Source: Candidatus Nutricula glyptotermitis
GTDB lineage: Bacteria > Actinomycetota > Actinomycetes > Actinomycetales > Bifidobacteriaceae
Reading direction: 5' to 3'
Length of the DNA: 23,173 nt
Assembly (NCBI GenBank): GCA_031263495.1
Contig: JAISFQ010000100.1
Span: 1-23,173, forward strand
In this document: positions 1-23,173 of the stretch, in pieces
Layout: every line of letters begins with the position of its first letter
How positions within the stretch are numbered: position 1 is the first letter of the stretch
The notes under the pieces: model-generated
Databases searched by the model: none
Told to the model about the DNA's origin: nothing
Seen by the model: only the letters and a program-made list of their open reading frames with translations
Program-made: the position numbers and the translations under genes

Positions 1-121
1 AGAGACTCTCTATAAAACTAAAAACAAGTCCCATGAAGTATAGAGAATCAATTAATGCTACACTTATAAGTGAGGTAGCATGATGGTAAAATCAAAAACG
101 TGCCACATTTTGTCTGCACCG

Positions 122-149
122 CCTTACTAATTACTCCTTACTCATTAAT
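122..149 (+). repeat. Four tandem heptamers (ccttact aattact ccttact cattaat) about 28 nt upstream of the rpe start. Same family as the arrays at 8950-9048 and 23073-23173.
   Basis: Read directly from the sequence. The heptamer consensus C(A/C)TTACT is shared with the other two arrays. Confidence 0.6.
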
Positions 150-176
150 TTGTGCTACAATTAATACTGTAAGATT

Positions 177-839
177 ATGAAAAGAGAAGTATTGATTGCA
201 CCGAGCATATTGTCGGCGGACTTTGCGAATTTAGGGCAGGCAGTCGAATCGGTTTCACGCGCCGATTTGTTGCACTTTGACGCGATTGATGGGCATTTTG
301 CACCGAATTTGACGTTTGGGTTGCCTGTCGCGAAGCGTTTGGCTGAGATTTCGCCGATACCACTTGACGTGCATTTGATGATTGAAAACCCTGACAGATG
401 GGCTGTGGACTATGCGTTTGACAACGTAGAATCTGTAACATTTCATTATGGAGCAGTTCAAGCGCCGATTCGGTTGGCGAAAAGACTTCGTGACTTAGGC
501 GTTAAGGCATGCTTGGCAGTTCGACCACATGAAGGAATCGAGCCGATTTTGGACATTATCCAAGAGTTCGACATGATTTTGGTCATGACTGTCGAACCGG
601 GGTTTTCGGGGCAAAAGTTTATAGACACGCAATACAGAAAAATCCGTGCGTTAAGAAACGCTGCAAATACCATTAATCACCACCTCAAGATACAAGTCGA
701 TGGTGGTGTATCGAAAGACAATATTGCTGCTCTATATAATGCAGGGGCTGATGTGTTCGTGGCTGGTAATGCTGTATTTCTCGCGGATAATCCAAACGAT
801 GAGGTAGCCAAGTTGCGCGAAATTGCTGTAAAGTACTAG
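177..839 (+). CDS. rpe: Ribulose-phosphate 3-epimerase
   Basis: 220-aa ORF. The N-terminus LIAPSILSADFANLG, the motif HLDVMDG-like (HFDAIDGHFAPNLTFG) and the C-terminal VDGGV...AGADVFVAGNAVF are hallmark RPE (TIM-barrel) motifs. Confidence 0.9.
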   Translation: MKREVLIAPSILSADFANLGQAVESVSRADLLHFDAIDGHFAPNLTFGLPVAKRLAEISPIPLDVHLMIENPDRWAVDYAFDNVESVTFHYGAVQAPIRLAKRLRDLGVKACLAVRPHEGIEPILDIIQEFDMILVMTVEPGFSGQKFIDTQYRKIRALRNAANTINHHLKIQVDGGVSKDNIAALYNAGADVFVAGNAVFLADNPNDEVAKLREIAVKY

Positions 840-944
840 TGCGTAAAAACATGCGAATTAGTTTTCAGCAAAATCTCAGTTAGAAGTATGCTATACTTAT
901 TATAGATAACTTGATGTAACATGGCTAATAGTAAGGAGGGGAAA

Positions 945-1259
945 ATGCAGATTGAATTCTTTGCAAGAAACACCAAGTTGTCCACGCTGTTTAAGGACAG
1001 AGTAGTGGAGAAATTGTCTAAGTTTGACAAAATTGAGGCGCTCGATTCGATAAAGGTTGAGCTCGAATATTTTTCAAACCCATCGATTCAGCAACATTCG
1101 ATGAAAGTGGAATTGACGGCACCGATTAAGGGCGAGTTGCTTCGCGCGGAAGCGTCTGAGGCGAACGAGTTTAAGGCTCTTGATACGGTAATCGGTAAGT
1201 TTTCAGAACGGTTGCGTCGTGAACTCGACAAGCAGAAATCTAAGAATTCGGGCAGGTAG
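945..1259 (+). CDS. hpf: Ribosome hibernation-promoting factor / RaiA family, short form (about 104 aa). An alternative upstream ATG at 921 would give 112 aa.
   Basis: MQIEFFARNTKLSTLFKDRVVEKL...VELEY matches the YfiA/HPF fold signature. A strong SD (AAGGAGG, 930-936) sits 8 nt before the ATG at 945, so 945 is preferred over the track start at 921. Position immediately upstream of secA, as in the yvyD-secA arrangement. Confidence 0.8.
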   Translation: MQIEFFARNTKLSTLFKDRVVEKLSKFDKIEALDSIKVELEYFSNPSIQQHSMKVELTAPIKGELLRAEASEANEFKALDTVIGKFSERLRRELDKQKSKNSGR

Positions 1260-1290
1260 TGTAGCGAATTTGTGAAAAGCGATAAATATT

Positions 1291-4206
1291 ATGTCATTCT
1301 TAGATAAAATACTGCGCGCTGGCGAAGGTAAGGAACTTCGCAGGCTCGAGGATTATGCAAACCAAATAAATGCGCTTGAGCAGGACTTTGAGCGCATGGC
1401 TGATGAGGAACTTCGTGGGTCGACTGCGAGTTTCAGGGAAAGAGTTGAGAACGGTGAGGAACTTGATTCCTTGCTACCTGAAGCATTCGCAGCGGTTCGC
1501 GAAGCGTCGAAGAGAACGCTTGGTCAGAGGCACTTTGACGTCCAGTTGATGGGAGGTGCTGCGCTTCATCGCGGTAACATTGCCGAAATGAAAACTGGCG
1601 AGGGCAAGACACTTGTCGCGACTTTGCCTGCGTATTTGAACTCGCTTTCGGGCGATGGCGTGCATATTGTTACAGTTAACGATTATTTGGCGTCGTATCA
1701 GAGCGAACTCATGGGCAGGGTGTTTAGGTTTTTGAACACATCGGTCGGTTGCGTATTGACGAATCAGAAGAGTTTTGGGCGCAAGAAACAGTATGACGCT
1801 GATATTACTTATGGCACGAACAACGAGTTCGGCTTCGATTATCTGCGCGACAACATGGCGTGGGAAAAGGCAGATTTGGTGCAACGCGTCCACAATTTCG
1901 CGATTATCGACGAGGTGGACTCCATCTTAATCGACGAAGCGAGAACGCCACTTATCATTTCCGGACCTGCGATGGGCGAGGCGAACAAGTGGTACGTAGA
2001 ATTTGCGAAAATCGTGCGCAATTTGGAACGCGATGTGGACTATGAGATTGACGAGAAAAAGAAAACGGCAGGCATTTTGGAGCACGGAGTTGAGGAAGTG
2101 GAAAGAATGCTTGGCGTCAGTAATTTATACGAATCGCTTAACACACCGCTGATTGGCTATCTGAACAACGCAATTCGCGCGAAGGAACTTTTTGACTTGG
2201 ACGATGATTATATCGTGCGCAACGGCGAAGTGCTCATAGTCGACGAGCACACTGGGCGCGTTTTGGATGGTAGGCGATATTCTGAAGGCATGCATCAGGC
2301 GATTGAAGCGAAGGAAGGCGTAAAGATTAAGGCGGAAAACCAAACTTATGCCACCATAACGCTACAAAATTACTTCCGCATGTATAATAAACTGTCCGGC
2401 ATGACAGGCACGGCGGAAACGGAGGCTGGCGAGTTTATGTCGACCTACAACTTGGGCGTGATTCCGATTCCGACCAATAAACCGATGATTCGCGACGACA
2501 AAATCGACGTCGTTTACCGCACTGAGATTGCTAAGTTTAACGCGGTTGCAGATGATATTGAAGAGCGCAAGAACAAGGGTCAGCCAGTTTTGGTCGGCAC
2601 TGTGAGCGTCGAAAAATCTGAGTATTTGTCAAAGTTACTGCGTGAGCGCGGAGTTGAGCACAACGTTTTGAACGCGAAACAGCATGCACGTGAAGCGGCA
2701 GTCGTTGCGTTAGCAGGCAAAAAAGGCATGGTCACGGTCGCGACGAACATGGCTGGGCGCGGAACGGACATTATGCTTGGCGGTAACGCGGAGTTTTTGA
2801 CGCAGGAACGGCTGAAAGCGAAAGGTTTGGACCCAGAAGAGAACTCTGAGGAATACGAAAAGGCGTGGGGCGTTACTCTCGACGAAGTGCGCAAAGAAGT
2901 CGCTGCTGAGCACGATGAAGTTAGCGAACTCGGCGGACTTTATGTCTTGGGTACAGAACGCCACGAATCTCGCCGCATTGACAATCAGTTACGCGGTCGC
3001 TCGGGCAGGCAAGGTGACCCTGGTGAATCGCGCTTTTATATATCGCTCGACGACGATTTAATGCGTTTATTTAATACGGCGTTTGCGGAAAAAATGCTTT
3101 CAATGATCGACGCACCTGACGATATGCCGATCGAATACAAGACTATGTCTAAGAGCATTAGGCGTGCTCAGGCGCAGATTGAAGCGCGTAACTTTGAGAT
3201 TCGCAAGAACGTGCTTAAATATGACGAAGTTATGAACAACCAGCGCACAGTGATGTATCGCGAACGTGGCAGAGTTTTGCAAGGCGAGGACTTATACGAC
3301 CAAATTCAGCGCATGATTGATGGCGTTTTATCAGACACAGTTACAGTTGCGACGCTCGAAGGTAGCCCTGAAGAATGGAACTTGGACGCACTTTGGACGG
3401 AACTTCAAAATATCGCACCGATTACAGTCACAGCGGGCGATCTTATTGAAAAAGTTGGGATTATCGGCAGTTTAGCGCCTGATGATATAATCGACGCAGT
3501 TCTTGAAAATGCGCATGCGATTTACGACGAGCGCGAAGAAATGGTCGGCACTGAACAGATGCGCGATTTGGAGCGAAAAGTTCTACTTTCCGTGCTTGAC
3601 AGGAAGTGGCGCGAGCATTTGTATGCGATGGATTACCTGAAAGAAGGCATCGGACTTCGTGCAATGGCGCAAAAAGATCCGCTGGTCGAATACACTACCG
3701 AAGGTTCGCGCATGTTCAACGACATGAACGAAGCGATTCGCTTGGACACCGTCCGCACGCTGTTCAACATACAAATCAGGCGCGTCGAACCGACTGACGA
3801 ATCTGAATCTGAGACCGCAGAAATTGGCATTACCGAAGAAGCGCGTCAAAATGTTGACCTGCAATACAGCGCACCCGACGAAACCGCAGCCTCTGGTTCC
3901 CCGCTTGACAGTTTCCGCGAGGAAGCAGCACAAAACAACGCACAAGACCAGCAATCAGGCGAAAATGCACCTCAAAATCAGCAAACCACTCCCCCAAAGC
4001 CAGCAGTTCGTGAAGCAGAAAAACCTTGGTCTGATGGCAGAACTTTCCCTGGCACACCTAAAAACGCCGATTGCCCTTGTGGCTCTGGCAGAAAGTATAA
4101 ACTGTGCCATGGACAGAACGAAAAGAGTGCTGGAAATGGGAATGTTAACCATAAGAATGGCAAGTCTTCGAACAAAAAAGGCGGAAAGAAAAAGAAGAAA
4201 CGTTAA
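1291..4206 (+). CDS. secA: Preprotein translocase ATPase SecA. Has a C-terminal Q/N-rich linker, a zinc-binding motif ([14 protein letters not shown]) and a polylysine tail.
   Basis: 971 aa. Walker [13 protein letters not shown]-like DEVD, Walker B and helicase motifs, and a SecA signature throughout. The C-terminal CXCXSG(X8)CH zinc finger is canonical. Confidence 0.97.
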
Positions 4207-4235
4207 AAAACGGCATTGCGCTTTCGCTCATACTC

Positions 4236-4480
4236 CACCTCAGAATTCCGCACTACCCCACCTCAGAACCCCGCACAACTCCACCTCAGAATTCCGCACG
4301 TAGATGCGGAATCTTAATTAAAGTATTGCGTAGCAATGCGATCAAACGGCATTCGCCTAACGGCTCATACGATTCTTAAGATTCCGCATCACGCTCGCTA
4401 TCGCTCACGGTGCGGAATTCAGAAATGAAGTACTGCGTGGCATTAAGAGTACCCCCTTGTCATCCCGCGCGAGGCACCTT
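4236..4480 (+). repeat. Partial copy (head portion) of the composite modular intergenic repeat. It has three 22-nt tandem units 'actccacctcagaa(tt/cc)ccgcac', then an 88-bp MITE-like palindromic element (4303-4390) with 15-bp TIRs GATGCGGAATCTTAA, then 'ggtgcggaattcagaaatgaagtactgcgtggcattaagagtacccccttgtcatccc'.
   Basis: Direct sequence comparison with 13871-14836 (same orientation) and 8480-8760 (reverse complement). Confidence 0.8.
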
Positions 4481-4558
4481 TTATCGGTCCAACCCCCACT
4501 TACGCACGAATTTTTCAAACCTTCCCCACGCGCACTCAATTCATGCCAAACTTAATGT

Positions 4559-5464
4559 ATGGGAAAAATAACAGACACATTTATGACGCTTTCGCGCGAA
4601 TCGCAAGGCGTGGAAAACGATTATTTCACTGACTTTTATCAAGAACCAGACAGTGAGAAGGCAAAAGTCGCAGTAAATATTGATGACACTGCCGATTTTG
4701 ACTTAGGCGAACTGCAAGATTACGCAAGTTCACGCGCCAAAACTGCTACGCTTAGTGAAACAGTGCCAAAACCTGCGGTGATGGAAATTGCAGAAACAGT
4801 GCAGCCAGTAGCAACACCTGAGCCTGCTCCGCCGAAGATTACGCGCCAAGATATAGAAAGCATCATCAATTACGACGGCGATTCAGACGATTGTGATGAC
4901 GAGAGCGACAATCCGCTTCCATTACTCGCAGTGCGCGGATTAAAAGGGCAGTTAGAGAAAAACAGCAAAGTGCAGGAAAAACGCACTTTAATCACTACGA
5001 AAACCATCATTCCGATTTGCCTTGCGATAAGCGCAGTAATGTGTGGCAGTGTTTTATTGTTCGAAACTTCGTTCAACGCAGGCAACCAAAGTGTGCAAAT
5101 TGCGAGTTCAGAGGGCAATAATGCAGGTAGTGCAAGCACAGAAAGCGCGGCTGCACCTGAAACGCCAGTAGTTACTGAAAATAGCGAAGCAACTGCGCCC
5201 GAAACTTCCACCGAAACGCCTGCAAAACCCGCAGAAACGAAGGAAAATGCCACTAAAACATCCGCTTGCAATGGAAAAGTCAACTTAAACACCGCAACCG
5301 CGAGTGAACTGCAAGAATTGAAAGGTGTGGGACCCAGTACTGCGGAAAAAATCGTCGCATACAGGACGGAAAATGCAGGTTTTGCGTCGATTGAAGACTT
5401 GATGAACGTTACTGGTATTGGCGAGAAAAAGTACGAATCGGTAAAGGACTCAATTTGCACATAA
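4559..5464 (+). CDS. comEA: Competence protein ComEA (DNA receptor, helix-hairpin-helix). Has a long acidic N-terminal region, one TM segment and a T/S/E/A-rich linker.
   Basis: The C-terminal NLNTATASELQELKGVGPSTAEKIVAYRTENAGFASIEDLMNVTGIGEKKYESV is the classic ComEA tandem HhH motif. Hydrophobic segment IIPICLAISAVMCGSVLLF. Located immediately upstream of comEC. The start codon is uncertain. Confidence 0.85.
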   Translation: MGKITDTFMTLSRESQGVENDYFTDFYQEPDSEKAKVAVNIDDTADFDLGELQDYASSRAKTATLSETVPKPAVMEIAETVQPVATPEPAPPKITRQDIESIINYDGDSDDCDDESDNPLPLLAVRGLKGQLEKNSKVQEKRTLITTKTIIPICLAISAVMCGSVLLFETSFNAGNQSVQIASSEGNNAGSASTESAAAPETPVVTENSEATAPETSTETPAKPAETKENATKTSACNGKVNLNTATASELQELKGVGPSTAEKIVAYRTENAGFASIEDLMNVTGIGEKKYESVKDSICT

Positions 5465-5541
5465 TATGGTATTTTGGGGTCAGACTGTGGTTTCTGAAAC
5501 TCGTCAACAGACGGCGCAGGCAATTTGACAGGGGTGGTTAA

Positions 5542-8022
5542 ATGATAAAAGATTACAGATTGCTCACTTTGGCGCTATGTGTGTGGCTCGGCGGATTGTG
5601 CACATTCTTTATGCCCAGTTTACTGACTGTTTTACTGATGTTCGGCGTGTCGATGGGGCTGTTGTTACTGATGCTATTCTTAAAACAGTTCGCAGATTAC
5701 AGCATAAAAGACAAGCTTGCAACGTTTTTATGCATAATTATGGCGTTCGCGTTCAGTTTCATAATCACAAGTTACGTAGGCTTCGCGTTCCACCCAGATG
5801 TCAGTGCAAAAATTGGCAAAACAGTCACGGTAACAGGCACAATATCGTCAAATTCAAGTTCAAACGTCGATTTGCAAGGCGATGTTAAATGCTCGGCAGT
5901 AGTCGAATTGTCAAGTTTGAGAGAAGGCAGAATCGAAACGAATGCGCACTTTTTCATACGCGTGTTTTCGGACGATTCGATGTGCAAATACCAGTTCGGA
6001 GAGACAATTTCGGCACGCGGAAAAGTTACAGAACCGCTTTCGTTCTCAAAGGAAGCATTTTGGATGAACAACGCGAGCGTTACAAAAATCGGCGATGCAC
6101 CAGCCATCGAGCAGTTTTTCAACGACATGAAGGCACGCACAGTCGTCGCGACCGAGTCGATCGAGAACAAAGACGCGCTCGGCTTGATGTTCGGAATGTC
6201 GTTCGGCGACAAGCAATACATGTCCAAAACTTTGATTACGAACACCGCAAACTCGTCACTTTCGCACCTGACAGCGGTTTCAGGCACGCATTTGGTCATA
6301 CTAATCGCGGTTATACAGGCGTTTTTATTCGCACTCAGACTGCCAAACTTCGTGATTGTAGTGTTGCAAATTGTCATAATATCGTTCTTTACCATGTTTG
6401 TGCACAGCGTCGATTCCATAATGCGAGCAGCGTTTATGAGCATTGCGGGTTTGTTGTCAATCTTTTTCAAGCGACCGTCCAACGCAATTTCCGCACTCTC
6501 AGCAGGCATAATCGCGTTAATCTTGCTTGACCCATTTCGCGCGATTTCGTATGGATTTATACTTTCGTGTCTCGCAACTTTCGCAATCATAGTGTTCAGC
6601 GGCAAAATGGCAGAGAAATTGGAACGCGTTTTGGCCGAAAGTTTGGGCAAAATTGTGGCGATTCCGTTAGTCGCAACTATATTCTCAAGCCCGATAATTT
6701 ACCTGATGAATGGGCAGATTCAGTTACTCGGCGTGATTTCAAACATTCTCGTTTCGCCATTCGTTTCGGGCGCGACGATTTTCGGCATATTGAGCACTGT
6801 AACGTCATTTATCCCATCTCTCAGCGCAGTTTTGGGTTACATTGGCGCATTTTTCTCAAACTTTATCGTTGTTATCGCGAACGCAGTCGGCGAAATGCCA
6901 TTTGCAGCACCGATGTGGTTACCGTTTTTACCACTGCCAATAGGCTTTATGCTGATGATTGCGATGTTTGTCATAATGTACAACTTCAATCGCATATATA
7001 GGTTCATGTTCAAAAAAGTTACGGGTTACGAGGCGAGTGAGGCGAACAATTTGACCACGAAAGCGAAGCGCAAGTTCGCGAAGTTTACGCATAAATATAA
7101 GGAAATGTTTGCACTACAACCCGCAATCGTGATTTTCGCAGTTGTCATACTGATTTTGCCCATTACTGGCATTACTGCGTATTCCGTCCAGAACACAGGC
7201 AGCGTTCCGAAAACATGGATGATCGGCGCGTGCAAAGTCGGTCAGGGCGACGCAAATTTGATACGTACAGGTGCAAATAGTGCGATTTTGGTCGACACTG
7301 GACCTGACCTGGACCTGCTCACAGATTGCATGGACGCATTCGCAATCCACAACATCGATTTACTCGTCCTTACGCACTTTCACTCGGATCACGTCGCAGG
7401 CACTCGCGCTTTACTTGATAAACTACCAGTTAAACAGGCACTTGTTTCCCCTGTGCAAGCGTCCAGTAATGAAGTTAAAGATAATCTCACTGCATTGGAC
7501 GCGAAAAACATCCCGTACCACATCGCAGAAGCGGGCGAAACTGCAACAATTCAGTCAGGCGATTTCAATGTAAAGTGGGAAGTTCTACAAAGTAAAACCG
7601 CAGGTGACGTGACCAAAATGAGTGCCGCGAAACTTGACGACGCGGAAAACAATTCAAGCATTGCGTTATTTATCGAAGCAACTGACAGATTCGGCGGCAC
7701 AGAACAAAAACTTACAGAAATATTGCTTGGCGATTTGGAAAGTACAGGTCAAAGTTCCCTGCTCGGCGCGATTAAAGGTAACGCAAAGTACGCAAATGTC
7801 GACGTTCTGAAAGTCGCACATCATGGTTCAAAAACGCAAAATAAGGATCTCGCAAAGTTTCTCGCGCCAAAAGTTGCCATATATGATGTCGGCAAAAATA
7901 CATTCGGTCACCCAAACCCCACGACAGTCGAACTGTTTGAAAGCCTTGGTGCGGTTTCGCTCGACACGTTTTCATCAAATGTCGGAGTTTATGCGGGGGA
8001 TGGGTTGGTGGGGTTTAGATGA
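5542..8022 (+). CDS. comEC: DNA internalization competence protein ComEC/Rec2 (polytopic membrane competence domain plus C-terminal metallo-beta-lactamase domain)
   Basis: 826 aa with many TM helices. MBL motif LTHFHSDHVAG (HxHxDH) and a later AHHGS. SD GGGGTGG lies before the ATG at 5542. Gene order comEA-comEC. Confidence 0.9.
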   Translation: MIKDYRLLTLALCVWLGGLCTFFMPSLLTVLLMFGVSMGLLLLMLFLKQFADYSIKDKLATFLCIIMAFAFSFIITSYVGFAFHPDVSAKIGKTVTVTGTISSNSSSNVDLQGDVKCSAVVELSSLREGRIETNAHFFIRVFSDDSMCKYQFGETISARGKVTEPLSFSKEAFWMNNASVTKIGDAPAIEQFFNDMKARTVVATESIENKDALGLMFGMSFGDKQYMSKTLITNTANSSLSHLTAVSGTHLVILIAVIQAFLFALRLPNFVIVVLQIVIISFFTMFVHSVDSIMRAAFMSIAGLLSIFFKRPSNAISALSAGIIALILLDPFRAISYGFILSCLATFAIIVFSGKMAEKLERVLAESLGKIVAIPLVATIFSSPIIYLMNGQIQLLGVISNILVSPFVSGATIFGILSTVTSFIPSLSAVLGYIGAFFSNFIVVIANAVGEMPFAAPMWLPFLPLPIGFMLMIAMFVIMYNFNRIYRFMFKKVTGYEASEANNLTTKAKRKFAKFTHKYKEMFALQPAIVIFAVVILILPITGITAYSVQNTGSVPKTWMIGACKVGQGDANLIRTGANSAILVDTGPDLDLLTDCMDAFAIHNIDLLVLTHFHSDHVAGTRALLDKLPVKQALVSPVQASSNEVKDNLTALDAKNIPYHIAEAGETATIQSGDFNVKWEVLQSKTAGDVTKMSAAKLDDAENNSSIALFIEATDRFGGTEQKLTEILLGDLESTGQSSLLGAIKGNAKYANVDVLKVAHHGSKTQNKDLAKFLAPKVAIYDVGKNTFGHPNPTTVELFESLGAVSLDTFSSNVGVYAGDGLVGFR

Positions 8023-8292
8023 TGAATAATTCTTGCGTGTCATCCCCAGGTGCGCTACGCGCACCGTCTGGGAATCTGACTCCAACGTGTAAGCAACATA
8101 CACTTTTCAAAAGTAAGATTCCCAAACGCTCACTCATTATCACTCGTTCGTTGGGGATGACAAGAATCGGAATTCATTTCATTCATGCTCTGATTGCTCG
8201 CTTCGCTCGCAAGAATCGGAATTCGCTATCGCTCATACTCTTACAGCGCTGGCGTATGGTTTCGCCTACGGCGCAACAATACTTGCGCATTG

Positions 8293-8452
8293 CTTGGATT
8301 TTTCAATGTGAAAAATCCAAGCCTCTGCTGTAAAGCTGCTTTTGGGCTGGGAGTTGCTCTGCTTAAGAGCGGCTTGGCTTGCCATAGGCAAGCCAAGCCT
8401 TAGCGCAACACACACAACAACAAGCGAAAAGCGAAGTTGTTTTGTGTGTTGC
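8293..8452. repeat. Cluster of three perfect hairpins. H1 is 8293-8321 (11-bp stem, cttggattttt/aaaaatccaag). H2 is 8371-8399 (13-bp stem, ggcttggcttgcc-ata-ggcaagccaagcc). H3 is 8405-8452 (17-bp stem with one bulge, gcaacacacacaacaac / gttgttttgtgtgttgc).
   Basis: The inverted repeats were read directly. No flanking U-runs, so these are not canonical intrinsic terminators. Confidence 0.7.
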
Positions 8453-8479
8453 GAGGTAAAAGTGTGAGCGTGAGCGAAC

Positions 8480-8760
8480 TCCGTTTTGTACGTAGCGAGG
8501 AGTACTCTATAATGCCACGCAGTACTTCATTTCTGAATCCCGCACCGCGAAACGAAGTGTAGCGTGATGCGGAATCTTAATTAAAAGTATGAGCCGTCAG
8601 GCGAATGCATTTATTGGTGTTCGCATACGCTCACACTAGTTTTAAGATTCCAGAGGGTCGGACGCTCCTCGCGTCCTCCTACACAGAATTCAGAGTGGTG
8701 GAGTAGTGCGGGGTTCTGAGTACCCCCTTGTCATCTAGCAAGCGAATGCGATGCGGGATC
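8480..8760 (-). repeat. Reverse-orientation partial copy of the composite modular repeat, including the MITE-like palindromic element at 8566-8651.
   Basis: The reverse complement of 8507-8540 matches 'cggtgcggaattcagaaatgaagtactgcgtggcatta' at 4411-4448. 8566-8651 begins with 'gatgcggaatcttaa' and ends with 'ttaagattcc'. Confidence 0.75.
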
Positions 8761-8848
8761 TGCATCACCCAAGAATGTACGTCACCTTCTAGAAACCAGA
8801 TCCCGTGTCGCGCACTACCGTGCGCTACCTAGATGACAAGTAAGGTGA
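8736..8848. repeat. Inverted pair of the ~40-bp 'cttgtcatctag...gggatctg' element (R2). The arms at 8736-8771 and 8802-8844 flank a ~30-nt core, a miniature palindromic element.
   Basis: The reverse complement of 8802-8844 is 'cttgtcatctaggtagcgcacggtagtgcgcgacacgggatctg', which matches 13800-13848 and 14822-14870. Confidence 0.7.
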
Positions 8849-8949
8849 AGTGCACCATGCGCGCGGTAGCAATGCACAAGTCAGAGGGCGCGGAGCGCAC
8901 GCTGACGCAGTGCTATTGGAGTATGAGCGAAAGCGAATTCCGATTCCTA

Positions 8950-9048
8950 ATTATTAACTATTAACTATTCATTATTAACTAACCGCATTACTCATTACTC
9001 ATTACTCATTACTCATTACTCATTACTCATTATTCCTTACTCATTAAC
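8950..9048 (+). repeat. Heptanucleotide microsatellite array. About 5 attaact-type units are followed by 6 perfect CATTACT units (8986-9027) and variants (cattatt, ccttact, cattaac). It ends ~20 nt upstream of the -35 of the operon promoter.
   Basis: Counted unit by unit in the sequence. Confidence 0.9.
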
Positions 9049-9068
9049 TTTCCCCTGCTAACAGCCCC

Positions 9069-9098
9069 TTGACACGCGTTCCGAAAACGTGCTACTAT
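9069..9098 (+). promoter_or_regulatory. Sigma-70/SigA-type promoter: TTGACA (9069-9074), an 18-nt spacer, then TACTAT (9093-9098). It drives the SPFH-TIR operon.
   Basis: Near-consensus hexamers. An AGGA SD lies 7 nt before the ATG at 9119. Confidence 0.55.
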
Positions 9099-9118
9099 AT
9101 TAACTGACAGGATAAAAT

Positions 9119-10399
9119 ATGGCAGACGAAGACAATGAACTGGATGTGATTGATTATAAGGGCGCGAACGATACGTTTGTGTGGCGCTCGCCGATAACTG
9201 ATTTTAACATTGGGACGCAACTTATCGTTCACGAGGCGCAGGAGGCACTGTTTTTCGCGAATGGGCAGGCGCTTGACCTGTTTGGACCAGGCAGGCATAC
9301 TCTAACCACGGAAAACATACCGATGGTCAGGAACTTTTTCAACAAGGCGACTGGCGACAAAACACCCTTCAAAACCGAGGTTTACTACATCAATAAGGCA
9401 TATCAGCCGAACATCACATGGGGCACACCGCAGAAAGTCGAGTATAAAGACCCACAGATAAATGACCTGCTCAGCGTCGGTGCGTCGGGCGCGATTGGCG
9501 TGCGCGTTTCAGATTCTCGCAAGTTCATCATCAAGATTGTCGCGAACGAATACAGTTTCGATCAAGCACTGTTTGCGCAGAAGTTTAAGGACTTATACCT
9601 GCTCCCGAACATTAAAGAAGCACTAGTTAAGCCATTAATCAGTGGCGAATTCAGCGTCGTCGATATAAACTCGAAGTTAACAGAATATGGCACTCAGATT
9701 CGCACACTGATTGCACCAATTTTCGACGACTACGGGCTCGATGTGTTCGGGTTTTCGATTGCAAATATTGCATTACCGACCGAGCCTGCATTTGAACGCC
9801 TGAAGGAGATTATGTCCTTCGAATCACGCGCACTTTATGCCGACCAACAGGTAACTCTCGAACGAAAAGCACAGGAAAAGTTGGCGCAAGAAACCTACAT
9901 ACAAGGCAACGCAGAAACTGACGTAATCGCGCGCAGACAGCAAATGTTGGGCTACACTTATCAAGACGAAACGGCGCGTAAAGTTGGCGAGAAAATGGCG
10001 GAAAACGAAGCGAAAGGCGAGTATATGAACGCAGGAATTGGCTTGGGCATGATGGGCGGTGTAATGGGCGGCGTCGGCACGATGATGGGCAATGTCGTAA
10101 ATACTGCGATGAGTCCAACTAACGAGCAGAACCAAAATGTGCCACAAAACGCACAACAGAATGTACAGCAAAATGCGCCACAAGCAGGCGAAACGCCGAA
10201 TCAAAATATGCAAGGGGTTGACATAACTAGTCAAGTACCTGACAAACTACGTAAGGGGGTTACATATTCTGACGCGCCCCCGCCAAACAACTCGGCGTTT
10301 ACAGAAAAGTTGGACAAACTAGTCGCATTAAAGAACTCTGGCATACTGACTGAGCAGGAGTTTAATGCGCAAAAGGCAAGTTTATTGAAGGAGTTGTAA
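9119..10399 (+). CDS. SPFH/Band-7 (flotillin-like, COG4260/YdjI-like) protein with a Gly/Met-rich segment, a Q/N-rich linker and a C-terminal SHOCT domain
   Basis: 426 aa. The N-terminal ~250 aa have the SPFH-like beta/alpha pattern. The C-terminal EKLDKLVALKNSGILTEQEFNAQKASLL is a typical SHOCT motif. First gene of the operon. Confidence 0.7.
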   Translation: MADEDNELDVIDYKGANDTFVWRSPITDFNIGTQLIVHEAQEALFFANGQALDLFGPGRHTLTTENIPMVRNFFNKATGDKTPFKTEVYYINKAYQPNITWGTPQKVEYKDPQINDLLSVGASGAIGVRVSDSRKFIIKIVANEYSFDQALFAQKFKDLYLLPNIKEALVKPLISGEFSVVDINSKLTEYGTQIRTLIAPIFDDYGLDVFGFSIANIALPTEPAFERLKEIMSFESRALYADQQVTLERKAQEKLAQETYIQGNAETDVIARRQQMLGYTYQDETARKVGEKMAENEAKGEYMNAGIGLGMMGGVMGGVGTMMGNVVNTAMSPTNEQNQNVPQNAQQNVQQNAPQAGETPNQNMQGVDITSQVPDKLRKGVTYSDAPPPNNSAFTEKLDKLVALKNSGILTEQEFNAQKASLLKEL

Positions 10400-10400
10400 G

Positions 10401-11105
10401 ATGAATGACAAAAAATTGACTGGAAACCTGAACATCACGCTGATTGTGTCCGCAATCGTGCTGGTTGTGTATAACGTAATCGCGTTCGTGGTGCCGATTG
10501 ACAGAAATAGCAGTTTTTGGACTACCTACGCGTTCCAAATGATTGCGATTATTCTGTCCGCACTTGTCGCTTCGTACGCCACCAAAAAACCGACGCTGAA
10601 GTCGCTATACTTAGGCATTTCGCTGTTCTACGTCGCTATGCGCTATGTTATAACCGAACTCGTCGTCGGGACGCTGTTATTGCTACTGCCGACCGCTCTG
10701 AACTGGGTATCTATCATCGCGCAAGTGGTTATACTGGCTGTATTTTTGATATGCGTTATCGTTACAGACCGCGCGAAGGACGTAATCGAATCGACGGAAG
10801 CGCATATCGCGACGAAACGCCAGTTTGTGCAGTCAAACCTCGCAACAGTTGAAGGTTTAATAGATACGACTACTGACGATGAGTTACGGAAAAACTTACA
10901 GAACTTGGCGGAAACCATCAAGTTTTCAGACCCGATGAGCACAGATGATGTTGCCGAACTTGAAGAAATCGAAAGCGAGATTGACCGCGAGATTGTCAAT
11001 TTGCAAACTGCGATTCAAGCAAACGAAAGCACTGCAAAAGCACAAATTAACGACGTTGAACTGCTGTTTAAGAAGCGCAACAGACTGGTCAAACAGGCTA
11101 AATAG
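10401..11105 (+). CDS. Membrane protein with 4 predicted TM helices and a C-terminal cytoplasmic acidic coiled-coil (YdjH-like partner?)
   Basis: 234 aa. The ATG lies 1 nt after the upstream stop, with a strong SD GAAGGAG 8 nt upstream, which indicates translational coupling. Hydrophobic segments at aa 12-33, 40-60, 68-90 and 100-122. Confidence 0.7.
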   Translation: MNDKKLTGNLNITLIVSAIVLVVYNVIAFVVPIDRNSSFWTTYAFQMIAIILSALVASYATKKPTLKSLYLGISLFYVAMRYVITELVVGTLLLLLPTALNWVSIIAQVVILAVFLICVIVTDRAKDVIESTEAHIATKRQFVQSNLATVEGLIDTTTDDELRKNLQNLAETIKFSDPMSTDDVAELEEIESEIDREIVNLQTAIQANESTAKAQINDVELLFKKRNRLVKQAK

Positions 11106-11112
11106 GGGAAGT

Positions 11113-12630
11113 ATGATCGTCCAAACATGCAAAAAGTGTGGCGGAAACGTGGTTTTGGAGTCCGAAAACGTAAAAACGATCGGCATTTGCGAGTTTTGTG
11201 GCACAAGAACGACAGTCGCCAAAATCGACGAAGATCAGGCAATTGCGCTATATAATCGTGCGAATAAATACCGCGAGACCTGCGATTTTGAGAACGCGAG
11301 CGAGATATACGAAGAGTTACTTTTGAAAAACAACAGCAGTGCAGAAGCGCATTTCGGGCTCGTTTTGTGCAACTACGGCGTGGAATATGTCAAAGACGAT
11401 AGCACAGGAAAATATAAGCCAACTTTGCACACTGTAAACAGCACACCAATCGCGGACGACGTGGAATATAACGAAGCAATTCGCTTGTCAGACGGCGATA
11501 CTAGGGCGATTTATGAACGCGACGCGCGCGAAATTCAGAAGATTTTGGACAAATACTTAGCAATCGCAGCGTCCGAAAAACCTTACGACATTTTCATTTC
11601 ATACCGCCACAACGACGACCGCGGTTTGCCGACTTTGGACAGTGGAATCGCGCAAAAAATATACAAGGAACTCAAAAACAAGGGCTACAACGCGTTCTTT
11701 TCCAAAATATCGCTCGAGGACAAACTAGGTTCAGAATACGAACCATACATATTTTCCGCACTACTGGCTGCGAAAGTGATGATTGTCGTCGGTTCGAGTA
11801 ACGCAAACATGAACTCAAAGTGGGTCAAAAATGAGTGGCACAGATTCTTGGCGCAAACGATGAAAGACCACCAAAAACGCCTAATTGCGTGCTTTATAGA
11901 CATGGACGTATACGATTTACCGCGTGAATTTGCCGCACTACAATCACAGGACATGCGCAAAGTTTCCGCACTTGACGATTTGGTAACCAGTATCGACAAA
12001 ATATTTGGCAAGAACGACAGTGCGCACGTAAATGCGGGCGTAAGCGAGATAATCAGCACGTTTTCAAGCAGAAATGCAGAGTTGAAAGACCTAATCGAGA
12101 ATGGCTATGTTTACCTTGATCAGGAAAACTTTGGCTCTGCGACGCGCGAATTCAATCGTGCACTAGATTTGAAGCCGAACAGCGCCGATGCGTATTTGGG
12201 AATGGTGCTTTCAGATGCTCGCTCAAAAGACTTCGCCGAGTTCAAAAGCCTATTTAACTCTCGCTACATGGGGTTTTTGTACGAATCGACAGTGTTTCAG
12301 CGGTTTGTGCAATATGCCAGTGGTGCGCAGAGAAATGAGATTGTGGAGTTGCTGATTGGTAACGAAAAGCGTGAACTTGCGAAATATAAGTCGGTGCAAG
12401 ATGATGCAATCAATAGCGGTTTGGACGCACATTCAAAACTTGCAGATTATACGTTGAGCGAGATGACCGAAGTTAGCGAAAAGTATCAAAACAGCAACAT
12501 AAACGACAAAAATGCAGATAATGTGCGCGAAATCTTGGACAACGACGCATTTTATATCGACGAGTTGATAAGCGATTTGGAGCGCGATAATGAAAAGATT
12601 AAGCGCGATGTGCTTGCGGGTGATTGGTAA
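11113..12630 (+). CDS. Zinc-ribbon + TPR-like + TIR-domain protein with a C-terminal helical/TPR region
   Basis: 505 aa from the ATG at 11113. The track's 10945 start lies inside the previous gene. CxxC...CxxC (CKKCGG...CEFCGT) at the N-terminus. TIR signature KPYDIFISYRHNDD...AKVMIVVGSS...SKWVKNEW. TPR-like LDLKPNSADAYLGMVL. Confidence 0.75.
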   Translation: MIVQTCKKCGGNVVLESENVKTIGICEFCGTRTTVAKIDEDQAIALYNRANKYRETCDFENASEIYEELLLKNNSSAEAHFGLVLCNYGVEYVKDDSTGKYKPTLHTVNSTPIADDVEYNEAIRLSDGDTRAIYERDAREIQKILDKYLAIAASEKPYDIFISYRHNDDRGLPTLDSGIAQKIYKELKNKGYNAFFSKISLEDKLGSEYEPYIFSALLAAKVMIVVGSSNANMNSKWVKNEWHRFLAQTMKDHQKRLIACFIDMDVYDLPREFAALQSQDMRKVSALDDLVTSIDKIFGKNDSAHVNAGVSEIISTFSSRNAELKDLIENGYVYLDQENFGSATREFNRALDLKPNSADAYLGMVLSDARSKDFAEFKSLFNSRYMGFLYESTVFQRFVQYASGAQRNEIVELLIGNEKRELAKYKSVQDDAINSGLDAHSKLADYTLSEMTEVSEKYQNSNINDKNADNVREILDNDAFYIDELISDLERDNEKIKRDVLAGDW

Positions 12631-12633
12631 AAT

Positions 12634-13083
12634 ATGAAAGTAGCACTAGCGATTTTTGGTATTTTTGTAGCAATAGCACTTCTCGTGCAGTTTTGGTATG
12701 TCACGCTTCCACTCATTGCTCTATTTATCATATGGTGTGCGATAAGTGTGAAAAAAGATAATAAAGAAAAAAAAGAGGCTGAAGAACGAGTTACGGTAAT
12801 AGCGCGGAAGGAAAACATAACAAACAATAAAATTCAGCCAAACTTAGGTAAAATTGATGAGTTAATCAGTTTGAAAAAGCATTTGGTGCGACAGCATAAC
12901 ACGATAGTCGTCAACAAATATCACATTTTGGCACGCGAAGCAAACATCGATATGCTTGAAAATGTGCAGTCGGGAAGCACTAATAAACTTGGCGATATGC
13001 AACAACAAGTTCTTGATTTTACAGAAGTATCTGGCGAGGAAATAAGCGAAAGCAAGTTTGAAACTTTTCTGTTTAAGGTGTAG
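12634..13083 (+). CDS. Small membrane protein: 2 N-terminal TM helices plus a ~110-aa cytoplasmic domain. Candidate effector or anchor of the operon.
   Basis: 149 aa. The ATG lies 3 nt after the TIR gene stop. MKVALAIFGIFVAIALLVQFWYVTLPLIALFIIWCAISV. Confidence 0.6.
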   Translation: MKVALAIFGIFVAIALLVQFWYVTLPLIALFIIWCAISVKKDNKEKKEAEERVTVIARKENITNNKIQPNLGKIDELISLKKHLVRQHNTIVVNKYHILAREANIDMLENVQSGSTNKLGDMQQQVLDFTEVSGEEISESKFETFLFKV

Positions 13084-13130
13084 AATGCGTGAGCACTAAA
13101 CCGCTCTTTTGTAGGAAATAGTACAAGCGG

Positions 13131-13159
13131 TTGACACGCAGTTCAAAATGTGTTAGACT
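13131..13159 (+). promoter_or_regulatory. Candidate ssrA promoter: TTGACA (13131-13136), a 17-nt spacer, then TAGACT (13154-13159)
   Basis: Hexamers read directly. The precursor 5' leader would be processed by RNase P. Confidence 0.4.
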
Positions 13160-13201
13160 TAAATAGTACACTGTGATTATATTTGTAGTGAGCAAATTAT
13201 C

Positions 13202-13555
13202 GGGGATGATTGGCATCGACTGTATTATGTGATTCAGAGTAAGCGAGCGGAGAATGTGCCTAACTCTTTAAAATTGGTGCAAACTATAAGTGCAAACACA
13301 AATCGCACTGGTTATGCCCTAGCGGCGTAATCCGTCCGACTGATAATTTTGCTTTCGGTCATCAGTTGGGCGTCGTAACTAGAAAGCCACTGGTCATTTG
13401 TCATGTTGGTGGGCAAATGGCGAGACTTTAATCAACTTGGGTATGCTATTTCGTCTGTTTGAGACGCATACTTGAAACTTAACAAGCAGACTGCGCTCGG
13501 AGAAAGTTTTGATGAAGTAATTTGGGACCCGGGTTCGACTCCCGGCATCTCCACA
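13202..13555 (+). ncRNA. ssrA: tmRNA (SsrA), standard one-piece. Tag ORF 13292-13330 encodes ANTNRTGYALAA followed by a stop.
   Basis: 5' GGGGATGATTGGCATCGAC, compared with the E. coli GGGGCUGAUUCUGGAUUCGAC. The 3' T-arm GGGTTCGACTCCCGG plus CATCTCC-A pairs with the 5' GGGGATG through a G3·U wobble (AlaRS identity). The resume codon is GCA, and the tag ends ...YALAA-TAA. Confidence 0.9.
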
Positions 13556-13583
13556 TGTACTTCGCTGAAAAAGCAGTACTGGG

Positions 13584-13696
13584 GGATTCTAAGAAATTAT
13601 TTTCTTTTTCTCCTGTACCTTATGAGTAAATAAGCAATATGCTTATTTACTCAACGGTGAAGTCGAAAAAGCAAAATAATTTTTTAGAATCCCTGA
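13584..13696 (+). repeat. Long nested hairpin immediately 3' of ssrA. The outer ~21-bp stem is gggattctaagaaattatttt / aaaataattttttagaatccc. The inner perfect 12-bp stem is gagtaaataagc-aatat-gcttatttactc (13624-13652).
   Basis: Inverted repeats read directly. Possibly the ssrA terminator or an att-site remnant. Confidence 0.6.
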
Positions 13697-13799
13697 AGCT
13701 ACTTTATTCGCTCAGGGTTGAGTTCAGGTTGGGGGACTTTTTGTTTGGTTGTTTATGAATACCTTGGTTTAGCAGACGTGGGTGATGTTGCTTTGTTTT

Positions 13800-13848
13800 T
13801 TATTTGTCATCTAGGTAGTGTGCAAAGCACGCGACACGGGATCTGCAT
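13800..13848 (+). repeat. R2 element (ttgtcatctaggtag, a short hairpin, then gcgacacgggatctg). This copy forms a direct repeat with 14822-14870, and the pair flanks the tandem array.
   Basis: Sequence identity with 14822-14870 apart from the hairpin core. Confidence 0.75.
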
Positions 13849-13870
13849 TCAAGAACTGTAAGTTTATTCT

Positions 13871-14836
13871 CGCTCATACTCCACCTCAGAACCCCGCACA
13901 TACTCCCACTCTGAATTCCTGCGAAGGCAGGAATCTTAAAACTAGTGTGAGCGCATGCGAACACCATTAAATGCATTCGCTATTGCTCATAGGGTCAAAT
14001 GGGGTCAAATGCTCATTCGCATTTTCCTCCGCTGGGTCAAATGCTCAATCGCATTCTCCTCCGTTTCAAGAGTCCGCATCACGCTACACTTCGTTCCGCG
14101 GTGCGGAATTCAGAGTAAGAGTATTGCGTGGCATGTAAGAGTACTGCTTGTTACGTACGAATCGGAGTTCGCTTCGCTCACACTCTTACCCCCGCAACTT
14201 TTCAAAACAACTTCGCTTACGGGATGACAAGGTACTTCTTGCTAATACTCCACCTCAGAACCCCGCACATACTCCACCTCAGAACCCCGCACTCCGTTGC
14301 GGAATCTTAAAACTAGTGTGAGCGCATGCGAACACCATTAAATGCATTCGCTATCGCTCATAGGGTCAAATGCTCAATCGCATTCTCCTCCATTTCAAGA
14401 TTCCGCATCACGCTCGCTTCGCTTCACGGTGCGGAATTCAGAGTAAGAGTATTGCGTGGCATTAAGAGTACTCCTCGCTACGTACAAAAAGGAGTTCGCT
14501 TCGCTCACGCTTTTACCCGCGCAACTTTTCAAAACAACTTCGCATACGGGATGACAAGGTACTTCTTGCTCATACTCCACCTCAGAATTCCGCACATACT
14601 CCCACTCAGAATTCCGCACTTGTTGCGGAATCTTAAAACTAGTGTGAGCGTATGCGAACACCATTAAATGCATTCGCTAATCGCTCATAGGGTCAAACGC
14701 TCATCCGCGAGGGTCAAATGCTCAATCGCATTCTCCTCCATTTCAAGATTCCGCATCACGCTACACTTCGTTTCTCGGTGCTAAATTCAGAGGTGAAGTA
14801 CTGCGTGGCATTAGGAGTACTACCTTGTCATCTAGG
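13871..14836 (+). repeat. Tandem array, about 2.7 copies (periods 369 and 327 bp), of the composite modular repeat. Each unit holds 22-nt 'actccacctcagaaccccgcac' sub-repeats, a MITE-like palindrome (gcggaatcttaaaa...tttcaagattccgc) and a 'gggatgacaagg' inverted-repeat module.
   Basis: 'tactccacctcag' recurs at 13877, 14246 and 14573. The ORFs of the track inside it (e.g. the duplicated MRTPLNAFAIAHRVK... peptides) are repeat artefacts. Confidence 0.85.
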
Positions 14837-14870
14837 TAGCGCGTGAAACGCGCGACACGGGATCTGGCTT
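14822..14870 (+). repeat. R2 element, the second copy flanking the tandem array
   Basis: ccttgtcatctaggtagcgcgtgaaacgcgcgacacgggatctg. Confidence 0.75.
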
Positions 14871-15025
14871 CTTACTATGTAACGTACTTTCTCGCTAATC
14901 GCAGATCCCGCATCGCTTCGCTCGCGGGATGACAACTGTGGTGATGCATCGTGCATACTCGCTGAATTTGAGAAGTTAAAAGTGCAGACAGTGAACTTAA
15001 TGATGGGAAAAAATCTCACGAAATT

Positions 15026-15556
15026 TCATAAGTTCTTTGCGAGTATTTCTCCTTTTTCACGTTTAAGTTCTATTAATCTGGACTGCTCTGTGGATATTTG
15101 CTGTTCAAGGTTCTTAACCTTTGATACTATCTTTTCTTGAATGCGAAGTGGGGGAATTATGACAGTATATTCTAATATTTTTCTTTTATCTCCACGTGGC
15201 ATTTTTGTACCATTTGCGGTTTGCATTGCATAATTGAAAAACCTATCATCCATCAATAGGCGCATAATGAATAGTGGCAAAATATCTTTTGCATGAGATT
15301 CGTTCAATTGCAAAACTAAAACATCGCCACTCGCTCCACCAGAATTATTTGCAAACCAAATCTTTTTTAGATAAGGTCTGATGTTGCCAATCAGAATATC
15401 ACCCTCATTATACTTTGCGTAGTTGCCGTCTATGGGAACAAAGTTTGATTGCTGTTTTCCGAGTTTACCCTGTAGCAGATTATCAACTCCAACATAATTT
15501 TCAGGATTCAATTCTGCGGAACTTATTTTATTTCGGCTATAGTGTAGAATCTCCAC
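15026..15556 (-). CDS. HsdS-like target-recognition domain 2 plus conserved region (IIPPLRIQEKIV). It is the out-of-frame 3' continuation of the upstream R-M-S gene. As a separate ORF it would use a GTG start.
   Basis: 176 aa. The 'PPL..QEKI' conserved HsdS motif and the coiled-coil tail parallel the C-terminus of the upstream ORF (IPVPPIDVQEKII). Frame is +1 relative to the upstream ORF. Confidence 0.75.
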   Translation of the reverse strand: MEILHYSRNKISSAELNPENYVGVDNLLQGKLGKQQSNFVPIDGNYAKYNEGDILIGNIRPYLKKIWFANNSGGASGDVLVLQLNESHAKDILPLFIMRLLMDDRFFNYAMQTANGTKMPRGDKRKILEYTVIIPPLRIQEKIVSKVKNLEQQISTEQSRLIELKREKGEILAKNL

Positions 15557-15560
15557 TAAT

Positions 15561-18500
15561 TTATATTTTTGCCCCCCCCCCCCTTAAATTGTCCATTATA
15601 CTGGAGATTTGAGTGCTTAGGTCTGCGATTTGCTCTTTGGCAATTTGTTCTTGTTGCTCAACTTCTTCGTAATCAGCGATTATTTTTTCTTGTACGTCAA
15701 TTGGTGGCACTGGTATTTGTATATTCTCCACTGCACTTTGATTAATGCCTCCTTGTGCCGCTCCAGCTTTTGCATTACGTAAAAGAGCTTGTCCAGTTTC
15801 TGACAGGAGCATATAAAACAAATATTTTTGCAATACATCCGAATTCTCTCTTACACGCAATATAAATATATGCTCATTGACCATGACTTTTTCATTAGCA
15901 AACTCGTTCCTTACAAGTGCCACTTTCCCTGTTTGTGCACCATCTTTACAGATTAAAATATCGTTTACCTTCAACTTTGCGCTTTCTTTTGCACTTTTAT
16001 AATACTCATGTGGCACATATTTTGGTGAACTTAAATTGATATACCCCGAAGTACTGTCGATATGTTCACCTCCGATGCTTAAAGCACCATTTTCTATATT
16101 CTTGACACCACCTTTAGGTCTACTCCCACTTATAGGCTTGTCCGTTAAAAATTGCCCGATTGCTTTAAGGGGGTACTCTGTATTCCAGTCAATTTTCTCA
16201 TTTGCTCCGACTCCACTTTCATTAGTCAAGTTAATCACTTTATGAAAAACAGGTGTCTGCCAATCAATCATGTCCTCCAAGTAATTGACACTGACGTATT
16301 TTTCTAAATGCTTGGGTATATTTACCGTTTCGCCATTGAAGTTTTTGCGAATCAACCCATTGATTGTTCCTGTTCCCAAATATAAATTGTCGGGGTCAAA
16401 CAGTGGAGTTTGAATTTGGCTTATATCTCCTGCGAGAATTCCAATTCCCTCGTTCCCTTTGCGATTTGACCAGCCATAACCTAGAAATTTTTCTGCAGTA
16501 TCTCCGGTTTTCTCAGAAGGCGTTTTAACTATCAAGACAGGGCATGGGTTGTTTTTTGCAAGCATAAAACAGAGCAAACGCTCTTTATGCGTTTTGTTTG
16601 CAAGGACTTTTTTTGACGTCAATTTAACTTTTTTGCAATATTGCTGAAAAAGCTTTTTGTCTCTGAAAACTGAACTTTCAATTTTTTTGTCATTAAACCA
16701 TTTCTCTACACGATTTTTATACTGATCATAGCTAGAAGGGTTGTCAGACTTCTTTCTAAGGAATAGAGTCGAAGTGACCACACCAGTTTTTCCAAAAGTA
16801 GTAGCACCTGATTCAAAGATTGCGATAATGTCAAAATTCTTAAGCAATATATTTCTGCCTTCGATAAAGATAGTTTCATGGCTGTTTAAGATAGAAATAG
16901 GCAAAATGACAGTTGCGACTCCACTAGGTTTAAGTAATTTGGCGGCTTTTTCTAAGAAAAACACTTCAATATCGTCATTAGTCGGGACGTGTTTTTCTTT
17001 TAGTGCGTTATTGTATGCATCATAGTTTTCTCGGTAATCTTCAATTGTTTCAAGAAATCCTTTTACTGAATAAGGAGGGTTTGCAATCAAAACGGAAAAC
17101 GAGTTGTCTTCAATGCCGTTAACATCCGTTAATGCATCCGCATATTTTATTTTGATTTCTTTTTGCCCATACATGAGAGCGGAAACTTTTGCCACCTTCG
17201 CTAGACGACTTTCTTTCTCAATCCCATAGATTTCAGAATAATGCTTACTCAACTGTTTATCATCATCTACATAATGTGCAATTTGTGTTGCATATTCATT
17301 CAGAAAATGTCCTGCACCACATGCATAATCAATCACTTTTGGAATTTCATTTTGCTCAATAATTTCTTTTAGTGGCAACGAAGATACTAAGAAGCGTACG
17401 ATTGGAGTTGGTGTGAAAAATTGCCCTTCACTTTGCTTTACGCCATCATTCAAAAAGTTTTCAAAAAAATCACCTAAGAATTGATGTGACACTTTGGATG
17501 TAATCTGTAAATCTTCTAACATCTCAACCACCTGTATAAGAATCTCAGCATTTTGCTCAAAGAGAACTTCATTGTAAACGTCTAAGAACGAAAAATAGTT
17601 GTTAGAATAAAATCGCAGTCTGTCGAACTTTTCTTGAATTTTATCAAGTGTTGCATCTGGATCTGTTTTGACGAACTTAAAAGCGTCACGGACTTCTTCG
17701 CGACTCACATACTCAACTTTCTCGGACATGTGCTCCCACATCCCTTTGCGGTATAATTTCTGCAATCTATCAAATAAATCTTTCCGATCGTCAAATGCGA
17801 TAGTGTGCCAATAGAAGTCTAACTTCTCTTTATTTTCTGCACTTTCGATAACCTCTAGTTCATCAACCACTTTTGCGAGAAGTAAATTCAACAACTTATC
17901 AAAAGCGTTTTCTCTACCAGATACATTATACTTTCGTAAAATCTCACGAAAAGTATGGTATTTTCTAGCGAGAATGCTCGCGAAATTAGGAGTGTTGCTA
18001 GAATTGAGTAAATCATTAATACTGACAAACTTTTTGCCGACATTAAAAGGCTCTATATCTTTTTCAAACATCCCCATTGACGAGACAGCTCCACGATACG
18101 TCCCCTGCCAAACTTGATATAATTCGCGACTATTATTTGATAGCGCATATGATTCCGCCTGCTTATTGTCATTGAGATAGGATTCGTTGTCGTTCAAGAT
18201 TACCAATTGATATTCTCGTGATAAATCATAATTTTCAAATACCTGTTCATTGATTTTACTCTCAGATGTTTTAATGAAATCCGAAGTGTATAAGACTAGG
18301 TTTGGAAAACGGCGTTCACCATTTTCATCGGTATGTCCGAGAACTTGTGCATAATCAAAAAGTTGCCCACCAGACATTTCAAGTCTTTTTTTTGCCTTTC
18401 CGTACTCTTTTCCTGGCGTTTTGCATTCAATCAGAGCAAAACAGTTATCGTTTCTGTCTGATATGCGAATGTCTGCCCAGTTTAGCTTATTTGTTTGCAA

Positions 18501-18797
18501 TTTGAATTCGAGAGTTATATCCTCGGGATGATAATGCAACTCAAATAGACGGTTAACGCACTCAAAAACGACAAAACTCTCATTTTGATGAAAAGAGGTG
18601 ATTGTAGTTGCTCTGTCATATCTCACGCCATCAGGATATATAAACTCCTGCTTCCTCGTGTCCACAGCGAGCTTGAATTCACTCGCCTTTCCAACATCGA
18701 ACACCTTTTCATACTTTCCCTCTTTGTCATCTGTAAACTCTAAATGTTTTAGTAACTTTGGGAATGTCGCTTTAGTAATCATATTTTGCCCTTCCAT
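15561..18797 (-). CDS. Single-chain Type IIB/IIG-like restriction-modification enzyme. It has an N-terminal PD-(D/E)xK nuclease, a gamma-class N6-adenine methyltransferase and a C-terminal HsdS-like TRD1. It is truncated relative to a full R-M-S by the G12 tract.
   Basis: 1078 aa. Nuclease motif ISDRNDNCFALIECKTPG. MTase motif I DYACGAGHFL and motif IV LIANPPYS. C-terminal TRD with IQIPVPPIDVQEKII. The likely true start is M6 (ATG 18782), which is preceded by SD GAAGGG. Confidence 0.85.
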   Translation of the reverse strand: MEGQNMITKATFPKLLKHLEFTDDKEGKYEKVFDVGKASEFKLAVDTRKQEFIYPDGVRYDRATTITSFHQNESFVVFECVNRLFELHYHPEDITLEFKLQTNKLNWADIRISDRNDNCFALIECKTPGKEYGKAKKRLEMSGGQLFDYAQVLGHTDENGERRFPNLVLYTSDFIKTSESKINEQVFENYDLSREYQLVILNDNESYLNDNKQAESYALSNNSRELYQVWQGTYRGAVSSMGMFEKDIEPFNVGKKFVSINDLLNSSNTPNFASILARKYHTFREILRKYNVSGRENAFDKLLNLLLAKVVDELEVIESAENKEKLDFYWHTIAFDDRKDLFDRLQKLYRKGMWEHMSEKVEYVSREEVRDAFKFVKTDPDATLDKIQEKFDRLRFYSNNYFSFLDVYNEVLFEQNAEILIQVVEMLEDLQITSKVSHQFLGDFFENFLNDGVKQSEGQFFTPTPIVRFLVSSLPLKEIIEQNEIPKVIDYACGAGHFLNEYATQIAHYVDDDKQLSKHYSEIYGIEKESRLAKVAKVSALMYGQKEIKIKYADALTDVNGIEDNSFSVLIANPPYSVKGFLETIEDYRENYDAYNNALKEKHVPTNDDIEVFFLEKAAKLLKPSGVATVILPISILNSHETIFIEGRNILLKNFDIIAIFESGATTFGKTGVVTSTLFLRKKSDNPSSYDQYKNRVEKWFNDKKIESSVFRDKKLFQQYCKKVKLTSKKVLANKTHKERLLCFMLAKNNPCPVLIVKTPSEKTGDTAEKFLGYGWSNRKGNEGIGILAGDISQIQTPLFDPDNLYLGTGTINGLIRKNFNGETVNIPKHLEKYVSVNYLEDMIDWQTPVFHKVINLTNESGVGANEKIDWNTEYPLKAIGQFLTDKPISGSRPKGGVKNIENGALSIGGEHIDSTSGYINLSSPKYVPHEYYKSAKESAKLKVNDILICKDGAQTGKVALVRNEFANEKVMVNEHIFILRVRENSDVLQKYLFYMLLSETGQALLRNAKAGAAQGGINQSAVENIQIPVPPIDVQEKIIADYEEVEQQEQIAKEQIADLSTQISSIMDNLRGGGAKI
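15572..15583 (-). repeat. Homopolymeric tract: C12 on + (G12 on the coding strand), encoding ...RGGGAKI* at the 3' end of the R-M-S ORF. Candidate slipped-strand phase-variation switch.
   Basis: Counted as 15572-15580 (9 C) plus 15581-15583 (3 C). With G11, the reading ...RGGGQKYKLVEILHYSRNKIS... continues into the downstream TRD2 ORF. Confidence 0.9.
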
Positions 18798-18881
18798 GTG
18801 CCATACGTACAGTATAGTGGATTTTCACGTTATTTGCAAACAATACGAGTAATTGTGCAAAAAACACGAAACTCATTTTTG

Positions 18882-18890
18882 TGCTATCAT
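18882..18890 (+). promoter_or_regulatory. Extended -10 (TGCTATCAT) placed 6 nt before the GTG at 18897. Suggests a leaderless scpB transcript.
   Basis: TGnTATCAT motif. There is no SD between it and the GTG. Confidence 0.35.
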
Positions 18891-18896
18891 ATTACA

Positions 18897-19571
18897 GTGA
18901 GCGAAAACCAAAGTGCCGAAAAACTGCCACGAAGCGAGGAAAAACTGCTGCAAGGCGAAATTGAAGCAATTTTAATCGTGTGCGACGAAGGCGTGCGCGT
19001 GGATCAACTGACTGACGTGCTTGACGCAGAAGTGCCAGAAATAGAACGCGCACTTGCCGATTTGCAGGCGAAATACGCAGAAAATGCGAACGGTTTTGTC
19101 CTTCGCGAATCAAAAGATGGCTTTTGGCAACTCTTTTCTGCGCCCGAACATGCCGAAACTGTGGAAAAGTTTCTGCACAACAATCGACTGCAAAAACTCT
19201 CAATCCAAGCACTCGAAGTTTTGGCGATTATTGCCTACAAACAGCCTGTTACACGCGCAGAAATCGCGTCAATCCGTGGCGTAAACTCTGATCAAATTGT
19301 CCGCGCACTGCTCGCAAAAGAACTAATATGTCACGCTGACGAATTAACGACGACTGGCGCGACAAAATACGCAACAACTGATGTTTTCCTGCAAAAACTC
19401 GGCATACAGCAACTTGACGAACTCTATCCGCTCGCGCCATATCTGCCACCAGTAACGGAAATCGACGAAAACGAACGCTTGCAGAAATTGCGCACTAAGC
19501 AAACCGACTTATTCGTCGACTTAAACCTAGACACAAACTCTGACGACGAAACGCAATCGGAGGCGGTGTAA
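18897..19571 (+). CDS. scpB: Segregation and condensation protein B (ScpB)
   Basis: The ...GEIEAILIV... winged-helix N-terminus and the central LSIQALEVLAIIAYKQPVTRAEIASIRGVNSDQIVRALLAKELI are typical of ScpB. Followed by an acidic tail. GTG start proposed at 18897. The track ORF start at 18786 would overlap the divergent R-M gene start, so that start is unlikely. Confidence 0.8.
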   Translation: MSENQSAEKLPRSEEKLLQGEIEAILIVCDEGVRVDQLTDVLDAEVPEIERALADLQAKYAENANGFVLRESKDGFWQLFSAPEHAETVEKFLHNNRLQKLSIQALEVLAIIAYKQPVTRAEIASIRGVNSDQIVRALLAKELICHADELTTTGATKYATTDVFLQKLGIQQLDELYPLAPYLPPVTEIDENERLQKLRTKQTDLFVDLNLDTNSDDETQSEAV

Positions 19572-22500
19572 ATGCACTTAAAGTCAATCACACTCAGAGG
19601 TTTCAAATCGTTCGCAAAGACGACTGAACTGCTGTTTGAGCCAGGAATTACTGCGATTATCGGTCCGAACGGCTCGGGCAAATCGAACATCGTGGACGCA
19701 CTGAGTTGGGTCATGGGCGAGCAGGGCGCGAAGAATCAGCGCGCACAATCGATGCAGGACGTTATTTTCTCGGGCTCGAAGGAAAAACGCGAACTCGGAC
19801 GCGCTGAAGTCAAGATTTTGCTGGACAATTCGGATCAAAAACTGCCACTTGACTATACCGAGATTGAAATTAGCCGCCTACTGTTCAGAAATGGTGGCTC
19901 GCAGTATAAAATAAACGGGCAAAACGTGCGCCTACTCGATGTCCTAGAACTGCTTTCGGACGCTGGACTTGGGCAAATGATGCACATTATCGTCGGTCAA
20001 GGTAGGCTAGAATCCATTTTGCAATCATCTGCTGATGACAAGCGCTTTTACATCGAAGAAGCGGCGAATGTCGCCAAGCACAAAATGCGCAAGAACAGGT
20101 CGCTTAGCAAATTGGACGCGATCGAAAAGGACGTTTTCCGCCTGCAAGACATCAAGATTGAGATTGAAAAACAACTGTCGCCATTAAACCGACAAGCGAA
20201 AACTGCCAAACGAGCAGGCGATATTCAAGCGCGCTTACGTGAAATTGCAGCGATTCTTTACGTCAACGAGTATAATACACTACGACTTACCGCCGAAAAA
20301 TTACAGTCGGAAATTGCCGAAAACACCGAAAAACTGGGTGCGCTTCACGGAAATCAGACGGTAATCAGCGAAAAAATAGCGGAAATCGAACGTTTTGACT
20401 TTGAAAACAACCCCGAAATCGATTCGCTACAACAGACATGGTATCGTCTCACAAACCTAGAAGCAAAGTTTCAGTCATTACTACAAACCGCCACCAATGA
20501 GCAGGCAATTCTCATTTCAAATGCCAACCAATTCAACGAAACGCAGTTGACAGAAAAAGCCGAAAATACAAAGCAAAAACTCACAGACCTAGACATCGAA
20601 ATAGTTAAAATCACTCAAAACTTGGCAAAACTAGACGCAAATCTTGCAAAAGTGCGCACAGAATTAGAAAGCGCAAAACAAGAATATACCACTGCTGAAC
20701 TCAAAGAATCTGCGCAAAAAAAGATTATCCAAGACAAACGCGAAGGCATTGCGAACATAAATGGGCAGTTGGACACACTAAACGAGCGAATTGCAACATT
20801 AAAAACTACTATCACAGAAAACAAAACCAAACTAGAAACCGAAACAAAAACATTAGAAACACTAGAAACCACAGCAAATGAAGCGCTTTCAGCCACGCAA
20901 AAAAGCGAAAGTGCAATTCAAAACGCAACACAAAGAAACACAGAAACTTCTGCAAAACTCGACGCGATGTTGGCAAAGTTGAACGAAAAAAAGAGCAAGA
21001 TTACTGATATAAACGTCGAAATACAGAAAGTTACGACCAAAATGCGCGTTTTGGAATCGGAACTCGTGCCAAAAGATGTCAGCAAAACGCTGATTGACAG
21101 CAAAAAACTGTACGCAAAAGGCATTGTGTCGACGCTAATTAAGATTACACACGGCTATGAAAAGGCGATAAATGCCGCACTCAGAGAGTTCCACGATTCC
21201 GTAGTGGTGGAAAGTGTAAATACTGCTGTTGATGCTATTTTGATGACAAACTCCGACGAATTGGGCACAATTTCTATGCTAATCGCGCAAAACACCAACG
21301 CGCAAAACACTCACAAAAAGCACGCAAATTTGACTTATGTGACAGATTTTATTGAAAACCTAAACGACATTAATCTTTCATTTGCAGGCACAATACTTGC
21401 GAATTACGTGTATGCGGAAAATCTGAACGACGCGCGTAACATCTTGCAAAACGCAACAGATGTGACAGTTGTGACGAAAAATGGCGATATAATTTCCAAC
21501 CAGTTCGCAAAAAGTGGTGGGCGTAAAAATACCACGTTATTTGAGTTAAACCGCGAATTTGATGATTGCAAAGTGTCGCTAAAAAACCTTGAAAACGAGT
21601 TAGAGACGGAAAATAAGGCACTTAGCGGAATTCAGAGTGAGTTTGACAAGAAAAATGCCGATTTTACGTCCGCACAACAGCAGTTATCCGCACTTCGCGA
21701 AGCAGTAGAAAATGAAAACAAGCAGTTGCGGAAGGCGGAATATGATCGCGACATACAAAAATCACGCGTTACGCAAATGGAAGCGGAAATCGTCAGTTCA
21801 ACGCAGGAATTAGAGTCACTGCATAAAAATGTGGACGAATTAGCGATACGGCGCAAGAACTTTGAGTTAAATCCACAAGAAGCCGCTCGCCAGGAAATAG
21901 TGCTCGAAAAAGAAGCGGAAATTGCGCGCAAAAAGTATTTGGACGCGGAAAAAATCGTGCAGAGTGTGCTTGCGGAAGTGCAATTGGCAACTCAGCAAAA
22001 GGAACTGTTAGAGCGCGAAAAGCAAACAGCAGAAGGCGATATACAGGCACTCGATGATGAAAAACAACGCAGTATTGAACAAAGTATCCAACAAAACGAG
22101 AAGTTAAATCGCATCAAAAACGCTATTCCCGTGGTAAAACAGTGCATAGAAAAAATCGGCGTCTCCATAAAAAATGTCATGGAAACGCAAACGGAAGCGA
22201 GCGAGAAAAAGTCCGCAAATGCCACACTTTTGCGTGATTACAGACTCGAATTCTCCAATATCAACGCTGAACTGCAAAAAATCAACGAACCACTGCAAAA
22301 ACTCCAAATTGACCACGCTGTCAACAAAAACTCCATTCAGTCGCTAAAAGACAGGATTCAGCGCGAGCAAAGTGCAGATTTGGATGCATTAATCGCAGTG
22401 TATGGCAAAAAACTGGAAACCGAAAATATTGACGAAATTGCGGATGAGCAGGAAGAACTTACGCGCAAGTTGCGAAACCTTGGCAAAATCAATCCGCTCG

Positions 22501-23072
22501 CACTAGAAGAGTTTTCCGCGCTTGAAAAGCGTTATCAGTTCCTAAATCAAGAACTGCAAGATGTCATAAAAGCACGCCTTGACCTGCTCGACATCATAAA
22601 GTCAATCGACGAATATGTGTCTGACGAGTTCAAGTCCGCATTCCACGACATCGCCGAAAACTTTGAGCGCATATTTTCGCTACTGTTCCCCGGCGGAATC
22701 GGCAAAATCACGCTCGAAAACCCCGACGACATACTAAACTCAGGCGTATTAATCGAAGTTGCGCCTGCTGGCAAGAAGTTGAAGCACATCAACCTTCTCT
22801 CAGGTGGCGAAAAATCACTGTCCGCGTTCGCATTCCTAGTCGCAATTTTTGAAGCACGCCCAAGCCCATTCTACATTCTTGACGAAATCGAAGCCGCACT
22901 CGATGACATCAATACAGAACGCCTATTAAACCTGCTCGAAACCCTAAAACGTCACGCCCAACTAATCATCGTCACCCACCACAAGCGCACAATCGAAATC
23001 GCCGATGCACTCTACGGCGTCACCATGAAAGGCGACGGAATCAGCAAAGTCGTGAGCCAGAAGTTGGGCTGA
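19572..23072 (+). CDS. smc: Chromosome partition protein SMC
   Basis: 1166 aa. N-terminal Walker A GPNGSGKSN, long coiled coils, a hinge, then the C-terminal ABC signature LSGGEKSLSAFAFLVAIF and Walker B FYILDEIEAALD. The ATG abuts the scpB stop and is preceded by SD GGAGG. Confidence 0.95.
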   Translation: MHLKSITLRGFKSFAKTTELLFEPGITAIIGPNGSGKSNIVDALSWVMGEQGAKNQRAQSMQDVIFSGSKEKRELGRAEVKILLDNSDQKLPLDYTEIEISRLLFRNGGSQYKINGQNVRLLDVLELLSDAGLGQMMHIIVGQGRLESILQSSADDKRFYIEEAANVAKHKMRKNRSLSKLDAIEKDVFRLQDIKIEIEKQLSPLNRQAKTAKRAGDIQARLREIAAILYVNEYNTLRLTAEKLQSEIAENTEKLGALHGNQTVISEKIAEIERFDFENNPEIDSLQQTWYRLTNLEAKFQSLLQTATNEQAILISNANQFNETQLTEKAENTKQKLTDLDIEIVKITQNLAKLDANLAKVRTELESAKQEYTTAELKESAQKKIIQDKREGIANINGQLDTLNERIATLKTTITENKTKLETETKTLETLETTANEALSATQKSESAIQNATQRNTETSAKLDAMLAKLNEKKSKITDINVEIQKVTTKMRVLESELVPKDVSKTLIDSKKLYAKGIVSTLIKITHGYEKAINAALREFHDSVVVESVNTAVDAILMTNSDELGTISMLIAQNTNAQNTHKKHANLTYVTDFIENLNDINLSFAGTILANYVYAENLNDARNILQNATDVTVVTKNGDIISNQFAKSGGRKNTTLFELNREFDDCKVSLKNLENELETENKALSGIQSEFDKKNADFTSAQQQLSALREAVENENKQLRKAEYDRDIQKSRVTQMEAEIVSSTQELESLHKNVDELAIRRKNFELNPQEAARQEIVLEKEAEIARKKYLDAEKIVQSVLAEVQLATQQKELLEREKQTAEGDIQALDDEKQRSIEQSIQQNEKLNRIKNAIPVVKQCIEKIGVSIKNVMETQTEASEKKSANATLLRDYRLEFSNINAELQKINEPLQKLQIDHAVNKNSIQSLKDRIQREQSADLDALIAVYGKKLETENIDEIADEQEELTRKLRNLGKINPLALEEFSALEKRYQFLNQELQDVIKARLDLLDIIKSIDEYVSDEFKSAFHDIAENFERIFSLLFPGGIGKITLENPDDILNSGVLIEVAPAGKKLKHINLLSGGEKSLSAFAFLVAIFEARPSPFYILDEIEAALDDINTERLLNLLETLKRHAQLIIVTHHKRTIEIADALYGVTMKGDGISKVVSQKLG

Positions 23073-23173
23073 TGGGTAATGAGTAAGGAGTAAGGAGTAA
23101 TGAATAGTGAATAATGAGTAAGGAGTAATGAGTAAGGAGTAATGAGTAAGGAGTAATGAGTAAGGAGTAATGA
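23073..23173 (-). repeat. Heptanucleotide array in reverse orientation: alternating GAGTAAT/GAGTAAG, i.e. 14-mer units, at least 14 heptamers. It runs off the end of the window.
   Basis: Reverse complement of the CATTACT/CCTTACT units seen at 8986-9048 and 122-149. Confidence 0.9.

Follow-up and report, generated by a model that had tools for sequence, protein, structure and literature searches.

A candidate membrane-coupled TIR module with SPFH and 4-TM partners in a Bifidobacteriaceae genome

The window analyzed here, a 23,173-nt stretch of DNA from Candidatus Nutricula glyptotermitis, carries four closely packed genes, and these raise the question of whether an SPFH protein, two membrane proteins, and a TIR protein make up one membrane-coupled system for defence or envelope stress, as the original prediction proposed. 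The operon and the sequence upstream of it comprise the following features.

8948-8981: (TAACTAT) x 4.9, preceding the (CATTACT) array (TRF, sequence read)
8986-9046, + strand: tandem heptamer (CATTACT) x 8.7 (TRF, sequence read)
9069-9098, + strand: putative sigma-70-type promoter, TTGACA-N18-TACTAT with a TG extension (10/12 consensus matches)
9119-10399, + strand: gene 1, soluble SPFH protein, 426 aa (Pfam, hydropathy)
10401-11105, + strand: gene 2, membrane protein with 4 TM helices and a helical domain in the cytoplasm, 234 aa (hydropathy, AlphaFold)
11113-12630, + strand: gene 3, zinc ribbon/TPR/TIR/TPR protein, 505 aa (Pfam, family conservation, AlphaFold, Foldseek)
12634-13083, + strand: gene 4, small 2-TM protein, 149 aa (hydropathy)

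The four genes are separated by gaps of 1, 7, and 3 nt. Gene 3 starts at the ATG 7 nt past the gene 2 stop codon, and GAAGGAG, a strong Shine-Dalgarno sequence, lies within the 3' end of gene 1, 6 nt ahead of the gene 2 ATG. The putative promoter was the top + strand match in a promoter scan that returned 17 promoter-like sites in total, compared with 9.5 +/- 3.1 in shuffled sequences. Its -35 hexamer lies 22 nt beyond the end of the (CATTACT) array, a possible length-variable tract. These observations bear out the tight packing, the strong ribosome-binding site of gene 2, and the near-consensus promoter that had been read from the sequence, and the domain calls made at the same time all held when examined by Pfam, hydropathy, and AlphaFold.

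Gene 1 contains a Band_7_1 domain (residues 22-222, E 1.8e-36), a Gly/Met- and Gln/Asn-rich low-complexity linker (residues ~295-375), and a SHOCT-like C-terminal domain (residues 396-423, E 5.4e-06) that scored 26.4 bits against a cut-off of 27 bits. Hydropathy analysis found no hydrophobic 19-mer in this protein. Among the candidates scored, 1938 homologues were found at E <= 0.001, many of them ending in SHOCT and others in double zinc ribbons. Sequence searches of the PDB found no relative of gene 1 and no structure for any Band_7_1 protein. The AlphaFold model of gene 2 (pLDDT 89) places a helical bundle after helices at residues 8-30, 37-61, 66-95, and 101-156, and alignments place an invariant SDPMS loop (residues 176-180) in the cytoplasmic helical domain. 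Gene 2 had no Pfam match, and its large family (4266 cluster representatives at E <= 0.001) has no Pfam model; the predicted structure had no fold match in the PDB. Fusions of this 4-TM domain to Ser/Thr kinases occur in other proteins, as expected for a membrane input module.

Gene 3 is laid out as a zinc ribbon (residues 1-35), a conserved helical/TPR region with a β-hairpin (41-154), a TIR domain (158-298), a second TPR/helical region (310-400), and long helices predicted with low confidence (404-501); the overall pLDDT is 81, and no TM segment was found. Pfam detected the A2L-type zinc ribbon weakly (residues 5-31), although its CxxCGG...CxxCG pattern is at least 98% conserved across the family, and matched TPR_2 and TPR_11 at ~1e-7. 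The claim that this zinc-ribbon protein carries a TIR domain was upheld by a profile match to TIR_2 (4.5e-14) and by a conserved glutamate, E241 (in WVKNEW), which is identical in 120/120 homologues and aligns with the Glu in the SSWCLDE motif of AtTIR (3jrn). Moreover, Foldseek matched the model to the TIR domains of L7, SARM1, AbTir, SPARTA, and TIR-STING, with TMt values of 0.64 for SARM1 and 0.70 for AbTir, both of which are NADases. Judged from its sequence and predicted fold, the TIR domain of gene 3 is a true one in which the catalytic-type Glu is preserved. Many positions that hardly vary in the family are nonetheless changed in this protein (W81F, R107T, E166H, R173P, and P259A are examples), which weighs against the mechanism proposed below.

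The first three genes recur together well beyond this strain. All five TIR homologues examined (5/5) adjoin a Band_7_1 gene and a 4-TM homologue, in three gene orders, and the same trio accompanies 2/3 SPFH homologues from other phyla. In a survey that used the 4-TM protein as its sole query and yielded loci from 80 species genomes, the SPFH gene lay directly upstream of the 4-TM gene in 78/80. At least one ZnR-TPR-TIR gene was present in 41/80 loci, and a different protein recognized by the same zinc-ribbon profile in 19/80. For the remaining 20, the first gene past the 4-TM gene was scanned in 8 and lacked a TIR domain in 7, and five of these seven downstream genes start with a TFIIB/A2L-type zinc ribbon. 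A TIR protein is thus the most frequent occupant of the third position without being obligatory there. That different proteins can fill this position counts as a conflict-type feature. The SPFH subfamily tracks the type of third gene, since SPFH profile scores were ~1e-180 to 1e-228 with TIR/TPR partners and ~1e-75 to 1e-84 with a ~664-aa partner, downstream of which a HerA-like ATPase is often encoded. Two to three tandem TIR paralogues with differing C-terminal domains occur in 7 of the 41 TIR loci, and 35/52 TIR genes in the surveyed loci encode a TM helix C-terminal to the TIR domain. The spread is patchy, taking in Clostridia, Treponema, Chitinispirillales, Kiritimatiellaeota, Coriobacteriia, and the Bifidobacteriaceae MAG of the window; this spread and the tandem paralogues count as conflict-type features too. 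By gene linkage, the SPFH, 4-TM, and ZnR-TPR-TIR genes thus form a conserved module that recurs in dozens to hundreds of gut bacterial species. It matched no named system in PADLOC-DB 2.0, NCBIfam, or full-text literature searches, in agreement with the original prediction, which had recognized none.

Thoeris ThsB, the TIR effectors of CBASS/Pycsar, SPARTA TIR-APAZ, and TIR-STING share with gene 3 a TIR domain with a conserved catalytic-type Glu, and the SPARTA TIR-APAZ and TIR-STING chains are structurally similar to it by Foldseek. Profiles of ThsB and of a Thoeris type III protein matched gene 3 weakly, and all matches to TIR-system profiles fell far under the family cut-offs (24 bits versus 220 for ThcB4). 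In contrast to these systems, the operon has no ThsA, cyclase, Argonaute, STING, or SAVED partner, and we know of no SPFH scaffold or 4-TM partner in any of them.

We therefore regard the operon as a good candidate; it may encode a new TIR module that is coupled to the membrane and serves defence or the stress response. In the mechanism that we tentatively prefer, at a little short of an even chance, the 4-TM protein would serve in the membrane as anchor and sensor, with the soluble SPFH protein forming oligomers on its inner side, in keeping with the general behavior of SPFH proteins and with the reliance of soluble YdjI on membrane partners in B. subtilis. The N-terminal zinc ribbon would recruit the third protein, which bears the output domain, here a TIR with an intact Glu. 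A membrane disturbance, most plausibly phage infection or another envelope insult, would alter the scaffold and let the TIR domains self-associate and cleave NAD+, so that NAD+ depletion or an ADP-ribose-derived signal halts growth. Gene 3 has no TM segment and most of its homologues have built-in TM helices; we propose the lineage-specific gene 4 as a substitute anchor, which probably tethers the long C-terminal helices of gene 3 to the membrane. The linkage of the genes, the identity of their domains, the conserved Glu, and the predicted topologies are results of the analysis, and every interaction, the trigger, the NADase activity, and the anti-phage role are inferred. The mechanism borrows from HflK/C enclosing FtsH, where an SPFH oligomer on the membrane confines or regulates a partner enzyme; however, HflK/C are themselves membrane-anchored members of the classical Band_7 family with a protease as client, whereas gene 1 is of the Band_7_1 family and its client would be a TIR protein. 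Plant HIR (SPFH) proteins, which are reported to associate with immune receptors (PMC13534476), offer an analogy only: they too are SPFH membrane scaffolds working with immune or receptor proteins, but they are eukaryotic, belong to another SPFH subfamily, and have no operon logic.

An alternative that we regard as rather unlikely, if still a serious contender, is a YdjGHI-type module for envelope stress or membrane homeostasis, in which the SPFH and 4-TM proteins organize or repair the membrane, the zinc-ribbon/TPR adaptor brings clients, and the TIR domain is an oligomerization surface or makes a local NAD-derived physiological signal without killing the cell. To our knowledge, the only characterized SPFH relative, YdjI, acts in envelope-stress repair and not in immunity. 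The TIR domain is missing from about half of the modules, so that a general scaffold role need not be NAD+ cleavage, and kinase fusions such as those of the 4-TM domain are typical of physiological signaling. Gene 1 shares with YdjI the Band_7_1-type soluble SPFH domain, the low-complexity stretch, and a small C-terminal domain, and both operons include a membrane protein and a protein that has a TFIIB-type zinc ribbon at its N-terminus, YdjG in the case of Bacillus (PMC8581546, PMC9239133, PMC11237479). In B. subtilis, localization of soluble YdjI requires the membrane proteins YdjG and YdjH (PMC8581546). Many partner SPFH proteins have the C-terminal zinc ribbons described for YdjI, although gene 1 itself ends in a SHOCT-like domain. 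The membrane and zinc-ribbon partners differ more, as compared by published description: YdjH has a TPM domain, and YdjG combines an NTF2-like domain and a TM segment with two zinc ribbons (PMC11237479), whereas gene 2 is a 4-TM protein without TPM, and gene 3 has one ribbon, neither NTF2-like domain nor TM segment, and TPR and TIR domains instead. These partners are therefore not YdjH or YdjG, and the proposed ydjI/ydjH/ydjG resemblance shrinks to the Band_7_1 family and the theme of a zinc-ribbon partner. The gene order is also reversed. No PspA-type gene was found among window ORFs of at least 80 aa, as had been noted, and pspA lay beside none of the modules examined. In addition, a pure scaffold would hardly explain why the entire TIR core, catalytic-type Glu included, is so strictly conserved, and tandem paralogue arrays with varied LRR, lectin-like, and RCC1 ends would be unusual for housekeeping.

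The surroundings of the modules favor the envelope-stress alternative over defence. The 132 proteins flanking 38 TIR loci showed no enrichment of PADLOC families (at most 4/132, generic HTH/ATPase matches), and their Pfam assignments were mostly housekeeping (MatE 5, integrase 3, resolvase 2). In Lacrimispora and relatives, several species carry the module at one shared site beside nusA-infB or other core genes, so that it looks resident rather than like fast-turnover defence. Pointing toward defence instead, one locus adjoins Kiwa genes and an integrase, and a Type IIG restriction-modification enzyme is encoded near the operon of the window. Searches of mobile-element collections found the module in 0 phage records, in 2 of 2.9 million viral contigs, and in one weak plasmid match. 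Thus, the membrane-linked TIR module of the original prediction stands; a defence role is plausible but inferential, given flanks that are not enriched for defence genes and the near absence of the module from phages and plasmids.

Topology suggests another alternative, improbable in our estimate, in which the family is primarily one of outside-in surface receptors: a ligand (phage particle, neighboring cell, or host molecule) is captured outside the cell by an LRR, RCC1, DUF6273, or FGE-type domain, one TM helix signals to a cytoplasmic TIR domain, the SPFH/4-TM pair clusters the receptors, and the window holds a derived, receptor-less version. In 32/120 TIR homologues a single TM helix precedes a stretch of 100 or more residues, with K+R counts of 5.7 before the helix versus 1.7 after it; 29/32 satisfy the positive-inside rule, which places the TIR domain in the cytoplasm. 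The positions of LRR_5, RCC1, DUF6273, and FMN_bind ends were verified in TIR homologues, and DUF6273 bears on this reading since it is reported to be targeted by diversity-generating retroelements in phage receptor-binding proteins. However, gene 3 of the window lacks both a TM segment and an external domain, 20/120 homologues are merely tail-anchored, and the rest are soluble. Many homologues recall Toll-like receptors in that a single TM helix separates a TIR domain inside the cell from an LRR or other binding domain outside it. Their order is reversed, with TIR N-terminal and a BspA-type LRR C-terminal, the layout is probably independent in origin, and gene 3 has neither TM segment nor LRR. 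The TIR domains of Toll-like receptors are adaptors, not NADases. A receptor role would not exclude the defence mechanism that we prefer.

Gene 4 stands apart from the trio. Residues 3-39 form a single long hydrophobic stretch, consistent with an N-terminal 2-TM hairpin, and the Lys-rich helical tail is probably cytoplasmic. Profile searches gave no family match, and no similarity was found to the C-termini of TIR homologues. Its one homologue (45% identity, E 9e-33) is in the nearest relative, directly 3' of a 69%-identical TIR gene, and a small TM ORF follows a TM-less TIR gene in only 1/17 other cases. By its distribution, gene 4 is lineage-specific and lies outside the conserved system; of the proposed four-gene system, genes 1-3 are thus retained. 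Genes 3 and 4 lie in one reading frame with only TAA AAT between them, and TM helices occupy the equivalent position in gene 3 homologues, but the very improbable reading that the adjacency is fortuitous, or that gene 4 is the tail of gene 3 severed by a nonsense mutation or assembly error, is largely refuted by the retention of the trio in dozens of species and by the nearest relative, where the GTG start overlaps the TIR stop codon (GTGA) in another frame and thus marks a separate, translationally coupled gene.

Around the operon, the window contains the following features.

8473-8651, unstranded: single copy, in inverted orientation, of the unit that forms the tandem array downstream of ssrA (I1-I7)
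13202-13556, + strand: tmRNA gene (ssrA), tag ANTNRTGYALAA (ARAGORN; Rfam RF00023, 154.5 bits)
13860-14871, unstranded: tandem array of a 327-371-nt unit, about three copies (TRF, inverted-repeat search)
15026-15556: half-size specificity gene, separate from the Type IIG enzyme
15561-18797, - strand: Type IIG restriction-modification enzyme (PADLOC REase_MTase_IIG 3.7e-286, Pfam)

The operon does lie between a repeat-rich region and ssrA, as had been described. The inverted repeats I1-I7 have 81-98% complementarity, and a 51-nt repeat core occurs in 4 copies in the window versus 0 in shuffles. A promoter-like site at 13131-13159 could serve ssrA itself. The Type IIG enzyme is 2.5 kb from the operon, in a stretch of low GC content (36-39%).

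Every element of the operon as first described is present, from the open reading frames (ORFs) and their spacing (1, 7 and 3 nt between successive genes) to the SD sequence (GAAGGAG, within the 3' end of gene 1 and right before the gene 2 ATG), the promoter, the Pfam domains and the hydropathy profiles:

9069-9098, + strand, promoter TTGACA-18-TACTAT with a TG extension (consensus match, promoter scan)
9119-10399, + strand, gene 1, SPFH protein (ORF)
10401-11105, + strand, gene 2, 4-TM protein (ORF)
11113-12630, + strand, gene 3, TIR protein (ORF)
12634-13083, + strand, gene 4, small membrane protein (ORF)

A search for intrinsic terminators gave none on the + strand downstream of gene 4, where the next feature is the promoter-like site of ssrA, followed by the tmRNA (13202-13556). 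The gene 1 protein matches Band_7_1 (PF13421) over residues 22-222, with 126.2 bits against a Pfam cut-off of 24 (E 1.8e-36). Its SHOCT match reaches 26.4 bits against a cut-off of 27 (E 5.4e-06, Pfam), and precomputed Pfam assignments list PF09851 for this protein and most of its close homologues. By hydropathy, gene 1 has no hydrophobic segment and gene 2 has four. Gene 2 returned nothing better than E 0.017 and no TPM match in Pfam, and a structure search of the PDB gave no meaningful match to its fold (best E 0.17). Gene 4, which has no Pfam match, contains a single long hydrophobic stretch (residues 3-39, hydropathy) that is consistent with a two-helix hairpin.

The TIR domain proposed for gene 3 is borne out by profile, fold and conservation. 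TIR_2 scored 53.4 bits against a Pfam cut-off of 28 (E 4.5e-14), with TPR units flanking the TIR on both sides and a weak N-terminal zinc-ribbon match; the window's protein has neither a TM segment (hydropathy) nor an external binding domain. When 120 homologues were aligned, the zinc-ribbon cysteines were at least 98% conserved, the TIR core was near-invariant, and E241, the catalytic-type Glu in the motif WVKNEW, was identical in 120 of 120. An AlphaFold model (mean pLDDT 81, 60 sequences) runs from the zinc ribbon through a helical region with a β-hairpin to a TIR fold at residues 158-298 and more TPR-like helices, with long low-confidence helices at the C-terminus. Foldseek matched flax L7, SARM1 (TMt 0.64), AbTir (TMt 0.70), SPARTA TIR-APAZ and TIR-STING, with a probability of 1.00 for the L7, SARM1, AbTir and SPARTA TIR domains. 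In a direct sequence alignment with AtTIR from plants (3jrn), E241 falls on the Glu of SSWCLDE, and we take it to be equivalent to SARM1 E642. Together, the Pfam and Foldseek matches and the conservation and alignment of E241 identify a genuine TIR domain with the residue used by NAD-cleaving TIRs, making gene 3 a candidate NADase.

Among the candidates scored, the TIR protein has 414 homologues at E <= 0.001, which are 36-48% identical to it except for one 69%-identical fragment; the few with a source name are Firmicutes (Lacrimispora, Clostridiales). The window's protein differs from the family consensus at many near-invariant sites, in keeping with a distant and probably horizontally acquired member.

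The first three genes recur together elsewhere. All five TIR homologues that were looked up have as neighbours a Band_7_1 gene and a gene without annotation (141-233 aa), in the orders SPFH-TM-TIR, TIR-SPFH-TM or convergent. Alignments identified the unannotated neighbour as a gene 2 homologue (22-37% identity), and an SDPMS loop is invariant in the closer gene 2 homologues. A search with the SPFH protein gave 1938 matches (E <= 0.001, among candidates scored); the trio is also found with SPFH homologues from a termite-gut metagenome and from Chitinispirillales, and a Spirochaetia homologue is followed by a 4-TM gene, then by unannotated genes (one with weak TPR matches) and a DUF87/HerA-like ATPase, with no TIR.

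For an unbiased count, one genome from each of 185,579 species was scanned with the 4-TM alignment alone, and a relative was encoded in 328 of these genomes. The best 80 loci were kept and their ORFs searched with profiles built from our own matches. SPFH lies directly upstream of the 4-TM gene in 78 of these 80 loci. At least one ZnR-TPR-TIR gene is present in 41 of the 80 (two or three in 7 of the 41), and 19 carry a different protein recognised by the same zinc-ribbon profile. Of the remaining 20, most encode a protein of about 664 aa that has no Pfam domain, and a HerA-like ATPase of about 905 aa often comes next; several others have a TFIIB/A2L-type zinc ribbon at the start of the following gene. 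Domains found in the non-TIR partners are DUF6273, BspA-type LRR, RCC1 or L7/L12-C. Synteny of TIR and SPFH genes is found both in the individual homologues and in the wider count, and these numbers define a conserved core of SPFH, 4-TM and a zinc-ribbon-headed protein, of which TIR is the most common payload. The operon is a member of this widespread, unnamed three-gene module, with an extra lineage-specific small membrane protein.

When 1.84 billion cluster representatives were searched with a profile, 4266 belonged to the 4-TM family at E <= 0.001, and 1185 reached E <= 1e-30. Fusions to Ser/Thr protein kinases or to RCC1, trypsin-like or DUF6273 domains occur in some of them and suggest that the family is a general membrane input module. 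The kinases are N-terminal, in one protein with a zinc ribbon separating kinase and 4-TM part, and the other fused domains are C-terminal (proteins P0291, P0398 and P0403, also P0293, P0412 and P0382). A second subtype of the module combines a divergent SPFH protein, a 4-TM protein and the protein of about 664 aa without a Pfam domain, has no TIR, and continues with either a HerA/DUF87-like ATPase (about 905 aa) or an unknown protein (about 580 aa) (loci L040, L055, L057, L066, also L015; L045, L046, L048, L050, L054, L060). An A2L-type zinc ribbon was detected in the member of the 664-aa family at locus L058.

No described system was found that combines these parts, in agreement with the original observation: PADLOC-DB 2.0.0, NCBIfam and the literature gave no match, and full-text searches found no bacterial system joining SPFH and TIR. 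Genes 1, 2 and 4 matched no PADLOC-DB 2.0.0 family at E <= 0.1, and gene 3 gave generic TIR matches only (PDC-S66 at 2.6e-06; ThsB at 0.0049 and 14.7 bits). The operon differs from Thoeris in that gene 3 lies below the ThsB-type family cut-off and the ThsA effector is missing: no ThsA-like gene (SIR2 or Macro with SLOG) occurs in the window, and gene 3 scored 24 bits against a cut-off of 220 for ThcB4, a Thoeris type III protein (NCBIfam). CBASS and Pycsar TIR effectors have an adjacent cyclase and a nucleotide-sensing domain, whereas the operon contains no cyclase, SAVED or STING; the SAVED_TIR profile matches gene 3 at E 0.023, over its TIR part only (PADLOC). No Argonaute partner is present with gene 3.

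The likeness of genes 1-3 to the Bacillus ydjGHI set held in part. YdjI, a soluble band-7 protein, combines a low-complexity stretch with a C-terminal zinc finger and reaches the membrane only with YdjG and YdjH (PMC8581546), and a layout of Band_7_1 plus zinc ribbon is common to many SPFH partners in the loci. The other two genes do not correspond when they are set against the Bacillus proteins by published description rather than by sequence alignment. The published account assigns a TPM domain to YdjH, and to YdjG two zinc ribbons, an NTF2-like domain and a TM segment (PMC11237479). Gene 2 has no TPM domain, which rules it out as YdjH, and gene 3 differs from YdjG in having one zinc ribbon with TPR and TIR and no TM segment. 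The reported lack of pspA (PspA/IM30) extends from the window to the Pfam-annotated neighbourhoods of all modules examined. We rated the module as kin to two known kinds, TIR effector systems and YdjI-type SPFH modules.

Genes 3 and 4 lie in one frame, separated by TAA AAT (12628-12636), and many TIR homologues have TM helices at the position matching gene 4, so gene 4 was tested as a severed tail of gene 3. Readthrough would yield a 656-aa protein with a TM hairpin at the homologues' TM position. Gene 4 has no detectable similarity to the C-termini of TIR homologues. The nearest relative, a 1.5-kb metagenome contig (L097) with a 69%-identical TIR fragment, encodes a small gene homologous to gene 4 (45% identity, E 9e-33); this gene begins at a GTG that overlaps the stop codon of the TIR gene and lies in another frame. 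On the strength of this overlap a split gene or assembly error was rejected, and gene 4 was taken, with the lack of tail similarity, as a real, separate gene in this lineage. It shows no similarity to the small, DUF3592-like membrane gene found after the TIR gene in Chitinispirillales. Nor is it a general component: 35 of the 52 TIR genes of the loci have their own TM helix, and a small TM ORF follows only 1 of the 17 TM-less TIR genes elsewhere. Gene 4 is therefore lineage-specific and elsewhere lies outside the system. On the simplest reading, most homologues carry their membrane anchor in cis, and gene 4 would supply it in trans.

In 32 of 120 TIR homologues, a single strongly hydrophobic helix follows the TIR-TPR core and precedes at least 100 residues; 20 more are tail-anchored. 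Across the 32 proteins, the 15 residues before the helix contain 5.7 Lys+Arg compared with 1.7 after it, and since 29 of 32 obey the positive-inside rule, the TIR side is predicted to be cytoplasmic. On the external side these proteins carry BspA-type LRR, RCC1, DUF6273 or FMN_bind domains, with positions verified. Such proteins have the layout of Toll-like receptors in reverse order, and the window's protein lacks this type of TM helix and ectodomain. Examples include homologues P0006, P0013, P0034, P0043, P0074 and P0089 and loci L008, L053, L079, L092 and L094; TM-bearing paralogues often stand two or three in tandem beside one SPFH/4-TM pair. In phage receptor-binding proteins, DUF6273 is reported to be diversified by retroelements.

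Innate immunity in animals, plants and bacteria alike draws on TIR domains as a shared currency. To our knowledge, the known bacterial TIR systems fire on cytoplasmic cues, for example nucleotides, guide-target duplexes or phage proteins. For the operon, the most likely mechanism, which we put at a little under an even chance, is one in which a membrane-anchored scaffold controls TIR NADase activity: membrane disturbance would lead to scaffold-controlled self-association of the TIR NADase, probably as an abortive-infection-type response. Counted for such a conflict role were the intact catalytic residue of the TIR, the swappable third components (HerA-like ATPases among them), the tandem paralogue arrays with varied binding domains, the patchy distribution across unrelated gut phyla, single cases adjoining Kiwa genes and an integrase, and the Type IIG RM enzyme nearby in the window. 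Counted against it were the 132 flanking proteins of TIR-containing loci, mostly ordinary genes with no PADLOC enrichment; the absence of the 4-TM gene from all 50,697 phage records and its near-absence from 72,556 plasmids (1 weak match) and 2.9 million viral contigs (2 of them); and the constant chromosomal position of the module in Lacrimispora and relatives. A role in envelope stress is somewhat unlikely; if it were correct, the operon would be the first link between TIR chemistry and bacterial membrane homeostasis. Carriage on phages or plasmids was rejected on these counts, together with PHROGs, where any matches were to SHOCT or weak. The only clear mobile or defence neighbourhood seen is a human-gut contig (L008, 1-7328), where the genes immediately upstream of TIR-SPFH-4TM are KwaA/KwaB (Kiwa), TnpV, an excisionase-like HTH gene and a tyrosine integrase.

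Receptor signalling would apply mainly to the TM-bearing paralogues. A broader and unlikely extension is that gut anaerobes possess an unnamed, widespread innate-immune module in which SPFH and a 4-TM sensor hold TIR NADases at the membrane. Many paralogues would then be receptors (cytoplasmic TIR, one TM, external LRR or lectin-like domain) whose outside-in, TLR-style sensing sets off NAD+ cleavage. The operon in the window would represent a split variant with a soluble TIR, which an actinobacterial lineage acquired. If TIR is indeed wired to an SPFH scaffold and a membrane sensor, membrane state and even extracellular ligands would be added as triggers, and the poorly understood Band_7_1/YdjI branch of SPFH proteins would gain a concrete client. 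The module is of clear experimental interest. It is common enough for study, with at least 328 species genomes and, for the 4-TM family, 4266 sequence clusters, and it is present in cultivable Lacrimispora; natural variants that have or lack the TIR, and that have or lack ectodomains, allow direct tests of its logic.

The surroundings of the operon contain the following genes:

upstream of the operon, rpe (Pfam)
upstream of the operon, hpf (Pfam)
1291-4206, upstream of the operon, secA (Pfam)
upstream of the operon, comEA (Pfam)
5542-8022, upstream of the operon, comEC (Pfam)
13202-13556, tmRNA (ssrA)
within 15026-18797, - strand, Type IIG restriction-modification gene, 1078 aa (PADLOC 3.7e-286)
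within 15026-18797, - strand, separate half-size specificity-subunit gene, 176 aa, directly downstream of the Type IIG gene
downstream of ssrA, beyond the RM genes, scpB and smc

The Type IIG stretch has 36-39% GC compared with 42-50% elsewhere in the window, and the half-specificity gene may serve as a spare module for target recognition. Sampling of the lineage is poor: a search of the JGI metagenome collection gave no relative with ComEC and, with SecA, matches of 59% identity at best.

The genes comEC and scpB are core genes, and the roughly 10.8 kb between them is occupied by the operon, ssrA, the RM gene and two repeat-rich stretches. The operon lies, as noted originally, between a repeat-rich region (unit 8473-8651) and ssrA. 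This unit is the reverse complement of a 327-371-nt unit present in about three tandem copies at 13860-14871, downstream of ssrA, and the upstream and downstream copies are 81-98% complementary. A single repeat family thus brackets the operon and ssrA, inverted and single upstream, tandem downstream; it may mark a mobile or recombining segment or be a genome-wide intergenic repeat. Heptamer tracts at 8948-9046, (TAACTAT) x 4.9 and (CATTACT) x 8.7 (TRF), possibly form a slipped-strand, length-variable tract, with 22 nt between the end of the (CATTACT) repeats and the -35 hexamer of the operon promoter.

Follow-up and report, generated by a model that had tools for sequence, protein, structure and literature searches.

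Nested hairpin repeats and a tandemly duplicated composite in the spacer downstream of ssrA in an uncultured actinobacterium-like lineage

The spacer between ssrA and the restriction-modification genes

The window, by which we mean the whole stretch of DNA analysed, spans the 23,173 bp of one contig in a single short-read metagenome assembly, the sole source from which the array described here is known. The tmRNA gene ssrA lies on its plus strand at 13202-13556, as delimited by ARAGORN and by a match to Rfam RF00023 of 154.5 bits, and encodes the tag peptide ANTNRTGYALAA, which we take to be actinobacterial in appearance; no second copy of the 3' end of the gene occurs in the window, even allowing three mismatches. 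An AT-rich, near-perfect palindrome of 111 nt, not assigned to a strand, starts 27 nt past ssrA (13583-13693; 83% self-blast identity over 113 nt). Its predicted RNA fold reaches -92.9 kcal/mol (z = -8.5), and as a hairpin element or terminator in its own right it stands outside repeat families A and B, described below. The tmRNA alone passes the gathering score of Rfam 15, and an E-value search of 13550-15030 against Rfam returned only sub-threshold, spurious matches to miRNA hairpins, on this palindrome.

The spacer that leads from ssrA to the restriction-modification (R-M) locus is a non-coding mosaic of hairpin repeats in which one composite is present in 2.7 tandem copies. The three units, with starts near 13877, 14246 and 14573 and periods of 369 and 327 nt, show pairwise identities of 84-89%, and no exact repeat that they share exceeds 54 nt. 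Tandem Repeats Finder detects an array at 14034-14703 with a period of 327, 2.0 copies, 91% matches and a score of 1128, while the repeat search (family D4) gives in-register starts of 13860, 14229 and 14556 when a 17-nt leader is included. A CRISPR array was considered and rejected, since whole units of 327-369 nt repeat and there are no unique spacers.

The core of each unit belongs to family A, a hairpin of about 170-290 nt whose left arm is made of one to three 23/24-nt modules and which encloses a nested inner hairpin and a 32-nt minisatellite. Unit 1 (13877-14245, plus strand, 369 nt), delimited by repeat search and alignment, holds two 24-nt arm modules, an inner hairpin (TGCGGAATCTTAA..TTAAGATTCCGCA) whose left arm is degenerate here, the 32-nt module repeated about 2.3 times (13992-14062), the right arm GTGCGGAATTCAGAGTAAGAGTAT, an extension (14145-14220), GGGATGACAAGG (14221-14232) as a B-type right end, and the next unit's leader. 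Unit 2 (14246-14572, plus strand, 327 nt; fold -92.3 kcal/mol, z = -2.4 against shuffles) follows the same plan with a single 32-nt module (14363-14391), its extension at 14472-14547 and GGGATGACAAGG at 14548-14559. Unit 3 (14573-14822, plus strand, 250 nt) is without the extension, and its right arm directly adjoins a CCTTGTCATC end at 14823; if its left limit is set at the GGGATGACAAGG of 14548 and its right limit at the CCTTGTCATCTAG end (14823-14835), this unit alone has both inverted ends, which form 17-nt arms that are 88% complementary (14550-14566 and 14816-14832; I10). Three motifs are strongly enriched in the window: the 22-mer ACTCCACCTCAGAAYYCCGCAC (8 occurrences, 0 expected), TGCGGRAT (17 against 1.8) and GATGACAA (12 against 1.2), the last being found at ends of 8-12 nt whose orientation alternates along the array. 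Between copies, the 32-nt module GGGTCAAATGCTCAATCGCATTCTCCTCC varies from 0 to about 2.3, the 23/24-nt module from one to three, and the 76-nt extension is present in some and absent from others. The preliminary description of this DNA had already placed the unit starts at 13877, 14246 and 14573, which agree with the D4 register without the 17-nt leader, and had called the third unit truncated, which alignment A1 traces to the missing extension; its account of the modules (22/24-nt reiterations, nested inverted repeats, here I1-I14, and GGGATGACAAGG/CCTTGTCATC ends) and of modular indels also holds, the latter in the differing numbers of 23/24-nt, 32-nt and 76-nt modules. In the long stems of A, the arms of the few copies are mostly invariant.

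The array is framed by the second family, B, a hairpin of about 113 nt with TTGTCATC/GATGACAA ends and a small stem-loop tagged by GTAG, whose left arm reads TTGTCATCTAG-GTAG-hairpin-GACACGGGATCTG. On the ssrA side, B1 (13800-13876, plus strand; D6; A3; nhmmer E = 1.3e-19) consists of the left arm and loop of B and is broken by unit 1; it retains the TTGTCATCTAG end, GTAG at 13815-13818, the 6-bp hairpin at 13818-13832 and GACACGGGATCTG. On the R-M side, B2 (14823-14935, plus strand; E = 4e-33) is a complete element of 113 nt with CCTTGTCATCTAG, GTAG at 14836-14839, the hairpin at 14839-14853 and GGGATCTG...CAGATCCC, followed by GGGATGACAA at 14926-14935; its fold also beats shuffles (z = -2.6). 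Direct repeats of 45 bp had been noted on either side of the array and likened to target duplications or recombination scars. The repeats are there, as 47-nt copies at 13804-13850 and 14825-14871 (D6), but that reading finds no support, because they are 83% identical left arms of a separate family, B, that is found elsewhere too.

Elements outside the array and their coding status

A further complete B and a diverged one lie in the comEC spacer, which brings to four the copies of the small B hairpin that can be compared. Three of them read GGTAG, a GC-rich stem of 6 bp, a loop of 3-4 nt and CGAC, with the GTAG tag at 13815, 14836 and 8828 (minus strand), and the fourth, B4, carries CAGG. Across the four copies all 24 of 24 cells pair and four of the six base pairs have changed on both sides, a pairing score that was reached by 3 of 500 shuffles and that collapses when the register is slid. 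The hairpin is under structural constraint. The right arm of B holds no counterpart of it: each B has a single hairpin, and an inverted REP doublet is not formed.

Profile searches with nhmmer place all copies within 4208-4467, 8031-8950 and 13798-14940, that is, at three separate intergenic sites in the 23-kb window; these are its three large spacers, each bounded by genes that are co-directional or convergent, and the coding regions are free of copies. At the first site, an A-type element, C4 (4208-4467, plus strand), starts a few bases past the secA stop at 4206 and comprises three arm modules with a period of 23 nt (4231-4299; the period is 24 in the array), an inner hairpin and a right arm, and it ends in CCTTGTCATCCCG, with CCTTGTCATC at 4455; it has neither the 32-nt module nor the extension, and its fold of -76.4 kcal/mol clearly exceeds shuffles (z = -4.5). 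At the second, the diverged B4 (8036-8166, plus strand; A3; nhmmer E = 3e-24) begins 14 nt past the comEC stop at 8022. Downstream of it, two arms of a large inverted repeat, 8213-8294 on the plus strand and 8868-8946 on the minus strand (74% identity), enclose C5 and B3, which is evidence of nesting. C5 (8429-8725, minus strand) is an inverted A-type element that has the extension, matches the array units at 78-83% identity and contains a private insert of about 30 nt that has its own small hairpin, and B3 (8726-8843, minus strand; E = 1.5e-32) is a complete B with perfect 12-nt CTTGTCATCTAG/CTAGATGACAAG ends. Array units and dispersed copies as a whole share 68-83% identity. Elements thus begin from a few to 27 nt past secA, comEC and ssrA, and their orientation relative to the upstream gene varies, C4 and the array lying on the plus strand and C5 and B3 on the minus strand. 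Matching short direct repeats were not found beside B2, B3 or C4, a weak test in that most copies abut other elements.

The array is crossed by open reading frames of 90, 113 and 92 aa (13955-14227, 14326-14667 and 14395-14673), and a further one, 8019-8333, covers B4. None of the array frames has a Pfam match or a homologue among 5.8 billion proteins, the 113-aa frame has no record as a called gene, the frame at 8019-8333 has neither a Pfam match nor a record as a gene, and the six-frame translation of one unit found no match in the same 5.8 billion proteins. At least these four frames should not be called genes. The earlier suspicion that the array generates illusory frames is thereby confirmed, as is the presence of partial copies after secA and, inverted, near 8.5 kb, which proved slightly wider than first drawn (4224-4467, plus strand; 8429-8860, minus strand) and are joined by the additional B-type element at 8036-8166. 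Within the array, promoters and terminators are not enriched, and no terminator-like stem with a T-run behind it was seen.

Outside the window, we found no relative of the repeats. The exact 22-mer has no match in GTDB species genomes, JGI metagenomes or IMG/VR; the 18-mer AAGAKTCCGCATCACGCT has 17 single metagenome matches, which we attribute to chance because none comes with extended similarity. Searches by blastn and nhmmer came back empty from fetched loci totalling 1.5 Mb, among them the regions flanking SecA in 80 other bacteria, and plasmid and phage collections gave no match. The host itself stands apart: its SecA reaches at most 69% identity among 5.8 billion proteins, the best relatives (57-69%) all being Actinomycetota. 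Heptamer arrays are also dispersed in the intergenic DNA of the window; their reading as STRR/SDR repeats of Nostocales, and hence a cyanobacterial origin, was rejected on the grounds of these SecA relatives and of the look of the tmRNA tag. A look-up of the window proteins in Logan gave only short contigs of run SRR14710921, all inside the window.

Origin and spread of the composite

Not only the units but also the junction between them is duplicated, 14136-14293 recurring at 14463-14620 with 89% identity and no gap (D2), which argues for tandem duplication of one composite rather than repeated insertion and points to modules that did not reach the array locus independently. Moreover, A sits inside a B scaffold, since the unit leader AAGGTACTTCTTGCTAAT aligns with the loop of B (D4) and the unit tail CTTCGCNTACGGGATGACAA with its right end (D7). 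One may therefore picture three steps, in which an A element with its 76-nt extension would have been placed inside the loop of a B, the A-in-B composite would have been duplicated in tandem twice, likely by unequal recombination or replication slippage between repeated modules, and later indels would have altered the internal modules, unit 3 losing its extension. Simple duplication alone would be too tidy, because in unit 2 the left arm is of type 1 and the right arm of type 2. The divergence of 11-16% between units, high for a recent array, would be compatible with an old array or with exchange with other copies. The spread of the elements, present or past, would probably depend on recognition of their hairpins or ends by a transposase whose gene lies elsewhere; the window holds no transposase or integrase gene, nor a RAYT gene. 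The elements are tolerated only directly 3' of genes, and their hairpins may there terminate or stabilise transcripts. Taken together, we consider it likely that the cluster, made up of at least two related groups, A and B, is a new family of mosaic repeats akin to MITEs, REP/BIMEs and BOX, non-coding, non-autonomous and nested, with a composite that has been tandemly duplicated and a spread that is probably effected in trans.

A more specific reading would make the GTAG hairpin of B a true REP, bound as single-stranded DNA by a REP-associated tyrosine (HUH Y1) transposase with a single gene elsewhere in the genome; this enzyme, and not recombination, would have made both the array and its ends of alternating orientation. 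Its appeal lies in the three GGTAG-stem-loop-CGAC copies with compensatory changes, in their resemblance to published REPs such as the Xanthomonas GTAGGAGCGCGCTCGCGCGCGA (PMC2817692), in ends that alternate in orientation as REPs do in BIMEs, and in the placement of the elements, as GTAG-tagged REPs, known from 8 phyla, are for the most part found past gene ends, with flanking ORFs that are co-directional or convergent (PMC3733652). The number of GTAG hairpins in the window, however, is 3 against 1.6 expected for any such hairpin, and even these count as one observation because all are copies of one element. CAGG in B4, the single hairpin per B, the size of A, which forms the bulk of the repeat and far exceeds a REP, and a window free of RAYT genes speak against it as well, and we regard it as a minority possibility. 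That a genuine GTAG REP is present in a deep-branching, low-GC actinomycetotan, where a domesticated HUH tyrosine transposase drives the whole A/B mosaic as a REP/BIME-type system, processes its large composite hairpins (170-290 nt) and itself builds the arrays, we consider unlikely; the REP/RAYT literature searched makes no mention of such systems in Actinobacteria.

Elements that serve the host at 3' ends, as terminators, stabilisers of mRNA or tmRNA 3' ends or small RNAs spread by recombination, would explain the positions just past three genes, the stable folds and the covarying hairpin of B. This reading is quite improbable in the face of the missing Rfam family, the array scan free of terminator signals, the copies that point either way with respect to the gene upstream and the consideration that termination needs no 2.7 tandem copies. 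ssrA is a classic integration site of islands, and the array might also be seen as bracketed by att sites or target duplications left by a mobile segment or R-M island inserted beside it, with the adjoining ssrA, the low GC of the neighbouring R-M locus and the two direct copies in its favour. We find this scarcely credible, given that the copies are only 83% identical, include no ssrA 3' end and do not bracket the R-M genes, that the same sequence recurs within two B elements, 8726-8843 and 8036-8166, that enclose no array, and that the window contains no integrase.

There is finally the question of whether dispersed copies were collapsed or chained by the assembler, so that the array and the linkage of ssrA to the R-M genes would not be real in the cell. 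The copy number rests on one assembly, since the Logan contigs recovered through the flanking genes end at 13236 and resume at 14906 and hence do not span 13237-14905, and GC falls from 48% to 37% directly right of the array. Logan assemblies use k=31, and they also break inside unique genes such as comEC; the contig breaks do not serve as evidence of repeats, as several fall in unique coding DNA. With at most 54 nt of exact repeat between units, 150-nt reads could resolve the array, which becomes unique at k >= 55. The three units further differ by ordered, consistent indels, unlike a collapsed repeat, and an independent contig (L082) links the R-M genes to scpB and smc. An artefact is very improbable, and the position of the contig end is itself likely due to the hairpin repeats and heptamer arrays.

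Comparison with known repeat systems

The resemblance to BOX- and BIME-type composites proposed in the preliminary description is borne out at the level of architecture. BOX elements of Streptococcus pneumoniae are reportedly built as boxA-boxB(n)-boxC, and the present repeats are BOX-like in architecture only, with one to three arm modules and a 32-nt module that numbers from 0 to about 2.3 between conserved pairing arms; like BOX, they have pairing end modules and a variable internal tandem module, are intergenic and non-coding, and carry no transposase of their own. Unlike BOX, with which they share no sequence, the 23/24-nt module belongs to one hairpin arm and the entire composite, not merely an inner box, is in tandem. 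MIRUs of Mycobacterium are said to be units of 46-101 nt within operons that often extend ORFs. They share with our array the tandem intergenic arrangement, the actinobacterial genome and the variation in whole-unit copy number, but have no nested hairpins.

As in MITEs (Correia/NEMIS, ERIC/IRU, RUP, Nezha), the elements measure 100-300 nt, are non-autonomous, bear terminal inverted repeats, can fold into a single long hairpin and lie near gene ends, sometimes nested; unit 3 and B3 in particular are non-coding, shorter than about 400 nt and have inverted ends. They depart from classical MITEs in that no target-site duplication was identified, there is no known insertion sequence with the same ends that could be their parent, and the ends GATGACAAGG are common to two fillings, in 'outside' and 'inside' arrangements. 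A precedent is BrickBuilt of Porphyromonas gingivalis, a MITE with an internal 23-nt minisatellite that is always intergenic (PMC4596501), likewise with small inverted ends around the minisatellite and confined to one lineage; BrickBuilt is mostly minisatellite with many units, whereas one to three units stand here at one arm together with nested hairpins.

BIME, REP and REPIN systems have been described in Enterobacteria, Pseudomonas, Xanthomonas and Stenotrophomonas (PMC2817692, PMC3333891, PMC3733652, PMC3116915). The likeness lies in intergenic positions downstream of genes, in a palindromic mosaic with alternating orientation and recurring linkers that is amplified locally in tandem, and in a GTAG tag ahead of a short, GC-rich stem-loop that preserves its pairing through changes of sequence; the difference lies in a main module of 170-290 nt, against 20-40 nt for a REP, in a GTAG hairpin restricted to B, once per element and never as an inverted doublet, and in a host that by SecA is closest to Actinomycetota. 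If the GTAG hairpin were abundant genome-wide and accompanied by a matching tyrosine transposase, REP-type systems would extend to an actinobacterial lineage. The kind of repeat is well known; the family had not been recorded before, and the lineage, uncultured and actinobacterium-like, is unusual for it. About 1.15 kb 3' of ssrA consists of repeat DNA. Among the public data searched this lineage has no close relative, and the density of nested hairpin repeats and heptamer arrays in its intergenic DNA is a load more familiar from Proteobacteria, pneumococci and cyanobacteria.

Genomic setting and distribution of the repeats

The window carries rpe and hpf, secA (1291-4206), a comEA-like gene, comEC (5542-8022), genes for an SPFH protein, a TIR-TPR protein and a 149-aa hypothetical protein, the tmRNA gene ssrA (13202-13556), a restriction-modification pair on the minus strand (15026-18797), scpB and an SMC-family gene. 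Its GC content is about 45%, and the organism's best matches are Cellulomonadaceae and Bifidobacteriaceae-type Actinomycetota: SecA finds its best matches in Actinomycetota among GTDB species genomes (57-65% identity) and, after itself, in Cellulomonas, Actinotalea, Isoptericola and Bifidobacteriaceae among 5.8 billion proteins (64-69%). Heptamers of the TACTCAT/TACTCCT family, on either strand, form arrays at 118-147, 8948-9046 and 23072-23173, the last running past the contig end, and these arrays probably caused the right-end contig break. They look like cyanobacterial STRR heptamer arrays although the host's SecA is of actinobacterial type; a cyanobacterial host, which they had suggested, is ruled out since SecA is closest to Actinomycetota. 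No close relative of the organism appeared in the searched data, SecA reaching at most 69% identity to any of the 5.8 billion proteins. The window is a complete JGI contig of 23,173 bp otherwise matched only by Logan contigs of run SRR14710921, so that no close relative is available for comparison.

Profile searches of the window place all copies of the repeats within 4208-4467, 8031-8950 and 13798-14940, that is, in the three large spacers of the window, where the elements start a few to 27 nt past the ends of secA, comEC and ssrA, between genes that are co-directional or convergent. The same placement, mostly 3' of genes and between co-directional or convergent ones, is described for REPs in PMC3733652. 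The open reading frames that the array generates had been called illusory, and indeed they have neither a Pfam match nor a homologue among 5.8 billion proteins. The change of the arm-module period between 23 and 24 nt also fits non-coding DNA. One further ORF (8019-8333, 104 aa), with a 4-nt overlap at the comEC stop, resembles an operon gene by position; it lies wholly on a diverged B element and a repeat arm, matches no Pfam family, is absent from the called genes on record and is probably spurious.

Searches for the 22-mer as an exact match found no copy in GTDB species genomes, JGI metagenomes or IMG/VR; 17 matches to an 18-mer in JGI metagenomes were attributed to chance, being without extended similarity. 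Plasmid and phage collections held no copy, nor did 1.5 Mb of retrieved loci, among them the secA flanks of other bacteria, and the repeat family is so far known from this organism alone.

Architecture of the two elements

The tandem array that the preliminary description had proposed between ssrA and the restriction-modification locus was recovered by Tandem Repeats Finder (14034-14703, period 327, 2.0 copies, 91% matches, score 1128), and repeat alignment puts three units in register, the first at 13860 and the others 369 nt (14229) and a further 327 nt (14556) along. Tandem Repeats Finder also reported shorter tandem repeats: two pairs of a 24-nt unit (14245-14292 and 14571-14619), a triple of a 23-nt unit (4231-4299) and a pair of a 32-nt unit (14002-14063). 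The 22-nt reiterations are equally real: the 22-mer ACTCCACCTCAGAAYYCCGCAC occurs eight times in the window against 0 expected, CCTTGTCATCYNG six times against 0.1, TGCGGRAT 17 times against 1.8 and GATGACAA 12 times against 1.2, nine of the 12 inside repeat regions. Partial copies were likewise found where anticipated, at 4224-4467 (+) and 8429-8860 (-).

Modules were resolved by aligning the three units with two dispersed copies for element A, and by aligning the copies of element B. Element A is a long hairpin whose left arm holds one to three reiterations of the module ATACTCCACCTCAGAA(YY)CCGCAC (by Tandem Repeats Finder, the period is 23 nt in one copy but 24 nt elsewhere), followed by a nested inner hairpin, TGCGGAATCTTAA ... 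TTAAGATTCCGCA, around a variable core, and whose right arm is GTGCGGAATTCAGAR..GAAGTACTGCGTGGCATTAAGAGTAC. The core holds a 32-nt unit, GGGTCAAATGCTCAATCGCATTCTCCTCC, in the array only, at a copy number of 1 to about 2.3. Folds of A are more stable than those of shuffled sequences (z = -4.5 for the secA copy, z = -2.4 for unit 2). A 76-nt extension lies 3' of A in unit 1 (14145-14220), unit 2 (14472-14547) and the inverted copy C5 (8429-8725), and is absent from unit 3 and the secA copy. Arm variants (AACCCC vs AATTCC, and CCACCTCAG vs CCCACTCTG) combine differently from copy to copy.

Element B (about 113 nt; fold z = -2.6) reads, in order, TTGTCATCTAG, GTAG, a 6-bp GC-rich stem-loop, GACACGGGATCTG, a loop and CAGATCCCGCATCGC..CGCGGGATGACAA. 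It is complete at 14823-14935 (+) and 8726-8843 (-), diverged at 8036-8166, and reduced to left arm and loop at 13800-13876. The right halves of A and B are alike (AGATTCCGCATCACGCTCGCTTCGCT in A, cf. AGATCCCGCATCGCTTCGCT in B), and this similarity suggests that the two are probably diverged relatives.

Several smaller palindromes accompany these elements. At about 8652-8685, C5 has a private insert of about 30 nt in place of part of an arm; it bears its own small hairpin (GGACGC-GAGGA-GCGTCC), was seen in one copy only, and may represent the insertion of a very small palindrome. Two more perfect hairpins lie at 8360-8470 between comEC and the repeat cluster, namely GGCTTGGCTTGCC-ATA-GGCAAGCCAAGCC and GCAACACACAAAACAAC..GTTGTTTTGTGTGTTGC; the left arm of the latter corresponds to the last part of the 76-nt extension, and the array units are without its partner arm. 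A 111-nt AT-rich near-perfect palindrome (13583-13693; -92.9 kcal/mol, z = -8.5), 27 nt past the tmRNA 3' end, is unrelated to A and B by blast, has only spurious miRNA-precursor matches in Rfam, and might serve as the ssrA terminator or be one more small hairpin element.

Proposed assembly of the array by nesting and duplication

The direct repeats said to bracket the array exist (47 nt, 13804-13850 vs 14825-14871, 83% identity); they are the left arms of the B elements at 13800-13876 and 14823-14935. The leader of each unit (AAGGTACTTCTTGCTAAT) aligns with the B-loop end, AACGTACTTTCTCGCTAAT, and its tail (CTTCGCNTACGGGATGACAA) with the right end of B, so that a unit consists of B-loop end, A, extension and B right end. 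The B left arm at 13800-13876 lies directly 5' of unit 1; on the simplest reading, an A element would have inserted into a B loop. The unit 1/2 junction (14136-14293) is repeated at unit 2/3 (14463-14620) with 89% identity and no gap, and units are 84-89% identical to one another against 68-83% to dispersed copies. Together with the leader and tail matches, these alignments indicate that one composite was duplicated in tandem rather than inserted three separate times. The 11-16% divergence of the units and their mixed arm types show either an array of some age or one that has traded sequence with other copies. The 8-kb site is also nested, an inverted repeat (8213-8294 / 8868-8946, 74% identity) enclosing C5 and the B copy beside it.

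The array is unlikely to be an assembly artefact, as exact repeats between units reach at most 54 nt, but only a single assembly spans 13237-14905. A genomic-island att site at ssrA was rejected, as the window contains one copy of the ssrA 3' end and lacks an integrase; CRISPR was rejected too, the array having no CRISPR-like spacers. The tmRNA was the only Rfam family to pass in the window, and the array shows no promoter or terminator enrichment. The neighbouring restriction-modification locus has 36-39% GC vs 45-49% in its flanks and encodes a 1078-aa fusion of an N6 methylase, an Eco57I-like domain and a specificity domain, followed 4 nt later by a separate 176-aa half specificity subunit with 19% identity to the fused one. 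It was probably acquired horizontally; neither an integrase nor an att repeat was found for it.

The GTAG hairpin and known repeat systems

Three copies of the B hairpin read GGTAG-TGTGC-AAA-GCACG-CGAC, GGTAG-CGCGT-GAA-ACGCG-CGAC and GGTAG-CGCAC-GGTA-GTGCG-CGAC, and a fourth, without GTAG, reads CAGG-TGCGC-TAC-GCGCA-CC. Across the four aligned copies all 24 cells are standard pairs and four of the six pairs have changed on both sides, a degree of pairing and covariation reached by just 3 of 500 shuffles, and all slid registers collapse. Scanning the window for GTAG followed by a stem returned exactly three sites, the three GGTAG copies. None of the four B copies forms an inverted doublet of the hairpin, and no RAYT gene lies in the window.

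The BOX/BIME-type composite put forward in the preliminary description is upheld in its architecture, as a hairpin-forming nested mosaic dispersed over three spacers, one composite of which is tandemly amplified. That the elements transpose in trans, which enzyme would move them and any role they may have at transcript 3' ends are matters of inference. The family is new and its kind is known: intergenic repeats that form hairpins and are arranged as nested mosaics (MITE / REP-BIME / BOX type). That kind is ordinary, but the lineage of the host and the lead given by the GTAG hairpin are mildly unusual. The B hairpin matches the form of GTAG-tagged REPs as given in the table of PMC2817692 and in PMC3733652, and this likeness, drawn from only four related copies, offers no more than a lead towards that class.

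Follow-up and report, generated by a model that had tools for sequence, protein, structure and literature searches.

A poly-G tract between the specificity halves of a single-chain Type IIB restriction-modification gene of Candidatus Nutricula glyptotermitis: a putative specificity switch

AloI, PpiI, TstI and CjeI are single-chain Type IIB restriction-modification (RM) enzymes of ~1250 aa with two target recognition domains (TRDs) (PMC3874165, PMC4027205). HaeIV is an active homodimer that recognizes the symmetric site GAY N5 RTC (PMC4081073, PMC3874165). In Type I systems, simple repeats in hsdS genes, G12 tracts among them, are generally placed between the TRDs (PMC7383803). A change of one G in NgoAV switches the enzyme between GCAN8TGC (symmetric) and GCAN7STCA (asymmetric) (PMC9577141). 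Poly-G switches are also known in Type IIG genes: cj0031 of Campylobacter jejuni is turned ON and OFF, which changes the methylome (PMC4889913), and in JHP1272 of Helicobacter pylori a second tract controls the addition of a C-terminal recognition segment and so alters specificity (PMC3936762). The first-pass annotation of the DNA described here invoked Campylobacter and Helicobacter as precedents, and these are genuine (PMC4889913, PMC3936762). It did not name the nearest one, the Type I NgoAV hsdS tract (PMC9577141, PMC7383803).

The window analyzed is a 23,173-nt stretch of contig JAISFQ010000100.1 from this Bifidobacteriaceae genome. A minus-strand ORF (ORF1, 15561–18797) encodes a 1078-aa protein that terminates MDNLRGGGAKI* in a run of exactly 12 G (15572–15583, minus strand; C12 on the plus strand). 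If translation begins instead at 18782, the product is the 1073-aa protein found in databases (P0001). The TAA stop of ORF1 (15561–15563) is followed 4 nt later by the GTG of a second minus-strand ORF of 176 aa (ORF2, 15026–15556). Upstream of ORF1, a promoter-like −35/−10 pair (TTTGCA-18-TATACT, 18811–18840, minus strand) was recognized by consensus match; the count of promoter-like sites in the region is not above shuffled expectation. The gene sits in a low-GC island that probably arrived by horizontal transfer. The features described in the first-pass annotation, including the motifs, the G12 run and the RGGGAKI* end, are all present where it places them.

ORF1 combines a nuclease, a gamma-class N6-adenine methyltransferase and an HsdS-like specificity module in one chain. 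The N-terminal PD-(D/E)XK-type nuclease core, D109...E124-C125-K126 (18402–18542, minus strand), gives a weak Pfam match to HSDR_N_2 (residues 86–132), and D109, E124 and K126 occur in 61/61 aligned homologues. The methyltransferase domain (16623–17486, minus strand) matches Pfam N6_Mtase (residues 438–725, E 2e-26) and Eco57I (E 4e-11). It contains motif I, VIDYACGAGHFL (residues 488–499; 17301–17336), and motif IV, NPPYS (residues 573–577; 17067–17081), both on the minus strand. Like the nuclease motif, these vary little or not at all across alignments of 26 and 61 homologues. A Methylase_S match (residues 936–1054) falls in the C-terminal region, where TRD1 (15702–16199, minus strand) ends in IQIPVPP and is followed by a long coiled-coil helix, CR1 (residues 1033–1072; 15582–15701, minus strand), which runs up to the Gly run. 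The AF2 model of ORF1 (pLDDT 83.7) places this helix at residues 1033–1073. ORF2 encodes a second TRD and a conserved helix, CR2 (Methylase_S at residues 47–166, E 3e-8); CR2 carries the sequence VIIPPLRIQEK (15131–15163, minus strand). CR1 and CR2 align without gaps at 28% identity and 62% similarity.

By fold, the ORF1 model is most similar to the RM subunit of BsaXI (E 3e-23, 920 columns, including the N-terminus), and BsaXI (PDB 8w0p) is also the best solved relative by sequence (E 5.5e-23). In the fused reading described below, the S region has counterparts in each half of a Type I S subunit: TRD1 aligns with the C-terminal half of 7vru_C, and ORF2 aligns with its N-terminal half, beginning just past the Gly run. 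S.BsaXI likewise matches this region, although BsaXI has its S subunit as a chain of its own and the present gene fuses it to the RM chain. Taken with the HaeIV homology discussed below, these matches bear out the domain architecture and Type IIB assignment originally proposed. Identity as a Type I system was considered and rejected: the protein is one chain, no Pfam or NCBIfam match to a helicase or translocase domain was found in it, and no hsd genes occur among the neighbors. The resemblance to NgoAV lies in the expected way of working.

Conceptual translation at different tract lengths upheld the frame arithmetic of the first-pass annotation. Removal of one G (G11) yields a single open frame of 1256 aa, and addition of two (G14) yields one of 1257 aa. 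Both fused products have the order R-M-TRD1-CR1-TRD2-CR2. At G10, at G12 as assembled, or at G13 (where the reading terminates at RGGGGKNIN*), the product is an R-M-TRD1-CR1 protein of 1078–1080 aa. The AloI-type layout, with both TRD-CR units in one polypeptide, is thus divided between two ORFs at G12 and present in a single chain at G11 or G14, with the size and the nuclease, gamma methyltransferase and paired TRDs of AloI, PpiI, TstI and CjeI. This likeness is at the level of architecture (PMC3874165, PMC4027205); neither a junction repeat nor phase variation was reported for those enzymes in the literature examined. The ORF2 frame runs for 177 codons without a stop (P ~1e-6 at local composition); the remaining two frames across the region contain 14 and 18 stops. 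In comparison with relatives, the fused frame restores homology across the junction, and no lesion besides the G-tract frameshift was found in 3.77 kb.

The tract itself is exceptional in its surroundings. The window has no G/C run of 6–11 nt and one of 12, against a chance expectation of 5e-4 for runs of at least 12. With G12 at 15572–15583, the reading frame contains a homopolymer of at least 9 nt, a feature of repeat-driven phase-variable (contingency) RM genes. The count of 12 comes from a short-read metagenome assembly; a Logan assembly of run SRR14710921 matches it without a difference over 6877 nt and likewise has G12. Against a slippage switch, it may be noted that the locus is known from one sample and that both assemblies read G12. 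In Bifidobacterium breve, tracts of G10–G12 slip very frequently (PMC9187656).

Homologues from several phyla share the junction tract, at lengths of G6–G18. Fused relatives include Campylobacter concisus (G9), Neisseria musculi, Kingella and Moraxella (G8), and Gemella and Streptococcus (G7). Split relatives with an intact TRD2 occur in Kiritimatiellae (G8), Opitulatrix (G10), H. influenzae (G6/G7) and Lactococcus (G7). A census of 83 metagenome loci, with tracts of G7–G18, found 36 fused and 39 split with TRD2 intact. Metagenome alleles with identical flanks differ in length alone (G7/G8/G9, G7/G9/G11 and G7/G8/G18), and both out-of-frame states are represented. Orthologous pairs that share neighbors show G10 versus G7, and G10 (split) versus G9 (fused). 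Cultured isolates of Histophilus somni and Haemophilus influenzae display several tail states as well as fused forms. Since relatives in many bacteria have this slippery run at the junction in a variety of lengths, the G run is very probably, on this comparative sequence evidence, a switch that can flip the enzyme back and forth between two-module and one-module forms. The relatives thus strongly support the phase variation predicted from the window. The tract is dispensable to the protein, since relatives that lack it carry other residues at the junction position. As points against the switch reading, the closest homologues are 40–47% identical, and on a rough tree the window protein lies beside tract-less relatives; its tract may therefore have been gained independently.

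By analogy, the window gene is to single-chain Type IIB enzymes what NgoAV and other hsdS genes switched by a repeat between their TRDs are to Type I systems. The repeat occupies the same place, after TRD1-CR1 and before TRD2, and has the same outcomes, a full-length two-TRD form or a truncated one-TRD form. The window gene differs in that its S module is fused to nuclease and methyltransferase in one chain without an HsdR translocase, that its switch also shifts the ratio of catalytic domain to TRD from 1:2 to 1:1, and that an enzyme of its type would cut at fixed positions. Poly-G/C tracts also occur in other Type IIB or IIG genes: the BcgI-like system HP1471/JHP1364 and the Type IIG JHP1272/HP1353-54 of H. 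pylori, and cj0031 of C. jejuni. HP1471 is a separate S gene; JHP1272 and cj0031 are MmeI/Eco57I-like, have continuous sites and lack an HsdS-type TRD pair. Their tracts do not lie at a TRD1/TRD2 junction.

HaeIV provides a guide to the one-module form. HaeIV (AAC33717.1) is 41.2% identical to the window protein over 878 residues (6–883; 626 bits) and shares its R-M-S order; in having one TRD, the G12 product agrees with the layout ascribed to HaeIV. An H. influenzae ORF with 95.7% identity to HaeIV stops at a G7 tract (RGGKTL*) and has an out-of-frame TRD2 downstream, the arrangement seen in the window. HaeIV and the window gene differ in their TRDs, in tract length (G12 versus G6–G7) and in host (an actinobacterium versus Pasteurellaceae), and no description of HaeIV as one state of a switch was found in the searchable literature. 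The deposited HaeIV sequence (953 aa) has a frameshift inside TRD1 relative to the H. influenzae orthologue and ends in TRD1. The deposited end may therefore not be that of active HaeIV, a point against the one-TRD argument.

Because HaeIV is a member of the family and its orthologue has the split layout, the short one-TRD form is, by analogy, probably active, and the switch therefore probably alters specificity instead of silencing the enzyme. The resemblance of CR1 to CR2, the natural one-TRD relatives described below and the Type I precedents (NgoAV and the placement of hsdS repeats) also speak for an active short form. We favor, with moderate confidence, the view that a stand-alone Type IIB RM gene of the HaeIV/AloI kind, encoding a single polypeptide, was acquired by horizontal transfer and has a hypermutable G tract between its specificity halves that switches specificity. 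Slipped-strand mispairing at replication would change tract length. The G11/G14 form would recognize an asymmetric bipartite site, and the G10/G12/G13 form would pair through CR1 into a HaeIV-type homodimer that methylates and cuts a symmetric site made of two TRD1 half-sites. Switching would alter both specificity and the ratio of catalytic domain to TRD, giving subpopulations with differing methylomes and restriction barriers. A consideration against a specificity switch is that a change of specificity in a DNA-cutting enzyme risks self-restriction.

The first-pass annotation had left the choice between a specificity toggle and an ON/OFF switch open; the active HaeIV homodimer and its split-layout orthologue favor the toggle and disfavor ON/OFF. 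In a plain ON/OFF switch, the fused two-TRD protein alone would be active, and the 1078-aa product of G12 would be inactive or unstable, leaving restriction and modification both OFF at this tract length. Most characterized poly-G RM switches are of this sort, such as cj0031 (PMC4889913) and the first JHP1272 tract (PMC3936762). AloI-type enzymes use both TRDs (PMC3874165), and about half of the related loci are split, as expected of a tolerated OFF state. However, HaeIV, a family member with a split-layout orthologue, is active on a symmetric site (PMC4081073), and natural one-TRD relatives exist that have neither tract nor TRD2. Truncation also falls directly past a complete CR1 helix, as in the active half-S dimers of NgoAV, EcoR124I and EcoDXXI (PMC3874165, PMC9577141). 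We consider a plain ON/OFF switch unlikely.

An error in homopolymer length would mean that the true modal tract is G11 or G14 and that most cells carry an intact AloI-type enzyme. The source is a metagenome assembly, Illumina reads G tracts poorly so that database lengths can differ from the true mode (PMC9187656), and the two assemblies probably derive from the same reads. Yet two assemblers concur on G12, complete genomes from cultured isolates contain split states just as often, and a tract of 11–12 G would be hypermutable even with a G11 mode, so the switch would stand. Such an error seems decidedly unlikely. Both products might instead arise in each cell, at a fixed short:long ratio and with no change in DNA, by RNA polymerase slippage or ribosomal frameshifting on G12. 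Long homopolymers promote transcriptional slippage (PMC1088944, PMC5009743), and G12 is long, but most of the documented slippage sites consist of A or T. Among relatives, the length of the DNA tract differs heritably, with no conserved length or stimulatory element. We find it improbable that slippage by RNA polymerase or the ribosome accounts for the locus, and such a mechanism could operate alongside slippage of the DNA.

A fixed two-gene arrangement would have ORF2 translated from its GTG by termination-reinitiation as a separate half-S subunit, giving a constitutive two-TRD specificity. The GTG does lie 4 nt past the TAA, and in Type IC systems S halves can come together after being produced as separate chains. 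The S subunit of BcgI-type enzymes is a polypeptide of its own (PMC3874165). Against this, there is no Shine-Dalgarno at a usable distance from the GTG, because the G run ends 15 nt before it, and no promoter-like site lies near the GTG. Starting there would remove residues that are homologous in fused relatives. Among the 39 split relatives, the first possible start is not conserved (median 57 nt past the tract, with 11/39 near the upstream stop), and both out-of-frame states occur. Two fixed genes are accordingly very improbable. Decay of a frameshifted RM gene en route to loss, for which one could cite the probably acquired low-GC island and the frequent loss of RM genes, is hardly credible given a 3.77-kb region free of a second lesion, intact catalytic motifs throughout, a TRD2 open for 177 codons (P ~1e-6) and a sole frameshift that falls in a 12-nt homopolymer, at a site of hypermutability throughout the family.

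We further propose, tentatively and with slightly more doubt than belief, that the HaeIV-type and AloI-type architectures are interconvertible states of one gene. The junction poly-G would then be a widespread and so far undescribed property of the family (Pasteurellaceae, Neisseriaceae, Campylobacter, Bacteroidota, Firmicutes and this Bifidobacteriaceae genome), through which each cell line flips its restriction barrier and methylome between two specificities. If so, two architectures that reviews treat apart would be united, and natural matched pairs would become available for the long-standing puzzle of how one catalytic module serves two TRDs (PMC3874165). Genome annotation breaks such genes up, calling one part an 'N-6 DNA methylase' and the other, small one a 'restriction endonuclease subunit S', and motif assignment in metagenome methylomes should expect two motifs per such gene. 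For the bacterium, if the specificity-switch view is correct, slippage by one nucleotide would change what it methylates and which incoming DNA is destroyed, and a commensal lineage would contain mixed populations with different barriers to phages and plasmids.

ORF1 (1078 aa) occupies positions 15561..18797 of the minus strand and ends (C-terminus ...SSIMDNLRGGGAKI*) within a run of exactly twelve guanines, which lies inside the end of the gene on the same strand (15572..15583). ORF2 (176 aa, minus strand, 15026..15556) opens with a GTG four nucleotides past the TAA stop of ORF1. Translation yielded one open frame of 1256 aa when a single G was deleted from the run and a single open frame of 1257 aa when two were added; the G13 version of ORF1 terminated ...RGGGGKNIN*. 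The 23,173 bases of the window contain twelve G/C runs of length five, none of 6–11 and one of 12, making G12 the only G/C homopolymer of six or more. The expectation for runs of at least 12 in the window is 5e-4, and a chance run was rejected on this count. The Logan assembly of SRR14710921 matched the window without difference over 6877 nt and also has G12, and exact look-ups with ORF1 and ORF2 led to just one contig besides that of the window, identical to it and from that sequencing run. The first-pass annotation had described an ORF ending in G12, a second ORF 4 nt downstream and fusion of the two by loss of one G or gain of two; translation and the Logan assembly confirm all three. The modal tract length in the organism could nevertheless be G11 and not G12, because a study of Bifidobacterium breve warns that database tract lengths may be wrong (PMC9187656). 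This would alter the called state, not the nature of the locus.

Pfam searches identified in ORF1 a weak HSDR_N_2 nuclease match (residues 86–132), an N6_Mtase domain (residues 438–725, E 2e-26), an Eco57I match and a Methylase_S domain (residues 936–1054), and in ORF2 a second Methylase_S domain (residues 47–166). Two alignments, of 26 and of 61 homologues, showed the nuclease residues D109, E124 and K126 and the motifs DYACGAGHFL and NPPY to be invariant or nearly so. Among solved structures, the RM subunit of BsaXI, a Type IIB enzyme, is the best relative by both sequence and fold; the AF2 model (pLDDT 83.7) matched it in Foldseek with an E of 3e-23. The fused C-terminal region gave two matches to the Type I S subunit 7vru_C: the first target recognition domain (TRD1) aligned with its C-terminal half and TRD2, from the residues directly behind the glycine run, with its N-terminal half. 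The last helix of the AF2 model (residues 1033–1073) is the conserved region behind TRD1 (CR1). This helix stops at the glycine run, and the tract therefore sits exactly where the two specificity halves meet. The identity of TRD1 to TRD2 is just 21%; CR1 and CR2 align without gaps, with 28% identity and 62% similarity. The proposed architecture of nuclease, gamma-class methyltransferase and TRD1, with a second TRD in ORF2, is thus borne out by the Pfam matches, the conserved motifs, the BsaXI fold and the 7vru_C match.

The ORF2 frame is open for 177 codons (P about 1e-6), the other two frames contain 14 and 18 stops, and the G+C of the stretch is 36–37%. In the fused frame, the residues from the tract to the GTG (GGGQKYKLVEILHYSRNK) align with those of tract-less relatives (GDKRSLSDFFEYSNK; NRKVKIGEVLHYSDN). 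No lesion besides the tract frameshift was found in the 3.77-kb gene. Judged by its sequence, a decaying RM pseudogene is very unlikely, because the TRD2 frame is open, the catalytic motifs are intact, the junction residues match those of relatives and no other lesion is present.

The RM gene lies between the tmRNA gene side and scpB-smc. The G+C of its block (window 15001–19000), 0.36–0.39, is below the 0.42–0.49 of the flanks, suggesting that the block was acquired horizontally. Neither hsd nor other RM genes were found nearby, nor any island-boundary direct repeats common to the tmRNA 3' region/ORF2 end and the ORF1/scpB side; the locus has the look of a stand-alone RM gene gained by horizontal transfer. 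The tmRNA gene (13202–13556, plus strand; 154 bits; tag peptide ANTNRTGYALAA) was the only Rfam match in the window. SmpB might be expected at the position of the 149-aa ORF immediately upstream of it (12634–13083), which has no Pfam match at E 1e-5. About three tandem copies of a non-coding repeat of ~327–370 nt (13800–14935, G+C about 0.485) separate the tmRNA from the 3' end of the RM gene, and the Logan contig breaks within them, at 14906. A 561-aa TIR_2 + TPR protein (10945–12630, plus strand), 2.4 kb from the RM gene, is a possible defense gene. Farther upstream are competence genes, comEA-like and comEC (4559–8022, plus strand).

The best non-self protein match to the window protein was 40–47% identical. 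The search returned two length classes, one of ~1250–1330 aa spanning the whole fused query and one of ~1090–1115 aa spanning 85% of it. Short-class proteins mostly terminate in or just past a GGG at a common alignment column; at this junction several long-class proteins carry GG(G) in frame and others have no glycine. A genome search gave at least 561 hits, and at the DNA level species-representative genomes revealed in-frame junction tracts in Campylobacter concisus (G9), Neisseria musculi, Kingella and Moraxella boevrei (G8), and Gemella and Streptococcus infantis (G7). Out-of-frame tracts followed by an intact TRD2 frame (168–181 aa) occur in four other genomes: a Kiritimatiellae MAG (G8), Opitulatrix (G10), H. 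influenzae (G7) and Lactococcus ileimucosae (G7). Two pairs of orthologous loci with common neighbors, each pair with 93.6% nucleotide identity, differ in the tract, one as G10 versus G7 and the other as G10 split versus G9 fused (1297 aa). In a rough neighbor-joining tree of the R-M region, tract-bearing proteins formed two or more large groups, with others scattered, and the window protein adjoined tract-less relatives of 1180–1190 aa. We do not argue for a single tract origin, as this tree is too crude to separate an ancestral tract with losses from repeated gain. A homologue in Helicobacter sp. 13S00401-1 (locus L021, 6568–6580) has an in-frame G13 elsewhere, upstream of TRD1 (NFVGGGGIFISENL), where a frameshift would cut the protein off ahead of every TRD. 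A Kiritimatiellae MAG (locus L025, 2291–3668) has six more G/C runs of 7–10 in the 1.4 kb upstream of its homologue, suggesting several adjacent contingency loci.

Metagenomes were scanned for the conserved helix motif with seven or more G behind it, and loci were classed as split when TRD2 had at least 130 open codons. Of the 83 family loci in this census, 36 were fused and 39 split, 4 were broken in another way and 4 lay at the end of a contig; tract lengths were 7 (23 loci), 8 (30), 9 (21), 10 (5), 11 (2), 12 (1) and 18 (1). Both out-of-frame states are represented among the split loci, and loci sharing an identical 18-nt upstream flank formed the sets G7/G8/G9, G7/G9/G11 and G7/G8/G18. Cultured isolates showed the same kind of variation. 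In one 90%-identity cluster, Histophilus somni proteins end RGG*, RGGG*, RGGKTV*, RGGGKTV* or RGGGGKTV*, or continue into a 1302-aa fused form; in another, H. influenzae proteins end RGG*, RGGG* or RGGGKTI*, or form 1272-aa fusions. The variation is present in complete genomes, not in assemblies alone. On this sequence evidence, we regard it as the hallmark of a contingency locus that varies by slipped-strand mispairing. The longest junction tract in the census, the G18 of locus L107 (OFMI01000198.1), reads through in frame as six glycines; its flank also occurs on G7 and G8 alleles, which are split. The sole other G12 junction tract of the census (locus L098, ODIS01000072.1) is followed by frames open for just 13 and 29 codons, and its TRD2 seems degraded.

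Four lines of evidence suggest that the short, one-TRD form is probably active. The cluster of the split H. influenzae protein also contains HaeIV (AAC33717.1), whose residues 1–926 are 95.7% identical to a 1066-aa H. influenzae ORF with the same TRD1 allele; this ORF terminates RGGKTL* at a G7 tract and is followed by an intact out-of-frame TRD2. Reviews describe HaeIV as a single chain that binds as a homodimer, employs one specificity domain in duplicate and cleaves on both sides of the symmetric GAY N5 RTC (PMC4081073, PMC3874165). Over 878 residues, HaeIV and the window protein share 41% identity. One-TRD relatives of 1085–1129 aa exist in nature with neither a tract nor TRD-like sequence downstream. 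In Type I systems, S subunits truncated to TRD1 plus the central helix assemble into active half-S dimers. Loss of one G from the hsdS poly-G of NgoAV changes its site from GCAN8TGC to GCAN7STCA (PMC9577141), and a REBASE survey places hsdS repeats, G12 tracts included, as a rule between the two TRDs (PMC7383803). A Type I review names likeness of CR1 to CR2 as the condition for half-S dimers (PMC3874165); given that condition, the resemblance of the two in the window protein counts toward an active short form. A plain ON/OFF switch is possible but less likely. The deposited HaeIV (P0129, AAC33717.1; 953 aa) has a frameshift inside TRD1 and diverges from the H. influenzae orthologue after residue 926; the copy in the H. 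aegyptius genome is cut off after 911 aa (...EIKKRQINYC). The discrepancy reflects either an error in the old sequence or additional frameshifts in the strain. As it departs from its orthologue within TRD1, we rejected the deposited HaeIV as proof of an active enzyme ending at the tract.

We propose that the G tract slips in the window organism. Slippage is likely in this Bifidobacteriaceae host, because in Bifidobacterium breve the slippage rates of G10–G12 tracts are very high; in one case a single colony contained 37% G11 and 60% G12 cells (PMC9187656). Cells with G11 or G14 would make an AloI-type enzyme, with two TRDs in one chain and an asymmetric bipartite site; TstI, a relative, is a tetramer. 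Those with G10, G12 or G13 would make a HaeIV-type enzyme with one TRD, dimerizing via CR1 and acting on a symmetric site of two TRD1 half-sites. It is possible that ORF2 is translated independently from the GTG so close behind the ORF1 stop. Against this, the G run finishes 15 nt ahead of that GTG, a conserved start near the upstream stop is absent among split relatives (just 11 of 39 have one there), and we found no promoter-like site close to the GTG and no promoter or ribosome-binding site private to ORF2, although the promoter scan did not rise above shuffles. Transcriptional slippage could act in addition to the DNA slippage that we propose.

Phase-variable RM genes, and specificity switching by a repeat between the TRDs of Type I hsdS, are already well known. 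Poly-G tracts are documented in a BcgI-like S gene and in Type IIG genes of Helicobacter and Campylobacter (PMC3936762, PMC4889913). The precedents found include Type I, Type IIG and BcgI-like systems but not single-chain HaeIV/AloI-type enzymes. In the literature, with REBASE outside the search, we found neither a description of a junction-repeat switch in such enzymes nor a statement that the two architectures may be states of one gene. At the level of the family, a single gene may thus take on either of the textbook architectures, HaeIV-type or AloI-type, depending on its junction poly-G.
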